This document shows, one piece after another, positions 1 through 64,000 of a stretch of DNA of 64,000 nt; within the stretch, counting starts at the first letter, position 1, and the number at the start of each line of letters is the position of its first letter. Location of the stretch: the IMG/VR virus record IMGVR_UViG_2703719088_000001, positions 21,011 through 85,010 of that record. One strand, 5' to 3'. This DNA comes from a virus (lineage: Duplodnaviria; Caudoviricetes). The position numbers and the translations under genes are program-made. The notes beneath the pieces were generated by a model. It worked only from the letters and a program-made list of their open reading frames with translations, did no database searches and was not told the origin of the DNA.

Positions 1-85
1 TCATACATCCTTTTACTATGCAGAAGCGGCGCAGCGTCAGCTGTCACCCTGCACCGCGCCGCCCTGCTGTAGAAGCATCGTTTCC

Positions 86-700
86 TTATGCTGCAACACC
101 CGTTTCGCCATCGAAGATACCCATAGCGTCCTCGGCGGTGCTGGCGGCAGACGAGCCGACCAACGTGATGCCGATAGGCTTGGCGGTATCTGCGCTATCG
201 AACAGGATGCTGGCAAGCAGCTTGACCTTCTTGATAGCGAACATCTTGTTGCCTTCATCGTTAATGGCGGCAAGGCCGACGGAGAAGGCTTTCTGCGTCT
301 CGGCAAAGGCGAAGCCACCAGTGGAGGTGAATTTAACATTGTCATCGGTATCCTGAACGACACCGGGGGTGACATTGTTCTTTACCGTGAAGCCGCAGGC
401 TTCCAAGACTTCCTTGTTCACCACGGGGATGAACAGGTTGATTTCCGTGTCGCCAGGGGTCATACGGCTCGTCCAGTCACCGACAAGACCGTGAATCTTG
501 TAGTGCTGGATGGTCGGAGTGCCACCATTGTAGGTGAAGCCACCATCCTGAGCGACGGGAACTTCGTTAACGACCTTGGCAGGGGTAGAACCGCTCGTGC
601 CAGAACCGACGGCGAAATCATCATAGAATCCGCCCTGAATGAAGAACAGGTGCGAAATGCCAACGAAAGCATCGCCCTGATAAGATTTAATCGTACCCAT
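86..700 (-). CDS. probable major tail (tube) protein
   Basis: 204 aa, G/T/V-rich beta-type composition; lies directly downstream of the head-tail and tail-completion genes. Confidence 0.6.
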   Translation of the reverse strand: MGTIKSYQGDAFVGISHLFFIQGGFYDDFAVGSGTSGSTPAKVVNEVPVAQDGGFTYNGGTPTIQHYKIHGLVGDWTSRMTPGDTEINLFIPVVNKEVLEACGFTVKNNVTPGVVQDTDDNVKFTSTGGFAFAETQKAFSVGLAAINDEGNKMFAIKKVKLLASILFDSADTAKPIGITLVGSSAASTAEDAMGIFDGETGVAA

Positions 701-720
701 AACTTTCTGTATTTAAGTTG

Positions 721-1122
721 TTAAAGTTTCTTTGTGTGTATATGAAATGCTATCTCCGTATAGTTGAACCCTTGACCATCATCTCCTTTCATGAAAGGTG
801 TCGGCCTTGCGGCAGCACAATACTGTCCATTGATTGGGAACAGATCGATAACGCAGTCAACAAGGTCGGACATGGCGTTGACATTGAGCGTTCCGTTACT
901 CTTGCTCTTGACGAACAGCGTGATAAGCCCTGTGGTGTTGAGCATCAGCTTATTCTTCCCGTATGCTACATCCGTGATGGTTGCCGGAATCTCGATGGTG
1001 GCGAACTTCGTCATCTCCGAACTTATTGTATCCGGCCTGCCAAGGAAGATAAGCTTCTTGTCCAGCACGGTGTTCATCGCGCTTACAAGGTCTCCGTATA
1101 TTTTCGCTGCAGTGCTTGCCAT
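721..1122 (-). CDS. probable tail completion/terminator protein
   Basis: 133 aa; position between neck genes and tail tube gene. Confidence 0.5.
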   Translation of the reverse strand: MASTAAKIYGDLVSAMNTVLDKKLIFLGRPDTISSEMTKFATIEIPATITDVAYGKNKLMLNTTGLITLFVKSKSNGTLNVNAMSDLVDCVIDLFPINGQYCAAARPTPFMKGDDGQGFNYTEIAFHIHTKKL

Positions 1123-1132
1123 GATTCACTTG

Positions 1133-1678
1133 TTACATTGTCCTCTGCAATCCCAGCCATGTCGTGCCGACTTTCTCTGTGTGGTCATATGCAGCAAGAA
1201 TACCTGTCGTTCCTCGGTGCTCTTGCACCCACTCACCGTACTCGACGGGATAGGCAACAACGATGTCAAACAAACATTTACCCATCGGCCTGTACGACTG
1301 GAAGAATTCTCTCGCGTCATCCTCACCAAAACCTTCGTTGGTCTGGACTTCTGGCCTATACTTGCTCTTCGCCCCGTCATAATCGGGGTTGAAGCCGTAT
1401 GTCCTCGGATAGGTCATCTTCACATGTATGGCTTTGGCGACCCTTTCAGCGGCATAAGCCGCGTAAACAGGCATCTTTTCCCTGTACAAGCATACGACAA
1501 TTGAATTGAGCAAGTTCCCCGTGAAATTATGTTTCAAAGGAGCACTCTGTCTGAACTCTATCGCGCTCTCGCACAGGTGGTCGCAGAACTTGATGCACCG
1601 GCTCTCGATTTCGTCAAGGATAGATTTCCTATACTCTTCGAGTGTCTTCTGTGCCTGCGCTGCGTTAGTTCCTGCCAT
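1133..1678 (-). CDS. HK97 gp10-like neck/tail completion protein
   Basis: TGNLLNSI motif and VAYPVEYGEWV resembling the gp10 family (TGxLxxSI ... Y..YVE); synteny. Confidence 0.55.
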   Translation of the reverse strand: MAGTNAAQAQKTLEEYRKSILDEIESRCIKFCDHLCESAIEFRQSAPLKHNFTGNLLNSIVVCLYREKMPVYAAYAAERVAKAIHVKMTYPRTYGFNPDYDGAKSKYRPEVQTNEGFGEDDAREFFQSYRPMGKCLFDIVVAYPVEYGEWVQEHRGTTGILAAYDHTEKVGTTWLGLQRTM

Positions 1679-2081
1679 ATCGCCATATCAGATGCGTCCC
1701 ACCGAAGTTGGACGGGTTCTTGTCGATGACCCTGCCGTATTCCTCATATCCGCCCCTGTCGACAACAATCATGTCACCTTCCTGTGGCGCTATGCCAAGC
1801 TTTTCCCAATCATCCCGTGTGAGAGGCAAGGCCAGACCTCTATATGATGTGATGACGTCTCCCTTGTCTGATGTGGTGTTCTTGTCATAAGCCCTGCAGC
1901 AACCCTCATATACTACCGTGTCCTCGGATGTCTCTTCAGCGGTCTCTTCACCGACCACCTCTTCGGCATCTTCGTCGGCCATGGGGTCGTTATCCATATC
2001 CTCATCCACCATAGCTGTGGTCTCAGCCTTACGGATGATGCGGCATGTGTGCGGATATCTTGGGTTGTTGGGTGCGCTCAT
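1665..2081 (-). CDS. probable head closure/head-tail joining protein
   Basis: 138 aa with NPRYPHTCRI N-terminus and an acidic insert; synteny. Confidence 0.5.
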   Translation of the reverse strand: MSAPNNPRYPHTCRIIRKAETTAMVDEDMDNDPMADEDAEEVVGEETAEETSEDTVVYEGCCRAYDKNTTSDKGDVITSYRGLALPLTRDDWEKLGIAPQEGDMIVVDRGGYEEYGRVIDKNPSNFGGTHLIWRYGRN

Positions 2082-2082
2082 G

Positions 2083-2517
2083 TTATCGTGTTCTGCGGAT
2101 GTAACGGAAACCAGTTCCCTTGAACCCCCATCTGGGGGCGAGTGAGTCGACGCGCTGGTCTGTGATACCCCATTTCTTCAGCAAATCGCGTGCAAGCAGC
2201 AGAAACTGCTGCATCTGCAGGGGCGACCACTGCTCACTTCCTTCCGAGTGTTCCCAGTCAGCATCCCTGTCCGTCACACGCTGTGACTGGATAGGGTTCA
2301 TCGCGAGACGGATATAGAAGTAAGCCTGGGACAAGTCCTTCTGCTTCTCAGTGAGACTGTCGAACGATGTCCCTGCCTGGATGCCCGCGTCAGCGAGAAC
2401 ACCTTTAACGGTCTCCTCACTGACGCTGGCATTGGATGACAAACCACGGATATAATCCTCGACGGTATAGACGGGGGTTTCCTCTGCGGCATTGACTGGT
2501 GTCACGTTGTCGGCCAT
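2083..2517 (-). CDS. probable head-tail adaptor/connector protein
   Basis: 144 aa immediately downstream of the major capsid gene. Confidence 0.5.
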   Translation of the reverse strand: MADNVTPVNAAEETPVYTVEDYIRGLSSNASVSEETVKGVLADAGIQAGTSFDSLTEKQKDLSQAYFYIRLAMNPIQSQRVTDRDADWEHSEGSEQWSPLQMQQFLLLARDLLKKWGITDQRVDSLAPRWGFKGTGFRYIRRTR

Positions 2518-2535
2518 GGTTCACTATTTCAAAGA

Positions 2536-3666
2536 TTACTCTTCACTCCATACGGTAGCAATACCGTAGTCGTTCACGTTGTTGAAGACGGGGCCGGCGA
2601 ACAGTTCGCAGTCGATGATGTTCGTCATCGGACGATCCTGCCATACGTTCTGTACGGCGATGCGGTCTTCGACGAAGGTCGTGCGAACGCTGTCGTTGTG
2701 AGCACCCATCTTGTTGCGATCCTTCAGGATGGAGTTCATGCACTTCATCTCGAAAGGACGGTAGGCGCTGCTGGCGGCTACCATGTTGTGCTCGTCGAAA
2801 GCGGGAGCATCATTGACAGGCTTGCCGTCTTCCTCATGACGGGACTTGAAGTCGATGATATCGAACATCCAGATACCCATATCTTCGTGCATCCAACTCA
2901 AGACGTCGCTGCGAGCAACCTTGGCGGTGTAAGGATCGAAGTAGTTCTTCGAAGCCTTATATGCGTCGGTGACATTCGGATGAGACAGAATCTTGTCGAA
3001 CAGAGACTTGGACATCTTCCAGTGGTCTACGCCAAGAGACAGACCATCGGTCAGATACTTCTGGAAGGTCTGGAAGTCCTCGATGACGTCAGCAGTGGTG
3101 TCGGGAGTTCCGTCTGGCAAGAACCAGTCGGTCTCTGGAATCATGAAGTTCTCGTCGGGAATCTGGAACTTGAAGTCGTATCTGTAACCATCGATGGCAA
3201 TATCATGGATTTCGCCGGTGGACATGGCCTGCATCAGCATGTAGGTCAATTCATTGTGTACACCGCCGAGCATATTGCTCGAATTCTGGATGAAGCAGTC
3301 AACCAGAGATTCACCGAAGGTCATGTCGTTGATTTTCGAAACGCGGCGCAGTTCGATCATATCGTCCTGGGTGATGTTGAAGCCGTGGCCGATCTGCGGG
3401 AGCGTGCCCCCGTAGATTTCCCAGCCCTGGGTGCTACGCTGCGGCTTGTCGGACTGAGTACCGATGATGCTGGCACGTACCAGGATGGGGGTCTTCTTGA
3501 TACCCTGTTTCCACTCACGTTCGTTTGTCGGCTTGCCCCAAGTGGCATACTTGCGCCACAGAGCACCGTTGTACTTCGCGTTCACATTGTCAAGGATCAG
3601 GCCGAAGTTTTCAGCGTCCAGATAACTGTGCAGGCCGCTGATTCCATAAAGATTAAGATCTCTCAT
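2536..3666 (-). CDS. major capsid protein
   Basis: 376 aa; follows scaffold and decoration genes; size and position typical of an HK97-fold MCP. Confidence 0.75.
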   Translation of the reverse strand: MRDLNLYGISGLHSYLDAENFGLILDNVNAKYNGALWRKYATWGKPTNEREWKQGIKKTPILVRASIIGTQSDKPQRSTQGWEIYGGTLPQIGHGFNITQDDMIELRRVSKINDMTFGESLVDCFIQNSSNMLGGVHNELTYMLMQAMSTGEIHDIAIDGYRYDFKFQIPDENFMIPETDWFLPDGTPDTTADVIEDFQTFQKYLTDGLSLGVDHWKMSKSLFDKILSHPNVTDAYKASKNYFDPYTAKVARSDVLSWMHEDMGIWMFDIIDFKSRHEEDGKPVNDAPAFDEHNMVAASSAYRPFEMKCMNSILKDRNKMGAHNDSVRTTFVEDRIAVQNVWQDRPMTNIIDCELFAGPVFNNVNDYGIATVWSEE

Positions 3667-3687
3667 AGTAAAGTCCTCCTTTCTTTG

Positions 3688-4374
3688 TTACTTGCGGTTA
3701 GAGAATCTGAAGAAGCAGCCGTTTTCCAGCAGGGCTTTCTTGAGGCTGTTTACCAAGGGAGGCATACGGCGTTCAAGAACAGCCTTGTCGGTGCAGTTCC
3801 AAACAACATCGATGTCCATTGCATAGGCATCGGGGTCAAGAACGTTGTCGCAGTAGGTCAGAGCGTTGGGCACAATCTTCGGGACAATATTGTCGTTGTC
3901 GTCTTCGATGACCTCGACGATAACATCGCCGGCGGCGATGACGGGATCGGAGTCGGGGACAAGACCGCTGACGGTCAAGATGTCGTAACCTTCATTCGAG
4001 GCATCGACAGCGGTGACCTCAACGGCGTCGCCACATGTGAAGGGGAGGGCATCCCCGTACTCAAACGGGTTAAGCGTGGCCAGAACCATGCCTACCTTGG
4101 CGACACTACCGGTCTCAAACTTTTCAACTTTGACGGCACTGTTGACAGTATCCACCTCAAGCACCTTGAAGGTATAGAGGGGAACAACGGTGCGAGCCTG
4201 ATCGTCAGCATAAACCGGAGTACCGGCAGGCAGTGCGTTGGGGCGTGCGGGCATATCTTCAAGATCGATGCTGTAACCACCGACAGAAATGACAGGCTTG
4301 CCTTCGTAGCACTTGCGGACGCCACCGAATTTATTGCTGAACTGAACATAATTGTTTAATGTTCCTGTTTTCAT
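3688..4374 (-). CDS. probable head decoration/cement protein
   Basis: 228 aa between scaffold and MCP; LPAGTPV and LERRMPP motifs. Confidence 0.5.
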   Translation of the reverse strand: MKTGTLNNYVQFSNKFGGVRKCYEGKPVISVGGYSIDLEDMPARPNALPAGTPVYADDQARTVVPLYTFKVLEVDTVNSAVKVEKFETGSVAKVGMVLATLNPFEYGDALPFTCGDAVEVTAVDASNEGYDILTVSGLVPDSDPVIAAGDVIVEVIEDDNDNIVPKIVPNALTYCDNVLDPDAYAMDIDVVWNCTDKAVLERRMPPLVNSLKKALLENGCFFRFSNRK

Positions 4375-4449
4375 TTCTTTTGATTTTTGTGTTACACATG
4401 TTTATGCGTCACACGTCTTGCGACGCACGCCTTCGCATTGAGCATAGCC

Positions 4450-5244
4450 CTATACGAGGGACTTGTTGAATTCCTGTGAATAGTTGGCGTTAGCCTTTGC
4501 CTCTTCTTCGAGTTGTTTGAGACGCTGTTTGACATACGTGTCATCCTCTCCGCCTCCGCCACCGGCGCCGCCTCCGAACGGCTTCCCGCCGTCAGGGTAG
4601 TAGCGTTTGTAGCGTTTCTCGTAGGCATCGATAGCCTTCTGTTTCAGGGATTCGAACGTCGGTGTTTCACCATAGTCGATATCATCAAGGGCATCGTCGA
4701 TACAGGCGGGCACGTTGGCCTTCAGGTCGATGAGATGCTGTTTCAACTCGGTCTTCACCTTGTTCAGGACTGCGGTTTTCTCTCGCTCGTTTTGCGACTT
4801 GACAAAATCGTTGAACTGCTTCGTGAACTTCCCCAAAGCACCATCCTCGGAGTTGAGGGATTCAAGGACGGATTTGACGATATCCTCGGCCTTCAGACCG
4901 TTTCCACCGCTACCGCCGCCGTTTTCAGGATGCTCCTTCTTGTAGTCTTCCAATGCCTTCTGGGTCGCTGTCTTGATACGCTCTTCAACATCTTTCTCAT
5001 GCTGGGATGCATACTCTTTCTTGAACTCCTCGGCGAACGTCTTCTCATCGAAGCGTTTCTGACCGGCAAACTGGATGAGAGTGGCAACAGGGAGCTTCCA
5101 TGTGTCCTCGGTGATATTCTCATCGTTTTCAAACTGCGCGAGCACGCTTTCTGCGATGCCCTCGAATGTCTTGTCGCTGATGACCTTGCAATTGTCTTCT
5201 CCAACGCGGGTCTTCAAATTCTCAATAAGCTTTGTTTTCTCCAT
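4450..5244 (-). CDS. probable capsid scaffolding protein
   Basis: K/E-rich coiled-coil protein with Gly linkers, first gene of the head operon; likely start is ATG 5244. Confidence 0.6.
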   Translation of the reverse strand: MEKTKLIENLKTRVGEDNCKVISDKTFEGIAESVLAQFENDENITEDTWKLPVATLIQFAGQKRFDEKTFAEEFKKEYASQHEKDVEERIKTATQKALEDYKKEHPENGGGSGGNGLKAEDIVKSVLESLNSEDGALGKFTKQFNDFVKSQNEREKTAVLNKVKTELKQHLIDLKANVPACIDDALDDIDYGETPTFESLKQKAIDAYEKRYKRYYPDGGKPFGGGAGGGGGEDDTYVKQRLKQLEEEAKANANYSQEFNKSLV

Positions 5245-5262
5245 GCTAAAATGATTTTTCAG

Positions 5263-5270
5263 CAAAGTTA
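5263..5270 (-). promoter_or_regulatory. Bacteroidetes sigma-A -7 element (TAACTTTG) for the head/tail operon
   Basis: exact TAnnTTTG match 19 nt upstream of the scaffold ATG. Confidence 0.55.
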
Positions 5271-5356
5271 TTACTTATTTAACACTTGATTACACAAACA
5301 TTGGAAATCTTAATTCATAATTGTGTAAATTTCAAGCAAATCATCACAATATTATT

Positions 5357-5364
5357 TAATTTTG
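5357..5364 (+). promoter_or_regulatory. Bacteroidetes sigma-A -7 element (TAATTTTG) for the terminase operon
   Basis: exact TAnnTTTG match 26 nt upstream of the terminase ATG; divergent from the head-operon promoter. Confidence 0.5.
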
Positions 5365-5389
5365 TCACTTGAAACTTTAAATATTCTAT

Positions 5390-8131
5390 ATGGAGAAGCC
5401 CAATAGCAATAGAAGCCTGACGTCAACTGATGGAAAGGCTGTCTACAATAGGGATTACATCAACGAACTACGTAACAATGACGACGATGGTAGCCAGTCG
5501 CGCTTCATCGCACAGGAAGGAGCGCAGGAATCAGGGTTGTCCTGTTGCGCCGACATCACCGTGTTCGGCGGAAACAGAGGTGGTGGAAAAGCCAACACCT
5601 ATTCGACACCAATTGCCACACCATCAGGATACAGGAAGATGGGAGACCTTGAGGTCGGAGACATGATATGCACGCCATACGAAGGCGTGCAGAGAGTGGA
5701 TGCCATATATGAGCAGGGAGACCACACGACATTCACCTTCCATTTCGATGACGGAACGACCGTCACATGCATGGATACGCATCGGTTCTTCGCCAGACTT
5801 GCTCCGACGGAGAAGTTCCGGGAGATGACGGCAAGGGAAATCATTAACAACTACGCCATCGACCGCCGCTATCCTGTGTCGCTGAGAAGCGGAAAGATTT
5901 ACTTCGCTGAAGTGCCGTTGTGCGGTGAAGTTGAACTGAATGAGAAAATGACCATCGCAGATCTGCCTATCCATCCTTTTGTACTGGGTGTCATCAGTGG
6001 TACGGGCTTCTGGAAGTTTGGTATGTGGGGAATAAAACTGTCAAAGGACTCCTTCCATGCAAGAACCATATATCGTTACGGTTACCATGTAAACAAGAAC
6101 CGCAAGGATGGATTCTACTACATAAGGGGTCTGTCGGACGAAAACAGGCGTCAGATAACATTCTGCCGCAGGGAAGAGCCTGCCAGTATACCACATGAGT
6201 ACAAAACAGCATCGATAGCCGCCAGATGGGAGTACCTGAAAGGTGTGATGTATATCAACGGACGCTCGGAGAAGAAGCACCCGTGCCTCGCGCTGCCTAA
6301 CAAGAAACTCATCGAGGATGTGGCAGACCTGGCACGCTCGCTCGGCCTATGGGCGAGAGTCAGCAAAGTGGAGGACACACCTGAGAAGATAGGGTATTGG
6401 AAGGTGTCCTTCGTCGCCCCCAACGATGCGGATTTGTTCATAAAAAAATGCTATAAGGACAGGTCTCATATCAATGCAGAAAAAGCCACCAGCCCGACAT
6501 CGGACAATATTCTGTCGAAGAAGATATTGTATGTGGTAAAGAACAAGATAAAGAGGCCGTGCCGGTGTATCACCGTATCTGGCAATGACCACCTCTACAT
6601 GACGGACGGATACACTATCAACCACAATACGGTGACGATGCTCATGGAGCCGTTGTATGACATCGGCAACAAGTATTTCAACGGCATCATCTTCCGAAAG
6701 AACAAGGACGACTTCGACAATATCATCAACGAGAGCAAGCGGTGGTTCACCGGCCTCGGACGATACAACAGGTCTAAAGATGATATGACATGGTACTTCA
6801 ACACCGGTGCGATACTCGGCCTATCCATATACGACATGCCGATGCCGGAGTTCGACACAAAGTACAGGGGTCAGCAGTATGCCTATATAGGTGTGGATGA
6901 GCTGCCGCAGATGCCGTTCGAGATGTTCAAGTTCCTTATGACATGTAACCGTAACACCGTAGGTATACACTCTCGGCTGTTAGGCACATGTAACCCAGAC
7001 CCGATGTCATGGCTAAGGAAGTTTATCGACTGGTGGATAGGCAAGGAAGACACCATCTATTCTGACGGGAAGATGCACCCTGAGCGCAAGGGCTTCGCCA
7101 TCCCGGAAAGGGTGGGGAAGATACGTTACTGCTATATGCCGGATGATTCCGTGGACAACATCGTCTGGGGCGACACGCCCGATGAGGTGTACGAGCAATG
7201 CAAGGAACTCATCGACGATGCATGGAATCCCGAATGGGAGCAGTACGGATATACCAAGACATCGTTCTTCGTCAAGTCCGTGACATTCATCAAGGCAAAT
7301 CTTAACGACAACAAGGCTCTTATCAAGAGCGACCCGTCATATATCGCCAACCTGCTGAACCAGCCTCCTGAGATCAGAGCGAGGGAATTCGATGGCAACT
7401 GGGATATTGTCAAGACAGGTAATGACATGATACAGCCTCACCACCTTGAACGTGTGTTTGCCAACGCGCATATTGTTGGAGACAAGGTACGCAGGGCGAC
7501 ATGTGACGTAGCCGGCACCGGCGGCGACAACTGCGTGACATGGCTGTGGATAGGATGGCATGTGGCCGACGTATATGTCTGTCGCAGAGATCCGTACACG
7601 ACAGCGGCAGACCTAAAGGCCAAGCTGCACGAGTGGGGTGTGCTGGAAGAGAATTTCGCCTATGACCTCAACGGCATGGGTCAGGTGCTGAAGGGTGCGT
7701 TTCCAAGAGCCGTTCCGTTCAATAACCAAGAAGCCGTCGCCTTGAGGGATAAGAACCTGTATGACAACATCAAGTCGCAATGCGCCTACCTGTTTGCCAC
7801 ACGGACGCAGCAGGCCGGGTGGAGTATTGAGTCGACGCTGCTGACACGTAAATATTCCATTGGCAAGGAAGTGCATACGCTGCAGGCCATCCTGCAGAAG
7901 GAGCGCAAGTGTGTCAAGCAGGACATGTCGAAGGCAGACCGTGGATGGTGTCTCATCCATAAGGAGCAGATGAAGAACAAGTCCATTGTCGGCCATTCGC
8001 CGGACTTCTTCGAAGCCTTGTTCATGCGGGAAATATTCGATGTGAAGCATACACAGCCCGTCGTGCCATCATGGATATCACGTAGCGGGCAAAAATACAC
8101 TGTCAGAAGAATAGGAGTAAAACAACATTAA
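5390..8131 (+). CDS. terL: terminase large subunit containing an intein
   Basis: Walker A GGNRGGGK|T split by the intein; Walker B YIGVDE; GTCNPD coupling motif; nuclease CDVAG and HSPDFFEAL. Confidence 0.9.
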   Translation: MEKPNSNRSLTSTDGKAVYNRDYINELRNNDDDGSQSRFIAQEGAQESGLSCCADITVFGGNRGGGKANTYSTPIATPSGYRKMGDLEVGDMICTPYEGVQRVDAIYEQGDHTTFTFHFDDGTTVTCMDTHRFFARLAPTEKFREMTAREIINNYAIDRRYPVSLRSGKIYFAEVPLCGEVELNEKMTIADLPIHPFVLGVISGTGFWKFGMWGIKLSKDSFHARTIYRYGYHVNKNRKDGFYYIRGLSDENRRQITFCRREEPASIPHEYKTASIAARWEYLKGVMYINGRSEKKHPCLALPNKKLIEDVADLARSLGLWARVSKVEDTPEKIGYWKVSFVAPNDADLFIKKCYKDRSHINAEKATSPTSDNILSKKILYVVKNKIKRPCRCITVSGNDHLYMTDGYTINHNTVTMLMEPLYDIGNKYFNGIIFRKNKDDFDNIINESKRWFTGLGRYNRSKDDMTWYFNTGAILGLSIYDMPMPEFDTKYRGQQYAYIGVDELPQMPFEMFKFLMTCNRNTVGIHSRLLGTCNPDPMSWLRKFIDWWIGKEDTIYSDGKMHPERKGFAIPERVGKIRYCYMPDDSVDNIVWGDTPDEVYEQCKELIDDAWNPEWEQYGYTKTSFFVKSVTFIKANLNDNKALIKSDPSYIANLLNQPPEIRAREFDGNWDIVKTGNDMIQPHHLERVFANAHIVGDKVRRATCDVAGTGGDNCVTWLWIGWHVADVYVCRRDPYTTAADLKAKLHEWGVLEENFAYDLNGMGQVLKGAFPRAVPFNNQEAVALRDKNLYDNIKSQCAYLFATRTQQAGWSIESTLLTRKYSIGKEVHTLQAILQKERKCVKQDMSKADRGWCLIHKEQMKNKSIVGHSPDFFEALFMREIFDVKHTQPVVPSWISRSGQKYTVRRIGVKQH
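5591..6628 (+). mobile_element. intein (346 aa, Ala68-Asn413) with degenerate LAGLIDADG-type endonuclease domain
   Basis: Hint N-terminus ANTYSTPIATPSGYRKMGDLEVGD; block B CMDTHRF; block F CRCITV; C-terminal INHN followed by Thr+1; inserted in the P-loop. Confidence 0.9.
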
Positions 8132-8143
8132 AACATTTGAGAT

Positions 8144-9928
8144 ATGGCCGAAGATACTGTTAAAAACACGGCGATTGACCCTCGTCGGCTGTTGACAAAA
8201 AAGCCGTTCACGAGAGTTCTCCCCGGTGGAGGGTATGATCATGGTTATATGAGTGACAGCAACACTGAGATACCGGTGACGTTTGATTCCCTGAGAAGGA
8301 AAATTGTCACGCAGGAGGACTTCCTTCGCGAACTTGATCCCGCAGGACACCTCATCAACGACAAGGAGATATACCCGGACATCTGGCAGAAGAACGAGGA
8401 GGACGGACGATGGTACGTCCAGGAGATACCCCGTTATGCATTCTCCTTCCAGCAGATTATCCTCATCAAGCACCTGACGCACCTCTGCGGCAACGACATA
8501 CAGTTCGAGCTGTCGGACAACGAGGTGTCCGATGACAGCACCAACACCTTCATCGCCTTCCGTAACGGCTGGGCGAAGAAGAACATGGAGATAGCATGGT
8601 ATAAGCTGGTGAAATCTGTCAAGGCGACGGGAGACGGTGCTCTTGTCGGGTATATGGACAACGGCTCGTTCGGATGGAAAGTCCTGTCGTTCCTCGACAA
8701 CGACAGGCTGTACCCGCACTACAACCTCCGCACTGGAAAGATGGAGGTCTTCGCACGTACATATAGCAGCTACGGCGAGAAAGGAGATGTGCTGAAACGA
8801 TATGTCGATGTGTGGGACGACAAGAACTACTACCGCTATGTCGCCGACGGAGACCCCAAAAACGCATTGGAGAAAGCCAAGCAGATTATTCTCAAGGTGT
8901 TCTCCATTGATGGGTATAAGCTTGAGGAGCAAGTCCCACATGGTTTCGACTCCATCCCAGTATCGTATAAGCGTGACGACTACGGCCCCTGTTGGACGTT
9001 CTCGCAGGAGTCAATCGAGAACTACGAGACGGGGTTTTCCAACCTGGCACACTCGAACCACAACTTCGGCCTGCCTATTATGTATGTCAAGGGCGAGGGG
9101 TCAGAAGAGGTTACCTCGCAGGATATGACCTATGCCGCAAAGATTATGATCCTGCCGTCAGACGGGGAGATAGGATTCCTGCAGAGACAGGATGCATCCA
9201 ACGCATACAAATCCGAACTCGACAAGGTGGAGGAGATGATATACCGCCAATCGTTTGCTGTAAAGACTCCAGAACTCAAGAGCGGTGACACACCTGGTGT
9301 TGCGCTGAAAATCATGTATTCTGATGCCTATGAAAAGGCCATGTCTGATTCCAACGAGTATGACGAGTGCATTGACAAGATTGTTGAAATCTTCTCTTGG
9401 GGATACGGCATCGAGAGCGAGAAACGCCTATCATTCCTGAACACTGACATACGGCATTTCATCGAACCATATATCCATGTCAACAACAGCGAACTTGTCA
9501 CGAACCTCAACACATCCGTCATCGGCAAGTTCCTCTCGCGCCAGACGGCCAGCGAGAAGAACCCGTATGCTACGCCCAACGAATGGCATCGCATCTGTCA
9601 GGAGGAGCACGACGCGCAGATGAACCAGTTGCTGCTTGAGGAGCAGAAGCTGGAGATACAGGCAGATATCAATGTCGAGCAGCAGGAGGAGTTGTCAGAA
9701 ATACAGACGCAGCAGCAGATTGAGGTCGCCCAAGCGGAGCAGGGTGGTGAGGTCGCTGCGAATGGCGGTGGTAAAACCAAGAGCAAGCATTCCGTCGCCA
9801 CCGGCCACGGGCGCAAGCGGGGTAGGCCGGACATGTTGAGCAAGACCTTCGACGAGAACGGCAACGAGATAGATCCGTTGACAGGCTTGGCCAAATCCAA
9901 GTGGGACAAATACAACCGCACGCACTAA
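8144..9928 (+). CDS. portal protein (SPP1-like)
   Basis: 594 aa directly after terL; SGDTPGVALK motif and acidic helical C-terminus. Confidence 0.8.
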   Translation: MAEDTVKNTAIDPRRLLTKKPFTRVLPGGGYDHGYMSDSNTEIPVTFDSLRRKIVTQEDFLRELDPAGHLINDKEIYPDIWQKNEEDGRWYVQEIPRYAFSFQQIILIKHLTHLCGNDIQFELSDNEVSDDSTNTFIAFRNGWAKKNMEIAWYKLVKSVKATGDGALVGYMDNGSFGWKVLSFLDNDRLYPHYNLRTGKMEVFARTYSSYGEKGDVLKRYVDVWDDKNYYRYVADGDPKNALEKAKQIILKVFSIDGYKLEEQVPHGFDSIPVSYKRDDYGPCWTFSQESIENYETGFSNLAHSNHNFGLPIMYVKGEGSEEVTSQDMTYAAKIMILPSDGEIGFLQRQDASNAYKSELDKVEEMIYRQSFAVKTPELKSGDTPGVALKIMYSDAYEKAMSDSNEYDECIDKIVEIFSWGYGIESEKRLSFLNTDIRHFIEPYIHVNNSELVTNLNTSVIGKFLSRQTASEKNPYATPNEWHRICQEEHDAQMNQLLLEEQKLEIQADINVEQQEELSEIQTQQQIEVAQAEQGGEVAANGGGKTKSKHSVATGHGRKRGRPDMLSKTFDENGNEIDPLTGLAKSKWDKYNRTH

Positions 9929-9931
9929 TAC

Positions 9932-10801
9932 ATGGCAGACAGCATCAAGATAACGCTCGACACAAGGAAATATAAAGCCCCAACGGAAGATGACATCCGT
10001 CAGGCCAAGCAGTATATCCTTGACCGCGAGGATTGCGCAATCGCCCTTGGCGAACGTATCGACGAAATCCTTTCCGATGCCGCCGTGCGTGTTGTCACCA
10101 TCTGCTACAAGTACGGTGTCGATCCGAAAGACCTTATCTTCTCCTACGCCTTTAACAAGGATATGATGGATGAGATAGAGGCTGTCATGGATGAGATAGA
10201 GGAGGAAATTTACGACCTCATCCTTGAATACGCCACACGCTCGACACGCGATAGGTCTATACTGCCACTCCTTGTGGCATGGATAATATCCCTTGGAAGG
10301 GGTAACAAGAACCTTCACGAAACCCTTGAAGGTTATCTATACAAAACGATGATGGATTGGGAGACGGCCATTGCCGCTATGATGTACATGGGTGTGCCGC
10401 TCTCAGATGCCGTTGTCAAAATCAGGATGTATCTCCATGACATCTATAGCATGCCGGAGGTGCTGACGGCCATGCGCCGCCGTCAGGATTTCTCGGCGAC
10501 ATACATCCGTATGGGCGGCGTACAGCAGGGTGCTGTTGGCATCTCAAACAACGGGTCGACGAATGTTGTCAACATGGGCAAGATAACCGTACAGATGGCA
10601 TGGATGAAGGCATATATGCAGGAGATGGACGACGATGACGAGATAGCGGGGTGGTATATCCTTCGTGGTAGCGACTACCAGTGCCGTTCGTGTGACGCGG
10701 TAGTGGGTTTCCACACCTTTGACGAAGGCATCACACTCATTCCCAGGCATCCGCATTGCAAATGCTATTGCGTGCCTATTTTAAAGAACCAAGTAGAATA
10801 A
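9932..10801 (+). CDS. minor head/morphogenesis protein (SPP1 gp7/MuF-like)
   Basis: C-terminal CRSCD...PRHPHCKCYCVP motif, after portal. Confidence 0.65.
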   Translation: MADSIKITLDTRKYKAPTEDDIRQAKQYILDREDCAIALGERIDEILSDAAVRVVTICYKYGVDPKDLIFSYAFNKDMMDEIEAVMDEIEEEIYDLILEYATRSTRDRSILPLLVAWIISLGRGNKNLHETLEGYLYKTMMDWETAIAAMMYMGVPLSDAVVKIRMYLHDIYSMPEVLTAMRRRQDFSATYIRMGGVQQGAVGISNNGSTNVVNMGKITVQMAWMKAYMQEMDDDDEIAGWYILRGSDYQCRSCDAVVGFHTFDEGITLIPRHPHCKCYCVPILKNQVE

Positions 10802-10805
10802 TAAT

Positions 10806-11339
10806 ATGGAACTGTCACAATCGAAGATGAACGAAGCCAAGCGGCTCGGTGCGCCGGTCAACTACCTTGTCATGGCCGACCTCATGGTATTAGGTTATAC
10901 GGAAAACGATGCGTATATCATCGCCTACCCGGAGAATGTTGTCCTTGACGCCCCTCGTAACAAGAGTATCAGGGAGAAGATCCTGTCATCGGCCAAGTTC
11001 AAGCAGGTCATGGACAAGCGTATGAAGAAGAGCGAGGACAGCGAGATAGCGAACTTCCTGTCCTCCACGGAAGAACTCATCGACAAGAAGGATACGGCGA
11101 AGCTTATCCTCACTGCCGCCCTCAAGCAGCCCAAGGACAGCAAGGAACGCATCGAGGGTCTGATGAAGTACTCGGATCTCATGGGATACAAGAAGGAGGA
11201 TACGGCTGGTGACGGCACGGAGGCTATTGAGTTTTTCCTGCCGTTGAAGTGCAACCGATGCCGTCTGCTCAAGGAGTACAATGAGAATGCGGCAAAGCCG
11301 GTGCGTCCTGTCGAGGCGGAGAAACTACTTGTGGATTAG
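10806..11339 (+). CDS. hypothetical protein, possibly terminase small subunit
   Basis: DAYIIAY resembles TerS N-terminal HTH region; C-terminal CxxC; last gene of the packaging operon. Confidence 0.35.
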   Translation: MELSQSKMNEAKRLGAPVNYLVMADLMVLGYTENDAYIIAYPENVVLDAPRNKSIREKILSSAKFKQVMDKRMKKSEDSEIANFLSSTEELIDKKDTAKLILTAALKQPKDSKERIEGLMKYSDLMGYKKEDTAGDGTEAIEFFLPLKCNRCRLLKEYNENAAKPVRPVEAEKLLVD

Positions 11340-11418
11340 TTAATAATCTGTAATTTTACACCAATGGTAGCGTGTGGTTTTGTCTGTTTAATATTTTTGC
11401 ATGACAAAAACATATGCT

Positions 11419-12213
11419 ATGAAACGGAAAAACATTATCTTGCTTTTATTGCTCCTTGTCTCATGCGACAAAGATATTGTGGTGACACACGAGTATGAAA
11501 ACCTGATGTTGTATGCCGGCACGGAGGAGGCTCTTGTCGGCAAGAACATCGACAAGACAGTGTGGACGAGCACCAACTACTGGACGGCGCATATCGAAGG
11601 CAGCACCTTGTATGCCGATCTTGTCGGATACACCGCCTTGTCATCGCCGGACTGTGAGAATAGTATCTACGTCGATGTCAAGCCCAACCGTAGGCTGGAC
11701 TCGTACAGCATGTGCTTCGGATATTCAAAGAGCGATGTGTGGAATTCTTTCTCCGAGGTGCGGACGTGCTCATCCGACAAGACGACTGTCACCGTATATG
11801 AGGGTTCGAAGTCAAATCCTAAGTTTATAACCACATATTTCTTTGAGGACGACAGGTGTGAGGCGATGGGCGTGTATTATGTCAATAGGTACTACAAATA
11901 CACGGATATCCTTGCCGCCGTGATGGAGCGTTATTATTACCTGTACAGCGAGCATAACAGCGACAGTAACCTTGTCGGGTATTTTGCCAAGCTGTCGGGT
12001 GACGGGATGCTACATGACGATATGAAATATTCGGCTTTCGAAGACCGGTACGCTTGGGTCGAGATGGTCGTTACGATCGGGGAACACGACACTGGCACAG
12101 CCGTGACATTTTATAATATCCAGAGCGACAAGCTGTTCAAGGATGCCAAGGCGAGGTCTCTGCCAGATGCCATCAGGTGTCTTCCACAGGTGGGATATCC
12201 AAGCAGGGAATAG
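11419..12213 (+). CDS. lipoprotein (moron-like)
   Basis: signal peptide MKRKNIILLLLLLVS-C with lipobox; more AT-rich context than neighbours. Confidence 0.7.
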   Translation: MKRKNIILLLLLLVSCDKDIVVTHEYENLMLYAGTEEALVGKNIDKTVWTSTNYWTAHIEGSTLYADLVGYTALSSPDCENSIYVDVKPNRRLDSYSMCFGYSKSDVWNSFSEVRTCSSDKTTVTVYEGSKSNPKFITTYFFEDDRCEAMGVYYVNRYYKYTDILAAVMERYYYLYSEHNSDSNLVGYFAKLSGDGMLHDDMKYSAFEDRYAWVEMVVTIGEHDTGTAVTFYNIQSDKLFKDAKARSLPDAIRCLPQVGYPSRE

Positions 12214-12228
12214 TGATAAAGCAACAAA

Positions 12229-12250
12229 GGCCGGGGTTTCCCGGCCTCTG
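12229..12250. terminator. GC-rich hairpin between convergent genes
   Basis: aggccgggg-ttt-cccggcct inverted repeat. Confidence 0.55.
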
Positions 12251-12266
12251 TCATTGGTAGGTGGTA

Positions 12267-12758
12267 CTATTCTTTTTCCATTATCTGTAGTGCCCTTTCG
12301 GTGCGCTCAGTGTCTTTGTCGTTGGTGAAGTCCTTCTGCAGCTTATCATATTCCTTATGCCAGGCTATGAGGGCTTTGACAACCTTGTTGACATCCTTCA
12401 TAAACGCCCTGTGGCCGCGTCCGCCAATACGTAGCAGCGACGGGTCGGCATAGGCGGTGTTGACCATCATCACCAGTTGCTGGTAGTATCCGTTTGGGAT
12501 GGTGCTGACGCACGACATATTGGTGAAGAACGTCATAAACATACTGCTGTCGCCGTCCTCGGCGTACTTGGCGTACATATCGGTCAGTATGGTGAACATA
12601 TCCGACCACTGCGGTATGCGCACCTGCCAGCTGCCGTCGGTGTTGGCCACAACAATCTGCTCGATACGCTCGCCGTCGATAGTGGTGGTCATCCTACGAA
12701 GGGAGAAGTTGCCAACCATAGTCTTTCCCATGAACGGGATGGTCTTGTCCTTTTCCAT
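12267..12758 (-). CDS. hypothetical protein
   Basis: 163 aa ORF with phage-like codon bias. Confidence 0.7.
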   Translation of the reverse strand: MEKDKTIPFMGKTMVGNFSLRRMTTTIDGERIEQIVVANTDGSWQVRIPQWSDMFTILTDMYAKYAEDGDSSMFMTFFTNMSCVSTIPNGYYQQLVMMVNTAYADPSLLRIGGRGHRAFMKDVNKVVKALIAWHKEYDKLQKDFTNDKDTERTERALQIMEKE

Positions 12759-12760
12759 GA

Positions 12761-13282
12761 CTACTTACTGGTGTTCCTTGTTCGAGGTTTGCGTGGGGTC
12801 TTTTTCTCGACCTTGGCAGGGGCTTTATCTCCGGCAGGTTCTTCAGCACCGGCGGCGGCTTCGTTCTCCTGAGAGTCGTTCTCATCATCTTCGTCATTGT
12901 CATCTTCGTCATTGTCACCGCCGTCTTCGTCCTGAGGTTCGCCCTGATGTTCGCCCTGATGTTCACCCTGACCGACATTCTCTTCGTTGTTTTCCTGGCC
13001 TTCGTTGTCTACAGTCGTATTTTCGGGTTCTGCCGCGCTGTTCTCCTCGGCGGCGGCTTCGTTCTCCTTCTCAACATCCTTCTCGGCCTCATTCTCTGCT
13101 TCCTGCAGTTTCTTTTTGCGATCCTCCTGCTCCTTGATGACACGCTCCCTGTTCTTGGCGAAGCGTTCACGCATTTCAGACAGGCGTTCTACGCCCGGTT
13201 TAGCGTTTTTCTTCTTGGCGACGGTCTTCATGCCGGTGTCGCTCCATGCCTTTTTCTGGCTTCCTACTTTGATCTGTCCCAT
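12761..13282 (-). CDS. hypothetical highly acidic low-complexity protein
   Basis: basic termini, E/D/N-rich core with short tandem repeats (GEHQ x2-3, DEDDN x2). Confidence 0.7.
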   Translation of the reverse strand: MGQIKVGSQKKAWSDTGMKTVAKKKNAKPGVERLSEMRERFAKNRERVIKEQEDRKKKLQEAENEAEKDVEKENEAAAEENSAAEPENTTVDNEGQENNEENVGQGEHQGEHQGEPQDEDGGDNDEDDNDEDDENDSQENEAAAGAEEPAGDKAPAKVEKKTPRKPRTRNTSK

Positions 13283-13308
13283 AGCTTTTTGTTTAGTTGT
13301 TAAATAGG

Positions 13309-13545
13309 TTAGTTGATGTCATTGTGGCGGTCTTCCTCGTTGCGGATGAAGACATTGACTTCTTCGAAGCCGGTGTTGTTCACGACCCATTCGACGCCTG
13401 TGACGTTCCATAGGGGCGATGTGCCGTGGCCGTCGGTGTAGATTTCATCCATGTCTGTGACGGTGATGAAGTCACCGATGCGCGGGACGAACGGCAGTTC
13501 GACGGTCGTTTCCTTGAGTTGTCTGGTGATTAAATTTACCTTCAT
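13309..13545 (-). CDS. hypothetical protein
   Basis: 78 aa; leader TAACCCTTAAAAAC. Confidence 0.7.
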   Translation of the reverse strand: MKVNLITRQLKETTVELPFVPRIGDFITVTDMDEIYTDGHGTSPLWNVTGVEWVVNNTGFEEVNVFIRNEEDRHNDIN

Positions 13546-13563
13546 ATCGTTTGTTTTTAAGGG

Positions 13564-13740
13564 TTAGAAATTGATGAACGCCTCGACATCGAGATAGTCG
13601 ATGCCGAAGGCTTCGGCGCAGCGTCTGTCGCTGTCTCCGAAGTCGCCGCCCTTGCCGCTGGCGTCGCCTATCATAAGCATATTGGCCTTGTCCCTGAGGT
13701 CGCTGTCGGCAAAGAGCAGTAGTTTGTTGTTTATATTCAT
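13564..13740 (-). pseudogene. internally deleted HAD-IIIA/polynucleotide 3'-phosphatase-like mini ORF (58 aa)
   Basis: LLLFADSD (motif I-like) joined directly to MIGDASGK..DFGDSDRRCAEAFGIDYLDV (motif IV region); ATGA overlap with the helicase stop. Confidence 0.55.
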
Positions 13741-15185
13741 AATGTCAAAGCGTTTGTGACGTTCTTGTCTGTGAAGATGCCGTAAATGTACCCGATGCTG
13801 GAGCGTTTGCGGTTGCCGCCGTTCCAGTGCCACCCCAGGCGTGACATCTCGCTGCCGAAGCGTCGCTGTGACACCGGCTCCTGGAGTTCCTTCTCGCAGA
13901 AGGACACGTACTCCTCGTACAGGGCTTGCGCCTGCACCCACTGCGGCTTGTCCTCCCAGTGGCCGCTACGCCTGTCGCAGCGGTAGCCCCTGCGTGAGAG
14001 GAACACCTGCACGCTCTGGCCGTTCTCAAGCATATAGTCCTCCATCTCCTCAGTGTCGTTCGTCAGGTCGAAGCGGTAGCCGTCGCTGACCAGCCTACGG
14101 TAGCCTTCGATCATCCAGTTGCGTATGCCCGGCAACTCGGACATCAACTCCGACGACAGCTCGCGGTTCATATCTGATGCCGTGACGGACGTGCGGAAGG
14201 GAACAAACAGCAGCCTTCTCACCAAAGCCCTATCCATGTTCCTGTCCGACGGGCGGCGGTTCATGTTGAACACCAGAAATGGTATGTCAGTGGCTGTCTC
14301 CGGATTGCACCCCAGACGACGTACTGTCTGAGGCTCACCTGAACACAGGCTCTTGAACGTGTCGCTGAAACGTGATATATCGTCGCTCTGTATCTCCGAG
14401 CAGTAGTTGAACACCTTGCCTACGATGCTGCCGATGAATCGCGCCCGAACGTCGGATGAACCGCATAGCAACGAATCCAATGCCACGTAGGAGATGTTGT
14501 CATGGCCGTATACGGCTCGCACGACATCAAATATCGTGCTCTTGCCATTCGCTCCGCCGCCTATCAACCACAACGTCTCCTCTATCTTATGACTCATCGT
14601 GCGACGGTCTACACATCCAAGACCAAAGAACTTCTGCAACTTCATGATATCACCTTTCGGCAACACACTCTGCAAGAACGACTGCCATCTCGGACACACC
14701 GCATGTTCGTCATACTCGTATGGCAACAGACTCGTTACAGGCATCCTATCGGAAAACGTGTGGTACACCGGATGGTCTATGTCACTGAAATCCCACACAC
14801 CATTGCTGAAACCAACAATATTCGCAGATAACTTCAACGGTGACATCGTAGCACCACCCTTCGCACTGTACAGTATCTTCGCCCTGCCGTTCACCATGTC
14901 ACCAGGCGGCACTCCACACTTCACCATAGCCTTGTTTACAGCACTCTCCAACACAATGTCCTCAACAGGACACCATACACGTCCATCGTGCCTATACACC
15001 TGACCACCGTACCACCGGAACGCCTCCGCACATGCACGCATGACCACATCTTGATAACCGTACAAACGCTCACCAAAACGAGCCTGCTGATATGCAGTTC
15101 GTACATCACGTTTATTGAGACTCCTAACTATCTCATTACTAAGCGTCTCTATAACTTCCATGCACGTTTTTCCCGGTTTTACCAT
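13737..15185 (-). CDS. P4/D5-family SF3 helicase (phage/plasmid primase-associated, C-terminal ATPase)
   Basis: Walker A GGGANGKST, NYCSEI, FKSLCSGE, RRLLFVPF, RRFGSEM winged-helix end; no obvious primase domain. Confidence 0.85.
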   Translation of the reverse strand: MVKPGKTCMEVIETLSNEIVRSLNKRDVRTAYQQARFGERLYGYQDVVMRACAEAFRWYGGQVYRHDGRVWCPVEDIVLESAVNKAMVKCGVPPGDMVNGRAKILYSAKGGATMSPLKLSANIVGFSNGVWDFSDIDHPVYHTFSDRMPVTSLLPYEYDEHAVCPRWQSFLQSVLPKGDIMKLQKFFGLGCVDRRTMSHKIEETLWLIGGGANGKSTIFDVVRAVYGHDNISYVALDSLLCGSSDVRARFIGSIVGKVFNYCSEIQSDDISRFSDTFKSLCSGEPQTVRRLGCNPETATDIPFLVFNMNRRPSDRNMDRALVRRLLFVPFRTSVTASDMNRELSSELMSELPGIRNWMIEGYRRLVSDGYRFDLTNDTEEMEDYMLENGQSVQVFLSRRGYRCDRRSGHWEDKPQWVQAQALYEEYVSFCEKELQEPVSQRRFGSEMSRLGWHWNGGNRKRSSIGYIYGIFTDKNVTNALTL

Positions 15186-15265
15186 AGTTCTAAATAAGAA
15201 TAATATAAACCCAAGTTCCCTACGTCAAGAATTTTGTTCATTTACTACACAAGGTACACTAACCG

Positions 15266-15273
15266 CAAAGTTA
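15266..15273 (-). promoter_or_regulatory. -7 element TAACTTTG upstream of the helicase
   Basis: exact TAnnTTTG match on the minus strand, 81 nt upstream of ATG 15185. Confidence 0.45.
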
Positions 15274-15832
15274 TGGACTATATATCAGCATAATACACCT
15301 ATCACTGGAAATCTGACCCTTGATACACTAACACCACCTTTATGCACCATTTTCAGAATTTTAACCCCAAAATCCTCCATTTTCTACTCTTTGTTTATGA
15401 TTTTTTAACATTGCACCAAATAGCACCAAAACGCCCACCAACAACAGCCTGTGTACGATTTTTACCCAAAACCAAAAATCACGACTTTCTCTCTTCTTTT
15501 TTTTATTTTTCTTCTACTCTTCCCAAAAACCATTCCTATAACCCCTTTTTCATACACCTACGCATAACGTTCATTCAATTCAAACCATTCGATGTTTCCT
15601 ATCTAACACCTTTGAAAAGCCCGTTGGAATATCATCATATCGACTCCAATAAGATGATTATCCCTCTATCATGAATGTCGTTGAAAAATCATCTTTCATC
15701 ATACATCTGATGTAATATCAGTCATACAGTGGAGTAGAAAGTCTCTTCACACGTCTGAAAACGTAAAATTCAAAAATTAAAAAATGAAAAATCTCGACGT
15801 AAGGTCATGGTATGGAACCGGTACATATAAAA

Positions 15833-15848
15833 AGGGGGTGCACCCCCT
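15833..15848. repeat. perfect 16-bp palindrome AGGGGGTGCACCCCCT
   Basis: direct reading; followed by CTGTTAAAAT at 15847, 15857 and 15954. Confidence 0.9.
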
Positions 15849-16218
15849 GTTAAAATCTGTTAAAATGATACATTATATTAATAATCAATCAGTTACATAG
15901 AAATGTTTAAAGTACTTGCTTTATCAAATAGCCACAAAGTCACTGAAATACAACTGTTAAAATGTAAACATCTATTAACAATTCAAATCCGCCAAAATGA
16001 CAAATATTTGCACCCCTATTTGTCAGATTACCTCTATAAACTAAATAATCATTAACACTTCAAGCCCTGATTTAACTACATTGATAGCCGAATCCGGTTA
16101 AAAAACCCTAACAATTTAACACTAATAAAGTATCCCCGCTTTAGTAATACAATATAAAGTATTATCTTAGCTATTGAAATATGATAGTATATTTCACAAT
16201 TTAAATTTATTAACAATT

Positions 16219-16986
16219 ATGACAGACAAGAAACAAAAAGCCGCCGCCGCCGTCAATGCGGCTGCTTTGGCTGCTTCTGTTGAAATTGCAGAAGTACAGA
16301 AAGAAATGACAACCAGACCCGAAACGGGCAAAGGAAACGACAAAGGCGAAAAAGAAACCGCTAACAAGGGCCGGACGAAATCCGAAATTTTCGGAGATGT
16401 AGAAAAAATGTTTTGTTCCGCTTTCAATCCTGCAGACCTCAAAAAATTGCAAGCCCTGAAAGACAGCGGATTAATAGACGAAACAACTTTTTCCGCTATC
16501 CTTGAAACAAAAGGTATTGTAAACCTTGAAGAGGAAATCAACAAAGGAACAAAAGAAATGACTTTTGCCGCTTTTGTTGAAACCTTAAAAGGAAATGAAG
16601 TCTTATACAATGAAGTTTTGTCTTCTTTAGGTATAGAAGAAACGGACTTTATCGAAGACAGATTTAAAACAAACGGCGTTTTCGGTTTTTATTCTACCAT
16701 GACCCCAGAAGACTACGAAAAAACCGAAGACAAAACAGGGATTCAGAATATCGGTAATAACTATTTTCGTCTCGTTACATGCGAAAGTAACGCAATAGGT
16801 ATTCTAAAAAGTATCAGATATTCCACTACATTATTAGACGCAAAGCAAGCCGAAGCAAAACGTAAAATAAAAGCGAAGCGAAGCGAAGCCGATAAAATTG
16901 GCGAAATGATTGCAAATCTTTTATTTGAAAAAAACAGCCGCGAAGAGTGGAAACAAGTACTAACTAATTTTGCCGCTGGTTTCTAA
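16219..16986 (+). CDS. hypothetical protein (first gene of the rightward AT-rich block)
   Basis: 255 aa from attATG; Ala-rich N-terminus. Confidence 0.75.
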   Translation: MTDKKQKAAAAVNAAALAASVEIAEVQKEMTTRPETGKGNDKGEKETANKGRTKSEIFGDVEKMFCSAFNPADLKKLQALKDSGLIDETTFSAILETKGIVNLEEEINKGTKEMTFAAFVETLKGNEVLYNEVLSSLGIEETDFIEDRFKTNGVFGFYSTMTPEDYEKTEDKTGIQNIGNNYFRLVTCESNAIGILKSIRYSTTLLDAKQAEAKRKIKAKRSEADKIGEMIANLLFEKNSREEWKQVLTNFAAGF

Positions 16987-17002
16987 ACTAAACCAGACCC
17001 AC

Positions 17003-17031
17003 AAAAGGCCGCCAATTTGACGGCCTTTTTT
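17003..17031 (+). terminator. bidirectional intrinsic terminator
   Basis: aaaaggccg-ccaatttga-cggcctttttt. Confidence 0.8.
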
Positions 17032-17033
17032 AA

Positions 17034-17085
17034 TGCCCTTTTGGAAACGGACTTGATCCGGCTGGGTTCAACTCCCAGGGGGCAA
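17034..17085 (+). ncRNA. D-armless tRNA-like element
   Basis: acceptor-like TGCCCTT/GGGGGCA, arm CGGA-CTTGA-TCCG, T-arm TGGG-TTCAACT-CCCA. Confidence 0.45.
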
Positions 17086-17494
17086 CAAAAATGATCTTTG
17101 AAATAATTAGACCACACGACAAGAACAGACAGCCATGAAGATCCTGCGATGATATTTCCATTGAATTATCGGGGGAATGTAGCGGGAAAATTATTTGCGG
17201 TTTCGGCTGCGATAATTTCTGACAGAGTGAATAACTGCTGCGAGGAAACATTTGCGAGAACTATTCCAAGCGGCAAGGCTGATAATTCTGTTTCTTTCGT
17301 CCCATGTTCAGAAAGACGTGGGTTAATATCCAAGGGATATTTTAGATGTGAGTGGTGAGAAAAAGTCCATAATTGAATTTAGGGTTTTTATTGGGTTGGG
17401 CAGTACTTGTACGGCCTGGCCTATCATGGACGGGGAACTTGAAAAATAGTTTCCCGTTCTCAAAACATTTGTTTCACCATTAAATTTTACGATT

Positions 17495-17608
17495 ATGAGC
17501 AAAGAACGATTTGAAGAACTTGTGAATTCCTGCGGTATTGAGGTAGGAATTGAGATGTATTGCAGTGAAGAATCATTTGAAGAACTTGATTACGATGATT
17601 TCTGCTGA
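17495..17608 (+). CDS. small acidic peptide (37 aa)
   Basis: starts at the cassette leader ATG; MSKERFEELVNSCGIEVGIEMYCSEESFEELDYDDFC; below the ORF track cutoff. Confidence 0.5.
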   Translation: MSKERFEELVNSCGIEVGIEMYCSEESFEELDYDDFC

Positions 17609-18035
17609 ACAATACAAACAGATTGAGATCGAGGCCATGGCGGAAAATATTCCCGTATGGGGGTTGAAAGATTTTGTCCGCCATCGCCTTGAACTCTCTG
17701 AGAAACCTGCGGCTGAAAAACCGAAGGTTTACACAAATCCTGCGCAGAATAAAATGACAGCCTACGGGCAGAAAATTGCGTGGGAGAAAATAATGGCCGT
17801 CCCTGTAAAGGAACGGGTGGTAAAAGTCTGCCGCTGCACATTCATAGAATTGCAGGGCAGGGCAAAGAGAGGTTTTCAAAACCCTGAGCAGCGGCAGGAT
17901 TTTCTCCTTGATAGGGAGCGGTTTTTCCTGCGGCTGAAAGAGCGGATGAAAACGCTGAAAATCTCCAAAGAGGACATGATCTCCTGCGGCCTTTCGTGGG
18001 ATGATGTCAAGTCCTTCGCCTACCGGGAATTCTGA
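17595..18035 (+). CDS. hypothetical protein
   Basis: ORF 17550..18035, likely start 17595. Confidence 0.6.
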   Translation: MISAEQYKQIEIEAMAENIPVWGLKDFVRHRLELSEKPAAEKPKVYTNPAQNKMTAYGQKIAWEKIMAVPVKERVVKVCRCTFIELQGRAKRGFQNPEQRQDFLLDRERFFLRLKERMKTLKISKEDMISCGLSWDDVKSFAYREF

Positions 18036-18076
18036 TATTCCCGGCAGGACATTATTAACCCCTAAAAATTACGATT

Positions 18077-18307
18077 ATGACACAAAAAATCAGAGGAATT
18101 AGGTTTCATAGCCCTGCTCCTACGAAATTGGAATTTGTATGCGTATTGGTTTATATTCTCAGCCGGAAGAAAATTCTCCTGCGCCCTGCAAGGGAATATG
18201 CATTCCGAAGACGCGAAAAATGGCTTGGCCATTGTTGTCTGATTCAGAAGGAACTCGACATATCTCATAAGACAAAATTCTATTGGGATATTCCAAATGT
18301 TTACTGA
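18077..18307 (+). CDS. hypothetical protein
   Basis: cassette leader TATTAACCCTAAAAATTACGATTATG. Confidence 0.45.
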   Translation: MTQKIRGIRFHSPAPTKLEFVCVLVYILSRKKILLRPAREYAFRRREKWLGHCCLIQKELDISHKTKFYWDIPNVY

Positions 18308-18311
18308 TATC

Positions 18312-18457
18312 AGTACGATAATTCTCAAAGTACGAAAAATCAAGCAAGTACGATAAATCATTAAAGTACTACTTTAATAGAAGTACGATAAATAATTATC
18401 TTGCAGGATTTTAGTACGATTATTCCCGTCAGAGCGATTTCTGTCGGGAGTACGATT
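18312..18457 (+). repeat. cluster of 7 AGTAC(G)A motifs
   Basis: copies at 18312, 18329, 18347, 18365, 18382, 18413 and 18449. Confidence 0.85.
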
Positions 18458-18480
18458 ATTAACCCCTAAAATTTATTCTT

Positions 18481-18807
18481 ATGGAAATCTACAAGACTAC
18501 AATCAAAGGATGTGAGGTGAACATGATTTTCACCGGAAAGAATTATTTCTTCCACAATTCCTTTTATGGCTGGCTGGCTATCGCAGAACGGCAGGAAGGC
18601 CACTACGATAAACCGCAGAAATTTGTTCTGTACATCGGAAACCGCCATACACTTGATGGAACGATGACAAATTCTGTTGTTGCTGCAGCAGTACGGAAAT
18701 TCATCAGAAAATGTGAGAACAAGTTCGTTGAAACATCATGCGAATTTGTAGAAGAGGAAAAAGATTTGGCAGACGCTTATGTCAAGGTCAGCTACAAACT
18801 ACTCTGA
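18481..18807 (+). CDS. hypothetical cassette protein
   Basis: ORF after the conserved leader. Confidence 0.7.
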   Translation: MEIYKTTIKGCEVNMIFTGKNYFFHNSFYGWLAIAERQEGHYDKPQKFVLYIGNRHTLDGTMTNSVVAAAVRKFIRKCENKFVETSCEFVEEEKDLADAYVKVSYKLL

Positions 18808-18867
18808 AAGCTAAGGGAGTTTGCAAGAACTCCCGTAGTACGATTATTCACCCTAAAAGAAACGATT

Positions 18868-19155
18868 ATGAGAAAAATTGATGTCCTTATTTGGGGAATG
18901 AAGCACATTGCGAAAAACCATTCCCTTGAAGCCTCCACGAATTTGTCCGAAGGCGGTGTCTGTATCTTTGGCGGAAATTCCGTGCCGCTGACTGCCGATG
19001 TCGGATTTCTCTGCGAAGACCTGGGAATTCCGAGGATGTTTGTTGAAGGTTGCTCTTTCGGCATTGACGTGTTCCTGCCGGAGAATTTTGACCGCAACGC
19101 AGAATTCCGTGGGGATATGATGTGGAAACGGGCGGATGTCGCGCTCGGTATCTGA
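18868..19155 (+). CDS. hypothetical cassette protein
   Basis: ORF after the conserved leader. Confidence 0.7.
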   Translation: MRKIDVLIWGMKHIAKNHSLEASTNLSEGGVCIFGGNSVPLTADVGFLCEDLGIPRMFVEGCSFGIDVFLPENFDRNAEFRGDMMWKRADVALGI

Positions 19156-19212
19156 GAAATTCCTGCGGAAATGAATTCCGCAGGAGTACGATAAATCCCA
19201 AAACAAACAATT

Positions 19213-19503
19213 ATGATAACAAGAAGAAAGGCATTGAGCATCTTCTCAGACGTGACGATGTTCAAGAAGGTTTCGGAGAAAATCCTCTACCGGAACAAAA
19301 AGGTTTACGTCTTCAAGATGATCCCCTTCAAGGAAAAAGGCTTCAACTACAATTTTCGTGTGAAGGAAACGGAATACGGGGATTATGCGACGGTGGATTT
19401 TGGTCGCTGGACTCCTTTTTCCTCTCAGATGTGCTGCTCGGATATCTGCGAGGATCATCTGCTGGAAATGATTATCTCCCTCTGCAAACGGGGAATGCTC
19501 TGA
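19213..19503 (+). CDS. hypothetical cassette protein
   Basis: ORF after the conserved leader. Confidence 0.7.
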   Translation: MITRRKALSIFSDVTMFKKVSEKILYRNKKVYVFKMIPFKEKGFNYNFRVKETEYGDYATVDFGRWTPFSSQMCCSDICEDHLLEMIISLCKRGML

Positions 19504-19561
19504 GATTTCGGGGGAAATGATTTTCCCCGAAGTACGATTACTAACTCTAAATAAAACAATT

Positions 19562-20236
19562 ATGAAACAAGTGAATGTAAAACTCTACCGCTTCTCGGAA
19601 CTCTCCGAAGAGGCGCAGCAGAAAGTCATTGACAGAGAACGTCAGTACGTAGGAGATTTCCTGACATCTTTTTATGCCAAAGAAAGGGAAGAAACGTTGG
19701 AAAAATTCTGCGACATCTTTGGAATTGTCAAGGTGAAAAAATGGGAAGTTCGTGAAGGTTGGCATCGGTACAACCTGGAATTCACCAGCTGGCCTTTCAC
19801 AACGTATCACAATGTCGGAATCGATCCCGATGAGGTCTGCGGAAAATACCTCATGCGTTATATGAGGGATTTGATGAAAGACTTCTATGAATGGAAATTC
19901 TTCTCAACGCATTTTCATACGGATGAGAACGGGAAATTAACCTACAAGAAAAGACATTCAAAAATCACTCTTGTTGAAGACTGCTGCCTTACCGGAGTGT
20001 GCTACGATTGTGACATCCTTTCTCCGATTTGGGATTGGTACAGAAAGCCTGACTACAAAATCAGCCTCTACGATTTGGTTGATAGTTGTCTGTATAGTTT
20101 TTTCAGAGCATGGGAGCAGGATATTGAGTACTCTTATTCCGATGAAGGTGTGCGTGAAGACCTGCTGGCCAACGAATGCGATGAAGAATATTGTGAGGAT
20201 GGAAGCGTTTTTCGTGGAATTGTCAATGTGGCTTGA
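19562..20236 (+). CDS. hypothetical cassette protein (Y.FSELSEEAQ family)
   Basis: KLYRFSELSEEAQQKV N-terminus and NECDEEYCEDG C-terminus, a type of motif recurrent in mobile elements. Confidence 0.75.
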   Translation: MKQVNVKLYRFSELSEEAQQKVIDRERQYVGDFLTSFYAKEREETLEKFCDIFGIVKVKKWEVREGWHRYNLEFTSWPFTTYHNVGIDPDEVCGKYLMRYMRDLMKDFYEWKFFSTHFHTDENGKLTYKKRHSKITLVEDCCLTGVCYDCDILSPIWDWYRKPDYKISLYDLVDSCLYSFFRAWEQDIEYSYSDEGVREDLLANECDEEYCEDGSVFRGIVNVA

Positions 20237-20295
20237 TAGCTTTCGGGGATGCGAAATCCCCGGGAGTACGATTATTCACCATTAAATTCAGAATT

Positions 20296-20532
20296 ATGGA
20301 GACTATTAAAATTGCTCCGTCCTTGAACGAAATTATTGTAACGAAAAACGGGTTCAAGACCGATTTTGCCGGCGGCATAACCTACGATGCAGATTTTTCC
20401 AAAATCATCAAGAAATATGATGAAACATGGCTGAAGCAACAATTCAGCGCAGCTGTCGCCTTTAGTTCAAAAAGATGGCATCTTGAAAATCTTCTCAACG
20501 ACTTTTTCAAGGTTGAAGGAAAAATCCTTTGA
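20296..20532 (+). CDS. hypothetical cassette protein
   Basis: ORF after the conserved leader. Confidence 0.7.
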   Translation: METIKIAPSLNEIIVTKNGFKTDFAGGITYDADFSKIIKKYDETWLKQQFSAAVAFSSKRWHLENLLNDFFKVEGKIL

Positions 20533-20589
20533 CATCAAGCAGGGAGCAAAATCCCTGCCTGGCGCTATCAACCCCAAAATAATTTGATT

Positions 20590-20859
20590 ATGAGAACAAC
20601 GAGAACGCTCAGACACTGGGCGAACACGACAAGCTACATGGCTTGTCAGAACACCAACGGGAAATATGCAGAAGAAGAGTATAAAAAACTGAAATCCGAA
20701 CAATTTTCCGATTACGTTGAACTTCCATGGTGGAAAACCTTTCGGGATGAGCCGAAATCTTTCAATCGTCCGAAGCTTATCATCAAGGCATGGTATTGGA
20801 GAGGTGCCTGGTGTGATCCGACAAAGGAAATCTATAGACGGCTGTATCTCCCCGCTTAA
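20590..20859 (+). CDS. hypothetical cassette protein
   Basis: ORF after the conserved leader. Confidence 0.7.
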   Translation: MRTTRTLRHWANTTSYMACQNTNGKYAEEEYKKLKSEQFSDYVELPWWKTFRDEPKSFNRPKLIIKAWYWRGAWCDPTKEIYRRLYLPA

Positions 20860-21002
20860 AATCTCTTCTGAAACGATTTGGAATTTTCTGTGTGGATTTT
20901 CTTGTCTGAAACATCAAAATCGCAGGAAAAGCCATTTCTGAAAGTTGTAGGGGTATTCTACAATTCCCTGCAACACCACACTAACTCAAAAATTCAACAA
21001 CT

Positions 21003-21431
21003 ATGGAAAAAGAATTCATGAACAGAGCTCGGATGGAAGAAAAAATCCGAACTATCCTAAAAGGCTGCATTGAAAATCCGGAAGAGTACGAAGATTTAAT
21101 AGAAGACGAGGCTTTTCGCCTGTCTAATAACTTCTGCCGAGATATGAGAACGTACTGCCAAATGATTGACACGCATATTGCTGGAAACTTCTGCGATATT
21201 CGTAATGATTGGAATCATTGTCCTGAGTTTATACCCAGCGATGTTAAGCCATGGGGTAGATTTGATGATGTTGTTTCAAGCATTGTCAATGGCACGATTT
21301 CCGACGAAGACTTGGCCAAGTTCCAGCAGTGGGCGGAAGATTGGTTCTTCACCGCATTTGGCACGTATGGGATAGCCTACAACTTTCAGAATCTTGTCGC
21401 AGCAGTGGAATACGAAGACGATATCGAATGA
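21003..21431 (+). CDS. hypothetical acidic cassette protein
   Basis: ORF after the conserved leader. Confidence 0.75.
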   Translation: MEKEFMNRARMEEKIRTILKGCIENPEEYEDLIEDEAFRLSNNFCRDMRTYCQMIDTHIAGNFCDIRNDWNHCPEFIPSDVKPWGRFDDVVSSIVNGTISDEDLAKFQQWAEDWFFTAFGTYGIAYNFQNLVAAVEYEDDIE

Positions 21432-21492
21432 GGCATTTCCGCAGGATATTGCAATTCTGCGGAAAGCACTACTAACCATAAATATTTCAGTT

Positions 21493-21768
21493 ATGAGAAC
21501 AACAACTTTTGACGCCTGGAAATACGGGTGTTTTGATTTTCAGATGACAGAGCATGATGCACATTTGTGTTATCACCAAGGTCAGTGTGACGATGACGTG
21601 GAAAGAGTAATGCAACTTGACTACATCAAAAAACAACTTGCTGAAATCTCCACTGATGCGATGGTTGAGGCCATTAGTGAATATGGCCCCGATCTTGCTT
21701 CGGCTGATAGGCACGAAATTGAAATGTTCATAGTGTGGATTGCAGCCGGAAATATCGTTGATGAATGA
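21493..21768 (+). CDS. hypothetical cassette protein
   Basis: HQGQCDDDV...IVWIAAGNI; after the conserved leader. Confidence 0.75.
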   Translation: MRTTTFDAWKYGCFDFQMTEHDAHLCYHQGQCDDDVERVMQLDYIKKQLAEISTDAMVEAISEYGPDLASADRHEIEMFIVWIAAGNIVDE

Positions 21769-21843
21769 TAGCCTATGATTTTCTCCCACAGAATTCAACT
21801 ATTCTGTGGGGAGACAAACTACTAACCAATAAATTCAAAGACT

Positions 21844-22026
21844 ATGACAATCGTACACGTAAGGCCGGACTATATAGACCGGCATGAACTAAGCGAGTGG
21901 GAGAGAATGACTCTCTGGGGTATTTCGCAGGAAGAAGGAGTGGAGTTTTACACTCCGCTGGCTTTCCAGGACGCTTTCAATGACGATATGATAAGCGATC
22001 TGGGATATATCTTCTTCTTTGACTGA
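21844..22026 (+). CDS. hypothetical acidic cassette protein
   Basis: ORF after the conserved leader. Confidence 0.7.
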   Translation: MTIVHVRPDYIDRHELSEWERMTLWGISQEEGVEFYTPLAFQDAFNDDMISDLGYIFFFD

Positions 22027-22104
22027 ATGTTTCTTGTTTCTCATAATTGTTTCGGGCGCAGCGGAAGTGATTCGGCTGCGCCTACGATGTTTAACCTTTC
22101 AATT

Positions 22105-22339
22105 ATGAATTAACGAACTTTCTTCTTTCTATACTCAGGCATTGGTTTGGGTTGGAGATGCAATCCGTGGAAATAAAAGCCAGCATTTTTGGTGCGATGG
22201 TGCGTATTGTTGGTACACTGACGAAACGCAGACACATATACAAAGTGTTTGGGTGACGAGAAAAGGTGTTCTAATGTTTAAAGATATTACCAATTCCCAA
22301 GAAACCAGGAGATTGTATCGTGTTGAATTCAATCGCTGA
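22105..22339 (+). pseudogene. cassette gene frameshifted right after its start codon
   Basis: the leader ATG gives ATG AAT TAA; removing 1 nt opens M-INELSSFYTQALVW... Confidence 0.5.
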
Positions 22340-22400
22340 AAAGCTATGGGAGAACGATTTCTCCCATAGCTACCATTGTCTAACACTAAAATTCACTATT

Positions 22401-22913
22401 ATGGAAGAAGAAATTTTATTAGAAGAACTTACCAAGAACTGCAACGAAAAGAAAGAGAAAGTTCTGGAGTTGTTAAAGGCTTTTGACTTGGCAGAACTTG
22501 GAAGTGAAATTCAGCGTCAACAATTCAAGGACATCGAAAACAAAGTCCTGAAAGAAAATGTTTTCCTCTGCGGACGTCCAGAAGTAAAAGTAAGATGTGA
22601 CGACCAACCGATTTTCGGTGAGCGTATCACAGACGAAAAATGGAGTTTTCTTTTGTCTGACGATGATTTTGACAGATTGCAGTCACTTATGCTTCCTCTT
22701 TACGTTGAAGCTAACCTGACGGACGAAAAAGGCTATTACGTCACGAATTGGGACATGATAGCCTGCGACGCGAGACGTGAACTTGTGGAATACATCATCA
22801 TCGAGGTTATTCCATCTGCATTTCGTAAACTTTTCTGGGAGAATCGTGACAGAATCGTTTTTCAGGAAAAACTTATCAAAATCACGAAAGGAGCGTTTGG
22901 AGTTGCTGCCTGA
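22401..22913 (+). CDS. hypothetical cassette protein
   Basis: ORF after the conserved leader. Confidence 0.75.
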   Translation: MEEEILLEELTKNCNEKKEKVLELLKAFDLAELGSEIQRQQFKDIENKVLKENVFLCGRPEVKVRCDDQPIFGERITDEKWSFLLSDDDFDRLQSLMLPLYVEANLTDEKGYYVTNWDMIACDARRELVEYIIIEVIPSAFRKLFWENRDRIVFQEKLIKITKGAFGVAA

Positions 22914-22975
22914 AAGATTCGGGGAAGTTAATTCTTCCCTGAGTCGCTTATGTTTCACTTAAATAAAACACAATT

Positions 22976-23233
22976 ATGCTAACAAGAGATTATTTATTAA
23001 AGATTGGTTTCAAGCACGATACTTGTAGCCCGACAACCGTAGATGATTATTTCAAGAAAGAAAATCCTAATGGTGGTTATATTTCTGTAAGATTTAAGCC
23101 TAACAAGGAAACTGCTGTAGGTCTTTATGCTTATTCAGAGAAAGAACATATCAATATCAGAAAAGTTGTTCTTTCAGATACAAACGTAACTATCCGTGAT
23201 TTCGAGATAGCAAAGGAAATTTGCAATCTCTAA
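22976..23233 (+). CDS. hypothetical cassette protein
   Basis: ORF after the conserved leader. Confidence 0.7.
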   Translation: MLTRDYLLKIGFKHDTCSPTTVDDYFKKENPNGGYISVRFKPNKETAVGLYAYSEKEHINIRKVVLSDTNVTIRDFEIAKEICNL

Positions 23234-23278
23234 CCGCTTTGCAGGGAGAGCACCCCTGCGGAGTACGATACAAATTCA

Positions 23279-23548
23279 ATGAATATGAAAGTAAATATGA
23301 ACAATGCTATTGAAGTAGCAAGACTAAAAAGTCAAATCACAGGATTTCTGACAGGTTCTTTAATCAATGAACATCAACCAATCCCATACCGTATGGATGA
23401 TTTGACTGAGAAGGGAGCAAACTACACTGTTTTAGTTCCTAAAAAGTGGAAAGAGTTCTTTTCTGAAAGGAATCTCAGGCAAGAACTGAGAAACGAAGTT
23501 GATGCAGACAAAATCACTATTGAATATGTTGATTTTGTTAAAGAGTGA
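23279..23548 (+). CDS. hypothetical cassette protein
   Basis: ORF after hairpin and GTACGATA. Confidence 0.7.
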   Translation: MNMKVNMNNAIEVARLKSQITGFLTGSLINEHQPIPYRMDDLTEKGANYTVLVPKKWKEFFSERNLRQELRNEVDADKITIEYVDFVKE

Positions 23549-23613
23549 CTTTGCGGGAATCAGCTTTCCCGCGAAGTAAGAATTTTATGTCTAACCCTTA
23601 AACTCAATAGATT

Positions 23614-23763
23614 ATGACAGACGGAGAAAAAGCAACTGCATTGCTAAACTATCTTGAAACAGAATGTGATAGCAAAACTGCAGTAAGAGTTCTTGAAGAT
23701 TTGATTGAAGACGAGCCTCTTGCTCGTAGGTATGACGAACTTGTAGAAGAAGGAATACTCTGA
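23614..23763 (+). CDS. small acidic cassette protein (49 aa)
   Basis: MTDGEKATALLNYLETECDSK...EEGIL after the conserved leader; below the ORF track cutoff. Confidence 0.65.
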   Translation: MTDGEKATALLNYLETECDSKTAVRVLEDLIEDEPLARRYDELVEEGIL

Positions 23764-23825
23764 TACCTCTACCCGGACACGACAATCCGGGTGGAAACCA
23801 TGTTTAACCCTTAAACTCAAAGATT

Positions 23826-24092
23826 ATGCTATCAGAAGAACAAATCAAAATCAGAATTAATGATGCAGAAGAAGCAATTGAGAAATGCGGTCAGTACATA
23901 AACTATCGTGCGGAAGACATTCTTTCATTTTCTGACATAGAAAGAATCTGCGAACATTTCAGAGGCCGTTGCCACGCAAAGATTAATTATTTTATTGACA
24001 GAAGAAAACCATATCAATGCTTTATAATTCAGAAATATCGCTTTGATATGAGCAAAGTCGGAAGAATGATTACGTCTGAAATCCTTTTTTAG
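23826..24092 (+). CDS. hypothetical cassette protein
   Basis: ORF after the conserved leader. Confidence 0.7.
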   Translation: MLSEEQIKIRINDAEEAIEKCGQYINYRAEDILSFSDIERICEHFRGRCHAKINYFIDRRKPYQCFIIQKYRFDMSKVGRMITSEILF

Positions 24093-24180
24093 CACTCTTG
24101 TGACGATGAAGAATGACGTATTCTCAGGCTGATAGCGATATCAGCCTGAGATCAAATGTTTAACCCTTAAACTCATGATT

Positions 24181-24369
24181 ATGACTAAGACTACTTATGT
24201 GACTATCCGTATTGACTATGAGTACAACGGAGAAGTCAACTACGGAGATGAAAACGAAATTTGCGCCATGGCCGCTGATTTGGTTGTGGAACGTGCTTTG
24301 GCACACAGCCACACCATTGAAAACGGAATCATCATTGACAATATTGAAAACTGCGGTGTTAATATGTAA
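24181..24369 (+). CDS. hypothetical acidic cassette protein
   Basis: ORF after the conserved leader. Confidence 0.7.
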   Translation: MTKTTYVTIRIDYEYNGEVNYGDENEICAMAADLVVERALAHSHTIENGIIIDNIENCGVNM

Positions 24370-24599
24370 ATCTATGTGGACAATTCAATGTATGGGAATG
24401 ACATTTGCATCGTGTCATTTCAAGGAATTTGCAGAATTGGGATTGAAATCCTTTCCTAATGGAATGGGAGCAAAGGTTGTGCGGTGTAGATTCTCCCAGC
24501 CGACATTTACGATTTCTCATGAAAGAAATCTTCTTAATCTTCTGAGGGTGCAATAACCCTCGGAAGAGCCATTGTTTAACCCTAAAAAAAATAACCATT

Positions 24600-24938
24600 A
24601 TGCCACTTACAGCAGATTACAAGCATCAGATTGGAGAGATTACGCTCTCACAGATGATTAATGGAAAGAAAGTACAATTCAAATTCGGGATATTCCAAAG
24701 CAATGCATTTGCTGCCATCGTTTACAGAGGAAAAGAGAAGAGTACTCTGTACAACTTTGTTGGTGGCAAGGAACACGCTGACAATATGATTAAGAACAAA
24801 GTACATTTCTTTGGAGATGCTGAGGTACACGAAATCAAACTGAACTCCGCTTACAAAGAAAGCAGTGTCCTCATAAATTTCTTCACCCGTCTCGGCTACG
24901 AGGTGAAAAGCTACTACGACAAACCAAGAAATAAGTAG
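24600..24938 (+). CDS. hypothetical cassette protein
   Basis: ORF after the conserved leader. Confidence 0.7.
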   Translation: MPLTADYKHQIGEITLSQMINGKKVQFKFGIFQSNAFAAIVYRGKEKSTLYNFVGGKEHADNMIKNKVHFFGDAEVHEIKLNSAYKESSVLINFFTRLGYEVKSYYDKPRNK

Positions 24939-25007
24939 TGATACAAATCCCTGCATGAAACAATACTCATGCAGGGTGCTTCATGTTTAACCCTAAGAAT
25001 AACGATT

Positions 25008-25466
25008 ATGAAAGTAGCAACTATTATCACAGAAATCGATCACGAAGACTTGGTTAATTTGTTTTCCACAGCAATCTATGGAAGCAACTTTTTTGATATC
25101 GGATATGATGAAAAAGATTACTATGGTACAGAGTTGGAATCCCGAAACGATTGCATAGAAGACAAGTGTGCAAAACTGCTGCTCGCAGGAAAAGCAATCT
25201 TTGTCTTTGATGCCTACGCAGAGGATGAAGATGAATTTTATGGGAAATTCAATCATGAATGGATAAATGGTGACGATGGAATTGGAATGAAATACACCAT
25301 CAATCTTGAAAACATCAAGGACGGCATTCAAAAATGTCTTGAAGGAGAAAACAATTGGCTCAGAGATTGTGCAAAGCATCTGATGTATGAACCTTATGCT
25401 CTTGACCTGCCTGAGGCAGAGGCCATCTTGCAGAAGATTGTTTTCGGTGAACTCATCTACGGATGA
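25008..25466 (+). CDS. hypothetical acidic cassette protein
   Basis: ORF after the conserved leader. Confidence 0.75.
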   Translation: MKVATIITEIDHEDLVNLFSTAIYGSNFFDIGYDEKDYYGTELESRNDCIEDKCAKLLLAGKAIFVFDAYAEDEDEFYGKFNHEWINGDDGIGMKYTINLENIKDGIQKCLEGENNWLRDCAKHLMYEPYALDLPEAEAILQKIVFGELIYG

Positions 25467-25570
25467 CAATATCGCTTCGGTGGAATAATATCCACCAAGG
25501 CAGCTGTGGTGGCCACTCTGATTCGCGTCAGGGTGGCCTTCTTTTATGTTTCACTTAAAACTTTAAAATT

Positions 25571-25801
25571 ATGACAGACAAAATCATTCACATCGACGCA
25601 TTAGAGGTAGCCAGAAGGTTCGGTTATCTTATTGCAGGGAAGGGCAAATTCTCAGGATTGGAGTTTGCCAAGAGAATTATTCGCAGTGACAAAGATTGCA
25701 AGTCACATCGTGAAACTTGTGCATCTTCTGTTGCATCCTCTGTTTATGAAATACAGATTTGTGGCATAACTGGTTGTTGCATGGTAACAGAGATTCTTTG
25801 A
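25571..25801 (+). CDS. hypothetical protein
   Basis: ORF after the leader. Confidence 0.55.
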   Translation: MTDKIIHIDALEVARRFGYLIAGKGKFSGLEFAKRIIRSDKDCKSHRETCASSVASSVYEIQICGITGCCMVTEIL

Positions 25802-25806
25802 TAGTT

Positions 25807-26103
25807 ATGAGTTGGAAACCATGTAGAGGAAGCGGAATCATGTTTGACAATGCTTTCAATAGGGAAATGAAGTATCGTAGTCTTTTGATAGATTACAAAT
25901 ACAAGCCAGTCGGATTTATGCAACATTCCAAGACATATTATCATTGGCTGGTTGCAGAAAGGGATTTGCAAAAGATCAACTTCCCAAGTTCAGCAATGTC
26001 ACTTGAACAACTCTATGGGCAGATAATACCACCATCAACCCTCCAGAGTCTTGAGCAGCATAAGCATCTTTGCTACAAACCACTGCAAAGACTTATGCCT
26101 TAG
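25807..26103 (+). CDS. hypothetical protein
   Basis: ttATG start 6 nt after the previous stop. Confidence 0.55.
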   Translation: MSWKPCRGSGIMFDNAFNREMKYRSLLIDYKYKPVGFMQHSKTYYHWLVAERDLQKINFPSSAMSLEQLYGQIIPPSTLQSLEQHKHLCYKPLQRLMP

Positions 26104-26161
26104 TTACAAAGAGTTGGGCTTAACAATCCAACTCTTTACTATTCACCAAAACATTAAAATT

Positions 26162-26395
26162 ATGGAACTATCATGGATTGCAAAAGAAATTTTAAAAAAT
26201 GCCATCTGCCAACTGGAAGATGCCGATTACGAAAACAATGCACGACTTTTTATTGGCGAGACAATGATTCTTATTGACAAAGATGATTTTGAGGAACTGA
26301 AAAAAGACATTCTTAACTTTGACCAAGAATGTGATGACGACATTAAAGAAAAACGTTTTGAAGACATTGTTTCTATACAGACTGAGGTTGTGTAA
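26162..26395 (+). CDS. hypothetical acidic cassette protein
   Basis: ORF after the conserved leader. Confidence 0.7.
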   Translation: MELSWIAKEILKNAICQLEDADYENNARLFIGETMILIDKDDFEELKKDILNFDQECDDDIKEKRFEDIVSIQTEVV

Positions 26396-26434
26396 TAACG
26401 ACCTCAATCGCTATTCACCAAAAATTCAACAATT

Positions 26435-26656
26435 ATGCTACCACTTTACAAGTTCCAAACCAACTACAAGGGATGTTTGTATGAAAAGAAACTCTTCGGA
26501 AACAACCGTAGAGAAATGACTGAGCATTTTAAAGGATGGATTGACTGGCTTGACAGAACTGTCAGTGAGTACAACATCTATGTAAGAAGTGCTTATACTA
26601 AAGTTATCTTTTCCATCAACGGAAAGAAATATAGAGCGGAGTGGATAACCTATTAG
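26435..26656 (+). CDS. hypothetical cassette protein
   Basis: ORF after the conserved leader. Confidence 0.7.
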   Translation: MLPLYKFQTNYKGCLYEKKLFGNNRREMTEHFKGWIDWLDRTVSEYNIYVRSAYTKVIFSINGKKYRAEWITY

Positions 26657-26718
26657 CTCTTAGCCATGCTTAAAGCATAATTTAAGCATGGTACAAATTC
26701 ACCAAAAATTCAATAATT

Positions 26719-27258
26719 ATGGAAAAGTATTTAATCAGACTATGCAAGGCGATTCTTGAAGACAGATTCAACGATGAGAATTACAGAAGAAGAAATTCGT
26801 GGTATGGTCGTGAAATCGAGACACAGCCATTGTTCTGTTCCTATGGAACAATCGGATTCACCGTTTCTGTCTATGACTTGAACGGAAGTCATTTCTGTGA
26901 TGTAGAATGGGATGGAGATTTAGGTAAGCTCACCATTGATGAAGAACCGTGGAGAGACTACATCAACGAACTTTGCCTTGAAGATTTTGACATTACATCT
27001 AATGGTGACGGAGAACTTGAGTGTTATACCGATGCAGGCGAAGACATGATAATCTCACTTGACAAAGTTCGGAAAGAGAATTTGCAAAGGTACATTGACG
27101 ATTTCGACATTAACGAGGAGGTTCTTATATGGTGGCAAAACGGAATTGAGTATGCCAAAAAGAAAAAAGTGCCTTTCGACAATGTGAAAGAGCATTACGA
27201 GGACTACGAAGCATATCTTAAAAAGTTACAAAAAGCCTGTAATAAAATGCCGTTCTAA
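26719..27258 (+). CDS. hypothetical acidic cassette protein
   Basis: ORF after the conserved leader. Confidence 0.75.
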   Translation: MEKYLIRLCKAILEDRFNDENYRRRNSWYGREIETQPLFCSYGTIGFTVSVYDLNGSHFCDVEWDGDLGKLTIDEEPWRDYINELCLEDFDITSNGDGELECYTDAGEDMIISLDKVRKENLQRYIDDFDINEEVLIWWQNGIEYAKKKKVPFDNVKEHYEDYEAYLKKLQKACNKMPF

Positions 27259-27328
27259 CATCTATTCAACTCCCTACGTATCAGAAAACGTAGAGAGTAC
27301 CATATTCACCAATAAAACTCAAATGATT

Positions 27329-27570
27329 ATGGAAATTATTAAGTACAAATGCTTTAAAATCGAGACCGTCCCTGCTGGCTATTCTGCATGGGGCAAAAGT
27401 CCGTTACTAAATAAACTATGCTTGGTATGACGGAAATAAAGAGCAAGAAAAAACTGAACGAAGAATATCTCAAGCAGGATTTTTTCGAACATGAATTAAG
27501 TAATGGAAGGGTTATCATGGTTAGTATGGATCATAGATATTTCTATCGTCCTGAGTACTTTGATGATTGA
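27329..27570 (+). pseudogene. broken cassette gene (two short out-of-frame pieces)
   Basis: MEIIKYK...LCLV* overlapping MLGMTEIK...EYFDD*. Confidence 0.4.
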
Positions 27571-27645
27571 TTGGCCTCACCCTTTGCTGGCTCTACAACC
27601 AGCGAAGGTGCTATGTATTAATCCTAACTATTAATTTCAACAACT

Positions 27646-28005
27646 ATGGAAAAATCAGAACTCAAACCTCGTTATATCGAGGGTAAGGGAATCTTTATTC
27701 CCGTTATCAACAAAGTGCTGGCGATGAAAGATTCCTACAACGGCAAGTGTGTCACTTGGGAAGAGGCTGTCAAGGCTGGTGCTTTCAGTAAAGAGGATGC
27801 TTATATAATCATGTATTTCAAGGATGAGATTAACCGCCTTTTGAAAAAGAATGGCGGCGAACCCCTTGATGACGATTGGTACTGGACGAGTACGCAGTAC
27901 AGTGCTGCCTACGCATGGTACTTGCTTACGTTCAATGGCAACATGACCACCACCTCTAAGCCGAACTACAACCGTGTGCGTGCCGTCTCCGCCTTAGAAA
28001 TTTAA
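27646..28005 (+). CDS. DUF1566/Lcl-like C-type-lectin-fold protein, DGR-target-like
   Basis: C-terminal YWTSTQYSAAYAWYL...NGNM...K..YNRVRAV motif. Confidence 0.7.
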   Translation: MEKSELKPRYIEGKGIFIPVINKVLAMKDSYNGKCVTWEEAVKAGAFSKEDAYIIMYFKDEINRLLKKNGGEPLDDDWYWTSTQYSAAYAWYLLTFNGNMTTTSKPNYNRVRAVSALEI

Positions 28006-28113
28006 ACTTCTAACTTCTGCCTTGCCGTGTCAATGGCACGGCTGGATTTCAGGCCATTTTCGTTCTGTAACGAAGATGGTCTCTTTTGTTTAACCAATTA
28101 AATTCAATAAGTT

Positions 28114-28575
28114 ATGGAAATCAAAGACTTAATATTGATAGAAAGAAAAGCAGAGGAAATGCTTGAGAACGCACTAATGGAATATGTCTCTGAACACGGC
28201 TCTGTCTGCACCGACAATGAAGTGGAAGCGTTTGGTTTGGAAGAAGAAGGGTATGTAACTAAGGTGTTGAACTTCTACGACAATGGTGGTTGCTATTTCT
28301 TTGAGCCGGACAAACCCAATATGGACGGTTTGGACGATATGGACGAGGGAAACTACTATGACAAACTTTATGAAAACGTTGTTTATACCGCTTATCAATG
28401 TCTTTACATAGTAGTTGATGAGAATGGCATTGAACATCTGAAATATTATCGTTTCACAAATGGTGGCGTGACATTTGACGATGATCAGTCAGAGCCAGAC
28501 CATGACGAAATAAAACAACTAAGCCTAATAGATATGCACTATCTGATTCATGCTATAATCCAAACCAAGTGGTAG
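28114..28575 (+). CDS. hypothetical acidic cassette protein
   Basis: ORF after the leader. Confidence 0.75.
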   Translation: MEIKDLILIERKAEEMLENALMEYVSEHGSVCTDNEVEAFGLEEEGYVTKVLNFYDNGGCYFFEPDKPNMDGLDDMDEGNYYDKLYENVVYTAYQCLYIVVDENGIEHLKYYRFTNGGVTFDDDQSEPDHDEIKQLSLIDMHYLIHAIIQTKW

Positions 28576-28639
28576 CATATCTCAGCAAGCCGCCCAATAA
28601 CAGCTTGCTGAACAAACTCTAACTCTAAACTTAATCATT

Positions 28640-28864
28640 ATGAAAAGAACCGCTTTTAAAATTGCATGTGATGCTATCAAAGAAAATGAACCTATCGATC
28701 GTCATTGGTTGAGATTTATTCTTCATCGAAGTAAAAACGAGAAAGAATTGAGAGATTGGGCAAGAGGTTGCCTTGATATTACACTTGACGGAACTGAATC
28801 AAAGTCTCTTATAGGGAGGGCAACAACTGAATTTATCAGACAAGTAGTGAAACAATTAGTTTGA
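28640..28864 (+). CDS. hypothetical cassette protein
   Basis: ORF after the leader. Confidence 0.7.
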   Translation: MKRTAFKIACDAIKENEPIDRHWLRFILHRSKNEKELRDWARGCLDITLDGTESKSLIGRATTEFIRQVVKQLV

Positions 28865-28929
28865 ATCAAGTACAGCATGGCCTTGAAACCATGCTGTACG
28901 CTTAATTTATAACCCATAAACTTTTTACT

Positions 28930-29112
28930 ATGACAGTGTATATAGCAACTGATTGGTTTGGAACAATGGTATTTGACACCAAACCTAAATGGATTGACAA
29001 TGAATGGTATGGACATAGAGCCAGATTTGTGGAAGAGATTCTTCCTGAAGGTTTTAAACAGAAGGAAGGAGAAATGGTTGAAGCAGAAATAGTACTAACA
29101 ATTAGAAAATAG
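28930..29112 (+). CDS. hypothetical cassette protein
   Basis: ORF after the leader. Confidence 0.65.
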   Translation: MTVYIATDWFGTMVFDTKPKWIDNEWYGHRARFVEEILPEGFKQKEGEMVEAEIVLTIRK

Positions 29113-29117
29113 ATGTT

Positions 29118-29330
29118 ATGATGACAGCTTTAAAACAGAACAAACTAAACGAAAAAGTCTCGATCACCTGCTACAGACAAGTAGAAGTTATGACCAGAAG
29201 AGAAGCACTCGAAAAGTACTACGAAGGAATGTGCTGCTCGGAAGGAAGCGAACATGAGCGGTACGAGACAATTTTCTTCCAACTCATGCAAGGTCGCATG
29301 GAATGTTCAGACCAGGTTGATTTCAGATAA
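29118..29330 (+). CDS. hypothetical protein
   Basis: REALEKYYEGMCCSEGSEHERY motif. Confidence 0.7.
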   Translation: MMTALKQNKLNEKVSITCYRQVEVMTRREALEKYYEGMCCSEGSEHERYETIFFQLMQGRMECSDQVDFR

Positions 29331-29368
29331 TAGAATGGCTTCCGGTATTTGCGTATCGGAGGCCAGCC

Positions 29369-29752
29369 ATGTCTAACTATAAATATCATACTATGGGTAA
29401 GAAATGGAATGAAGATGTGCCTGTGGAGGCTGTTCTGAAGCAGGTGCTGATAGAAAACGGAAAGTTGAAAGCCGAGATTTGCGAACTGAAGGATACTCTT
29501 GCACGTAGAGATGCGGCAATCAAGGCTTTCAAGGAATGGCAGTCTAATATCTGTGAGCGCAGCTACAAATATTGGCTCAAAGAAGGACTTGATATGGTTC
29601 ATAACCATCCAAACGCACAAGTCGTGGAATCTCTCCGTGGGCTCCTGGGAAACAACCGAGCATTAGACAAACGTATAAAGGAGATCGAAAGGCTCTATGG
29701 AAACCTTCTGAAGTGCGGAGACCGACTGATTAAATCACAGGAAACCGAATGA
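29369..29752 (+). CDS. hypothetical coiled-coil protein
   Basis: 127 aa ORF. Confidence 0.7.
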   Translation: MSNYKYHTMGKKWNEDVPVEAVLKQVLIENGKLKAEICELKDTLARRDAAIKAFKEWQSNICERSYKYWLKEGLDMVHNHPNAQVVESLRGLLGNNRALDKRIKEIERLYGNLLKCGDRLIKSQETE

Positions 29753-29814
29753 TGTCTCCTTCATGTGTGGCATTGAAACCACACATGGTACAATTGCTTA
29801 ACCATTTAAATTAA

Positions 29815-29980
29815 TTATTTATGAAGCCACCTACCAGAGAATTGACGGATCTGCTACGCTATATGGTATCTCTCAGATGGGAGAGATGTCTGTCATATTA
29901 AGCAAGTAGCCTATTGCAAGGGTGCGAAGAAATTCGCATCTTTGCACACAATCGCTGTGAAGCGAGTTCTTTACTCATAA
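29815..29980 (+). pseudogene. decayed last cassette gene
   Basis: protein-like text YEATYQRIDGSATLYGIS and DGRDVCHIKQVAYCKGAKKF... split across frames after a normal hairpin leader. Confidence 0.4.
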
Positions 29981-29989
29981 TTGTTAATA

Positions 29990-30030
29990 AGACCCCTGTC
30001 CTTTTGCGAGGATGGGGGTTACTTTTTGTA
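29990..30030 (+). terminator. intrinsic terminator ending the cassette block
   Basis: gacccctgtcc-ttttgcga-ggatggggtt followed by a T-rich tract. Confidence 0.55.
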
Positions 30031-30059
30031 TGTTATTTGCACTGATATAGTATTTTTAT

Positions 30060-30091
30060 ATTGTATAATATATTATCTATGTATAACTTTA
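30060..30091 (+). promoter_or_regulatory. Bacteroidetes-type promoter
   Basis: (A)TTG-N20-TAACTTTA, one mismatch to TAnnTTTG. Confidence 0.4.
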
Positions 30092-30123
30092 CAGCCCTAA
30101 CGCATCACGGATAAGCGTATAAT

Positions 30124-30792
30124 ATGTCAAAAAGAACATTATTCGTTCTGGCCAACTCGGTTTGGCGTGCGGACGATTTCCTGCACAGCGGGAACACCAA
30201 TCCTCTTCGCACAGACCACTATCTCTTCGCTACCCGCGAGGAGGCGGAAAAGAAGGCGCAGCAGATGGAAGTGGATGATGACATCTACAACGATGGTACT
30301 ATCTTTGAAGGCGAGATCGAGGAAAGCGAAATCCTCGAACTGACAGGTTATGAGAAGATTGAGGATTTTGACGAGGCTATGGCCGAACCTTACTCCACTA
30401 AGCCGTATTATAAATGCTATGGAGAGGAAGAAAAGGGAAGTGTAGCCGATGCAATCATCGAAAATCATATTCATGAATATGATGCCAACTGCCCGAATTA
30501 TGACTTCAACAAGTCTCTGGACGGAGCAGTCCTTATCTTCTGGTCATGGGAACGCTATGTTGGATATGCCCGTAAATGCATTGAGATACGTTATGCATAC
30601 AGCAACGAAAAGGAAGATATCCTCACAAAGAGGGATCAGACGTTTGTCGCCCAATGTGATGTGCTGCTGACATCTGAAGAGGTTGCAGCCTCTGATAATA
30701 TCAAGGAATCCATCCGCGAGGCTCTTGACAGCCGTGCTCATTGGAAATGGACAAATCCTAATTTTGTCGAATTCTTAATTGACAAGTTCTGA
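30124..30792 (+). CDS. hypothetical acidic protein
   Basis: 222 aa ORF. Confidence 0.75.
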   Translation: MSKRTLFVLANSVWRADDFLHSGNTNPLRTDHYLFATREEAEKKAQQMEVDDDIYNDGTIFEGEIEESEILELTGYEKIEDFDEAMAEPYSTKPYYKCYGEEEKGSVADAIIENHIHEYDANCPNYDFNKSLDGAVLIFWSWERYVGYARKCIEIRYAYSNEKEDILTKRDQTFVAQCDVLLTSEEVAASDNIKESIREALDSRAHWKWTNPNFVEFLIDKF

Positions 30793-31022
30793 TGAGTAGA
30801 TTCATCCTGCAACCCAGTAAAAAGCCTGGCTGGTGGGTGTGCACCGACACAGTGAACAATATCGTCTGCCGTTTTGAAGAACACAACTTCAACGGCACGA
30901 AGGATATTACGCTGCTCAACGGCGATACTTTCAAGACGACGGAAGAAGCCTTGAGATACCCGACATACCTGCGCGAGATGGCTGACTGGCTCATAGAAAA
31001 CCACTGCAAAAAAATTATCTGA
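30792..31022 (+). CDS. conserved hypothetical protein
   Basis: GWWVCTDT...CRFEEH...LREMADWL; overlaps both neighbours by 1 nt. Confidence 0.7.
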   Translation: MSRFILQPSKKPGWWVCTDTVNNIVCRFEEHNFNGTKDITLLNGDTFKTTEEALRYPTYLREMADWLIENHCKKII

Positions 31023-31234
31023 TGTACACTATTATCAAAGACGTAAAACGTGAGTGTTGGAAAAGAAACCTAACACTCACCGATGTCGCAAACAAAATGG
31101 GCATGATCAGGAACAACTTCTACCTGTGTATCAAGAATCCAAGTATCAGGTTGTCAACCGTTCATGCTATTGCCGATGCTATCGGCTGCAATATTGCAGA
31201 CCTTTTTCAATCATACTACGATGACGAAGAGTGA
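31022..31234 (+). CDS. XRE/Cro-type HTH regulator
   Basis: LTLTDVANKMGM...NPSIRLSTVHAIADAIGC. Confidence 0.8.
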   Translation: MYTIIKDVKRECWKRNLTLTDVANKMGMIRNNFYLCIKNPSIRLSTVHAIADAIGCNIADLFQSYYDDEE

Positions 31235-31466
31235 AGCCGCACAGATACCTATGATGGGCATCCATCCTGACGACTTGATAGAAGACTGCTTCTACCTCAA
31301 AATGGCAGAGGAGGGACGTATATCGAAAGAGCAGGGTAGAAAGGCTCTTGAAAGACTCAAGGGCAGGGAGAACGAGCCTCATTACGAAGGCGCAATGCTC
31401 GTTGCTGGCTATATGATTGAGAACCTTGATAAATACGGAGCACCTTGCATTGATTGGTGCGAATAA
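31218..31466 (+). CDS. hypothetical protein
   Basis: probable start MTTKS/MTKSE inside ORF 31164..31466. Confidence 0.55.
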   Translation, partial: TMTKSEAAQIPMMGIHPDDLIEDCFYLKMAEEGRISKEQGRKALERLKGRENEPHYEGAMLVAGYMIENLDKYGAPCIDWCE

Positions 31467-31546
31467 CATTTAGCCTCCGATGTCATAACAAACAATGGAG
31501 GCGCAATCTAACCAGTATCCGGCAACGGATACACAAATAAGAAGAA

Positions 31547-31729
31547 ATGGAAAACGAGATTAAATGGCACAAAGCGAAAAAAGCTATCAGTTCAAAGAGT
31601 CCGCTGAAGGATATATTGGTGCTCCATGAGTACCCTACGCGCAAAAGAGTCACTCTGGAATATGATGTTGAACCTGGAAAGTATTATATCACACTCGATG
31701 AGTTGATGCAACTCTCAAAGGAGAAATAG
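31547..31729 (+). CDS. hypothetical protein
   Basis: 60 aa ORF. Confidence 0.55.
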   Translation: MENEIKWHKAKKAISSKSPLKDILVLHEYPTRKRVTLEYDVEPGKYYITLDELMQLSKEK

Positions 31730-31795
31730 AACATCAACTCCATCTATCGTTGCAAATAGTGGGGGTACGATTGTCTAACCCGTAATAAAAGTAAC

Positions 31796-32059
31796 ATGAA
31801 GACTTATCCACTACTCGCGTATGAAGAGAACACCTTGTTCGTATGGGGTTCTTTCAATGAAAAGACATTCAAAGGAATGCCTGATGTCACAGAAGACATG
31901 ACTATTGTCGTCCAGAATGCCTCGAATCCGTTTGTCATCATCTATAACACGTCCGGCCTTACAAAGCAGGAAAAAGATGATGTTGTCAAGCAACACTGCA
32001 GCATGATGGCCAACGGATGCAATTTCCGTCCGGAGCGACAACTCCGGCTTTTTTATTAG
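31796..32059 (+). CDS. hypothetical protein
   Basis: 87 aa ORF with TAACCC leader. Confidence 0.65.
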   Translation: MKTYPLLAYEENTLFVWGSFNEKTFKGMPDVTEDMTIVVQNASNPFVIIYNTSGLTKQEKDDVVKQHCSMMANGCNFRPERQLRLFY

Positions 32060-32142
32060 TTTATGAGTCGAATCCCGGCAGGCTGTGAAGCCGCCCCCTT
32101 CTTTTTGTGCAGAAGGCTGCATGAGTAGTTAAATAATACTAA

Positions 32143-32200
32143 CGGCAAGATTTTTTCTGCCGAAAGATTTGGAGTAAATATAGCAAATACATTATATTTA
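32143..32200 (+). promoter_or_regulatory. promoter with upstream inverted repeat
   Basis: TTTG (32168)-N21-TATATTTA (32193); CGGCA...TGCCG inverted repeat 32143-32162; further CGGCA copies near 32234 and 32250. Confidence 0.55.
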
Positions 32201-32261
32201 CATTGTAAACAAAAACAACAACCAAGACACCGGCGGCAACGGGTAACAGCGGCAGAAGATT

Positions 32262-32795
32262 ATGACAACAAAGGACACCACCATCAAGTACACCTCCAAG
32301 TCAGGTAAAGATGTTATTGTGACAGTACATCGCAAGTATGGTGCATACATTGAGCATCATCACGACTCAGAAAACGGCATCGACTACGACACCAACGAGT
32401 TTGCCAATGACCAGAGCATAACGGTTGAGGTTCCCGGCGTTTGCAGATTTGAGACCAAGTACCTGCCGGATATGAAGCACCCCAAAATCAACATGTACTA
32501 TCTGAACAATGGCAGTGTATGTGTAGCCGTGCCTGACGAGATAGCCGAGCAGATCTTTGAGGCTGAGCGCGAGAGATTGACCGAGGAACTGTCACCTTCC
32601 GTCGTTGCAAGCATCCAGGAAGCAAAGACCGCCATCCGCAATGGTCGTGTAATGCCAAAGGCTGAGCTGAGTAATAAGCGCAAGGAATACAACGACATTT
32701 GCAATGAAGGCGCAGAGGGCTACAACCCCTTCGATGGCTACCTGACAACTGAGTATGTTGAGCGTTTGAAAGCGGAATATCCCGAAAAATTTTAA
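32262..32795 (+). CDS. hypothetical protein
   Basis: 177 aa, first gene after the promoter. Confidence 0.75.
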   Translation: MTTKDTTIKYTSKSGKDVIVTVHRKYGAYIEHHHDSENGIDYDTNEFANDQSITVEVPGVCRFETKYLPDMKHPKINMYYLNNGSVCVAVPDEIAEQIFEAERERLTEELSPSVVASIQEAKTAIRNGRVMPKAELSNKRKEYNDICNEGAEGYNPFDGYLTTEYVERLKAEYPEKF

Positions 32796-32807
32796 AAACT
32801 ATAAACT

Positions 32808-33293
32808 ATGCCACTTGACAGAAATTGCAACGCGATACCATATATCGCAGGGCGGATGATCGCCATCACCGAGCACTATGCCCAAAAAAAATTCGGCCCG
32901 AACACCCTCTCGACAATGTTCCAGCACCCGGCCGGCACAATAGGTGTGTTCCGCCGCTACATAGATAAGGATGACGAGTATTACCGGGAGGTGGGAGAGG
33001 TCGAATTGCCTATCACGACAGCAAACGAGGTGGCCAAAAGCCAGATGTGGGTAGGCTACTATCATCAGACGGCCGCTTATGACGAGAGCAGTGACGCTCG
33101 TTTGCGTATCGGCAAGCGGATAGCCGACCTACGCAAGTCGGCCGGAATGACACAGGAGCAGCTTGCGACCAAGGCGGGCATCCATCAGGTCAACCTATCA
33201 CGCATAGAGGCCGGGAGGTACGCTGTAGGGCTGGATATCCTTGACCACATCGCCCAGGCTTTGGGCGGAAGAGTTGATATCATCACCGATTAG
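32808..33293 (+). CDS. Cas11c-like (Cas8c/Csd1 C-terminal) domain fused to XRE HTH
   Basis: MPLD.....PYIAGRMIAITE ... HP ... MWVGYYHQ matches the Cas11c pattern MxLD.....PY..GR..A..E ... P ... F.IGYYHQ; C-terminal RIADLRKSAGMTQEQLATKAGI...LSRIEAG is an HTH_3 signature. Confidence 0.75.
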   Translation: MPLDRNCNAIPYIAGRMIAITEHYAQKKFGPNTLSTMFQHPAGTIGVFRRYIDKDDEYYREVGEVELPITTANEVAKSQMWVGYYHQTAAYDESSDARLRIGKRIADLRKSAGMTQEQLATKAGIHQVNLSRIEAGRYAVGLDILDHIAQALGGRVDIITD

Positions 33294-33410
33294 GTGTTGC
33301 TTTTATCAAGTAAAGTACGAAGTTGTCAAAAATGTAGGCAACGTGTACTTTCTCAATTGACCGACTGGGTGGAGATTGGCCTCTCCATCCACTCCTTATC
33401 TCTAAATAAT

Positions 33411-34784
33411 ATGCCTATGGAAGATAACAAGAAAAGAATCAAAGAGATACTTTCTTCCTTCAATGTAAGGATAGAGAGTATCGAAGAGAAGGTGGGGCAT
33501 TCGATTACATTGTACGAAGTCAAACCTTCACTGGGTGTGCGCATCTCCAAGATACGCAACCTGAAAGACGAGATAGCCATCGGTTTATCCGTCCCTGCTG
33601 TAAGAATTGTTGCTCCTCTGCCCAGCGGTCTCGTTGGTATTGAAGTGCCAAACAAGACCAGGCAGGTGATACCTATTTCGGATATCATCGAGTCTGAGGA
33701 ATACATCGACTCGAAGGCAGAGTTGCCATGTGCTATCGGCAGGACAATCGCCAACGAGGTCTTTGTGCCGGATTTGGCCGACATGCCGCATATGCTAATC
33801 GCCGGTGCCACAGGCCAAGGTAAATCAGTGTGCCTGAACACTATCCTTCTGTCTTTACTCGAAAGCAATTCACCAGAAGAGATGAAACTTGTCTTGGTCG
33901 ATCCAAAGCAGGTTGAGATGTCTGCCTACGCATCGCTTCGTGACACGTATCTCGCTGCACCCGTTCTCACCGAAGCAGACAAGGCATATGCTATCCTATG
34001 TGATGTGGTGACGGAGATGGAGAGAAGGTATTCTATTTTGAACGAAAACGGGGTAAGGAATCTTGGTGAGTACAACATCCGCTATCCTGACAGCCAGATG
34101 CCGTACATTGTTGTTGTCATAGATGAGTATGGAGACCTTGTCATGTCTGCCGGAAGAGAGTTCGAGAAGATTATCTGCCGCATAGCACAGAAAGCGAGAG
34201 CTGTCGGCATACATATGATTATCTCAACGCAGCGTCCGTCTGCGACAATCGTTACAGGTGACATCAAGGCCAACTTCCCGACACGTATGGCTTTCCGTAC
34301 TGTCACAGGTGTTGACTCAAGGGTTATCCTTGACCAGACTGGCGCAGAAAAGCTGACAGGTAAGGGCGACTTCATCTACTACAGCGGTGCTGAACTGCTT
34401 AGAGGCCAGTGTGCCTTGACAACGATAGATGACATCAAAGACCTTGTTGCCCATATACATGAGCAGTATGCCGATTATGTGAATACCCCTACATTGCAAT
34501 GGGAGATAAGGGAAGAGTATCGAAGAACGCATCCGTCGTTGTTGCTGCAGATTGCTCAATACATTGCTGACTTTGATTATATCACGATGGATATGATCGA
34601 AAAGAAGTTTGGGTTACGTAGTTCGTTTTCCTTGGAAAATACCTTGGAATTATCACGTGTCATCGCGTGTAAACGATATGACTACGATAATTGGAAGACC
34701 GAAGATGGACATGTTGTCCTTGTTCACGACAAGAGCCTACTCCCTGAAATGGTAGCCCCATATGAGAATTTTTTGGTTGGGTGA
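33411..34784 (+). CDS. FtsK/SpoIIIE-family DNA translocase without N-terminal membrane anchor
   Basis: MPHMLIAGATGQGKS, VDPKQVE, YIVVVIDEYGDL, AQKARAVGIH, TQRPS, RVILDQ.GAEKL.GKGD; likely start 33411 or 33417. Confidence 0.9.
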   Translation: MPMEDNKKRIKEILSSFNVRIESIEEKVGHSITLYEVKPSLGVRISKIRNLKDEIAIGLSVPAVRIVAPLPSGLVGIEVPNKTRQVIPISDIIESEEYIDSKAELPCAIGRTIANEVFVPDLADMPHMLIAGATGQGKSVCLNTILLSLLESNSPEEMKLVLVDPKQVEMSAYASLRDTYLAAPVLTEADKAYAILCDVVTEMERRYSILNENGVRNLGEYNIRYPDSQMPYIVVVIDEYGDLVMSAGREFEKIICRIAQKARAVGIHMIISTQRPSATIVTGDIKANFPTRMAFRTVTGVDSRVILDQTGAEKLTGKGDFIYYSGAELLRGQCALTTIDDIKDLVAHIHEQYADYVNTPTLQWEIREEYRRTHPSLLLQIAQYIADFDYITMDMIEKKFGLRSSFSLENTLELSRVIACKRYDYDNWKTEDGHVVLVHDKSLLPEMVAPYENFLVG

Positions 34785-34842
34785 TACCATGCCGGGCAGA
34801 ATCAGCCTTCTGCCCGGCAACCACTTATCTAATTTTAAAGCT

Positions 34843-35691
34843 ATGATTGGTTCTTTTGAAAAAGAGTTTGCCATGAAAAATCCTGGCAGAACTCAGATTT
34901 TGCGCTTCATGCGTGAAGCACTGGACGTTGATGAGGTGAAGTGGGAGAGTCTTACCCATCTGAACCTCGTGTCTGTCGCCGAGCATATACGTTCATGTGT
35001 TTCTCCGAACAGCGCGGTGACGTACCTGGCTATTGTGAAGGCTTTCCTTGCACAATACAAGGACGAAGGTGTCGTGCCATGCTCAAATCCAGCGAAGGCA
35101 CTAAAGGCAAAGAAAGTGCCGCAGCAGAATGTGGCACTCACCCTTGACGAACTCAACAAGATTGAGAGGTACTACGACAGGCTTCTTGCAAAAGGAGGCC
35201 ATCAAGCCGAGAAGGATGCTTTGACGCTCTTCCTGCTTGAATGCTTCTGTGGTGCACGTGGATGTGATGTTGAGAACATGACATTGGAAAACATAAAGGA
35301 TGGCAAGCTGACATATGTCTCTCAGAAAACACAGATATTGGCCACCATCCCCGTTCACAGACGGCTGGAAGACCTGCTATCCAGAAAACCGAAGAAGCAG
35401 TACACAGCATGTACGAAGAATAGGATTATCAAGCGTGTCGCTGAGAGATGTGGCATCTCCGATCCTGTGACCATATTCTATCACGGTAGCATGCAGACAA
35501 AGCCAAAATACGAGTATCTTGGCACGCATACAGCCAGACGGACGTTCTCTTCCATCCTCGCCGCCAATGGCACACCAATCCCTGAGATATCGCAGTTCAT
35601 GGGGCATTCGGAAATCTCAATGACAGAGAGATATATTAAAGTGGACATGAACACCGTCTCACAGGCTGCGATGGCATTCTTCAATGCTTGA
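34843..35691 (+). CDS. tyrosine recombinase (Xer/integrase family, no arm-binding domain)
   Basis: CGAR (R), HTARR (HxxR), MGHS..MTERY (H and Y); SAM-like N-terminus; start estimated inside ORF 34762..35691. Confidence 0.85.
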   Translation: MIGSFEKEFAMKNPGRTQILRFMREALDVDEVKWESLTHLNLVSVAEHIRSCVSPNSAVTYLAIVKAFLAQYKDEGVVPCSNPAKALKAKKVPQQNVALTLDELNKIERYYDRLLAKGGHQAEKDALTLFLLECFCGARGCDVENMTLENIKDGKLTYVSQKTQILATIPVHRRLEDLLSRKPKKQYTACTKNRIIKRVAERCGISDPVTIFYHGSMQTKPKYEYLGTHTARRTFSSILAANGTPIPEISQFMGHSEISMTERYIKVDMNTVSQAAMAFFNA

Positions 35692-35711
35692 CAGGCTTTT
35701 TCTCACCACCA

Positions 35712-36623
35712 TTAGAAATCTATTTTCGGAAGCGTCTGCTTCCATTCCCAGTTTGCTTTTGCGCTTCCCTTGCTGTACCACAAGTTGTACCTTGATGACA
35801 GCAAGGCACACTCCCTTGGGTGCAAGGACTGCAGCTTCTTGTATGCGTAATAGGCGTAGAAGAAGTCGCTGTCCTTGTCAAGGGTGAAATAATGTATAGC
35901 CTCATCTGGAAGGGAGGTGTTGTAGTCTGGGAACCATACCTTGATAAAACCCATTATATTGCCGTTTAACGGGCATCTATCCTCGAATAGGCTATCATCC
36001 CACAGGTCGTTGCCGATGCCTCCACAGGACGCCAGACAAAGCGACAGTAGCCTTGTGTCGTATTGAGATATAAGAAGACCAAACGAATTCCTGCGCATCA
36101 TCTCAAACCAGTCTTCTTTATAGTATGGTTCAAGACAATCATACGATGGGAATCTTACACCCCGGATATGATCGTCTGCACTCATGCTTTCATACAGAAA
36201 TGCCATCAGACCGGCTATCATCCAGTATTTGCAGTATGGATTTCCCTTCAGACTTTCTTTCTGTGTTCCTCCGAGACTGATACTGATATACTCCCTGTTT
36301 ATAAGCCACTCCCAAGGATGGTCTGTAATAATACGCCTCATGTCATCAACCTGTTCTATTACATGGCTGCTATTGAATGACATCAACAGAGTGGAGAAGA
36401 GGGCTATTTCCTTGTCGTGTTTGTCTGTATAATAGTCGGCTATATACGTCGGAAGCAGTGGCATATCCCCGGATTCCTTGTATCGAGCCACAAGTTCCTT
36501 GAGCCAATCACGGAATCTGGCGGAGAAGAAGGTGAAGAAGTCATAATTGTTCTTCTTCCTCACCTGCCTCATCTCCTGCCTGCGCTGCACCATCTTCTTT
36601 ACAATCTCCTTTTGCTTTCTCAT
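35712..36623 (-). CDS. DUF2400/TIGR02757-like hypothetical protein
   Basis: YTDKHDKEIALF...DHPWEW resembles the DUF2400 N-terminus; assignment by eye. Confidence 0.4.
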   Translation of the reverse strand: MRKQKEIVKKMVQRRQEMRQVRKKNNYDFFTFFSARFRDWLKELVARYKESGDMPLLPTYIADYYTDKHDKEIALFSTLLMSFNSSHVIEQVDDMRRIITDHPWEWLINREYISISLGGTQKESLKGNPYCKYWMIAGLMAFLYESMSADDHIRGVRFPSYDCLEPYYKEDWFEMMRRNSFGLLISQYDTRLLSLCLASCGGIGNDLWDDSLFEDRCPLNGNIMGFIKVWFPDYNTSLPDEAIHYFTLDKDSDFFYAYYAYKKLQSLHPRECALLSSRYNLWYSKGSAKANWEWKQTLPKIDF

Positions 36624-36633
36624 ACCATGTCTA

Positions 36634-36945
36634 TCATTCGAAATTTGTCACATCAATATTATATACCTTTGTGTATGTGAGCGTTCCTTCGTACCCCCGC
36701 CTTTTTAGTTCAAGGATCAAGTCTCTGGCATCGAAATCAACAATCTTGATATTCTTGGCATCTTCAAGTTTTCTTCTCAGACGCTCGTTCTCGATTCTGA
36801 TTTCCTTTGTTTCTTTTCTCTTCTCAGACATCTTATTCTGGTGGCACTCCTTGCAGACATTTCTATACCCGCCACCTCTGCCAGCTTTGCTGAAGTCTGA
36901 TACAGGAAGTGTCCTGCCACATTTCTTACAAACCTTTGTTTCCAT
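36634..36945 (-). CDS. zinc-finger protein
   Basis: CKKC...CKEC plus coiled coil. Confidence 0.7.
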   Translation of the reverse strand: METKVCKKCGRTLPVSDFSKAGRGGGYRNVCKECHQNKMSEKRKETKEIRIENERLRRKLEDAKNIKIVDFDARDLILELKRRGYEGTLTYTKVYNIDVTNFE

Positions 36946-37172
36946 TATTCTTTCTTTTTGTTGTTCAACTCTTTGTCTATTCGTTCAAGCCTCTTTACAC
37001 AATATGGATAATAAACCGGCCAGGCAATAACACAAATAAGCCAAGTCATTATCAATGAAATAAATGTTGCCCTCAGGTGTCTATCCATTATATTTTTCAG
37101 AATGACAACCCCAAGAAACTCGCCAAAAGGCAGGTAGGCTATCAAAGCATCTTCTAAATCAAAATATCTCAT
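36945..37172 (-). CDS. small membrane protein
   Basis: two hydrophobic segments. Confidence 0.6.
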   Translation of the reverse strand: MRYFDLEDALIAYLPFGEFLGVVILKNIMDRHLRATFISLIMTWLICVIAWPVYYPYCVKRLERIDKELNNKKKE

Positions 37173-37450
37173 GGTTCATCGCATTTGTATGGAGTAACAT
37201 TGTTCTTCGTATACCAAATCTTTGCCACCCTCACAGATGGTGCTGCAGCACGGCCTGCAGAATACGAATTACGGAACAGCGGCCTCCATCCGACACACTC
37301 GTATCGGAAATCATCTGGCAGAAACTCTTCTTCCTCTGTACCATAATCATCGCAATGATAGTACCCAGTACATTCGTTATCGAAGCCATGCTCCTTCAGA
37401 TAAAGAGCCTCTTCGTAGCTGACAATTTCCTTTCCAAGAATATCTTTCAT
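37169..37450 (-). CDS. hypothetical protein
   Basis: 93 aa, ATGA-type overlaps. Confidence 0.7.
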   Translation of the reverse strand: MKDILGKEIVSYEEALYLKEHGFDNECTGYYHCDDYGTEEEEFLPDDFRYECVGWRPLFRNSYSAGRAAAPSVRVAKIWYTKNNVTPYKCDEP

Positions 37451-38394
37451 CGTTTTTCTTTTATCATGTCACTGATCTGATAATAAACATTTATTATGTT
37501 ATGATATATATCATCGCGATTCATCTTCTTGTTACCTATGGACTTACATATTTCATAAAGCTTGTCACATACATCGTGCAATGTGCTCTTTTTAATGTTT
37601 ACAGTCCGTACAGCATCAAGTTTTGCGCCTATCTTATTTCTCAATTTGTTTTCAATATACTTCTCTGCGTCCAATACCTCTTGATACGAGCCATAGATAT
37701 ATTGTGGTTTATCATCATTTCCAAACTGGTCTTTTTTCGTGAGGAAAAATTCAGAACCACAAAACTCCAACCATTTGTAGTCGCTAATCCCATGCAGAAT
37801 ATAGTATTCCTTGGCACCGGCGTCCTGCGCTTCCTTATCTGAATTGAAACAGGGAACACCATACTCTTCCATAATACATTTAACAATGTCGTTGGTGAAC
37901 TCCCATTTATTGAATTCAAACACAAAGTGATCAGGATATTTGTCAGAGTCATGCTTCTTGATTACTCCCGCACATTTGGTATACTTGTCCGGATTATAGA
38001 ACGCCTCTTCAAACACAACAGGAACAACCTCGTATTCAAAATATGTGCGATTTACAGCAATATACATCTGTTCCATTTTGCGGGACATATACTCGCTTTC
38101 CAAATCCTTATAACCACCGCCATCCTTTCTGAATGATTTGAGCCTATCGTTGTATTCAATGACAGACATTATTTCCTCTGTTTCTCTATTCATGTAATAG
38201 GCGATAGTAGTATGCTTGATTGCTCTCTGAACCTCAACATCATGTCCTTGAACAATGAGATCATTGTCTTTCCATGATGTTCCTGAAATTTGTACGACCT
38301 GCCCGTTGACGAGCAAATGATCTTCGTTATATGTCTGCTTGATTTTCAGGTGGCAGACATCTTTATCCTTGAAATAAATTGCTGAGATAATCAT
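37447..38394 (-). CDS. hypothetical protein
   Basis: 315 aa ORF. Confidence 0.75.
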   Translation of the reverse strand: MIISAIYFKDKDVCHLKIKQTYNEDHLLVNGQVVQISGTSWKDNDLIVQGHDVEVQRAIKHTTIAYYMNRETEEIMSVIEYNDRLKSFRKDGGGYKDLESEYMSRKMEQMYIAVNRTYFEYEVVPVVFEEAFYNPDKYTKCAGVIKKHDSDKYPDHFVFEFNKWEFTNDIVKCIMEEYGVPCFNSDKEAQDAGAKEYYILHGISDYKWLEFCGSEFFLTKKDQFGNDDKPQYIYGSYQEVLDAEKYIENKLRNKIGAKLDAVRTVNIKKSTLHDVCDKLYEICKSIGNKKMNRDDIYHNIINVYYQISDMIKEKR

Positions 38395-38396
38395 AA

Positions 38397-39431
38397 TTAT
38401 TTTTTTGCTATAACCACATTCAAAACTTCTTTTAAAAATTTTGCTATCTTGACGAGTTCCGGAATATCCTTATACTCATCTTCTCTACCACAACACAAAT
38501 CTTGTGTCATATTAAAGGTGTTGTACTGATAGTGTCCTGGATCTTCGTAGAATTTGCACAGCTCGACCAGTTCCTTGAACCATCGATCCTTGATTCCGCT
38601 CGGTATATCCTTATAGACACCCTCCTTCGCTTTAATTGCATCGTCGCAACCAGAATTGCTTATCAACGTCCATATCAGATGTGCGGCTACCTTCTCGCTC
38701 AATTTATCAATACGCTTTGCCAGCAAAGCATCGTACTCCTCTTTGGTGATGTCGTGCCATTTGCCATCGTCGCCCTCAGTGCTATACATATTCAAGTCAA
38801 CTCGATCTCCTTCTGGAGTAATGACGTAAAATATACCTCTCGTGTCGAAGTCTCCGTGCTTCTTGTCCGTGAGGAAAGTCTGTGCAAAAATCTTATACTT
38901 GCCTTTTTGGGGCATGTACGGCATTGTGATTGGGAACATTTCGTCGATGAAGCCTGTCCACGAACCATAGGTGTCAGACGGATTTTCCACATTGATGTAA
39001 TACGCTCTATCTACATCGTGATAACTAACCTTGCCATCAAGCGTTTCCTCGCGGAACAGGCTCGACATTCTCGGACATTGTAGGCTCGATTTCAAACCAC
39101 GTTCTATCAGGCTCTCTTCTGGCTCTAACGAATGTACCTCAGTACCATTGGCTCTAACAAAGAAATCTTCATCATTAATAGGGGTAAGAGGTTGCCCTTC
39201 CATCAACCTAATCAGAATGTTCTTCGTCATACTGAAGCTAAAACCACTATGGCCATCCTCGCACAACGACTTGTAGGCTTTCAATGCTGACTTGTAGCAG
39301 CTACACCCATAATCAAAATCCTCGCTATCAAAGTCGATGTTCGGATTCTCTCTCTTGCAGGCTATTCGGCATTCCTGCTCTGCCCAATTTGACATGCTCA
39401 TATCTTTTCCTCTTTTTTGTATATAATTCAT
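38397..39431 (-). CDS. hypothetical protein
   Basis: 344 aa; DGHSGFSFS...PLTPI motif. Confidence 0.75.
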   Translation of the reverse strand: MNYIQKRGKDMSMSNWAEQECRIACKRENPNIDFDSEDFDYGCSCYKSALKAYKSLCEDGHSGFSFSMTKNILIRLMEGQPLTPINDEDFFVRANGTEVHSLEPEESLIERGLKSSLQCPRMSSLFREETLDGKVSYHDVDRAYYINVENPSDTYGSWTGFIDEMFPITMPYMPQKGKYKIFAQTFLTDKKHGDFDTRGIFYVITPEGDRVDLNMYSTEGDDGKWHDITKEEYDALLAKRIDKLSEKVAAHLIWTLISNSGCDDAIKAKEGVYKDIPSGIKDRWFKELVELCKFYEDPGHYQYNTFNMTQDLCCGREDEYKDIPELVKIAKFLKEVLNVVIAKK

Positions 39432-39433
39432 CT

Positions 39434-40186
39434 TCAGTCCTCCATTTCTTCCACTTTGGCAAGTTCCGTGCGAAGCCCCTGTATGGTACTCACGAAAGCA
39501 TCATAACTCTTACGCTTGTCCTCAAGAGCCTTGGCTTCTTGGTCGTAAACCAAATTGTTCTTATATGCATCGCGAGCCTCTTTTGTGGTGAAACCATACC
39601 AAGCCTCATCACACGGATAATCTCCGTCATAATTCATCTTGTTAAGGACAAGATGGTCTGGGTAATTCTCATCAAGTTTCAACCCGCGCTCCGTCTCAAA
39701 GGTGCGCAATCCATGCTTGTCGAAGATTTTGAGACGGATTCTATCACTCCCTTCTAAGTTGTCCTTCTTTCTCAGGACATAGATTTCATCATCGAAGTCA
39801 ATGTTTTCCCAATGTTGCTCCGGAACATCATAGCGTTTCATCGTATCAACCTTCTCTTCCATTAACGTTACCTCTTTGGCCAACGCCTCAACCTTTTCCA
39901 CATATTCCATGATACGAGTAGAGTAGATGTTGGTGTAGGCCAATTTGCGTGACGTATAATAGTATGAATCCATTGATTTTAGGTGCTCATGAATGTACTT
40001 ATGTTGCTTTGCCGCATCGTTTATTGCTACGTCAAACTCATAATGATCGCCAACGGCCTTGACTCTGATACGACAATTGGTATGATCTTTACATGTTGTG
40101 TCCTCATAGATGTTTCCATCAATCTGACGATAACGGGCAATACCTCTTAATGCCCTATACTTGAATAGTTCTTTTGGGTAATCCAT
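39434..40186 (-). CDS. hypothetical protein
   Basis: 250 aa ORF. Confidence 0.75.
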   Translation of the reverse strand: MDYPKELFKYRALRGIARYRQIDGNIYEDTTCKDHTNCRIRVKAVGDHYEFDVAINDAAKQHKYIHEHLKSMDSYYYTSRKLAYTNIYSTRIMEYVEKVEALAKEVTLMEEKVDTMKRYDVPEQHWENIDFDDEIYVLRKKDNLEGSDRIRLKIFDKHGLRTFETERGLKLDENYPDHLVLNKMNYDGDYPCDEAWYGFTTKEARDAYKNNLVYDQEAKALEDKRKSYDAFVSTIQGLRTELAKVEEMED

Positions 40187-40313
40187 AATGTTTATACTTC
40201 TAATTCAATATTTTTTATTTCAAGCCATTCATCGAAAGTGACAATATTCGAACTTCCATATTGTTCAAACAATGCTACCTCCATATAATATTGCTCCAAT
40301 GCTTCTGTTCGTG

Positions 40314-40550
40314 TCATAGTATATCTTCCTCCTTCTCAATGCGTTTGATCTTGAGTTCTTTTACAAGATGACAGTCCAGAACAATCTCAAATCTCTGATG
40401 CTCCATCACCTCATAGTGCCACCATTGTTTGTGAAGTCCGAAATACTTCAGGACATATATCAGTTCGTCACCATCAACAACTACAGCGACTACATGATAC
40501 TTTCGTTCTTGATACCAGAATGTTGTTCCAACAGTCAGTTTTACATCCAT
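40314..40550 (-). CDS. hypothetical protein
   Basis: 78 aa ORF. Confidence 0.7.
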   Translation of the reverse strand: MDVKLTVGTTFWYQERKYHVVAVVVDGDELIYVLKYFGLHKQWWHYEVMEHQRFEIVLDCHLVKELKIKRIEKEEDIL

Positions 40551-40552
40551 GG

Positions 40553-41275
40553 TCAGTCCTCCTTATATTTGTCAATAATCGGCTTGCATATCCGCAACAC
40601 CCGCTCCACCTTTTCGATGTCGAACCAGTCGTCAGTACGCACACCGCTCTCCATGTCAATCCAGAACGGCCCCGATGTATGCTTCCGCATCAGGAAGTCT
40701 AACTTGTCGCCCACGTTGTCGGGATTGAAACCGCCAGCATATCCGACCTTGCACGTCAAAGGCATTACCTTCAACGGTGTATCAATGCCACGGCCACCGC
40801 TTGCATCGAGCAGCATGGAACACTCGCCGAGGTGTGGTTTCCACGTCTCGCGTGTGGCGGCAAAGAGGTCGAGGTTTTCGGAGTCTCGCTGTTGCACGAT
40901 GACCTCATGTCCCCAGTCCGTTGCACTCACCACATGCGGATTGTCCTTACGTTCTGCCACGTTCAGCTGTAGTCGAGGAATCCTGCAATAGCAGCCATAC
41001 GTCAAGTGGAAGATGTCGTAGTAGTTGCCCCTCGCAGCGTCGGCAGCAGCCGAGCCGCAGATGTGAAGCGCAAGGTGTAATCCGTTGCCCATAACCTCAT
41101 GGCGAAGAATACGCGGGTCGAGATAGCGGTTGCCGTTCTCGTACCAATGATAGCTTGTCAGTACACCGAACTCTACAATCGGATATTCGCGCTGAATCTC
41201 CTTGAGGTCTCTGATGTTGGTCTTGGCATCAATGCCAGTGAATGTAATGTGTTGTAGTCTCATAATGTCGTTCAT
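40553..41275 (-). CDS. phosphoribosylanthranilate-isomerase-like TIM-barrel protein
   Basis: LLDASGGRG, GYAGGFNPDNV, FWIDMESGVRT. Confidence 0.6.
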   Translation of the reverse strand: MNDIMRLQHITFTGIDAKTNIRDLKEIQREYPIVEFGVLTSYHWYENGNRYLDPRILRHEVMGNGLHLALHICGSAAADAARGNYYDIFHLTYGCYCRIPRLQLNVAERKDNPHVVSATDWGHEVIVQQRDSENLDLFAATRETWKPHLGECSMLLDASGGRGIDTPLKVMPLTCKVGYAGGFNPDNVGDKLDFLMRKHTSGPFWIDMESGVRTDDWFDIEKVERVLRICKPIIDKYKED

Positions 41276-41904
41276 AGCGTGATTTCCTCCTTGATGATTA
41301 TTACTTTTACACGTGTGCCTTCTTCTGTTTCGTCGAAATTTGGCTTGTCAAGAATAATCGACACAAATCCAAGTCTACCATCAATCGCATTCTCCATCAT
41401 CTGCTTCTCTTTTGCCTCTGCCCCAGCATCAAATCCCTCTTGCCACAGTTTAGTTTTGAGTTCGCTAAACTTAAGTCTGTCTTTCTGATACTGCCATTCC
41501 GCAAAGTGGCGGGCAATAGCATCAAGTGTTTCTTCAAAAAGATACTCGGTTTCGTTTTGGAAAGAAACCTTGTATCTGATCACCTCTCGTTCCAAGTCTT
41601 CAGTAGCTGGCTCTTCCATCATCTGCTGTTTCTGCCATTCACAGAAATGTCGCGCAGTCATCATAATAACCTGCATCGTTTCTTCGCTGCCATGCTCCTT
41701 CAACCACTTCCATACCTCGACATCATACGCCAAGCCATAGTCCTCGATGGCAGGCTCGGTGGGTGATCTCATCTCTTTCTTGAGATAGCGCACCTTGTCT
41801 TGAACGGGAAGAGCGAGATTGTTGTATGTGCCATCAGTGCTCAAGTAGCAGTAATCAATGGCATCAATCAGTAGTGATAGTAATTTCTTCTCTTTGTCTG
41901 TCAT
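41272..41904 (-). CDS. hypothetical protein with internal ARHF.EWQ repeat
   Basis: ARHFCEWQKQQMM and ARHFAEWQYQK. Confidence 0.7.
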   Translation of the reverse strand: MTDKEKKLLSLLIDAIDYCYLSTDGTYNNLALPVQDKVRYLKKEMRSPTEPAIEDYGLAYDVEVWKWLKEHGSEETMQVIMMTARHFCEWQKQQMMEEPATEDLEREVIRYKVSFQNETEYLFEETLDAIARHFAEWQYQKDRLKFSELKTKLWQEGFDAGAEAKEKQMMENAIDGRLGFVSIILDKPNFDETEEGTRVKVIIIKEEITL

Positions 41905-41911
41905 AGCCCAT

Positions 41912-42211
41912 CTATTCTTTATTTTCTAACTCTCTTAAAATATTTTCTGCACAACTATGGAATCCATCCCAGAATATGGTATACGACGATTCATCATCGT
42001 ATTTTAGGCTTTGTTCCATACATCGGTGTCCCATCTCAAGATACTTCTTGACCATAGCAATAACATCTTTCTCTGCTTGTTCATAACCTTCTTGATACTT
42101 TTTTCTCGCAGTAGCATTTACATCAGCGAGATAGCCATATTGGTTTCCAACCCATTCTTCTTTGACTGGATATGCCTTCATTGCGGCTTCTTCTGCTTTA
42201 CTCATAGTCAT
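41912..42211 (-). CDS. hypothetical protein
   Basis: 99 aa ORF. Confidence 0.7.
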   Translation of the reverse strand: MTMSKAEEAAMKAYPVKEEWVGNQYGYLADVNATARKKYQEGYEQAEKDVIAMVKKYLEMGHRCMEQSLKYDDESSYTIFWDGFHSCAENILRELENKE

Positions 42212-42447
42212 TTCATTATCGCATCATACATCTGTTTTGCCTCTCTTGTGGTAATGGTTACTCCATTCATAGCACACTCCAATCGGTTGGCTATGTCTTG
42301 AATATTACCAATAATAAACCCAGAGCCGTTACACTTTGTGCATTCCCTTGTAGGCTTAATACCTTTTTCGTAAGCCTCCCAACAAGGAATATTGTAATAT
42401 CGTGGGTTATATACATAACCCTTACCTTTACATTTAGGGCATTCCAT
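42208..42447 (-). CDS. DnaJ-type zinc-finger protein
   Basis: CPKCKGKG and CTKCNGSG. Confidence 0.7.
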   Translation of the reverse strand: MECPKCKGKGYVYNPRYYNIPCWEAYEKGIKPTRECTKCNGSGFIIGNIQDIANRLECAMNGVTITTREAKQMYDAIMK

Positions 42448-42485
42448 CTTTCAAAGTGTTAGTGTATCAAATATACTCAAACTTA

Positions 42486-42776
42486 TCATCTACATTTTTG
42501 TTCTACAAACCGTATGGCTTCAATAATCACATAGTCTAAGGCGGTCGCATCTCCGCCACAACAAATACGATGATTGCCTAATTCATCACGCATATCCTTA
42601 AACTCATAGTTTTCATCATTTATTCCAAAGAATCTTGCCTCAAGCCACATATCACGTTCCAATAGCCAATCAAGGATCTCTGCGTATGTTGGTGTTCCAT
42701 TAAAAATACCACTTGGCATTTCTATCTCAATCGCAACTGGAACTGGTCTTGTATATTTTAAATAAGTTCTTTTCAT
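42486..42776 (-). CDS. hypothetical protein
   Basis: 96 aa ORF. Confidence 0.7.
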   Translation of the reverse strand: MKRTYLKYTRPVPVAIEIEMPSGIFNGTPTYAEILDWLLERDMWLEARFFGINDENYEFKDMRDELGNHRICCGGDATALDYVIIEAIRFVEQKCR

Positions 42777-42806
42777 ATCTCTATTTGTTAGTGCATCAGT
42801 AGATAT

Positions 42807-43123
42807 AATTACTCGTTTCTCGGAATATCAACACCATAAGTATCCTCAAGAATATCACAAAATTCATCATAACTCTGATTTTTCCAATCGATTTCATTAT
42901 TCCAACCTAAATTTGCCATATCAGTTATACTAATTAAATAACACCTTTCTTTTGCAGATATTCCACACATTTGAGTTGAGAGGCAATAGATGCTCCACTC
43001 TCATCATCGTCATAGCAATAAGTGGCTTCACACAGGTCATTCCAAGAAACATCACCCTTAATGTAGTCATTCGAGCTTATTGATGACTTTTTCAAGATAC
43101 TGGTCAATCTCTTGTTTTGTCAT
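42807..43123 (-). pseudogene. frameshifted hypothetical gene
   Basis: MTKQEIDQYLEKVINKLE* continues in another frame as NDYIKGDVSW...DIPRNE*. Confidence 0.45.
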
Positions 43124-43133
43124 AGCGGTCTTA

Positions 43134-43837
43134 TTAACTATACATTTCTCTCAATTTTCTGATAACGCCACTTCCGTAGGCATCCTTTACGATATCCAGA
43201 AAATACCCAACGGTGTATTCCTTGTCCATATTCAGCCCGTGGTCTCGGACGAACTGGTCACGGCCCATCGTGCAAGAACCGGTCAAGATGTGGTGCCAGT
43301 GGTAGAACACCTCGCATTTTTCCTTACTATCCAAGGACGGGAACTCCGCCTTGAACCTGTCCAGCCGCTCTTCCAACGGCATCTGCTCCATCGCCTTGGC
43401 TTGAGCATCCTCAGCGGCTTTTCTTAGTGTCTCGCCGTGAGCTAATGAATTGCCGCTGCGAGCAATGTAGCACGATGTAAGTGTCAGGTCGCCGTTGACA
43501 AGTCGCCCCTTTGCATAATAGTCTCCATGCACAGAATCTATGAGTGTCGGCAAGTTGTCAATATACCAAACCTTATTGCCGTTATATTCTTTCAAGCCGC
43601 CGTTGCCGTCGCCGTCGCCGTTGCCGGAGCCGTAGCCGGACCCGTAGCCGGAGCCGTAGCCGTAGCCGTCGCCGCGTCGCCGTCGCCGGAGCCGTCGCCG
43701 GAGCCGTAGCCGTCGCCGTCGCCGTCGCCGTTGCCGGAGCCGTTGCCGAAGCCGTAGCCGGAGCCGTAGCCGTAGCCGTCGCCGTAGCCGGTATTACGAG
43801 GCCGCAAGAAAGCCTCGATTACCTTGATATCTTCCAT
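43134..43837 (-). pseudogene. Gly-X repeat protein frameshifted within its microsatellite
   Basis: MEDIK...(GYGDGS)n reading frame lost at 43671-43680; restoring 1 nt joins it to LKEYNGNKVW... (ORF 43134..43595). Confidence 0.7.
43597..43790. repeat. GGC-NNN hexamer microsatellite (about 30 units)
   Basis: gccgtc/gccgta/gccgga/gccgtt tandem units. Confidence 0.95.
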
Positions 43838-44127
43838 ACGGCAACACTCTCTATTGATTTTACTGCCTTGTCCGAACAAGGGATAATCTCGATAACCCCG
43901 GTAATTACCATCTGCGGAACGACCAAGGAAAACTTGCACCCGTTCGGGTTAGCAACGCCGTTTACAGCAAGCTCTGAAATGCTCGCCGCTCCCGACCAAT
44001 ACCAGATTCTGCGGCAGTTGGTTAGTTCAACCTCGGTTCCCTCCTTCTCAGAGAGGGTTCCATAAAACACTCCCGCGCGGTCTGCGCGGACAATCACTTT
44101 CTTTCCAATGTAGTTTACGTTGCTCAT
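43819..44127 (-). CDS. DUF6948-like protein
   Basis: VIVRADRAGVFYG...RRIWYWSGAASISELAVNGV; adjacent to the Gly-repeat gene. Confidence 0.65.
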   Translation of the reverse strand: MSNVNYIGKKVIVRADRAGVFYGTLSEKEGTEVELTNCRRIWYWSGAASISELAVNGVANPNGCKFSLVVPQMVITGVIEIIPCSDKAVKSIESVAVWKISR

Positions 44128-44160
44128 ATTGTTAATTTATTAATGGTTATTCCACATCGT

Positions 44161-44388
44161 TTAAATACACTTGTTTTTTCCTTTCGGACACCATTCGAGG
44201 TCGTCAGCCCACGACAGAGTTAAGTGTCTGTATTTGCTTCCGTAATAGATGCGGATGCCCGTATGACACCACCTATTGCGCTCATATCGCCCAAATGGGT
44301 AGTTCGTAAAGGTTTTACTCTCAAACTCAAACCCGAAACGCTTGTGGTAGCCAAACGGAGTTTCGCAGATGTTGAATCGTAGTTTCAT
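44161..44388 (-). CDS. hypothetical protein
   Basis: 75 aa ORF. Confidence 0.6.
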   Translation of the reverse strand: MKLRFNICETPFGYHKRFGFEFESKTFTNYPFGRYERNRWCHTGIRIYYGSKYRHLTLSWADDLEWCPKGKNKCI

Positions 44389-44434
44389 AGCTGTTCAATT
44401 TTGTGCGCGACTATTCTCTCGTTCTTGTATTCTT

Positions 44435-44794
44435 TTAATCTTCTAATTGACTACCACTGTTATTCTTTAACTTTTCTATAAATAGATCTGCGACGGAAAT
44501 AGCTTTCTCTATTGCCTTCGACACACCTTCTGCGCCGATACGCAAACCACTCTCTGTGATAGCCTGTGGAAGCAGATTCTTGGCAACCTCATACCTGCGC
44601 TGTTCCCAGTCTGGTTCTTTCCAGAACTCGAAAAAGTCTGTTGGAACAACATGTGGGTCTTTTCCTTTATCCGATATGTTGAGACCTGTAAGAAAAGCAA
44701 CCGGTCTGTCTAAGGCATCAAAACCAGCTTCCTTATAGAATGGTTCATACTCCTTCCATTCTGTAGTTCCATTTAATCTTACTTTCATTTTCAT
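44435..44794 (-). CDS. hypothetical protein
   Basis: PDWEQRRYEVAK...ADLFIEKL. Confidence 0.7.
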   Translation of the reverse strand: MKMKVRLNGTTEWKEYEPFYKEAGFDALDRPVAFLTGLNISDKGKDPHVVPTDFFEFWKEPDWEQRRYEVAKNLLPQAITESGLRIGAEGVSKAIEKAISVADLFIEKLKNNSGSQLED

Positions 44795-45552
44795 TTTATC
44801 AAACTGTTTACTTCGTTAATAATCTTATCTTTATATCCATCCGACATCTCGATGATGTTCACGTATTTCAACTTAGACAATGCATATATCAGCAACGGGT
44901 TGTGGATTGTCGCGATAATCTGTATTTTCGGTTTATGATATGACAGAACGCCAAGTATTTCTTTCGCATTTCCGATGTCAAGATTCCTGTCTGGCTCATC
45001 CATGAGTATCGTCCATTCATTTCCATCAACCCTGTGTTTCTTTATATAATCAATGTAATCACTATAACGCACAGCCTCATTTTCGTAGTCAAAATATAAC
45101 CTCGAACCTTTGGAAAACATCCGTTTGAACATCGATTGTATTGCTATTGAAACACCTTCACCCTTAGAGGAATGCATTATTTCAAATGCCTCTCCAAAAT
45201 GTGCAAAGTCTTTCATATTTTCATCATCATCTCTCTCATCCGGGTGGCACAACCTGAAAATATTTCTCTTATAGTCGGCATACACGTCAATTCCGTCAAG
45301 GAATACATCCCCAAATCCGAATAGACTATTCAATTTATCGTTATACAAACCCCTCGAACACTCTTCTTTGTCAACCATCAAATAGCATTCAATCAGCTTC
45401 ATCAGAGTTGTCTTTCCGCTCCCGTTCTCTCCGATGACAATGTTTACACCAGGATTGAACTTGTAAACAGACCCGTTCTTAAGAGCTTCGATTTTCTGCA
45501 CATATGGCAATGGGCAGCTATCATTCCGTTTTATCTCTATTCTATCTATCAT
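44791..45552 (-). CDS. ABC-type AAA ATPase
   Basis: GENGSGKTT, SKGE signature-like motif, LMDEPD, ATIH. Confidence 0.8.
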   Translation of the reverse strand: MIDRIEIKRNDSCPLPYVQKIEALKNGSVYKFNPGVNIVIGENGSGKTTLMKLIECYLMVDKEECSRGLYNDKLNSLFGFGDVFLDGIDVYADYKRNIFRLCHPDERDDDENMKDFAHFGEAFEIMHSSKGEGVSIAIQSMFKRMFSKGSRLYFDYENEAVRYSDYIDYIKKHRVDGNEWTILMDEPDRNLDIGNAKEILGVLSYHKPKIQIIATIHNPLLIYALSKLKYVNIIEMSDGYKDKIINEVNSLIK

Positions 45553-45782
45553 TTCTCTTTTACGAATAAATCATATAGAGTATCAGATCCAAACAACAGT
45601 TTGCCGTCTTCCTTGCACGTCATTGCTGATTGTACGCCACTATTGTACGTAACAACAAACAAGAGGCAATCAACATTGTTCATATCCCACTTCACTATCT
45701 CAACAGGCAGATAGTTTCTTGTCACAACCTCCATCTTTCCAGACAAAATATTGTCCTTGTATTTGATATCAAAAGGAATCAT
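45549..45782 (-). CDS. hypothetical protein
   Basis: 77 aa ORF. Confidence 0.65.
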   Translation of the reverse strand: MIPFDIKYKDNILSGKMEVVTRNYLPVEIVKWDMNNVDCLLFVVTYNSGVQSAMTCKEDGKLLFGSDTLYDLFVKEK

Positions 45783-45971
45783 TTCAAAGGATATTTATCT
45801 CACCACTTTTAATTGTGATAATAGTATCTTCTGGCAAATCTAAATCGCCTTCCTCGCTAATTGTTGCAGCAAGGTCTTTGATTATCACCGAAATCTTCAT
45901 TCTTCCGTCTCCTCCATGAAATAAGCGTTCTTCATTGCCTCGCACAGAAGGCTGGAAATAGTGCAAACATA

Positions 45972-46229
45972 TTATTGCTCGTCCCTGTCATGATCGAAAT
46001 ACCCTGCTGTTCTAAGAATGGAATGCATAAGTTCATGGTAGAAAGTATTCTCCTTGCTCCCTTCAGACTGAAACAAGTCCTTCCCGCACTTATGCGCGAT
46101 TTCAATATAACCACCGCATACACAGCATACTCCGAGGTCATTATTGTCTAATTCTTCAACATAGCGTACATTGATTTCTTGTCCGCCAACTTGAAACATC
46201 TTCGGTATCTTCTCGTATTTTATTGTCAT
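45972..46229 (-). CDS. small HExxH metallopeptidase-like protein
   Basis: TFYHELMHSIL. Confidence 0.55.
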   Translation of the reverse strand: MTIKYEKIPKMFQVGGQEINVRYVEELDNNDLGVCCVCGGYIEIAHKCGKDLFQSEGSKENTFYHELMHSILRTAGYFDHDRDEQ

Positions 46230-46235
46230 AGCTTT

Positions 46236-46856
46236 TTATTTGATTAGTTCAAAAGTGTATGCAAAAACCCATGGATTGGATTCCCATGTGCCATTTCCTG
46301 ATATTTTGTCAATAAGAGACGCAAAAGCATCCTTTGGAGATTTAAACCACCTTGTGGCCAGAATATCTCCATCCTGATCATACGCCCAATCATAAGCATA
46401 CCCATTGTCATATGTCTTGCAGTTGCTCTTGACGACTCCTTCCTTTAAAGCGTCTTCATCAGAAATATCCTGCAATGGTTCTACCTTTATATCGGTAATG
46501 AGTATTCTATGAGGCATCCATTCTGGTTTGACAAACATTTTGTTTTCACTTCCTTTCTCACCCCTGATACATTCCAATGGGAAGGATGGATCGGACTTCC
46601 TAAGTGCATCGTAGAAAGCATCACAATGTCGCAAGTCCATATATCTTTGAGCCACTGCAACATCCTCGTTTATTTCATACATGCTTCTGGCAACTATCTG
46701 CCATCCATCAAGTAACAGCAATCGCCCCCTGTCGTCAATCGAATGTCCTGGTTTAAACCACAGCTTATCTCGCGCAATGCGCCTTGTCATTGTCTTTCTG
46801 CCTTCAAGTACAGCTTCCGTTAGTCCGTACTTGTCATTAAATATTATTTTCTTCAT
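46236..46856 (-). CDS. ASCH/PUA-like domain protein
   Basis: LEGRKTMTRR, ITDIKVEPLQDISDEDALKEG, WESNPWVFAYTF. Confidence 0.65.
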   Translation of the reverse strand: MKKIIFNDKYGLTEAVLEGRKTMTRRIARDKLWFKPGHSIDDRGRLLLLDGWQIVARSMYEINEDVAVAQRYMDLRHCDAFYDALRKSDPSFPLECIRGEKGSENKMFVKPEWMPHRILITDIKVEPLQDISDEDALKEGVVKSNCKTYDNGYAYDWAYDQDGDILATRWFKSPKDAFASLIDKISGNGTWESNPWVFAYTFELIK

Positions 46857-46858
46857 AT

Positions 46859-47134
46859 CTATATGCTTTTAAGTGCATCCAAAAATTTTGCTTTGCTTTT
46901 ATATATTTTGTCTCCTATTCTGTAGTGTCTATATGCTCGTCCTGGCTCTCCGAACTTATCCATTTTGACGTGAACGCAGAAACCAATCTTTCCGTCTTCT
47001 GATGAATATGTTGTAAGATGCTCGTCTGCAAAACTCATGTGTCCAACCCAATGAAATAAGACTTGTTCTAATTCTCTTTCTGTCATATCACATAAGTTTT
47101 TTGAGGTCATTGTAGAGCGAATCAAGAGCAGCAA
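46859..47134 (-). CDS. hypothetical protein
   Basis: ORF; true start probably about 47086. Confidence 0.6.
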   Translation of the reverse strand: MLLLIRSTMTSKNLCDMTERELEQVLFHWVGHMSFADEHLTTYSSEDGKIGFCVHVKMDKFGEPGRAYRHYRIGDKIYKSKAKFLDALKSI

Positions 47135-48230
47135 GAGATGCAGAAGGGCCGAATTTCTCTACCGCAAATCTCATGTGCATCAATGCCTCTATCTGCTCTT
47201 CACTCGGCTTCCAAGTGGTCTGAGGTCTGAAAGATTCAATTCTATCTGCTAAACTCAGAACATATACTTTAGAGTTGCCACCTTGAACTTTGCTGGCATA
47301 CTTTCTAAGACATTCTGCTGCTTCTTCTATGAGTCTTTCAACCCCTTCACTCCACTCCCGCTGTGGCTGCGGTTGTACTCTATCTTTGATTGATTTGATC
47401 CAATCAAAAAACCTTTTTCTATAAAGAACATCCTCCGAAAAATATAATGCCATTAATTCAAGTTCATTATACCATCTTTCATCCTCTTCGCTCCAAGCAG
47501 GTTTCTGCTCTACAAGTTCGTAAGCATCTTGAGATTCAAAAGGCAAATGAGTTCCATTACATTCAGATAATCTATATTCAGTATCAACAGCAATTATTTT
47601 ACAAGTAAATCCTCGTTTCTTATGTCTAATAATATCACCAACCTTAAACTTCGGTTCAACTTTATCATCAGGCTTCTGCTCATCCTCAATAGGTGCAGGT
47701 GCGCAAACTTCCTTAAAATACTTCTCTGGTTCTTTAACCAGAAAACCTTTTACAACACCATCTTTCTCACACATAAACCTTTCTCCTTCCTTAACAGTGA
47801 GATGGTCTGCTCTACAACAAAATGCGCGATGACATATATACCAATGTCCTGCTTTTAGTTCAAAATGTTTTTGCTTCTGCTTAGCTTGCTTTTCACCTCT
47901 TTTCTCCGCTACCCTGTTAAGCCGAGATAAATTGACAAGCAAACCATCTTGATTCCTTGTGACCTCATCACCAACTTGTATTTTGTTTCTAAAGTTAGCA
48001 TATTCACCTTGCTTTTCGAGCCAAGCAATCCATCTGTCTTTATTTCTATTAGCATAAAAGCCTTCAAGAAAAGATATGATTTCTTTCCTTATCCTCTCAT
48101 CATTTGACTCTTTGAGTTCGGGAAATACTCTTGTCATAACATTAAATGGTTGGGCCCGTTGTTCATTATTTATCTCCTTCGCCCTTTCCAATGCCTCATC
48201 ATAGGCTTTTGCTTTTTCTTCTGTTGTCAT
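47088..48230 (-). CDS. mosaic hypothetical protein
   Basis: short modules ERIRKEII..., EPKFKVGD, QKPAWSEEDE, WKPSEEQ. Confidence 0.75.
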   Translation of the reverse strand: MTTEEKAKAYDEALERAKEINNEQRAQPFNVMTRVFPELKESNDERIRKEIISFLEGFYANRNKDRWIAWLEKQGEYANFRNKIQVGDEVTRNQDGLLVNLSRLNRVAEKRGEKQAKQKQKHFELKAGHWYICHRAFCCRADHLTVKEGERFMCEKDGVVKGFLVKEPEKYFKEVCAPAPIEDEQKPDDKVEPKFKVGDIIRHKKRGFTCKIIAVDTEYRLSECNGTHLPFESQDAYELVEQKPAWSEEDERWYNELELMALYFSEDVLYRKRFFDWIKSIKDRVQPQPQREWSEGVERLIEEAAECLRKYASKVQGGNSKVYVLSLADRIESFRPQTTWKPSEEQIEALMHMRFAVEKFGPSASLAALDSLYNDLKKLM

Positions 48231-48644
48231 CTATTCTGTTTTATTGTTGTTATACATTCCTTCTTTTGCTTCAAGAGCAAGTCCTTTTGGAATTAAGCCA
48301 CGATAGTCGAAGCCATGAGCATCGAGCCAATCAATCATCTTATTTGCTGATTGTTCTGGTTGGCAGTCATATTCTGATAATTCATTAACTAAATCATTAT
48401 ATTTTTCCGCTTCTTCCTCAGTCATGCTTGACATTGGACGGAGATATGGCTTGATATTCTCATAAGGAATTGGTTCTACGATGGTATTAACTTTTACAAG
48501 ACTTTTTAATGATTCCTTTTCCGCGATAAACTCTTGTAAAACGGCTCGTGTTTTATGTCCGTAATATGACAAATCATAATATGTAACATACGGCAACCTC
48601 GCACAAAGGTCGCGAAGCAGTAAATCTTTATCCTCTTGTTTCAT
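48231..48644 (-). CDS. hypothetical protein
   Basis: LLLRDLCARLPY...KPYLRPMSSMTEEE...DYRGLIPKGLALEA. Confidence 0.75.
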   Translation of the reverse strand: MKQEDKDLLLRDLCARLPYVTYYDLSYYGHKTRAVLQEFIAEKESLKSLVKVNTIVEPIPYENIKPYLRPMSSMTEEEAEKYNDLVNELSEYDCQPEQSANKMIDWLDAHGFDYRGLIPKGLALEAKEGMYNNNKTE

Positions 48645-48655
48645 AACTATATCGT

Positions 48656-49042
48656 TTAGTCTACTATTTTTTCAATTAGCATTTCTCGCGCAGCGATGTC
48701 GCCCTTCAGCCCAAGCCAATATGCAGTACCTTCAGGGATTGTGCAGCGAGCAATCACCGTTTCACAATCATCGAATGAATATTGAAGAAAGGTCGCACGG
48801 TTTAATGCTATTTCTTTTTCCACATAGGCATGAACGCCTTGACCTTCCACTATGAAAACATTGTCCTGTAAATCGTATTCTAATTTTTCGCCAAAATTCA
48901 TAGCATATAGAACAGAGGGGATATTCACCTTCACGCTCTGAAATGGTGTGCGGTATCCGGCTCCGGTTATCTCCAGTACCTTGTAACAGGTGATATCTTC
49001 TGTTGCCAACAGAGGGGTTCTTTTTTTAGAAAATAGGCACAT
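48656..49042 (-). CDS. hypothetical protein, paralog A
   Basis: DITCYKVL...YRTPFQ...GVHAY...C.IPEGTAYWLG...IAAR. Confidence 0.75.
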   Translation of the reverse strand: MCLFSKKRTPLLATEDITCYKVLEITGAGYRTPFQSVKVNIPSVLYAMNFGEKLEYDLQDNVFIVEGQGVHAYVEKEIALNRATFLQYSFDDCETVIARCTIPEGTAYWLGLKGDIAAREMLIEKIVD

Positions 49043-49053
49043 AATAGTCTTAG

Positions 49054-49446
49054 TTAGATAATTTTTTCGAGATAGAGCACTCGTGCAGCAATCTCGTCAT
49101 TTTCCCCCAGCCAGTACTCAGTCCCTGCGGGGATGCGGCATTGGACGATAACCGATGGGTCTAAATAACAAACATCTATCGTGTACATTATTGCTTTTTC
49201 CATTTTGGTGTAAGCATGGACACCCTCGCCTTTGACCATCCAGCGCGTGACGCTAGTAAAAAGCCCGATTTCACACTCTTGCAGTCTTTCTTTTGATGCC
49301 GAACAAATGTGACCGTGGATTAGCACCTTCTTCTCCTGGTATGGCGTGTAATAGTGTCCATCCTCCCGACTACGACGCAGTACCTTGTAGCAGATGATGT
49401 CACCCTTGGCCACTTCCGGTTCGCGGTTTAAAGTTAGTAGGCACAT
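49054..49446 (-). CDS. hypothetical protein, paralog B
   Basis: DIICYKVL...YYTPYQ...GVHAY...C.IPAGTEYWLG...IAAR. Confidence 0.75.
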   Translation of the reverse strand: MCLLTLNREPEVAKGDIICYKVLRRSREDGHYYTPYQEKKVLIHGHICSASKERLQECEIGLFTSVTRWMVKGEGVHAYTKMEKAIMYTIDVCYLDPSVIVQCRIPAGTEYWLGENDEIAARVLYLEKII

Positions 49447-49473
49447 GTGATTTCGTATAACTTTCTGATCATC

Positions 49474-49716
49474 TCATTCTCCGAATGTGTGTTTAATATC
49501 TTCTTCAGTGGGTAATTTTACACGGATGTATTCTGAATATCCTCCACCCATTACCTCGCTCGCTGACGTTACCCTGTCTTTTGGTTCTGCCTCGCGGTAT
49601 ATACTAATAGCCTCATCGATGTTATTAGCTGCAATTAAATCTCCGTTTACTTTGAAAACGTGGTACATTACGTAGCTATGATTTTTTTCCATACCTCTGT
49701 TCATAATCTTTATCAA
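49474..49716 (-). CDS. hypothetical protein
   Basis: ORF. Confidence 0.6.
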   Translation of the reverse strand: MIKIMNRGMEKNHSYVMYHVFKVNGDLIAANNIDEAISIYREAEPKDRVTSASEVMGGGYSEYIRVKLPTEEDIKHTFGE

Positions 49717-50065
49717 CCACCTTCATGAATTCAAGGTAATCGAATAACGGGTTATACTTCTTTATTTCATCAATTAGTCTTCTTTTTTCAAAGTTGTATA
49801 GGTCGGCTCCTTCGACCATATTAAAATACAGACCTTTGTATATCTCTGCATTTCGTTGATGTGTCTTCGACATACTCAATGCGGAATCGCGTTCTTCTAT
49901 CGCAGAATCAAGTCTTTTCACCGCATCATTATATGTCATATCTTTACCTTTTGACTTCAGTTCATTGTCGAGTTTTTCCCTCATGTTGTTGCGATCTTTC
50001 TCCAATTTGTCTGCGGTGCGAATGGCAGTACGCATGTTGTAGTAGAATTTCTCACAAAGGTTCAA
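49676..50065 (-). CDS. hypothetical coiled-coil protein
   Basis: 129 aa ORF. Confidence 0.6.
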   Translation of the reverse strand: MNLCEKFYYNMRTAIRTADKLEKDRNNMREKLDNELKSKGKDMTYNDAVKRLDSAIEERDSALSMSKTHQRNAEIYKGLYFNMVEGADLYNFEKRRLIDEIKKYNPLFDYLEFMKVVDKDYEQRYGKKS

Positions 50066-50249
50066 CTCCTCATCAGTATACTTGTTTTTTCACTTTCCCA
50101 GTCAAACACATAAAGATTCTCAATGATATACCGAGGCTGTGCAATGAAGCCATACAGTTTCTTTTGTATCGCCTTTTCGGTTAGTTTAGTCATAACAATG
50201 TTTGCTTGTTTCTAATGATTTTCTAAATGCGTCTTCCTCGTACTATGTT

Positions 50250-50609
50250 TTAATTTCCGGAATTCTTCTCGATTAGATGATTCATATGAATACTATTAAT
50301 CTTCTCTCCGTAGTCCTTTTTCACCCACCTAAACTTTGATGCACATTCAAAGACAATATCCTTTACGATAGGATATCTAACCATTGCGATGATTAGTTCG
50401 ACCTCTAAAGACTCCTTTTCCCCGGAGATGACAAATCGGCCATCATCGGTAACGAACAGACATGTCGCATCCTTATCTTGAAGCGTATCAAGCAATGCTT
50501 GAACCTTGTCAAAGGTCTCTTTTACAATCTCTTTCTCGTTATCCATATCAATTTCTTTAATGTCGTTCCCCATATGTTCTGATACGCCCAATCCGGCAGA
50601 GATCATCAA
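50250..50609 (-). CDS. hypothetical protein
   Basis: ORF; true start probably downstream of 50609. Confidence 0.6.
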   Translation of the reverse strand: MMISAGLGVSEHMGNDIKEIDMDNEKEIVKETFDKVQALLDTLQDKDATCLFVTDDGRFVISGEKESLEVELIIAMVRYPIVKDIVFECASKFRWVKKDYGEKINSIHMNHLIEKNSGN

Positions 50610-51018
50610 TCATCCACTCATATCCACAGAATCCCTGTGACCTCTTCATCGCAGCCTTGGCCTCCGTTGGGGTAACGAATTTGACATTCACGTTGGCAAA
50701 CCACCCATCTCCGAAGTCATAACCATAGTTGCCCTCTTCAAGTTTTGGAAACACAGCCTTGCCTCTCATGAATGCAGTACGTTCTTTGCAAAATAGTTTT
50801 CCGTCTCCGCTCCAATGACCGTTCCACGTGTTAACCCCTGGCATCGTAAGCGTGAACAAGGCTTTGGTCTTGCCATTATTACCGCCCTTCTTCTCAATGG
50901 AGTCTATATATGATACTACTGACTGCGGCGCATCTACCGCGTCGTATGTGTCCGGGTTATTGTTTATCGCCTCAATAGAAGCCTTGCAGAACATTCTTAT
51001 CCTTGCTTTGTCATTCAT
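50557..51018 (-). CDS. hypothetical protein
   Basis: FTLTMPGVNTWNGHWSG...FCGYEWMID. Confidence 0.75.
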   Translation of the reverse strand: MNDKARIRMFCKASIEAINNNPDTYDAVDAPQSVVSYIDSIEKKGGNNGKTKALFTLTMPGVNTWNGHWSGDGKLFCKERTAFMRGKAVFPKLEEGNYGYDFGDGWFANVNVKFVTPTEAKAAMKRSQGFCGYEWMIDDLCRIGRIRTYGERH

Positions 51019-51427
51019 CTTTGTCTTTCTTTTTATTGAATATACTCATCATTTCCTTCATAGCATCGTCCGGATCGATATTGGAAAATGCATCCTCGAA
51101 TGCTTTGACAAGATTGTCGGCTGCTTCTTTACTCACTCCATCGATAGCCATCTTGAAAGCCTTACTTACCATCTCATGTAACGCACAATTCTCAAAAAGA
51201 CACTTGAACACCATGGCGAACGTGTTTATGCTCTGTCCTGGCGTTTCATCATCTGATATGAGAAAAATACAATCGCCTTTCGCCCCTTTGATATGATGAA
51301 TTAAGGCCACATTGTGATTGTATATCGGTTCTGCATTGACAGAATCCATATATGTAAAGCCAGATGTCAACGCATTCAGTCCAACATTGTACACCACTGT
51401 GTACCTTTCTATTAGATTCTTGTCCAT
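51011..51427 (-). CDS. hypothetical protein
   Basis: 138 aa ORF. Confidence 0.65.
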   Translation of the reverse strand: MDKNLIERYTVVYNVGLNALTSGFTYMDSVNAEPIYNHNVALIHHIKGAKGDCIFLISDDETPGQSINTFAMVFKCLFENCALHEMVSKAFKMAIDGVSKEAADNLVKAFEDAFSNIDPDDAMKEMMSIFNKKKDKDE

Positions 51428-51816
51428 TTTCTCCGTTTTTTGAAATGATCATCATGTTCATCACCAAACCAATATTTGATGTTGTCGATAAGGCTATCGC
51501 GAGAGAAAATCATCCATGTCTTATATATAAACACCACCTTTGATCTGAGGCAGAACAACCCGTATGGATTGGTGTCACTTGAATCGACTATGATTTCCCA
51601 TTTGCCGTCTGAATAGTTTCTCTCTACAGCCCTGCCAAGTCTTGACAAGACCTCTATGCTCCCACAATGAAACCAAACACAGAAGCTTTTATGTTGATGG
51701 CCGCAGCACGATTCCACGGTATATGTCTCTGGCAGCATATTCAGCAGTTCGCACAGACAGATACAATCTATATCCATGTCATCCGGTAAGACAACATTAT
51801 TTCTTCGTAGCTTCAT
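51412..51816 (-). CDS. hypothetical protein
   Basis: LLNMLPETYTVESCCGH motif. Confidence 0.65.
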   Translation of the reverse strand: MKLRRNNVVLPDDMDIDCICLCELLNMLPETYTVESCCGHQHKSFCVWFHCGSIEVLSRLGRAVERNYSDGKWEIIVDSSDTNPYGLFCLRSKVVFIYKTWMIFSRDSLIDNIKYWFGDEHDDHFKKRRKWTRI

Positions 51817-52582
51817 TTTTCGTTATGTTTTTGGTCAGGCAGAAACTCATGGCAACCATTCGTGACACCTTGCCAGACTTTATGTATTGTTCAATGTCCA
51901 TACTATGAACATTGTCCTCGAAGTATGGAAGTATAGCGTACAGGTATTCCTTATGTTCCGCTTTTAGATATTCGTATTGTGCCAACGCCTGTGGCAGGCT
52001 GAATCGGCCAGCCTTGTCGGATTCGTCCACACAAATGACACTATTGAAATCAGAGTTGAGAAGATATCTGCTCTTCATGCATTTCTTATCTGTACAGATA
52101 ATCATGAACACATTGTCAAGCATCCTGTTTTCCAGCGTTAGGAACACGTCTTCTACGGTAACCCTTTCTCCTTTCTTTCTCAGCAATGCCAAGGTATCTT
52201 TGGCTGATTCTCCTGTCATGAAAAACGTTGCATCAGACAGAGACTCAACAAAATCAATACCTTTGTTTTTCCCCGCACTGCGATAGAACCATGACGCTTT
52301 TTTATCATCCCACTTGGCAATCACCCAAAACCGATTCTTGTGATGATCCAGAAACCACTTGTCTGATGTATAAGACGTCGCAAAAGGGGATGAAGGGTAG
52401 TCCTTCTTAACCCTATGAAGAGCATCTATGACGGAATCCCATTTATCGAACTTACATGCCCCATAATGGTCGTGCGTGTATTCTATACGCTCCTTTCGAA
52501 AAAAACCAGCCTTGCGGTAGTTCTTGACGAAAAGGTACGCAGACGGGCTTTTCTTCTCATTGAAATAAATAATCCAACTCAT
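51797..52582 (-). CDS. hypothetical protein
   Basis: 261 aa ORF. Confidence 0.7.
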   Translation of the reverse strand: MSWIIYFNEKKSPSAYLFVKNYRKAGFFRKERIEYTHDHYGACKFDKWDSVIDALHRVKKDYPSSPFATSYTSDKWFLDHHKNRFWVIAKWDDKKASWFYRSAGKNKGIDFVESLSDATFFMTGESAKDTLALLRKKGERVTVEDVFLTLENRMLDNVFMIICTDKKCMKSRYLLNSDFNSVICVDESDKAGRFSLPQALAQYEYLKAEHKEYLYAILPYFEDNVHSMDIEQYIKSGKVSRMVAMSFCLTKNITKNEATKK

Positions 52583-52583
52583 A

Positions 52584-52901
52584 TTACATCAATCTAAAAT
52601 GAAAACCCTCTCTTGCCTTGCCTGATCTGACGGCGTTCCATATGGACTTATACGGCACTCCGTAGAACTCGCTGCAGTCACGTATAGAGTCGAATACCAT
52701 CCCTGTCTCGACACACTGGACTGGCCGCTGCCACTGGTTTACTTTGTCCTGCATAGTAGCAGAGGATAAACCCCTCATATCCATGACGACAATTTCCGTT
52801 CCCTTACGGAATCTCCTGTTCAACCCATCAAGGTTGTCGTGGTATTCAATGTAAACGCATTTGCCGCCCACAAATGCAGTTACAAGGTAATTCTCATCCA
52901 T
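52584..52901 (-). CDS. NUMOD1-like DNA-binding domain protein
   Basis: PVQCVETGMVFDSIRDCSEFYGV. Confidence 0.6.
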   Translation of the reverse strand: MDENYLVTAFVGGKCVYIEYHDNLDGLNRRFRKGTEIVVMDMRGLSSATMQDKVNQWQRPVQCVETGMVFDSIRDCSEFYGVPYKSIWNAVRSGKAREGFHFRLM

Positions 52902-53100
52902 TCCGCAAAATATAATAAGTGATTATTACCATAATGATTATTGCTATAATAAAGGCCACAAGTCTGCCTCCAAAACCCATTAATTGAAACGCAAATATTG
53001 TCATCGCCACAACGGAAAGCGTACCAAGGACAATGGCAATCGCAATCAAAATTGTAAATAGTTTTTCTTTCATATCAACCGGCATTAATAACATAGTCAC
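52894..53100 (-). CDS. small two-TM membrane protein
   Basis: two strongly hydrophobic helices. Confidence 0.6.
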   Translation of the reverse strand: MTMLLMPVDMKEKLFTILIAIAIVLGTLSVVAMTIFAFQLMGFGGRLVAFIIAIIIMVIITYYILRNG

Positions 53101-53260
53101 CTTCTTTCACTCCATCTTCTCCAAAGCAATCGACATACATACTCCCAGCCCGTTCATCAGGTATCGGAGGACGCATAGAGCAGGGAAAGTCATAGGCGAT
53201 CCAAATGCCTCTGTCCTGATCGAGTTTTTTCAACTCTTCGATATATTCTCTTACTGTCAT
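53075..53260 (-). CDS. hypothetical protein
   Basis: MTVREYIEELKKLDQD. Confidence 0.65.
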   Translation of the reverse strand: MTVREYIEELKKLDQDRGIWIAYDFPCSMRPPIPDERAGSMYVDCFGEDGVKEGDYVINAG

Positions 53261-53475
53261 TTTCTAAAATAATGATGGTTTTTTTGAATTACATCATCCT
53301 TATTCCATTTTCTCAGAAATAATTTTGAATATCAGGAACTATGCCTTTCTTTAACTTCCTCTCTATCTCCCTGCGTTTCAACCTTGTCAAGTGAGGCCAC
53401 AAGTCTGATATCAGAACCTCATCTCCGTTTCCGTCTGTCTTGAATGGACGTTGGAGATATTCTTCAAGTGTCATT

Positions 53476-53519
53476 ATTTTTCTTTTCATAGTTTCTTATT
53501 TTTCTTTTCATAGTTTCTT
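53476..53519. repeat. 22-bp tandem duplication containing a start codon
   Basis: ATTTTTCTTTTCATAGTTTCTT x2. Confidence 0.85.
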
Positions 53520-53644
53520 TATGAAACCAAAGCAGCAGGGCAGCGGGAATACGGAACGACCAAGGAGACCACATTATCCGCAATGGCATAGGATAGTGGG
53601 ACGCTCCGACTAACTGCTGTCCTGGCTTGCTGCTATGGTTATGT

Positions 53645-54048
53645 ATGTGCGCATAGAACTACCACAATAGCTTTCGCTACCAAACATTTCTTTGAACGCA
53701 ACGGATTGCAACTCTCAATTCATCACATTTGTTTGTGGTCTGGACTCTTCTTAACCATGTTGAAATCTGCGCAGAATGGGCGTTCTTTTCTTTTTGAACT
53801 ATCCGTTTTCATAACGAGGGAACGCTGTTTCCCAATTTCAACGTTAGTTCCTCCTGTATGGTTTCCGCCTGTATAACTCATCAGTCTCACAACGTCAAGC
53901 TGGGGATCAATCCAGCTCCGGGCTTAATGGTTACAAGGCTCGGTATTGACATATTAAACCAGTATTATGCTGGGCAGTAGTTCTCGTGCAAACTATTGTC
54001 CTTCTGTGTTTAACTTAGCCCTTACCGAATGGGGGAGGATGCGCACAT
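53645..54048 (-). ncRNA. putative large structured ncRNA (about 405 nt, possibly extending to about 53525)
   Basis: closing 10-bp helix, several long-range helices and hairpins, no credible ORF; strand inferred from the operon and a GAAA tetraloop. Confidence 0.6.
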
Positions 54049-54053
54049 TAATT

Positions 54054-54305
54054 CTAACATGCTTCAAGTTTCATGTTATTATCAACCTTCCTCAACTCTT
54101 CGGCCTTCTTCAGATACCATGCCTCTTTAGCCAAATCTTGCTCAATAGGATTGCCTTCTTTCAATCCCATGCGCATTCTGTACTTGAGGGCTGTCATTTC
54201 ACACCACAGAGCGGTTTTTTCGTCACCGTATATTCTTCTGATCATTTCGATGACCTCTATGGAGTACAATTTGTAATGTTCTGGATGATTAACTTGTTCT
54301 GACAT
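54054..54305 (-). CDS. DUF3310 domain protein
   Basis: VNHPEHY...IEVIE...KY..R.G.K...QDLAKEAWYL. Confidence 0.8.
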   Translation of the reverse strand: MSEQVNHPEHYKLYSIEVIEMIRRIYGDEKTALWCEMTALKYRMRMGLKEGNPIEQDLAKEAWYLKKAEELRKVDNNMKLEAC

Positions 54306-54330
54306 ATAATTTATTGATTGATGTTTTTTG

Positions 54331-54402
54331 TCGCGAGGGGTGGATTCGAACCACCATCTACGGCCTGCATTACCGCCGATCTACCCTTTAATCCACCTCA
54401 CT
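54331..54402 (-). tRNA. degenerate tRNA-like gene, anticodon TGC (Ala)
   Basis: full cloverleaf, T-arm GGTGG-TTCGAAT-CCACC, D-loop with GG; non-canonical A1.G72, U3.G70 and A33; no encoded CCA. Confidence 0.65.
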
Positions 54403-54466
54403 CCCAAACAGAGTCACGCGCTTCCAACGCTGCTGCGGTTTCCAGCCGTTGATTACTCTGCATGTT

Positions 54467-54991
54467 TTATTCCCTAAACAAATCCTGCTCAATACCTATC
54501 CTGCGAGCCTCATGTAGCGGGACGTAGAATCCGTCTATCCCTGAGTTGAGAAGAGCCTCGGCATTACCTTCTCCAATGGATAGCATCACGCTTCCGCATC
54601 CTGGGCTTCCTCCCTGCTTCCCATATGGTGTGTAGAACCTTATCCTATGCCGCAGGAACAGTATCGCCGTTGACGCAGGAAGAAGTATATCCTGGAACAT
54701 ACGATTGTCCACACGGGCAAAAAGAAGCAGTATGCCGTTATTGTTGTTTACCCATTTCTGGCAAAAATGGGTAAGCAGAGGCTGAGAATACGGAGGGTTG
54801 CACCAGACTCTCACCCCCCCCCAGTTTTGTAAAAGCCCGTTAGTCAGCATGTTATACTCCTTATCGGCAAGATGCCACAGTGGTTTAACCGGAGCACAAG
54901 GGTCAAGATCGAAGTGTCCAAGTTTGTCAACCACCTCTTTTGGCGTGTACCATTCATCGCTTGCCACAGTCTTTTGGAATGATGTGTTCAT
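54467..54991 (-). CDS. phage DNA N6-adenine methyltransferase (Dam-like)
   Basis: SDEWYTP, FDLDPCA, VWCNPPYS. Confidence 0.85.
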   Translation of the reverse strand: MNTSFQKTVASDEWYTPKEVVDKLGHFDLDPCAPVKPLWHLADKEYNMLTNGLLQNWGGVRVWCNPPYSQPLLTHFCQKWVNNNNGILLLFARVDNRMFQDILLPASTAILFLRHRIRFYTPYGKQGGSPGCGSVMLSIGEGNAEALLNSGIDGFYVPLHEARRIGIEQDLFRE

Positions 54992-54992
54992 A

Positions 54993-55811
54993 CTAAAATA
55001 ATCTCAATTGCGCCTGTACTGCTTCTATCCGCTCGCAAGCCTTATCATAATACTCTTTGTTTATCTCAAAGCCAATAAAATGACGATGCTCCTTTATAGC
55101 AGCGATGGCAGTTGTGCCGCTGCCCATGCAGTTGTCGAGGATGGTGTCGCCCTCGTTGGTGTAGGTCAGCACAAGGTAGCGGATAAGGTCAACGGGCTTC
55201 TGGATGGGGTGGAACTGACCTTCATTACAATGTATCGCAGGGATTGAGATAATTGATTTCGGGAATTTCTTGTCGAAAATCTTCTTATCGAATGTCCGCT
55301 TTACCTTTCCATAGCACCTATTTTTGTCGAAATGCGTCCCGTTTCCTTGCGTATGATTTGGCTCTCTGCCATTCAAGTCTTCCATCTGAGGATTGTATGT
55401 CGGTAGCGAGTTGTAGAACACGCACAAGTCTTCGTGATAGCGTAACGGCATTCGGTTCGCATTGAGGAATCCCGTTGCACGGCATTTGTCCCAAATCAGA
55501 TTGTATCGCCACAACTTCGGTTGCGACATCATCAACTTTGCCGTGAACATTCCCTGAGCGAACAACACGATTGCTGCAGTAGGCTTGCATACTCTGCGAT
55601 ATTCAGCCCACAACGGCTCAAACGGGATTATCGTGTCCCATGAGCCGCCCTCGCTTTCGCCATTCAGCACCCCATACGGCAAGTCGCAGATGATGCAATC
55701 CACACTCCCGTCGGGGATGCGCTTCATTCCGGCCAGGCAGTCCTCGTTGTGTCTGCATTTTCCTTTGTCAGTGCCATCGCTATTCCTCCACTTCGCCATC
55801 CTTGTCATCAC
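54993..55811 (-). CDS. N4/N6 DNA methyltransferase (beta class)
   Basis: DCIICDLPYG, HPIQKPVDLI, ILDNCMGSGTT, FIGFEI; start uncertain. Confidence 0.9.
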   Translation of the reverse strand: MMTRMAKWRNSDGTDKGKCRHNEDCLAGMKRIPDGSVDCIICDLPYGVLNGESEGGSWDTIIPFEPLWAEYRRVCKPTAAIVLFAQGMFTAKLMMSQPKLWRYNLIWDKCRATGFLNANRMPLRYHEDLCVFYNSLPTYNPQMEDLNGREPNHTQGNGTHFDKNRCYGKVKRTFDKKIFDKKFPKSIISIPAIHCNEGQFHPIQKPVDLIRYLVLTYTNEGDTILDNCMGSGTTAIAAIKEHRHFIGFEINKEYYDKACERIEAVQAQLRLF

Positions 55812-55986
55812 GAGGATCGATAGACTCCATTATCCGGTCGCGGACATTCTCAAGCCGTACCATCGCGCGGACATAATCGGTGTCATTGAACACATACCCG
55901 TTCTGGAAGTGGTTCAGGTCTCTGGTGATTGAGGATGCAACATCCTTCGCCTCTTGCTTTGTTAGTTTAATCAATATTCTGTCCAT
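55780..55986 (-). CDS. hypothetical protein
   Basis: 68 aa ORF. Confidence 0.6.
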   Translation of the reverse strand: MDRILIKLTKQEAKDVASSITRDLNHFQNGYVFNDTDYVRAMVRLENVRDRIMESIDPRDDKDGEVEE

Positions 55987-56128
55987 CGTTTCTAATAATA
56001 TCTCTCATGACAACCCACATCATTGCCAGTATAATTAATAGTGCTATCCTCATGCAGATGTCTTTTTCCCGGTTCGGACGGGGCACAGAAAATGGCAGAA
56101 TCAGCCCCGTCCTTACCGGATTTTTCCT

Positions 56129-56407
56129 CTACTTTTCCTTGCAGAAGATTTTCTTCCAGAAACTCTTCTTGGGTTTGCTGGCATACTGCTCAAGGGCATT
56201 GAATCTCTTTTCAAGAACTTCGTAGTCCTTTTTCAGTTGTGTGTATTCGTCTTTCAATTTGGCAAAGGATTTCTGCGACTCAGAAAGAATCTTCTCGCAG
56301 GAATCATACTTCTCTGCCTTCTTGAGAAGGGCTTCATACACATCCTTCTTCACCCTAATACGGTTGTCCGTATAGGTCTTCTTCGTTTTGGGTTTCTTTT
56401 CTTCCAT
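56129..56407 (-). CDS. hypothetical coiled-coil protein
   Basis: 92 aa ORF. Confidence 0.65.
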   Translation of the reverse strand: MEEKKPKTKKTYTDNRIRVKKDVYEALLKKAEKYDSCEKILSESQKSFAKLKDEYTQLKKDYEVLEKRFNALEQYASKPKKSFWKKIFCKEK

Positions 56408-56411
56408 GACT

Positions 56412-56897
56412 TTATTGTTTTGAGTTAGGGTTGATCTTCCATCTCTGGTTGTCTCTTATGTTGAAAGCCTCCGGGCACTCATAGTAGTCCTCGATGCGTA
56501 TGTAGCAACCATTGTCGAGCATCACATATGCCTTTGGGTTTGACTGCGCTTCTCTCTGTGAGACAAATTGTGCGATTTTGTCTATACCGACAAAATCAGC
56601 TATGGTGATGCTCTGATATGTATGAGTTCGTATTATCCTGCTTACTGCATAACTAAGCCTCTTGCCAGACCATCCGTCCTCACTTATCACACTCATCAGG
56701 ACAGACCAAAAACCTGGATTCATCTTTGGAAATGCCTCCTGCAGTATTTTTATTGCCTCAGATTTATCTCTTGCCGTAGCCTGCTTACCTACAAGGAGAC
56801 TCAACCCGTTAATCTTTGTAACGTCTTGCCGCGGCGAGGGCTTCTCCTGCTGCAACAATGCGCTCTGCGCTGACACGATTCCCTTGATTGTTTCCAT
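56412..56897 (-). CDS. hypothetical protein, possibly helicase-loader/inhibitor-like
   Basis: follows the replication initiator; function inferred from position only. Confidence 0.45.
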   Translation of the reverse strand: METIKGIVSAQSALLQQEKPSPRQDVTKINGLSLLVGKQATARDKSEAIKILQEAFPKMNPGFWSVLMSVISEDGWSGKRLSYAVSRIIRTHTYQSITIADFVGIDKIAQFVSQREAQSNPKAYVMLDNGCYIRIEDYYECPEAFNIRDNQRWKINPNSKQ

Positions 56898-57588
56898 TTC
56901 TTTTTCTCCATGTGGTTATAGCCGCTCTCCATGACTTCATCTTATTCTTCCCAATCATCCACCCTTTCGACTCATAGAAAGCAACAAACGACTCGGCATC
57001 AATGTCAAAGAAACCCTTGTCTTGGCAATACCTTTCCACCTCTTCAACGGTTGGAGGATAGAAAATATCCTTCTTCACGGGGGAGGGGGAAGGGGAGGGG
57101 GTCAACCCTTGATCACCAAAAAGATTATCGGTTTCTGTGTAGAGACCCCCTTGGGGGGGTACTCTATATAATACTTTAGTATTATTAGAGTGGGGGGGTA
57201 TATTATTATCTTGTATTGGTCTCTCGTTTTCGATAAATCCATTTTTCGTTTTCGACAAATGGATTTGTTGATTATGAAATTTGGATATGAACGAATCGGA
57301 AAATGCATACCATGTCGTTCTGTCATACGTTGACTGGTTGTAGTTTCCGGTAAGCAAGATTCCCTTTTCTATAAGGGAAATAAGAATCCGCCTTATTTGT
57401 CCTGCACTCCAAAATGGGAAAATAAATGTGAGTGCTTCTGCGCTTCTATAAGTCCAGTATCTACCATCGTGAAAGTATCTTTCGTTTGCCTCATTCTTCT
57501 TAATCCATGATGATAGCACTGAAATCATAATAGCCTCATTTACTCCGTATTCTGTGGCGATTTCAATATCAAATAAATAGCAATCCAT
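56809..57588 (-). CDS. phage replication initiator/replisome organizer
   Basis: N-terminal winged helix (HDGRYWTY...FPFWS...DRTTWY) and C-terminal PPTVEEV...FVAFYESKGWMIGKNKMKSWRAA. Confidence 0.75.
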   Translation of the reverse strand: MDCYLFDIEIATEYGVNEAIMISVLSSWIKKNEANERYFHDGRYWTYRSAEALTFIFPFWSAGQIRRILISLIEKGILLTGNYNQSTYDRTTWYAFSDSFISKFHNQQIHLSKTKNGFIENERPIQDNNIPPHSNNTKVLYRVPPQGGLYTETDNLFGDQGLTPSPSPSPVKKDIFYPPTVEEVERYCQDKGFFDIDAESFVAFYESKGWMIGKNKMKSWRAAITTWRKRNGNNQGNRVSAERIVAAGEALAAARRYKD

Positions 57589-57589
57589 A

Positions 57590-57814
57590 CTATTCTGTGA
57601 TAAGTACGTATTTTGCGTAATGGACTGTGTTCCCAGTTATATGGCTCTTTGAGGTCATCCTCTCAGTTCTGATTTTGTGCCCTTCTGTTTTCAGGTCGGA
57701 AATCCTTGCCCCAAGTCGGTATATACCGTATTCACGTAAAGCCGTCAGCGGCTCTATGCTTCCATATGTCTGCAGATGCTGAAGGAGCATCTTCTTTTGT
57801 GTAAGCTTATTCAT
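57590..57814 (-). CDS. HTH domain protein
   Basis: LQHLQTYGSIEPLTALREYGIYRLGARISDLK. Confidence 0.7.
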   Translation of the reverse strand: MNKLTQKKMLLQHLQTYGSIEPLTALREYGIYRLGARISDLKTEGHKIRTERMTSKSHITGNTVHYAKYVLITE

Positions 57815-57815
57815 A

Positions 57816-58025
57816 TCAAATGATTTTTACGTACCTGTCATTGATTGTGGGACCTGTCACAACCTTTCCGCTTGCAACAAGTTCTATAACAGCCATCTGC
57901 ACATATGTTAAATCGTAGCCCGTCTTCTTGCAGATTTCGTTTATCGTAGCGTAATTAGGATATATTCCCTTTGCAATCTTATCTTCCTTGATCGCGGCAA
58001 CAGCGTTGAGAATTTCGGTCTTCAT
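57816..58025 (-). CDS. small winged-HTH-like protein
   Basis: ATINEICKKTG...ELVASGKV..GPTIND. Confidence 0.55.
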   Translation of the reverse strand: MKTEILNAVAAIKEDKIAKGIYPNYATINEICKKTGYDLTYVQMAVIELVASGKVVTGPTINDRYVKII

Positions 58026-58405
58026 TCGTCTTCGTTGTAGAGATAATCGGTGACAATCTTGATAAATTCATCCAGACTGCGACATACAACATATTTTCCT
58101 GCGGTATGAGTGTTAATCATGTTCTCATATTCCTTCTGCAAATCAGTCTGTCGGCCTTTCTCTGTTTTTAACTCAATACAGAGGAAAGCATATCTTCCGT
58201 TGTTTGACGGAAGGAGAAGTATCAGGTCTGGGAAACCAGCCCTGACACCCATCTCCTTGAACTTTGCGGCCTCTGCAGCATTGCGATGGCCACCATTCGG
58301 CGAATGATGCAGCAGAAGCCTTATGTCACGATGTACGTAGTCGAACCATCGGATACAGGCTTTTTGCAACTGGTCTTCGTTATGTCTCATTCGCAGACCT
58401 CCCAT
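58022..58405 (-). CDS. VRR-NUC domain nuclease
   Basis: EDQLQ, HSPNGG, GVRAGFPDL, IELKTEKGRQT..Q. Confidence 0.85.
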   Translation of the reverse strand: MGGLRMRHNEDQLQKACIRWFDYVHRDIRLLLHHSPNGGHRNAAEAAKFKEMGVRAGFPDLILLLPSNNGRYAFLCIELKTEKGRQTDLQKEYENMINTHTAGKYVVCRSLDEFIKIVTDYLYNEDE

Positions 58406-58826
58406 ATTCGTTGTAGAACTCTTCCCACATCAGGTCTTCCGGAGTGGGCAGCTTGATACCGAGTTCTGCGGCGGCATCAGCTTGTATGCCGTTCAAGAAC
58501 TCCGTCATCTGTTCAACTGTAAGAGCAGACGTCTTACCTGGAAGGGTAAATGTCTTCTCTCCAATCTCAACATTGCGCGGAGGAAGCAGAAGACGGACAT
58601 AATAGTCATGGACGTCATCAACGTTGTTACCGGTCTCCTTGGATATGCAGGAGAACCACATCCACATCAGCCTGTTCTGAGATACTGATCGTATTTTAAT
58701 CTTACGTCTGATGATTATCTCATAATCACCATTGGTGATATGGCTGATTCGAAACTCAATTTTATGGATGAGGTCTGGTAGGTTCTCCACCTCTCCGCCC
58801 TTCTTTGTAAAATCGTACTTAATCAT
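58380..58826 (-). CDS. NinB/Orf-like recombination protein
   Basis: RSVSQNRLMWMW, T..LTVEQMTEFL, GIKLP. Confidence 0.65.
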   Translation of the reverse strand: MIKYDFTKKGGEVENLPDLIHKIEFRISHITNGDYEIIIRRKIKIRSVSQNRLMWMWFSCISKETGNNVDDVHDYYVRLLLPPRNVEIGEKTFTLPGKTSALTVEQMTEFLNGIQADAAAELGIKLPTPEDLMWEEFYNEYGRSANET

Positions 58827-58858
58827 AATATGGGCGGTTTAAGGCCATGCCCAGGGCC

Positions 58859-59239
58859 TTAATCAAAAGGGAGGTCGTTGGGTTCTGATGTGTCAACCGG
58901 TTCTGCTTCTGCGTCGGCCACCGCACGCTGCTCACGTCCGATTTCCTTCAAGTTGCCAAGGATAGGGGCTACATCTCGCAATTCCTCCTTGCTATATTTA
59001 TCGCGTATCTCCTTGTTCTGGACGTTGGCAACGATGAAATGGCTGTTGCCGTACTCGTTACCCTTGCTCTCAAAGGCGGCAATACCGAGAAATGTACCCT
59101 TCTCGTTCTGGAAGATGGTTGGGTTCTGTTTCAGAGGAATGAAGATGCCAGCTTGCGGCTCTGTGCCGCCCATACGCATGCGAACCGGCTTCGCGTCGAT
59201 AAGACGCTCAAGATTGATGCTTCCTGTAAAGTTCATGAT
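58859..59239 (-). CDS. probable single-stranded DNA-binding protein
   Basis: starts MNFTGSINL; acidic tail ending NDLPFD; placed in the recombination cluster. Confidence 0.6.
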   Translation of the reverse strand: MMNFTGSINLERLIDAKPVRMRMGGTEPQAGIFIPLKQNPTIFQNEKGTFLGIAAFESKGNEYGNSHFIVANVQNKEIRDKYSKEELRDVAPILGNLKEIGREQRAVADAEAEPVDTSEPNDLPFD

Positions 59240-59766
59240 TATCTGATGTTTAATGATTTGTTTGTCGTTCTGCTTACACCTTCCGGCAGCAGGTCGGTAT
59301 CTTTGAATGCTTCCTTGATAGCTGTCTTGGAGACCTTGATGGTCACCTCCATCCACGACGGCAGACTTGCCTTTAGGTCGTTGATGCGATCAAGGTATCG
59401 GTGTAGTACTTGGTTGTCATCCACCTCAAGGCTCTGCGATTTGCGGAGGCTCATTATGCACATATCGCCCTCCATCTTATCGATGTTGTAGTTCGACATG
59501 CACTCGGCGATATGCATCTTGGCCTGCTTGACGCAGTTCTCGGCCGTCTTCTTACGAGCGGCAAAATGCTTGGCCATCTCGTCCAGAGACTTAGCCTCGG
59601 CTTCCTTGTTTTTGATAAACTGGAAGTAGTTGTCCACCTTCCTGCGGAGGCTGGTCTCGGTCTCTTCCCATACGGTCGCCAACTCATCGGTCAGCTCACC
59701 GCCGTTCTCCTCCAGAATGCGCTCGATTTCGCGCATCTGGTCATTGAGTTCAAATAGTGTAGCCAT
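59239..59766 (-). CDS. Siphovirus Gp157-like protein
   Basis: MATLFEL...KVDNY...K....SLRKS.S...KVSKTAIKEA. Confidence 0.75.
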   Translation of the reverse strand: MATLFELNDQMREIERILEENGGELTDELATVWEETETSLRRKVDNYFQFIKNKEAEAKSLDEMAKHFAARKKTAENCVKQAKMHIAECMSNYNIDKMEGDMCIMSLRKSQSLEVDDNQVLHRYLDRINDLKASLPSWMEVTIKVSKTAIKEAFKDTDLLPEGVSRTTNKSLNIR

Positions 59767-59770
59767 TCCT

Positions 59771-60417
59771 TTATTTCAAGTTGTTATTTATTATATAGTT
59801 TTGGAAATTCTCGATAACCTGTTGAAGAACCTCTGGGCTGATGATAGTAGCCTTGGTAAGAGCCTCTGTTACATTAACACCGTTTTGACGTTGTTCGTAC
59901 AGCCATTTCATCACTGCTTCACTGTTGATGTTTTTCTCATCGAAGGGCTTCCTTTTATCTTTGGGTGGATTCTGCGTTGTCCTCTGCTGCTTGGATGTGG
60001 ATTCCCTTTGTTTGATCTCTCCGGTATTCGTCTGGTCGCTATCAACTCCGTCATCGATGCAAAACAGACCGTTCAAAGCATACTTCCTTGCGTAAGATGA
60101 TGACGCTCCAGTCACCTGGCTTCCGTCCATACCCTTCTTGGACTCTTCTTCGCGTGCATAAGCGGTGGTGCTGTAGCTGCTGCCATCATCTATCTGGAGG
60201 ATTGTAACCGTTGATTTGATATAGTGTCTTCCATCGATGAATATAACATCATCAGAGCATGTGAGGACGCAGCGATACTCTTCCAACATCGGCTTGACAG
60301 CCTCCATGATATCTTCGGCTTTCCTATAGTTGTACTTGCCGAATTCGTTGTACTGGCTCTTGGGAGCCTTCAAATGTCTCTGTATCTGCAGCAGAGATTG
60401 GTATACTTTATGTTCCA
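59771..60417 (-). CDS. ERF-family single-strand annealing protein
   Basis: APKSQYNEFGKYNYRKAEDI, Q.TGASSSYARKYALNGLF.IDD..DSD. Confidence 0.9.
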
Positions 60418-60494
60418 TATTTAATATTTTGATTTTCAAAGGAAAAGCACTGCGGCCTTCGCAGGTGGCAGTGCGCGGAAGTTGTTTAACCTAA

Positions 60495-61088
60495 TTATAC
60501 GTGGAAATTGAAGTTCACATATGCAGCATCGGTTATAGCCCTAACGAAGCAAGGCGCATCACTTACTTTGTTGGCTTCCTTGACTGTTATATATTGTTTT
60601 GCAGCCCTTCTTTCCAACCCTGCCGACCTCACTGTGCTATTGTCATAGTATGCTTCATTAGCACCTGTCCCGACTTGATATCCGGCTTGCCGCAGTTCGT
60701 ATCTCAACTGAGACCTGCGGTGTCCGCCTGATGTGACTTTGTATTTGGTCTTCTGCGGAAGACCCCAGCGTATACGCATGCGCTCTTTATTGAACAGTTC
60801 CAAGCGGCTCTTGCTGATATTCGCACTGTGAGATTCCTTGTCACGCCAGCTTGCACGCCCTTTGGCTTGAGTCTGTTTGACAATGTACTCATGGCTTTTT
60901 CTTAGCCTGTTCCTAAAGGCAAAACTCTCTATGCTTTTTACATTTAAGCCAAGAACAGATGCCAGTTCGTCATTGCTTGTATTGTGGAAGTTCTTGAATA
61001 GATACTCCCTTTCCTCTTGTGTATATACGTGGTAGTTCTCTCGCATAATAGTATGTATTGTGGGGCTGATGGGTTCGCACCAATACAC
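60495..61088 (-). CDS. hypothetical DNA-binding protein
   Basis: YTQEEREYL...NDELASVLG...LRK; probable start about 61046. Confidence 0.6.
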   Translation of the reverse strand: MYWCEPISPTIHTIMRENYHVYTQEEREYLFKNFHNTSNDELASVLGLNVKSIESFAFRNRLRKSHEYIVKQTQAKGRASWRDKESHSANISKSRLELFNKERMRIRWGLPQKTKYKVTSGGHRRSQLRYELRQAGYQVGTGANEAYYDNSTVRSAGLERRAAKQYITVKEANKVSDAPCFVRAITDAAYVNFNFHV

Positions 61089-61346
61089 GCTGTCCGCAGC
61101 CCCTATTTCGTCCCTCTCCGTCTCGCCACATCACTTTTCGGCTTCAGGCGGGCAACTCGTGCCCTAATTGTTTCGGTTGTCCCAGACGGATCGAGTATAG
61201 TTTATCGTCATAATTTCTCAAGTATGTATCATGCCCACCCTGTCGCGGGCACGATGTGTGTGTACAATAAGTCAAAGAACCAATCATAGAAGAGGGGCAG
61301 TGGTTCGGGCTGCGCCCTCCTGTATTATGCGGACGGGTGACTCACG

Positions 61347-61649
61347 TCATGCCTCCGCCGTCCTTACTGATAATTTCTTTATGCCTCCCTCCTTCATGAG
61401 ACGTTGGATCTTGTGAAGTGGATAGACCCATCCCGTCCGGTGCTCACTGCCGTTCCTGTCTATCACGACGGCCTGTGTGCGAGGGAGGGTGCAGCCGTAT
61501 GTCTTTAGCCAACTCGGAGTGAAACAGGCAAACTGCTTGGTGAGTTGTTGACCAGAGAGCCACCGCTCTTCTGATTCTTCCATCACCTCGGCCATGATAT
61601 CCCTTACCTCGGTGATAATCTGTCTGCGTGTCTCGGTGTCTATTTTCAT
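61347..61649 (-). CDS. possible excisionase/HTH protein
   Basis: ERWLSGQQL...WVYPLHKIQRL; near the immunity region. Confidence 0.4.
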   Translation of the reverse strand: MKIDTETRRQIITEVRDIMAEVMEESEERWLSGQQLTKQFACFTPSWLKTYGCTLPRTQAVVIDRNGSEHRTGWVYPLHKIQRLMKEGGIKKLSVRTAEA

Positions 61650-61867
61650 CTGTTTAACACCTTGTTTTCTCCCTCTCCGAGTGCGTGTACGAGGATGATG
61701 TTGTCCTCAAAAAACTTCTGCACCTCGTAATCGACTACGCCGTCAGGCATGCCAAGTCGTTTAATCTGGCTTACCATCGTGGCGGCAGACTGAAGCTGCG
61801 CACCGTTCTGGCAGATGAAGGGCTTGAAAGTACCTGGTTTCATATTTCGGATTTGTTCGAATGTCAT
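61646..61867 (-). CDS. hypothetical protein, first gene of the leftward operon
   Basis: 73 aa ORF. Confidence 0.65.
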   Translation of the reverse strand: MTFEQIRNMKPGTFKPFICQNGAQLQSAATMVSQIKRLGMPDGVVDYEVQKFFEDNIILVHALGEGENKVLNR

Positions 61868-62022
61868 TTCTTATATTCCTTTATTTAATTAGAACAATAC
61901 ACAAAAGTTTGGCGGACTCAGAAATTTTCCTTACCTTTCGGTTGTTAGTTATGTTACGGCGAAGGGGCATCTCTTTGCCAGCCCTACTTTTGTGCCTTGC
62001 TCTTTATTTATCAAACATGACG

Positions 62023-62062
62023 CAAATGTAGGAAAAATCTTTGGAAATCCAATATATTGGAT
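62023..62062 (-). promoter_or_regulatory. leftward promoter overlapped by a 16-bp palindromic operator candidate
   Basis: TACATTTG (-7, 62030-62023); TTGG (-33-like) lies inside the palindrome ATCCAATATATTGGAT (62047-62062). Confidence 0.55.
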
Positions 62063-62102
62063 AGAAAATAGCGTAGATTTATCATAGTTTAACATTTGCG
62101 GT

Positions 62103-62753
62103 ATGAACAGACAGAGTGACATGATCAACAGAATCACTGATTTAGTGGAAGATAGCGGACTAACGAACTGCGCTTTCGCCAGAAAGGTTGGTATTGATGC
62201 TTCTGCCTTCTCGAAGAAGATAAAAGGCATCAGCACAATAACCAAAAAGGACATCTCCCTTATTAGCACCGCCCTTGGAGTCCAGTATGAGTGGTTGCTG
62301 ACCGGAGAAGGGGAAAAGACAGGAAGCATCATCTATAATACGGATGCGCCTGATTCCCCCGAATCAGACACATCTGTCTCAAGATTCAAGATGTATCTCA
62401 ACTCAAAAGGAATTACCAATGCCCGTGCGGAGAAAGAGTGCGGTTTCTCCAACGGGCTAATAGGGAATGCTCTTAGGACAAACTCTACGATCGGAAGCGA
62501 TAAGTTAGAAAAAATCTTAAATGTTTACCCGGATATGTCAGCTGAATGGCTGCTCCGTGGAAGAGGAAAGATGATATTGGGACAAGACAAGTCACGGGAA
62601 ATATATGCACGTATCGCGCAGATTGCCAGCGGAGAACGCAACCAAGACAAAGCCTATGATGTAATACTTGCTATCATCGATATGGTCGGAAAGATCTACG
62701 AGTTCTTCTACAACAAGAACAAGAACAGCGAACAGATTGTTGTTGAGAAGTAA
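62103..62753 (+). CDS. CI-like repressor with two HTH domains
   Basis: FARKVGIDAS...YEWLLTGEG and RAEKECGFSNG...SAEWLLRGRG; divergent from the lytic operon. Confidence 0.75.
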   Translation: MNRQSDMINRITDLVEDSGLTNCAFARKVGIDASAFSKKIKGISTITKKDISLISTALGVQYEWLLTGEGEKTGSIIYNTDAPDSPESDTSVSRFKMYLNSKGITNARAEKECGFSNGLIGNALRTNSTIGSDKLEKILNVYPDMSAEWLLRGRGKMILGQDKSREIYARIAQIASGERNQDKAYDVILAIIDMVGKIYEFFYNKNKNSEQIVVEK

Positions 62754-62815
62754 CATGGTTTTTTTACCTTTGCCACGAAAAACCAAAGACAATAGCGAAG
62801 GAATACGGCTTGTAA

Positions 62816-64000
62816 TCAGACGAACTCTTCCAACCTTGTAAACTGATTACATACATCTTGAGAGAGTATCTTGGCGTATCTCATTGTCATGGCTATGTCT
62901 GTGTGCCCAGCCATTCGGCTGGCTATCTCAATAGGAACACCATGTCTTAGCACCCAAGTGACATATGTATGACGAAGCACATGTGAGTGTAGGTCAAAGC
63001 GAAGATTGGCCATCGTGCCTATGACCTTCAAAAGCCTGTTATATTCTTGGTTGGAAATGTGCGGTATCTGCATGTCGTATCTCTCTATCACCTCTACTAC
63101 AGGCGGTAGCAGTTGGTTGACGAACAGAACGGATGTCTTCGTCCGTACACCGGCCTTCACCCACTTCCCGTTTTCAAGACGATAGTCACGCATATCGAAT
63201 TTCATCAGATCAGCATAGGCCATGCCTGTGTACATCTGTATGACGGCGAGATCCCTGGCCGTAGCAATACGGGCGGATGGAATCTTCATCTCCCTGATGA
63301 GTGTCATCTCATCTTCCGTCAGAAAGTCTATGGTTGCCCTGTCGCCCCTCTTGAACCGGCCTCTGAGTTTGTTGTAGGGGTTTATCGTGATTTTATCTAA
63401 CAGGACAGCCCTGTTGAGCAGAGCCTTGAAGCATTTGTGGTAGTTGTATAGCCCTGCATCTGATATTGGTATCTTTTTTGCGTTGCTCTTGCTCTCCGCA
63501 TCGCTCTGGCGGATGGTGATATTCTTCCGCATCCAGTTATCAAAAGCAAGGACACTCTCCACCGTGACATCATCCCAACGTTTTATCTTACCATATTCCT
63601 GCAGCCGGTAGACAAGACAGCGGTAGTGCTTTATCGTCCCGTCCTTGAGGTTCATCTGTTCAATCTGCTCTTTCATCCATTCGATGATGGTCTTCTCATA
63701 CTCCTCCCTGTAAAACCATATAGCCTTACGTACCATTTCAATGTCGAACGCAAGACCTTTCTCTATCATTCTGTTGATCACCTCGCCTATTTTGACGCAG
63801 AATAACGCCAATCTGCGATTTAACACTTCGCTGTCTGGTCTGTTGATGATACACCCGCTTGCAAACTCATTGCGAAGCACCTTGATTCCCGTTGAAATGT
63901 AGAAGGTCTTCCTATCAGTTATCACCCTGATTTCCACAGACCCTGGCATCCCTTTTTTCGCTCTGTTTCGATAATCGAAAACGATGTTTGTTGTTACCAT
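62816..64000 (-). CDS. int: phage integrase (tyrosine recombinase with Arm and SAM domains)
   Basis: Arm-binding YISTGIKV, YTGMAYAD, HVLRHTY, MAGHTDIAMTMRYAK. Confidence 0.92.
   Translation of the reverse strand: MVTTNIVFDYRNRAKKGMPGSVEIRVITDRKTFYISTGIKVLRNEFASGCIINRPDSEVLNRRLALFCVKIGEVINRMIEKGLAFDIEMVRKAIWFYREEYEKTIIEWMKEQIEQMNLKDGTIKHYRCLVYRLQEYGKIKRWDDVTVESVLAFDNWMRKNITIRQSDAESKSNAKKIPISDAGLYNYHKCFKALLNRAVLLDKITINPYNKLRGRFKRGDRATIDFLTEDEMTLIREMKIPSARIATARDLAVIQMYTGMAYADLMKFDMRDYRLENGKWVKAGVRTKTSVLFVNQLLPPVVEVIERYDMQIPHISNQEYNRLLKVIGTMANLRFDLHSHVLRHTYVTWVLRHGVPIEIASRMAGHTDIAMTMRYAKILSQDVCNQFTRLEEFV

Follow-up and report, generated by a model that had tools for sequence, protein, structure and literature searches.

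Hairpin-leader modules in a Prevotella prophage array as candidate RNA-level punctuation of a long accessory-gene operon

We found that about 31 small open reading frames (ORFs), all in the same orientation, lie at 17.4 to 30.0 kb of a 64,000-nucleotide stretch of a Prevotella prophage (the window) and are separated by a repeated module made of a hairpin and a translation leader. With moderate confidence, we favor the reading that this module is RNA-level punctuation of one long accessory-gene operon of a temperate Prevotella siphophage and that it also supplies homology for gene turnover. We found no published description of such a module.

The initial annotation had described an array of about 30 genes with hairpin-and-leader gaps. 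This was borne out: about 28 gaps share a layout of stop codon, about 5 nt, hairpin, a G-poor leader of about 28 nt, and ATG. A 10- to 14-bp hairpin with a 3- to 8-nt loop is present in about 28 of about 31 gaps (17,428 to 29,821), where its 3' foot lies 24 to 33 nt (mode, 28) from the ATG. Total hairpin length is constant (mode, 30 nt) irrespective of loop size, stop-to-hairpin spacing is constant too, and over 206 units in 10 arrays the geometry varies by no more than a few nucleotides. The four hairpins that had been quoted as examples are all in place, and a (G)TAC 3' of the stem, claimed for at least 10 cassettes, was seen in about 10 units. The decay of a few cassettes was confirmed by ORF remnants at 17495/17595, 22105, 24374, 27329/27418, and 29822. 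Hairpins of at least 10 pairs number 29 on the + strand and 18 on the - strand of the array, compared with a mean of 4.3 in first-order Markov-chain resamplings of the array, which are not true dinucleotide-preserving shuffles. Two extra units lie beyond the array at 31.47 and 31.74 kb. The features are as follows; "model" marks units matched by the covariance model described below.

17002..17035, +, canonical hairpin and T-run terminator closing the gene 5' of the array (sequence reading; WC hairpin list)
17365..17380, +, conserved 16-mer GTCCATAATTGAATTT, putative array promoter or operator, 100 to 150 nt 5' of the first cassette ATG
17428..17494, +, unit 1: hairpin 17428-17459 (loop TGAAAAAT) and leader, ATG 17495; L030, L033, and L038 keep loop TGAAAGAC in their own first hairpins
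18019..18076, +, unit 2: hairpin 18019-18048, leader with TTAACCCC box, ATG 18077 (model)
18312..18455, +, ORF-free AGTACGA box cluster: six exact plus AGTACTA at 18365, spacing 17 to 36 nt
18421..18480, +, unit 3: hairpin 18421-18452, foot AGT|ACGAT, leader, ATG 18481 (model)
18810..18867, +, unit 4: loop GCAA, foot AGT|ACGAT, ATG 18868 (model)
19159..19212, +, unit 5, ATG 19213 (model)
19505..19561, +, unit 6, ATG 19562 (model)
20239..20295, +, unit 7: three G.U pairs, ATG 20296 (model)
20535..20589, +, unit 8, ATG 20590 (model, weak, E 0.26)
20943..21002, +, unit 9: atypical, about 80 nt of extra spacer before it, ATG 21003 (model, E 0.04)
21436..21492, +, unit 10, ATG 21493 (model)
21784..21843, +, unit 11, ATG 21844 (model)
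22054..22104, +, unit 12: GGGCGC...GCGCCT hairpin type that recurs in relatives (model); a decayed gene follows (ATG AAT TAA at 22105; ORF remnant 22142-22339)
22342..22400, +, unit 13, ATG 22401 (model); hairpin and leader each recognizably conserved with L033
22916..22975, +, unit 14: T-rich tail, positive in the loose terminator scan, ATG 22976 (model)
23236..23296, +, unit 15: foot AGT|ACGAT, atypical leader, ATG 23279, 23285, or 23297 (model)
23548..23613, +, unit 16, ATG 23614 (model)
23768..23825, +, unit 17, ATG 23826 (model)
24122..24180, +, unit 18: loop GCGA, ATG 24181 (model)
24538..24599, +, unit 19: top model score, 42 bits, ATG 24600
24949..25007, +, unit 20, ATG 25008 (model)
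25511..25570, +, unit 21: GC-rich stem and TTCTTTTATG, the most terminator-like, ATG 25571; the gene after it (25807) is coupled, without a unit
26108..26161, +, unit 22, ATG 26162 (model)
26380..26434, +, unit 23: stop of the upstream ORF in the loop, 5' arm coding, ATG 26435 (model)
26663..26718, +, unit 24, ATG 26719 (model)
27269..27328, +, unit 25 (model), 5' of a gene that is decayed or has a frameshift (27329-27430 and 27418-27570)
27581..27645, +, unit 26, ATG 27646 (model)
28051..28113, +, unit 27: 14-bp stem, T-rich tail, ATG 28114 (model; terminator scan)
28582..28639, +, unit 28, ATG 28640
28870..28929, +, unit 29, ATG 28930 (model); the gene after it (29121) is coupled, without a unit
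29336..29392, +, unit 30, ATG 29393 (model)
29761..29821, +, unit 31, 5' of a 25-codon ORF remnant, 29822-29900 (model)
29991..30030, +, canonical hairpin and T-run terminator, array end (sequence reading; terminator scan)
31471..31795, +, outlying units 31471-31520 and 31735-31788 (GGT|ACGATTGTCTAACCC), genes at 31547 and 31796 (model, both units)
33294..35691, +, FtsK-like translocase (33294-34784) overlapping a 309-amino-acid Xer-like tyrosine recombinase (34762-35691), context only

We built a covariance model, R1, from the units and accepted matches at E<=1. There were 30 matches in this genome, all on the + strand at 18,017 to 31,788, and no match on either strand of the remaining ~70 kb of the 84-kb genome. 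A further 113 copies lie in contigs of related Prevotella phages, without exception on the coding strand; among 151 genomes of the host's family, 2 matched. The earlier proposal that structure, not primary sequence, is conserved was supported, as covariation extends to all 12 stem pairs, with 96% of cells paired. Stems contained more G.U than A.C pairs both under strand-symmetric detection (276 versus 98) and when units were taken from hairpin-independent gene starts (204 versus 99); the counts in control hairpins were 561 versus 504. Because G.U exceeds A.C in the stems 2- to 3-fold, the fold is under selection on the sense strand, most simply as RNA. The covariation, the G.U excess, and the confinement of matches to the coding strand of arrays all favor RNA-level punctuation. 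So does the - strand block at 36 to 62 kb of the same phage, where genes overlap, are coupled, and lack units.

In the leader, position -3 is A in 79% of units and position -6 in 69%; AAA occupies -13 to -11, and the G content is 5.8%. The Bacteroidetes initiation determinants measured in Flavobacterium johnsoniae are A at -3, -6, -12, and -13 (Baez et al. 2019, PMC6847099), and the fit of our leader to them also supports the punctuation reading. The 3' 15 nt of every leader have the same A's, few G's, and no Shine-Dalgarno sequence, as does the Bacteroidetes Shine-Dalgarno-independent initiation region, but the module adds a T[AC]AC(C) box at about -20 and an ACGAT foot. The box keeps its distance from the ATG (19 to 21 nt in 67% of the units that have a box) rather than from the hairpin. 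Neither box nor foot was enriched above chance in the 4.1-Mb host genome, prophage excluded; each is peculiar to this phage lineage. Thus, the deflationary outcome foreseen in the initial annotation, that only generic leaders would be left, holds for the 3' half of the leader but not for the box and foot. A wider form of that outcome is that nothing here is special: ordinary weak terminators and ordinary Bacteroidetes leaders would be alike by common descent only. Post-stop hairpins are indeed common, the leader's 3' half is a generic initiation region, and adjacent units are alike, as recent duplicates would be. However, such gaps are absent from the phage's other operons, the geometry is constant over about 200 units in phages whose arrays cannot be aligned, the box is at chance in the host, and R1 matches only the 2 host-family genomes. 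We consider this explanation highly unlikely.

Canonical T-run terminators stand on both sides of the array. A conserved 16-mer lies 5' of every array; GTCCATAATTGAATTT is found with at most three mismatches at the same relative position in W, G002, G004, G005, L030, L033, L038, and L046. Within the array, the hairpins had been said to lack U-tracts. This is true of most, which have no T-run (mean of ~2.5 T in the 8 nt 3' of the foot), but 5 to 6 units have a T-rich tail and are positive in a loose terminator scan. The host -7 box, TAnnTTTG (consensus from PMC7366714), occurs in 2 of 206 units, versus 5.5 expected. The flanking terminators, the lack of a T-run in most units, the scarcity of the -7 box, and the conserved 16-mer favor punctuation of one operon; against it, 5 to 6 units resemble real terminators, and the box-to-ATG stretch may hold a noncanonical promoter. 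If it did, each unit could be autonomous, with a terminator hairpin and a noncanonical early promoter (T[AC]AC...TAAA) giving each gene its own short-leader transcript. The model for this is the PeSL (promoter-early stem-loop) cassette of T4-type phages, which has a consensus host sigma-70 promoter, a Shine-Dalgarno sequence, and a variably placed stem-loop, and for which mini-circles and promoter or terminator activity have been demonstrated (Arbiol et al. 2010, PMC2839356). PeSLs, too, are short repeated modules between small nonessential ORFs of a hyperplastic region; they run from stop through stem-loop (with G.T pairs) and motif to the next start codon and mark single-gene differences between related phages (PMC2839356). 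The phasing of the T[AC]AC box to the ATG and the T-rich tails fit this explanation, and terminators would likewise give a G.U bias. However, our units have no host promoter box (the sigma(ABfr) -7 box being absent) or Shine-Dalgarno sequence, and their hairpins are fixed in length and position. A -33 element would fall inside the variable stem and cannot be conserved, and transcripts starting 3' of the box would have a leader of <10 nt, a class that is rare in Bacteroides (3.7%; PMC7366714). In addition, most hairpins lack a T-run, and neither a phage sigma factor nor a phage RNA polymerase was found. We regard autonomous units as quite unlikely.

AGTACGA occurs 16 times in the window versus 4.6 expected, with 12 copies on the + strand at 18,312 to 23,268, and GTACGA over the ten array regions occurs 171 times on the coding strand versus 16 on the other. 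In every relative, many units retain the stem base ACTTTC...GAAAGT and the foot AGT|ACGA(T); about one-third of window units keep the exact foot, and others have ACCAT, GCCAT, or ACAAA. An ORF-free cluster of 3 to 7 AGTACGA boxes, some in mini-hairpin loops, lies at the same relative position in 9 of 10 arrays, and the window's cluster (18312..18455) folds with z = -4.5. Passive stabilization does not explain the foot, the T[AC]AC box, or the cluster, and this weighs against the reading we favor; these elements point to a binding factor. It is possible, though unlikely, that the module is a factor-dependent code in which an RNA-binding protein or endoribonuclease, of phage or host, reads the 30-nt hairpin and AGUACGA foot. 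About 30 cistrons would then be processed, stabilized, or shut off together, with the 5' AGUACGA cluster as a loading or decoy site. Such a factor would resemble Cas6/Csy4, in cleaving repeat hairpins at their 3' foot, and T4 RegB and RegA, in acting on early messages. The loop-independent hairpin length, the conserved base and foot, the strand bias, the recurrent cluster, and the finding that box and foot are not host-wide signals all argue for it. Against it, only about a third of window units keep the exact foot, no candidate protein was found, and GUAC is self-complementary, so that the box clusters may merely self-fold.

We compared the arrays of relatives, which are unalignable at the nucleotide level, while their flanks are ~70% identical. 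The upstream neighbor is nonhomologous in 57 of 64 homologous cassette pairs, and gene content is mosaic at the single-gene scale, with some order changes. Neighboring leaders share "dialects" (p<0.0005, window), which match different relatives. Co-inheritance is about equally weak for the upstream and the downstream hairpin (p ~0.005 each). Thus, the expectation that relatives would differ at the motif stood in part: the module is kept and genes turn over singly, but there is no sign of a single crossover point at the motif. There were no Pfam matches among the ~30 products, and the ten largest matched only PHROGs of unknown function, which leaves the suggested anti-defense arsenal unsupported. 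Could the cassettes be mobile as DNA, with an Xer-like recombinase inserting, excising, and reordering them at folded hairpin sites, as in integrons? Like integron attC arrays and integrase-less attC clusters, the array holds same-strand promoterless small ORFs, each with a site of conserved fold and base and variable top. The 12-bp arms and 6-nt center match tyrosine-recombinase core-site geometry, a second, small tyrosine recombinase lies beside FtsK with synteny in 5/5 relatives, and the single-gene mosaicism would follow. However, this recombinase lies 4.7 kb past the array, behind a conserved regulatory block, and scores 19 bits versus the 265-bit integron-integrase cutoff; no IntI-type integrase was found. 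The stems are near perfect, with no conserved extrahelical bases or R/L box pattern. The wobble bias points to the coding strand, whereas attC sites use the bottom strand; each site is followed by a conserved translation leader, and the equally weak co-inheritance on both sides indicates no single crossover point. No relative pair close enough for a clean event was found. This is the least probable of the explanations, and a very improbable one. A dedicated acquisition machine of another kind was not upheld either. REP/RAYT elements and IS200/IS605 ends (HUH) share a variable hairpin and a short conserved foot motif on one strand, but no Y1/HUH enzyme was found in five phage genomes, and our units are confined to one operon and strand and phased to start codons, not dispersed.

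If the module punctuates one operon at the RNA level, RNA polymerase would start from a single control region at ~17.36 to 17.46 kb and read through to the terminator at 29.99 kb. The hairpins would be barriers to 3'-exonucleases and weak attenuators, and they might also mark a site of endonucleolytic cleavage at the AGU|ACGA foot. After cleavage, every mRNA would carry a 3' hairpin and have a 5' untranslated region of ~28 nt, near the natural Bacteroides length. With the standard leader, any ORF that is inserted could be translated independently of its neighbor. One result speaks against this reading: in folding simulations the hairpin had no effect on leader openness (unpaired probability, 0.61 native versus 0.59 disrupted). 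The T7 RNase III sites R0.3 to R1.3 and the SP82/SPO1 early mRNA sites are intercistronic processing hairpins of phage early operons; RNase III substrates span roughly two turns of helix and contain an internal loop. The present hairpins likewise lie between cistrons of what would be one long early transcript, are conserved in structure, and are predicted to provide every message with a protective stem-loop at its 3' end. Unlike the T7 sites, their stems are perfect and only 10 to 13 bp long, and the AGUACGA foot has no T7 counterpart.

The unalignable arrays, singly swapped neighbors, and leader dialects fit the second part of our reading. The ~30 similar 60-nt modules would offer short homologies at which co-infecting related phages swap genes or small blocks, as the comparison of relatives partly shows. 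The arrays would then be mosaic because single genes or small blocks are exchanged at module homologies.

About 31 small ORFs, all on the plus strand, are bounded by T-run terminators at 17,002 to 17,035 and 29,991 to 30,030. About 28 of the gaps in this array hold a hairpin of 10 to 14 bp, and the foot at its 3' end lies 24 to 33 nt (mode 28) from the next ATG. The array contains 29 plus-strand hairpins with 10 or more pairs, against a mean of 4.3 in first-order Markov-chain resamplings of it, which are not true shuffles. The sequence AGTACGA is present in 16 copies against 4.6 expected, 12 of them on the plus strand within the array. The four hairpins that the initial annotation quoted as examples are all correct.

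Each gap of about 60 nt, which we call a unit, runs from a stop codon through the hairpin and a G-poor leader to the ATG. We compiled unit statistics from 206 copies in ten arrays. The stem begins 4 to 6 nt after the stop codon, and the hairpin has a fixed total length (30 nt in 91 copies and mostly 28 to 32 nt otherwise), with a loop of 4, 6 or 8 nt in which greater length is traded against stem length. The common stem base is ACTTTC...GAAAGT, and the most frequent foot is AGT/ACGAT. In two thirds of the units with a T[AC]AC box, the box lies 19 to 21 nt upstream of the ATG, and it is phased more tightly to the ATG than to the hairpin. What may be the same module, or a sister of it, carries a CTATTAACCAAW box in a Segatella copri phage. 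Downstream of the box, the leader carries TAAA at roughly -14 to -11, followed by A at -6 in 69% of units, A at -3 in 79% and T at -1 in 91%; the window consensus has AAA at -13 to -11, and the G content of leaders is 5.8%.

We then asked how widely this design is distributed. Primase-based searches returned 9 viral loci and 20 metagenome loci, with much redundancy among them. Five relatives covering the whole primase-to-recombinase stretch each carry 20 to 30 units of the same design. In primase scans of viral, metagenome and genome collections, no relative exceeded 72% primase identity; megablast of the phage collection found no closer relative, and the sole match in exact-protein look-ups was the identical contig of the window itself. 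Among the relatives is a provirus of Prevotella sp. P2-180 (contig NZ_NPJI01000037.1) whose primase is 51% identical, which identifies the hosts as Prevotella.

In an alignment of 45 units all 12 stem pairs covary, and 96% of cells are paired, against 39 to 45% for slid partners. Since a hairpin was the basis on which these units were selected, the covariation alone carries information; it supports the earlier proposal that structure rather than primary sequence is conserved. A covariance model built on this alignment matched 30 copies in this genome (14 from the training set and 16 new), all on the plus strand between 18.0 and 31.8 kb, a span of 14 kb, and 113 copies in relatives, all on the coding strand of the array. 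Among 151 host-family genomes, matches were limited to the known lysogen and one other genome. The latter holds a single good match of 37.7 bits (L055, at G028:C7:23740-23791), which could be a marker of another prophage of the same lineage. Outside the prophage, the 4.1-Mb host genome contains the box motif about as often as expected by chance. Rfam gave no match at E<=1 for 15,000 to 33,000 on either strand, and literature searches yielded no published description of the module. We conclude that the module is real, strongly non-random and common to the whole phage family.

To place the fold on a strand, we counted wobble pairs, with stem detection that makes no distinction between G.T and A.C. 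Unit hairpins contain 276 G.U and 98 A.C pairs, whereas other hairpins from the same regions contain 561 and 504; when gene starts were called without reference to hairpins, the counts are 204 and 99. Therefore, selection acts on the sense-strand fold, which is consistent with RNA or with single-stranded DNA of the top strand; a double-stranded site for a protein, or a bottom-strand fold of the attC type, is inconsistent with it. GNRA tetraloops were rejected as an RNA signature, being ambiguous: of 33 four-base loops, 13 are GNRA and 7 the reverse complement, and the centre is often the palindrome TTGCAA.

Known RNA hairpins differ from the units in several respects. Intrinsic terminators have a GC-rich hairpin followed directly by a U-tract, whereas most units lack a T-run: across 119 gaps, the first 8 nt past the foot contain about 2.5 T on average. 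The initial statement that the hairpins have no U-tract thus holds for most units but not for five or six in the window that pass a loose terminator scan (22916, 24538, 25511, 28051 and 28870); the scan also returned the true terminator at 29991. RNase III sites of the T7 type span about 20 bp of duplex RNA and usually include an internal loop, whereas the unit stems are uninterrupted and, at 10 to 14 bp, too short for this reading. A role as structural insulator of the leader found no support: disrupting the hairpin in silico left leader accessibility unchanged; in folding simulations, leader accessibility was 0.61 in the array and 0.56 in other genes (p 0.07). One hairpin type, GGGCGC...GCGCCT, recurs in the window (22054-22083) and in related phages (L030rc 5803-5832, L033, G002 and G004); it has a T-rich tail and is flanked by a conserved TGTTT. 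It is about 80% conserved between phages while the adjacent proteins are just 49% identical, which points to a separate internal signal, possibly a genuine terminator.

The 3' half of the unit resembles a known type of initiation region. In Flavobacterium johnsoniae, ribosome profiling and reporters showed that A at -3, -6, -12 and -13 promotes Shine-Dalgarno-independent initiation (PMC6847099). The units share with this Bacteroidetes region (PMC6847099) the conserved A positions, the low G content and the lack of a Shine-Dalgarno site. Since the conserved A positions of the leader are the F. johnsoniae determinants, the 3' half is an optimized but generic Bacteroidetes initiation region. A promoter in the unit is less consistent with the counts: the Bacteroidetes -7 box, consensus TAnnTTTG (PMC7366714), is found in 2 of 206 units against 5.5 expected, and a -33/-7 pair in 3 of 206. 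Leaders shorter than 10 nt are rare in Bacteroides, where 23 to 32 nt is typical (PMC7366714). A transcription start downstream of the box would leave fewer than 10 nt, and a cut at the hairpin foot would leave about 28 nt, close to the typical length. We found neither a phage RNA polymerase nor a clear sigma factor in the phage, the only match being a 16-bit region-4-like HTH; the large ORFs encode tail proteins. Pairing of the box with 16S rRNA was rejected: the two box variants, TTAAC and TTCAC, correspond to separate sites on the rRNA, and therefore one pairing cannot account for both. One leader dialect, TTGTTTAAC(C/T)(C/T)TAAA (for example at 24571-24599 and 28086-28113), may resemble the leader of gene 10 in phage T7, which contains the 'epsilon' translational enhancer (TTTGTTTAACTTTAAG), a likeness that may be coincidence.

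The initial annotation had read the array as a cassette acquisition or shuffling system, or as a code for mRNA processing and stabilization. Its genes do turn over at the modules, but we found no HUH enzyme in five phage genomes, no integron integrase and no clear sign of a fixed crossover point. Array DNA is not alignable between relatives; the flanking genes are about 70% identical. In 57 of 64 cross-genome pairs of homologous cassettes (25 to 79% amino-acid identity, some in reversed order), the upstream neighbor is unrelated. Hairpins flanking homologous cassettes are slightly more alike than background both upstream (p 0.0055) and downstream (p 0.0039), and the leaders are marginally so. 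As both hairpins are weakly co-inherited, the comparison gives no clear indication of a single fixed crossover point. In 5 of 6 arrays, leaders resemble their neighbors more than they resemble distant leaders. In the window, dialect blocks best match different related phages (G005-like at 18.1-20.3 kb, G003/G001-like at 23.0-25.6 kb and G002-like at 26.2-27.3 kb), which fits block-wise phage-phage exchange or local gene conversion. The only near-identical pairs of relatives did not cover the array; between the related loci L030 and L038 (86% in places), homology restarts at or near the ATG, but the hairpins in that region are all of one generic type.

The phage has a 394-aa integrase at the provirus end and a 309-aa Xer-like recombinase 4.7 kb beyond the array, which overlaps the end of the FtsK-like gene and is syntenic in all five relatives. 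In integrons an IntI-type integrase adjoins the array, whereas the 309-aa protein scores 19.3 bits against TIGR02249 (cut-off 265). The attC site is an imperfect palindrome with R and L boxes and extrahelical bases that folds on the bottom strand, whereas the 12-bp unit stems are 96% paired, have no conserved bulge and show a bias for the top, coding strand. Thus, an integron-like array served by the Xer-like recombinase is not supported at this locus. REP/RAYT and IS200/IS605 copies are dispersed in either orientation, whereas the units lie on one strand within 14 kb, and the Y1 (HUH) transposase PF01797 is absent from phage genomes G000, G001, G003, G004 and G005 (three complete). The units do resemble T4-type PeSL elements: they separate small accessory ORFs in a hyperplastic region and mark where relatives differ. 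However, PeSL elements contain a consensus host primary-sigma promoter, which the units lack. The PeSL stem-loop terminates or attenuates transcription; in the array, about 28 gaps have a stable hairpin and five or six a T-rich tail.

The array products gave few clues to function. None reaches a Pfam cut-off; sub-threshold matches are to Lcl_C (product of 27646-28005) and to Yuri_gagarin and DivIVA (product of 29393-29752). The ten largest match only PHROGs families of unknown function. In the 119-aa product of 27646-28005, the C terminus matches both Lcl_C (23.5 bits, below cut-off) and the C-terminal end of PHROG 4245. The 'anti-defence arsenal' of the initial annotation is a guess. The one recognizable counter-defence gene lies outside the array, encoding a 344-aa protein (38397-39431, minus strand) with a clear domain of Tad3, the type I Thoeris inhibitor (E 1e-22).

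The window represents bases 21,011 to 85,010 of an 85-kb record, which is listed in IMG/VR as a provirus with about 80% completeness. Among the products of the window are a 2,433-aa tape measure protein, tail fibre proteins, a large terminase, an SPP1-type portal, a D5-type primase, an FtsK-like translocase and two tyrosine recombinases. The Xer-like recombinase gene, which starts at 34762, overlaps the end of the FtsK-like gene by 23 nt, and a perfect 12-bp hairpin lies just downstream of that start (34790-34819). In the 913-aa terminase (5390-8131), the terminase matches fall into two parts (residues about 50-415 and 414-710) and the N-terminal part has a DnaC-like match, a pattern consistent with an inserted element such as an intein. 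The genes of the minus-strand block at 36-62 kb overlap or abut without unit-type gaps; a tRNA-Ala (TGC) gene lies within this block (54330-54402, minus strand).

Two features near the start of the array are conserved:

17365-17380: 16-mer GTCCATAATTGAATTT, located 100 to 150 nt upstream of the first cassette in eight related arrays; its flanks are not conserved
17428-17459: first hairpin, whose 8-nt loop is kept (TGAAAAAT in the window)

The first-hairpin loop is TGAAAGAC in three related loci (L030, L033 and L038), while the loops of later units vary freely. It may resemble the GAAAA-type loop of lambda boxB and, by that analogy, would suggest a loading site for antitermination. The 16-mer, a candidate from its position and conservation, may be an operator or promoter of the array; a second copy lies near the recombinase region of the related genome G004. 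In 9 of 10 arrays, an ORF-free cluster of 3 to 7 AGTACGA boxes lies 0.7 to 1 kb into the array. Together, the 16-mer, the first loop and the box cluster suggest a single control region and a putative factor that reads AGUACGA.

The best reading of these sequence data is that the module would serve as RNA punctuation of a long accessory-gene operon, joining a 3' hairpin to a standard leader without a Shine-Dalgarno site; gene turnover at the modules would follow as a side effect. A further step, which we think improbable, is a lineage-specific RNA operon code. A putative phage or host protein would recognize the 30-nt hairpin together with the AGUACGA foot and would act, by cutting or binding, at each of the roughly 30 junctions, so that one 12-kb transcript would become individually stabilized or jointly silenced messages; the ORF-free box cluster near the operon start would be a loading or decoy site. 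If true, such a code would be a natural counterpart of synthetic operon insulation by Csy4, in a phylum without Shine-Dalgarno initiation.

Prevotella and its relatives are abundant in the gut and rumen but difficult to work with genetically, and the gene-expression signals of this group are poorly known because it does not use Shine-Dalgarno sites. The 60-nt unit, which the phage uses on dozens of unrelated genes, is a candidate portable part for expression and insulation in these bacteria. The module also reliably flags a fast-evolving accessory region of this Prevotella prophage family, and such regions are the usual place to search for counter-defence and host-takeover genes. If the conserved foot and box are read by a specific factor, this would be a new form of RNA-level co-regulation of many phage genes.

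Follow-up and report, generated by a model that had tools for sequence, protein, structure and literature searches.

The window, that is, the whole 64,000-nucleotide stretch of DNA analysed here, comes from an 85-kb IMG/VR provirus record without host flanks. The provirus, that of a temperate phage of Bacteroidales type, encodes a terminase, a portal protein, a D5-like primase, ERF, Gp157, methylases, a Tad3-like protein, a CI-like HTH protein and a terminal integrase. On the plus strand of the window lies a small two-gene unit, whose upstream boundary is a terminator-like hairpin with a T-run (32030..32056, +; stem at 32030-32047 with 6 pairs, 5 of them GC, then CTTTTTTATT) that ends the preceding gene (31796-32059). 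Upstream of the first gene of the unit we predicted a Bacteroidetes-type promoter, read from the sequence, together with an overlapping, computed inverted repeat that represents a candidate operator (32168..32201, +). The predicted promoter elements are TTTG (32168-32171) and TATATTTA (32193-32200), with 21 nt between them; the promoter consensus of Bacteroides consists of TTTG at -33 and TAnnTTTG at -7. The repeat, located within the 200-bp gap 5' of the first gene, has arms GTAAATATA (32174-32182) and TATATTTAC (32193-32201) of 9 nt that are 100% complementary across a 10-nt spacer, 9-bp inverted repeats being not rare in AT-rich DNA, and its right arm is at the same time the predicted -7 box. 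An earlier reading of this DNA from its letters alone (hereafter, the sequence-only reading) had announced a promoter with an inverted repeat at 32143-32260, and the repeat indeed lies inside this range. It had also described an acr-aca-like layout, which agrees with the two-gene unit found behind this promoter. A GC-rich leader, ACCGGCGGCAACGGGTAACAGCGGCA (32229..32254, +), follows. The first gene (32262..32795, +) encodes a protein of 177 aa without any Pfam, NCBIfam or PHROG family and occupies what appears, from the comparison of related loci described below, to be a variable cargo position. The second gene, on which we focus, starts 12 nt past it.

This second gene (32808..33293, +, stop codon included) encodes a protein of 161 aa (P0001; N-terminus MPLDRNCNAIPYIAGRMIAITEHY) with two domains. 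The N-terminal part (aa 1-92; 32808..33083, +) is a predicted five-helix bundle that matches the type I-C small subunit Cas11c and the C-terminal domain of Cas8c by profile, by hhalign and by fold, and contains a WVGYYHQ motif at aa 81-87. A linker (aa 93-104; 33084..33119, +), which begins where the Cas11c-like model stops and runs up to the HTH_3 match, connects it to an XRE-family HTH_3 domain (aa 105-157; 33120..33278, +), which was recognised by Pfam (PF01381, 48.5 bits against a gathering cut-off of 23, E 9e-13; HTH_31, E 4e-11) and whose best sequence matches in the PDB were XRE, C-protein and antitoxin HTH domains. The open reading frame, the fused HTH_3 domain and the start at the Met equivalent to that of Cas11c, all of them put forward in the sequence-only reading, were recovered in our analysis. 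The gene caller placed the start at M17 (P0002, 145 aa). Residues 1-16 (M-x-LD-x7-Y-xx-GR) are kept in every full-length relative and, because of this conservation, M1 can be regarded as the real start; judging from the aligned homologues, the start codon is the Met that corresponds to the start of Cas11c.

Taken as a single sequence, the protein has only faint similarity to known Cas proteins. Residues 1-26 aligned with positions 444-469 of the 559 of Pfam Cas_Csd1 (PF09709), with 11.1 bits, under the cut-off of 27, and residues 62-91 with positions 546-580 of the 588 of TIGR01863; both matches are weak and colinear with the Cas8c/Csd1 C-terminus. A word-indexed search for longer proteins containing the N-terminal domain of the window protein found no Cas8c and, therefore, profile methods were required. 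We used an alignment of the N-terminal domain only (A4), with 10 sequences drawn from 13 close relatives and further loci. The ten best PDB matches of the A4 profile were all type I-C Cas11c or Cas8c (7kha_K being the best, E 1.9e-4), including 9jhb_B, 9jhc_A, 8g9s_H and their full-length Cas8c chains, and both end motifs were aligned, whereas the first match outside type I-C was an unrelated protein with E 0.79. Compared by hhalign with an alignment of Porphyromonas-type Cas8c, A4 yielded a probability of 96.1% and E 3.3e-9, with aa 1-90 on columns 482-599 of 618; the comparison with an alignment of distant small relatives (A6) yielded E 2e-27. When 1.84 billion representatives were searched exhaustively with HMMER, 42 proteins were retrieved with E of 1e-3 or better, all of them small (50-254 aa). 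Among these, P0051 (E 2.4e-4) is a genuine Cas11c: it lies in a cas5-cas8c-cas7-cas4 locus and shows 100% identity with the C-terminal end of a Cas8c of 614 aa, the named neighbours of which are Cas8c proteins of Porphyromonas. Three intermediate sequences (P0035, P0038 and P0041) scored 43.8, 40.5 and 32.8 bits on Cas_Csd1, above the cut-off of 27, and P0038 also exceeded the cut-off for HTH_3.

The structural comparison pointed in the same direction. The AlphaFold2 model of the N-terminal domain, computed without templates, had a pLDDT of 93.4. In a Foldseek search against the PDB, the best 13 matches were all type I-C Cas8c C-terminal domains or Cas11c, with probabilities of 0.99-1.00, and fell below 0.2 afterwards. 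VIA-align superposed the model on these I-C proteins with Z 9.3-11.6 and rmsd of 2.4-2.6 Å over 90-94 residues (best match 9jhc_A, with Z 11.6 and 2.4 Å over 90 of 94 residues), while no unrelated chain exceeded Z 4.9, values to be read bearing in mind that small helical bundles readily reach middling structural scores. Cas11 proteins of other types (I-B, I-E and III) were absent from the structural matches. Structural neighbours in the ESM Atlas formed three mostly viral clusters and one Cas_Csd1 cluster, and the matches in BFVD were weak (E 0.3 or worse) and at most suggest distant gut-virome relatives annotated as HTH proteins. The two Cas11c end motifs that the sequence-only reading had pointed out are, thus, above chance, as supported by the colinear Pfam and TIGR matches, the profile, hhalign and the model, and its proposed comparison with Cas8c and Cas11c profiles and structures returned significant matches. 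Profiles and predicted fold together indicate that aa 1-92 are truly homologous to the Cas11c of type I-C, that is, to the C-terminal domain of Cas8c, with an identity to real Cas11c of ~20-25%.

The viral domain differs from a working Cas11c in several respects. It keeps the N-terminal helix with LD-x7-Y-xx-GR-xx-A-xx-E and the C-terminal W-x-GYYHQ helix and has 92 residues instead of the ~117 of Cas11c, which corresponds to a loss of ~25-28 residues. Two motifs common to Porphyromonas-type and D. vulgaris (Desulfovibrio) Cas11c, NATI[KR]DR[YF]..SAS and H..KLRK, are deleted or replaced in our alignments of the viral family, as is the loop that follows the second one. Just past GYYHQ, K607/K608 of Dvu Cas8c (K118 of Cas11c) are reported to be the only highly conserved residues that contact the non-target strand, NTS (O'Brien et al., 10.1101/2022.06.15.496202). 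This terminal KK is absent in 10 of the 10 family members when the tail is aligned by eye, with a one-residue offset: the conserved Tyr is followed by two residues drawn from D, E, G, N, S, H and L, never by K or R. The same study described stacking aromatics in Cas11c, H78 and F117. In the viral domain, aromatics able to stack on the NTS are apparently retained (Y58/Y59 and Y91, the one past GYYHQ being present in all ten members in the by-eye alignment of the tail) and, therefore, the domain may still bind single-stranded DNA. There was no charge-reversal signature, the net charge being -3 compared with -2 in genuine Cas11c.

Surveying the neighbourhoods of homologues, as the sequence-only reading had proposed, revealed a family whose loci occur only in mobile elements and whose upstream gene is variable. 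These elements are phages, a conjugative transposon (with TraM, DUF4138 and TraG) and islands with ParB-DUF4417, HNH and methylase genes. In all loci but one, where it is second-to-last, the gene closes a run of small genes that lack an assigned family. What stays constant in the family is the Cas11c-like domain (72% mean column identity in A4); its C-terminal partner may be HTH_3, an RHH-like strand-helix-helix or a short tail, or be missing altogether. Most relatives carry at their C-terminus a GG-x-R-x3-GRP arm followed by the RHH-like strand-helix-helix, which in Pfam remained under the cut-off (RHH_7, E 0.089; RHH_1, E 0.22); the model of P0005 shows there an extended segment followed by helices at 120-129 and 133-142, with pLDDT 66-79. 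The short-tail relatives end in N-x-I-x-x-L-K-K. A form without any DNA-binding domain is found in IMG/VR viral contigs (L028, 5001-5306), which argues that the Cas11c-like domain has a role of its own. Three loci (L012-L014) were dropped from the family, as they match through the HTH only and possess a different N-terminal domain.

Promoter repeats of their own are also present in related loci, shared where the type of DNA-binding domain is the same. In L009, the closest HTH-type relative, an inverted repeat of 21 nt lies upstream, and a perfect TATCTTTG of that locus aligns with the -7 element of the window. The leader is near-identical in both loci (1 mismatch in 26 bases; alignment A9) although their first genes are unrelated. 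Repeats of the TTGATAxATG... type precede the operon in 3 of the 5 RHH-type loci examined (L001, L016 and L020). The HTH domain of the window protein would bind the inverted repeat at 32174-32201, its candidate operator. The upstream-position genes of six loci could not be aligned with each other, with the exception of the L009-L011 pair; searched against known Acr families, these genes gave no match, and they corresponded to PHROGs of unknown function or to nothing. A variable upstream gene is a hallmark of acr-aca loci, and gene 32262..32795 is a candidate second anti-defence gene.

With respect to the host, the portal protein shares 44% identity with the portals of Bacteroides LoVEphage, Bacteroides BI-TP1 and Phocaeicola PV4-TP1, and Parabacteroides phage portals are more distant. 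Type I-C systems are present in Phocaeicola vulgatus/dorei (PMC4860699) and also in Porphyromonas, as seen from the Cas8c neighbours. Scanning species-representative genomes with the family profile and then with the portal protein found nothing, and neither GenBank phages nor PLSDB plasmids yielded a tblastn match to the N-terminal domain. At a distance of 5 kb from the Cas11c-like gene, the provirus carries a Tad3-like anti-Thoeris gene. We rejected the identification of the Cas11c-like protein as the master lysogeny repressor: a CI-like HTH gene (62103-62753), which faces the ERF/Gp157 early operon, adjoins the integrase (62816-64000) ~30 kb away. The claim that the window holds no cas operon or CRISPR array extends to the whole 85-kb record: a search for Cas7, Cas1, Cas_Csd1 and CRISPR repeats in both detected neither an array nor any cas gene besides ORF 32808..33293, and, around the locus, Rfam matched neither CRISPR-DR nor any other RNA family.

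On these grounds, we propose that the protein is a candidate Cas11c decoy, an anti-CRISPR directed against type I-C Cascade with a built-in Aca-like autorepressor, and we assign this reading a probability of roughly 55%. Its residues 1-92, which derive from Cas11c, the small subunit translated from an internal start inside cas8c, would occupy the position of Cas11c or of the Cas8c C-terminal domain in the belly of the type I-C Cascade of Bacteroidales hosts. Once in place, the decoy would be unable to stabilise the R-loop and the non-target strand, so that interference would fail. The XRE HTH domain would, for its part, bind the inverted repeat overlapping the promoter and turn expression off after an early burst, as Aca proteins and the built-in repressors of some Acrs do, and the same promoter would also control the variable upstream cargo gene. 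The analysis establishes the homology and its fold, the arrangement of the domains, the restriction to mobile elements, the variable cargo, the exchange of the DNA-binding module and the repeat beside the predicted promoter, whereas binding to Cascade, inhibition of CRISPR and binding to the operator are the steps that we infer. At the somewhat better than even odds given above, this reading draws on the Cas11c homology, the mobile context, the variable upstream gene and the conserved domain with its swapped partner; the lost Cas11c features, the AcrIB4 precedent (see below), the occurrence of type I-C in Bacteroidales, the Tad3-like neighbour and the promoter repeats add to it. Against it speak the upstream cargo genes, none of which matches a known Acr, the apparently retained stacking aromatics and a net charge no different from that of genuine Cas11c; at an identity of only ~20-25%, moreover, the domain may no longer have a surface that binds Cascade, and its fold may now serve a different function. 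The protein is a credible candidate for a self-regulating anti-CRISPR of the "faulty Cascade subunit" type.

The main rival is that the protein is a plain regulator of the cargo operon that reuses the Cas11 fold. It would be an ordinary Aca- or Cro-like repressor, its Cas11c-like bundle would serve for dimerisation, for stabilising the protein or for binding a ligand, with no effect on CRISPR, and it would be the variable upstream gene that provides any anti-defence activity. It corresponds to the second option of the sequence-only reading, the first being a decoy Cascade subunit that poisons type I-C complexes. We consider this rival possible but unlikely, about half as probable as the decoy. 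The gene occupies the aca position, as the last one of a unit behind an inverted-repeat promoter, and it is the Cas11c-like gene that is conserved while the upstream gene varies. Related phages join the same HTH to an unrelated N-terminal domain (the L012-L014 loci), and the similarity to real Cas11c is low, with conserved Cas11c motifs gone. Nevertheless, it is the DNA-binding module that is swapped within the family and the Cas11c-like domain that is the most conserved part, the reverse of what would be expected were DNA binding the core function. HTH_3 and RHH domains, moreover, usually dimerise unaided. The rival is therefore weakened by the existence of Cas11c-like domains devoid of any DNA-binding domain in viral contigs (L028, 5001-5306) and by the exchangeable nature of the DNA-binding module.

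A regulator that senses or hijacks Cascade appears considerably less probable. In such a protein, the Cas11c-like domain would dock on the host Cascade and either the repressor would be titrated off its operator or Cascade would be tethered to phage DNA; in the titration form, the cargo would be expressed only in hosts possessing a type I-C Cascade. The architecture that speaks for a decoy speaks for it as well, and the fusion of a Cascade-subunit mimic to a sequence-specific DNA binder is seen repeatedly, with three different DNA-binding or tail modules. Yet, such a mechanism is without precedent, the versions lacking a DNA-binding domain do not fit it, and simple autoregulation accounts for the repressor domains built into known Acrs. 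Along similar lines, the tether itself might be functional, either with a dimer filling both adjacent Cas11c slots of type I-C Cascade with avidity or with binding to Cascade freeing the operator, an idea to which we likewise attach little weight. If the operator-release form were true, the phage would detect whether its host has Cascade and express its anti-defence cargo in response, that is, it would possess a CRISPR-sensing transcriptional switch.

Still more improbable is that the phage supplies a functional small subunit (a pro-CRISPR role) or that the gene is a decaying remnant of a captured cas8c. The true homology with Cas11c and the start at the Cas11c Met would suit both versions, but the 85-kb record contains no cas5, cas7, cas1 or CRISPR array and the motifs conserved in working Cas11c are missing; the remnant version is already contradicted since the family is conserved, and under selection, across many mobile elements and fused to DNA-binding domains. 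Finally, convergence or chance resemblance of a small helical bundle, a type of fold that easily gives middling structural scores, hardly deserves consideration in spite of the sub-threshold single-sequence Pfam matches, being already contradicted by the significance of profiles built from sequence only (E 1.9e-4 in the PDB, E 3.3e-9 with hhalign), by bridging sequences that exceed Pfam's own cut-off, by PDB matches exclusively of type I-C and by the identical start Met.

Should the decoy reading be true, the Cas11-replacement strategy would extend to type I-C, whose compact machinery is employed in genome editing, and to gut Bacteroidales, a group for which our searches, directed at other questions, turned up no anti-CRISPR. 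The residues lost by the decoy, if it works, would point to what Cas11c needs for locking the R-loop. The family also represents a clean natural experiment, with one conserved putative decoy domain and interchangeable HTH, RHH-like, tail or no modules, and its variable upstream genes provide a ready list of new anti-defence candidates.

The combination of an inhibitor with its own regulator is known from several systems. AcrIIA1 is an Acr with a built-in repressor module. AcrIIC9 acts as an autoregulator, and in AcrIF25 the RHH domain is replaced by an HTH in a homologue (PMC13551039). In all three, an inhibitor domain is joined to an HTH or RHH domain able to autoregulate the acr promoter, and AcrIF25 further resembles the family of the window protein in that the DNA-binding module is interchangeable between homologues. 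They differ in that their inhibitor domains are not Cas homologues, while the inhibitor and repressor roles of the window protein are putative. Aca proteins, including the RHH-type Aca14 (PMC13551039), share with it the layout of a last-encoded HTH or RHH regulator, variable upstream genes and a repeat over the -10/-7 element, which in the window is a predicted one; they consist of a DNA-binding domain only, whereas the window protein adds a Cas-derived domain of 92 aa that is its more conserved half.

Cas11c itself, or the C-terminal domain of Cas8c (PF09709 ~444-559; PDB 7KHA, 8DEX, 8G9S and 9JHC), is similar in fold (Z 11.6), in the signature helices and in the start Met. The window domain is ~25-28 residues shorter and lacks NATI[KR]DR[YF]..SAS, H..KLRK and the terminal KK, and its gene is neither inside cas8c nor beside cas genes and is fused to a DNA-binding domain, whereas genuine Cas11c is encoded within cas8c, in a cas3-cas5-cas8c-cas7 operon adjacent to a CRISPR array, and enters Cascade as two copies along the Cas7 backbone. 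Table S3 of Katz et al. (10.1101/2023.06.24.545427) contains orphan viral matches to cas8c in IMG/VR, located away from cas operons, which, in the accessible part of that work, were found by BLAST and not characterised; some of them are only ~300 nt long, the size of Cas11c. The rows consulted correspond mostly to phages of Lachnospiraceae and other Firmicutes or to contigs without an assigned host, and none of the six family contigs that we sought in it was present (0 of 6). A type I-C Cas11 mimic was not found in the literature searched and, within the accessible part of the sources on such inhibitors, Cas-derived "faulty subunit" anti-CRISPRs have been demonstrated experimentally only for type I-B (AcrIB3 and AcrIB4).

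The closest precedent, as far as the accessible parts of these sources describe it, is AcrIB4, a homologue of the Cas8b C-terminal domain/Cas11b. It occurs in mobile elements of Listeria seeligeri and blocks the binding of target DNA by Cascade (Katz et al., 10.1101/2023.06.24.545427), and it has been proposed to replace Cas11 (10.1101/2025.06.06.658234). According to these partial descriptions, AcrIB4 is, like the window protein, small, encoded by mobile elements outside any cas locus and homologous to the Cas11-equivalent C-terminal ~90 residues of the large subunit. AcrIB4 derives, however, from type I-B Cas8b, with 38% identity, and belongs to Listeria (Firmicutes). The window protein, whose inhibitory role is putative, derives from type I-C Cas11c, at ~20-25% identity, resides in a Bacteroidales-type element and carries an HTH domain, replaced in relatives by an RHH-like one.

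The 26-nt GC-rich leader ACCGGCGGCAACGGGKAACAGCGGCA, which lies immediately 5' of the start codon (window 32229-32254), is conserved at positions 4513-4538 of L009, the locus carrying the closest HTH-type relative, although the first genes of the two loci are unrelated. The leader could serve the cassette as a control element acting on translation or at the RNA level. On the other side, directly 3' of the Cas11c-HTH gene and on the same plus strand, window 33294-35691 encodes an FtsK/SpoIIIE-type ATPase, whose true start likely lies near 33411, and, at 34762-35691, a second tyrosine recombinase. Two hairpins (33312-33351 and 33363-33394) follow the Cas11c-HTH stop codon. The ATPase and recombinase genes stand at the end of the long series of hairpin-bearing single-gene cassettes (17.4-32 kb) described in the sequence-only reading; an integron-like or nested element is a possible explanation.

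In related phages, several small early proteins that are otherwise unrelated to one another share a common C-terminal tail, H-x-P-E-x-(I/V)-x-P ... N-x-I-(I/N)-x-L-(K/R)-K. Its bearers are encoded in the related contigs L028 (4009-4326, 4661-5011 and 5303-5614), L027 (4673-4996 and 5001-5438) and L026 (3400-3786), a Cas11c-like protein being one among them, and the same tail is present in the representative proteins P0035, P0036, P0037, P0041, P0048 and P0053. All tail-bearing genes adjoin a helicase-like gene of ~400 codons, and the tail itself looks like a docking peptide that these proteins have in common. Related phages (L012 4713-5342, L014 4665-5297; L026 5863-6267) also encode, just before the integrase, a ~210-aa protein in which an HTH resembling that of the Cas11c-HTH protein is joined to an unrelated N-terminal domain; about 3.6 kb upstream, these contigs hold a Cas11c-like ORF devoid of a DNA-binding domain.

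Elsewhere in the window, 5 kb away from the Cas11c-HTH gene, a 344-aa Tad3-like protein is encoded on the minus strand (38397-39431). Its N-terminus matches Pfam Tad3 (E 1e-22), the type I Thoeris inhibitor; this is a predicted anti-defence gene. The prophage probably has its lysogeny switch at window 62103-64000: a 216-aa CI-like protein (HTH_3 at aa 18-65) is encoded next to the terminal integrase, its gene facing a minus-strand early operon with ERF and Gp157. At 43575-43808, GCCGTxGCCGxx units form a GC-rich repeat with a period of 12 nt; it falls within coding sequence, and its product is probably a repetitive protein of low complexity.

In locus L022, cas8c (1476-3255) was called as two pieces of 452 and 134 aa. 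The shorter one matches the C-terminal end of P0057, an intact Cas8c of 614 aa, with full identity. The split is probably due to a frameshift or an error in assembly, and cas11c is then not a naturally separate gene here.

Follow-up and report, generated by a model that had tools for sequence, protein, structure and literature searches.

What is the 564-nt non-coding gap that interrupts the dense minus-strand gene array of this phage between a DUF3310 gene and a 58-aa ORF? The gap (positions 53490-54053) lies in an 85-kb provirus record of IMG/VR from an animal-gut metagenome, of which bases 21011-85010 were analysed as one stretch of 64,000 nucleotides (hereafter the window, to which all coordinates refer unless a locus is named). 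An initial annotation, made from the letters alone, had proposed that about 520 nt of this region encode a large pseudoknotted RNA next to a tRNA gene, belonging to a class such as GOLLD or ROOL or to a new one. The statement that the region holds no credible ORF was borne out, as each of the six frames of 53490-54053 is interrupted several times, by stop codons of two or more kinds. Recoding one stop would therefore open no frame, and an alternative genetic code for the gap was ruled out. The neighbouring tRNA gene is also real, and it is the sole tRNA gene that aragorn, with the intron option included, finds in the 85-kb record. The genes around the gap are as follows.

54330-54402, minus strand: tRNA-Ala(tgc), found by aragorn and scored at 43.8 bits by Rfam.
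54054-54305, minus strand: DUF3310 gene (Pfam PF11753, E 1.7e-13), with its stop codon at 54056-54054.
53313-53489, minus strand: 58-aa ORF downstream of the element, without known relatives.

The region folds better than shuffled sequences, with minimum-free-energy z-scores of -3.3 (minus strand) and -2.6 (plus strand), and all of the inverted repeats listed in the initial annotation are present where it had placed them. We searched for the region in several ways. The Rfam search that had been proposed as a check for GOLLD, ROOL and other classes was run on the whole window, on 1.3 kb around the region (E<=10) and on 421 nt, and it returned nothing except the tRNA, with no match to GOLLD, ROOL or Intron_gpI. 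Blastn of the region against the phage collection gave no match, the flanking 58-aa and DUF3310 proteins were found nowhere beyond the source contig, and a 261-aa ORF had no relative in IMG/VR. Searches of IMG/VR and JGI metagenomes based on DUF3310 revealed no relative of the intergenic region, and the nearest DUF3310 genes there (69% and 81% amino-acid identity) have no comparable gap. The neighbouring Dam methylase gene has its nearest relatives in Bacteroides, Phocaeicola, Muribaculum and other Bacteroidales (47-58% identity), which makes a member of the Bacteroidales the likely host of the phage. The Dam-based loci of 40 Bacteroidales genomes contained neither an intron nor a copy of the region, suggesting that the segment with tRNA-Ala, DUF3310 and the element is particular to this phage group.

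The comparison that gave the element its identity started from contigs of four other gut-metagenome runs. One unrelated 2.6-kb gut contig had just two short cores in common with the locus, at a different spacing. A 20-mer from one of these cores (53729-53748) matched six IMG/VR contigs, and an 18-mer from the block that we now assign to P7'-P9.0 (AGTCCAGACCACAAACAA) matched 115 IMG/VR stretches; the stretches found in these two ways have five to six conserved blocks in common, which follow one another as they do in the window. Each of the six contigs has its element in a tRNA anticodon loop, and aragorn rebuilds the tRNA once the insert is removed. These inserts are 442-722 nt long, their hosts are Ser-tga, Gln-ttg, Leu-taa, Arg-acg and Arg-tct, and the genes stand in tRNA arrays of large phages. 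Among all motif copies, 74 of 118 lie in intron-bearing tRNA genes of 15 anticodon types (aragorn, insert removed), and others split protein genes with P-loop exons of DnaB-like helicases. Suppressor-like tca and tta tRNAs are found among the 15 types.

Group I introns of the tRNA anticodon loop are usually called IC3. The compact members of the family found here measure only 187-240 nt and read like the classical cyanobacterial tRNA-Leu intron. A group I structure with P1-P9, the P3/P7 pseudoknot and the tRNA stems was tested on 18 of them. Paired cells amounted to 93.6%, compared with 72% in shuffles, none of 500 shuffles equalled the observed value, 50 pairs were changed on both sides, and sliding the partners lowered pairing to 33-45%. 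Covariation in the family was seen at six of six pairs of P3 and at three of six pairs of P4. The Rfam model Intron_gpI (RF00028) detects two of the homologs, L075 (41.5 bits) and L073 (31.1 bits), both matched over the whole model and both below the gathering score of 50 bits; routine annotation would thus miss them. In all, the 18-mer marks more than 100 group I introns in phage contigs (loci L072-L186). The invasion of tRNAs by group I introns has been noted before (PMC8172020), and 21 tRNA insertion classes have been listed (Williams 2020, bioRxiv 10.1101/2020.01.27.920355). Our results indicate that this type abounds in large uncultured phages, where it occupies tRNA genes and also some protein genes.

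A family HMM of 591 nodes was built from 21 long-type tRNA-hosted introns. It matched the window over 54038-53660 with nodes 89-537 (96 bits, E 1.7e-29), and this was its only match in the 85-kb record. The initial annotation was therefore wrong in seeing no group I signature. In nhmmer comparisons with single loci, the alignments ran from 54045 or 54040 to 53659, and the nearest relatives of the window copy lie within tRNA-Leu(taa), Arg and Ser genes of phages. The RNA, like all neighbouring genes, is read from the minus strand of the window. In addition, a covariance model of the 3' half (R2), built, like its 5' counterpart, from compact introns, scored 45 bits on 53657-53779 (E 3e-8; 42.3 bits with filters off), compared with 50-77 bits for 20 copies in loci outside model building. 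The elements of the window copy are listed below in the order of the RNA.

53659-54038, minus strand: core derived from a group I intron, extending from P3 as far as the terminal G and matched by the family HMM down to 53660.
54038-34/53854-50, minus strand: P3, pairing intact, with P3' reading GGAGG (53850-53854).
Within 54024-54038, minus strand: J3/4, reading CCCA, where long-type relatives have CTAA or CAAA.
54029-24/53944-39, minus strand: P4, pairing intact.
54020-18/53950-48, minus strand: P5, formed.
53951-54017, minus strand: P5 loop and lineage-specific insert, the insert being unaligned in the family alignment and containing AGAACTAC and ACAATAG.
53873-53934, minus strand: P6a (53934-30/53877-73) and its extension.
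53860-53868, minus strand: degenerate J6/7 and 5' strand of P7 (R element), reading GCGGAAACC.
53753-53849, minus strand: P8, with an outer helix 53849-47/53755-53, a main helix 53842-35/53766-59 and a distal hairpin 53833-29/53822-18.
53737-53752, minus strand: J8/7 and P7' (S element), AAGA-AGAGUCC, one base absent, then AGACC.
53661-53739, minus strand: P9 three-way junction, with P9.0 53739-33/53667-61, P9a 53731-27/53685-81 and P9b, a GAAA hairpin, 53679-68.
53659, minus strand: candidate terminal G (omega-G), aligned with the family consensus end ...CUAUAGUGGUA[AC]G.

The core helices P3, P4, P5, P6, P8 and P9 are thus formed in the window in canonical order, and the P8 block is conserved in all relatives. 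The segment 54038-53659 is homologous to tRNA-type group I introns from P3 to the terminal G. This homology gives several of the helices noted at first another identity: they are real, as parts of a group I fold. The pair GTTGAAAT/ATTTCAAC (53759-53766/53835-53842) is P8, GGGAA/TTCCC makes up the tip of the P8 extension, the hairpin TAGC-GAAA-GCTA corresponds to P9b, and what had been called a three-way junction at 53894-53950 falls within the P6 extension. The direct repeat ATACAGG x2 spans the degenerate J6/7-P7 strand and J7/3-P3'. The proposed pseudoknot of AGAACTAC/GTAGTTCT with ACAATAG/CTATTGT found no support among homologs; these pairings join the lineage-specific P5 insert to bases that form P9.0 and P9b in the family; the real pseudoknot is P3/P7. 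Accordingly, the idea of a large, pseudoknotted, structured RNA linked to tRNA genes stood, while the class proposed for it did not, and the element is a group I intron derivative.

The block order of the window (P3, P4, the R and S elements, P8, P9) is the same as in the tRNA IC3 introns of cyanobacterial and plastid tRNA-Leu(UAA) and of Azoarcus tRNA-Ile, and P4 (UUCGG/CCGAG), the GAAA hairpin of P9 and the terminal G are common to both. Unlike these introns, the window copy has no tRNA exons and no recognisable P1 or P2, its P7 is damaged and its J6/7 and J8/7 are shorter, whereas inserts in P5, P6, P8 and P9 enlarge it to 380 nt. Two of its close homologs match Intron_gpI below 50 bits, while the window has no match at E<=10.

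Is this copy still an intron? First, the helix that binds guanosine is altered. At the R element, G[TC]AGAG[AG]C[TG] is found in 86 of 99 distinct family copies, and the window reads GCGGAAACC instead. Two of the five P7 pairs are mismatched (A.C at 53863/53743 and C.A at 53860/53746) with P7' (AGUCC) unchanged, three bases are absent just upstream of the R element in J6/7, and J8/7 is one base short, a gap visible in the covariance-model alignment. Overall, the window deviates at 21 of 95 family-conserved columns, defined by a conservation of 93% or more across 58 tRNA-hosted members; the members themselves deviate at 1.7 columns on average and at no more than 9. Second, the host gene is missing. 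Neither tRNA exons nor a split tRNA were found in the window or the 85-kb genome by aragorn with the intron option, and the 3' flank contains no T-arm. When joined, the flanks give only the hairpin AUGUGCGCAU-UUCU-AUGCGCACAU and no functional gene. Third, HMM nodes 1-88, which cover the 5' exon, P1, P2 and J2/3, have no match in the window, and no convincing P1 or P2 was recognised there. The unmatched nodes alone are no proof that P1 was lost, because bona fide introns hosted by protein genes, which carry P1 just upstream of the HMM match and have no P2, are likewise matched only from about node 90-99, that is, from about P3. The covariance model of the 5' half recovered only a P4-P5 fragment (3.9 bits, filters off); it scored 12 independent members above 30 bits, and three bona fide members with large inserts were missed as well. 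No split or trans-spliced partner and no second intron piece were found in the 85-kb record, and no homing endonuclease was identified near the element by Pfam or PHROGs. A NUMOD-like appearance of the C terminus of a 105-aa ORF received no support from either database and was discarded.

We consider it probable that the minus-strand segment 54038-53659 is what remains of a tRNA anticodon-loop group I intron, a fossil that no longer splices. The loss of splicing is most likely, judging from the missing host tRNA, the missing or unrecognisable P1-P2 part and the changed P7, J6/7 and J8/7. Under this scenario, a group I intron would once have been hosted by a tRNA or by a hairpin resembling an anticodon-arm stem. 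The host tRNA would then have been lost, the 5' part carrying P1 and P2 would have gone missing or become unrecognisable, and P7, the guanosine-binding helix, would have been altered together with J6/7 and J8/7 at positions that are invariant in the family. What is left is probably co-transcribed with the minus-strand genes as an inert, well-folded RNA.

A first alternative is that the intron is still active, with non-tRNA exons and a cryptic P1, and that its removal leaves the transcript running from DUF3310 into the downstream region with either a hairpin or a fused frame. Most core helices are intact, a G stands at the aligned 3' end, the segment preceding P3 ends in U as 5' exons do, and the protein-gene members described above show that an intron with P1 but without P2 can be matched by the HMM only from about P3. 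The frame right after G53659 is open for 64 codons, and without a 22-nt duplication at 53474-53517 it would enter the 58-aa ORF in frame. However, no P1 candidate beats shuffled sequences. The best P1-like pairing, 54176-69 with 54046-39 (8 bp with a 122-nt loop), was matched by 71 of 300 shuffles and lies within the conserved DUF3310 domain; homologs have this domain in one piece, and splicing there would cut it. The open frame overlaps a hairpin with 19-bp arms, is rich in tryptophan and has no homologs, and the spliced product would be no recognisable gene. With the two mismatches in P7, and with the R element and J8/7 departing from invariant family positions, we regard an active intron as improbable. 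The upstream partner in this pairing is the palindrome ATGCGCAT (54169-54176) in the DUF3310 coding sequence; its 8-bp pairing ends in a U.G pair and would compete with the 3' arm of the helix described next.

The homologous segment is bracketed exactly by a perfect 10-bp helix (54048-39/53654-45), which the initial annotation had already recognised as a closing helix.

54039-54048, minus strand: 5' arm, AUGUGCGCAU, which abuts P3 and ends in U; the DUF3310 stop codon lies 5 nt upstream of it.
53645-53654, minus strand: 3' arm, AUGCGCACAU, 4 nt (UUCU) after the terminal G.

This helix is not a product of chance: only 48 of 200000 pairs of random 23-mers from the window contained an equal complement (2.4e-4), and the arm motif occurs only here in the window. 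No other copy among the ~100 family members has a long inverted repeat bracketing the core from P3 to G, and the longest flank complement in the other copies, 9 bp, belongs to an intact tRNA. The helix may be the stub of an anticodon-arm-like hairpin that once hosted the intron. Decay alone does not predict such a helix, and it counts against the reading as a fossil. Of all the features of the element, this 10-bp clamp alone might conceal something of greater interest.

This brings up a second alternative, in which a group I derivative without P1, its core clamped by the 10-bp helix, has been exapted as an element that processes or stabilises RNA, a proposal that we find quite improbable. Such a module might act by hydrolysis at the terminal G, separating the upstream and downstream messages, or by branching of the lariat-capping kind. 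GIR1, the lariat-capping ribozyme, descends from a group I intron, has no P1 and has 5' and 3' ends that pair. The window copy resembles it in being group I-derived, in having no recognisable P1 and in its pairing ends, a likeness in architecture; its guanosine pocket is damaged. In favour of exaptation, the clamp is non-random and stands exactly at the ends of the homology, GIR1 offers a precedent, and the shortened 5' junction is common to relatives from other studies. Against it, the helix that would bind the terminal G is the damaged P7, the architecture occurs in no other copy among the ~100 members, and, as described below, the element is no better conserved than its neighbours.

Contigs from three other gut-metagenome studies proved to come from true relatives of this phage; they cover only 53408-53775 and 54025-54700 of the locus, at ~90% identity. 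A relative from another study has the same 5' junction without the 5' part (54025-54058, 3 mismatches). Just beyond the aligned parts, in P4-P5 and P8, the same relative carries the family consensus, and the window is derived there. Sequence comparison suggests that this difference could reflect faster decay in the window lineage, gene conversion in the other lineage, or constraint there. Across the relatives, the element is no better conserved than the neighbouring genes. There is only a slim chance that the core has been kept rather than merely left, either as a minimal "hairpin-exon" cassette or as a processing ribozyme that would cut or cap at G53659, between the DUF3310 gene and the genes downstream.

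The assignment to GOLLD, ROOL, another large ncRNA class or a new class can be dismissed as extremely improbable: the RNA is long, folds better than shuffles and lies in a phage near a tRNA gene, and GOLLD and ROOL are likewise large structured phage RNAs often near tRNA genes, but no sequence or structure match links them to the window, no Rfam family is reached at the gathering threshold or at E<=10, and the sequence is explained block by block by group I intron homology.

The element belongs, in degenerate form, to a well-known kind, the tRNA-type group I intron, and is not a new RNA class, and with this finding a candidate for a new large phage RNA is removed. Decayed or divergent group I introns have good folds, tetraloops and pseudoknot-like repeats and are missed by the Rfam group I model; such introns can therefore pass for new RNA classes. 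Under the preferred reading as a decayed intron, the relic would record that at some time an intron-bearing tRNA or tRNA stub was present in this temperate phage of Bacteroidales type or in a recombination partner, and the orphan core would represent a late stage in a series that begins with an intact tRNA intron.

Several further observations were made at the locus and in its relatives. The extra irregular hairpin that had been noted near 53525-53635 is present on the minus strand at 53525-53640 (116 nt), in the 3' flank between the element and the 58-aa ORF and outside the intron homology. Its 19-nt arms are 84% complementary, its fold z-score is -2.4, nothing in IMG/VR matched it, and it is covered by contigs of close relatives from other gut metagenomes. 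Its slight resemblance to the 3' half of a tRNA-Leu was too weak to use. The 22-nt tandem duplication at 53474-53517 is perfect and spans the start codon of the 58-aa ORF together with its ribosome-binding region; the relatives' contigs show deletions at these positions, so the duplication seems specific to this genome. In L075, the P5 loop of the tRNA-Arg(acg) intron contains a tRNA-like insert (L075:1400-1503; Rfam tRNA, 30.8 bits) with the T-arm GGTTCGAATCC, and ~600 nt upstream of this intron-bearing tRNA-Arg a segment matches the RAGATH-1 hammerhead ribozyme below threshold (L075:693-758; 50.3 bits, compared with a gathering score of 56.3). The phage contig L073 measures 217 kb, carries at least 12 tRNA genes and also encodes a tmRNA (L073:5687-6059; Rfam, 106.7 bits) with the tag peptide DAYAYSFAA beside its intron-bearing tRNA-Leu.
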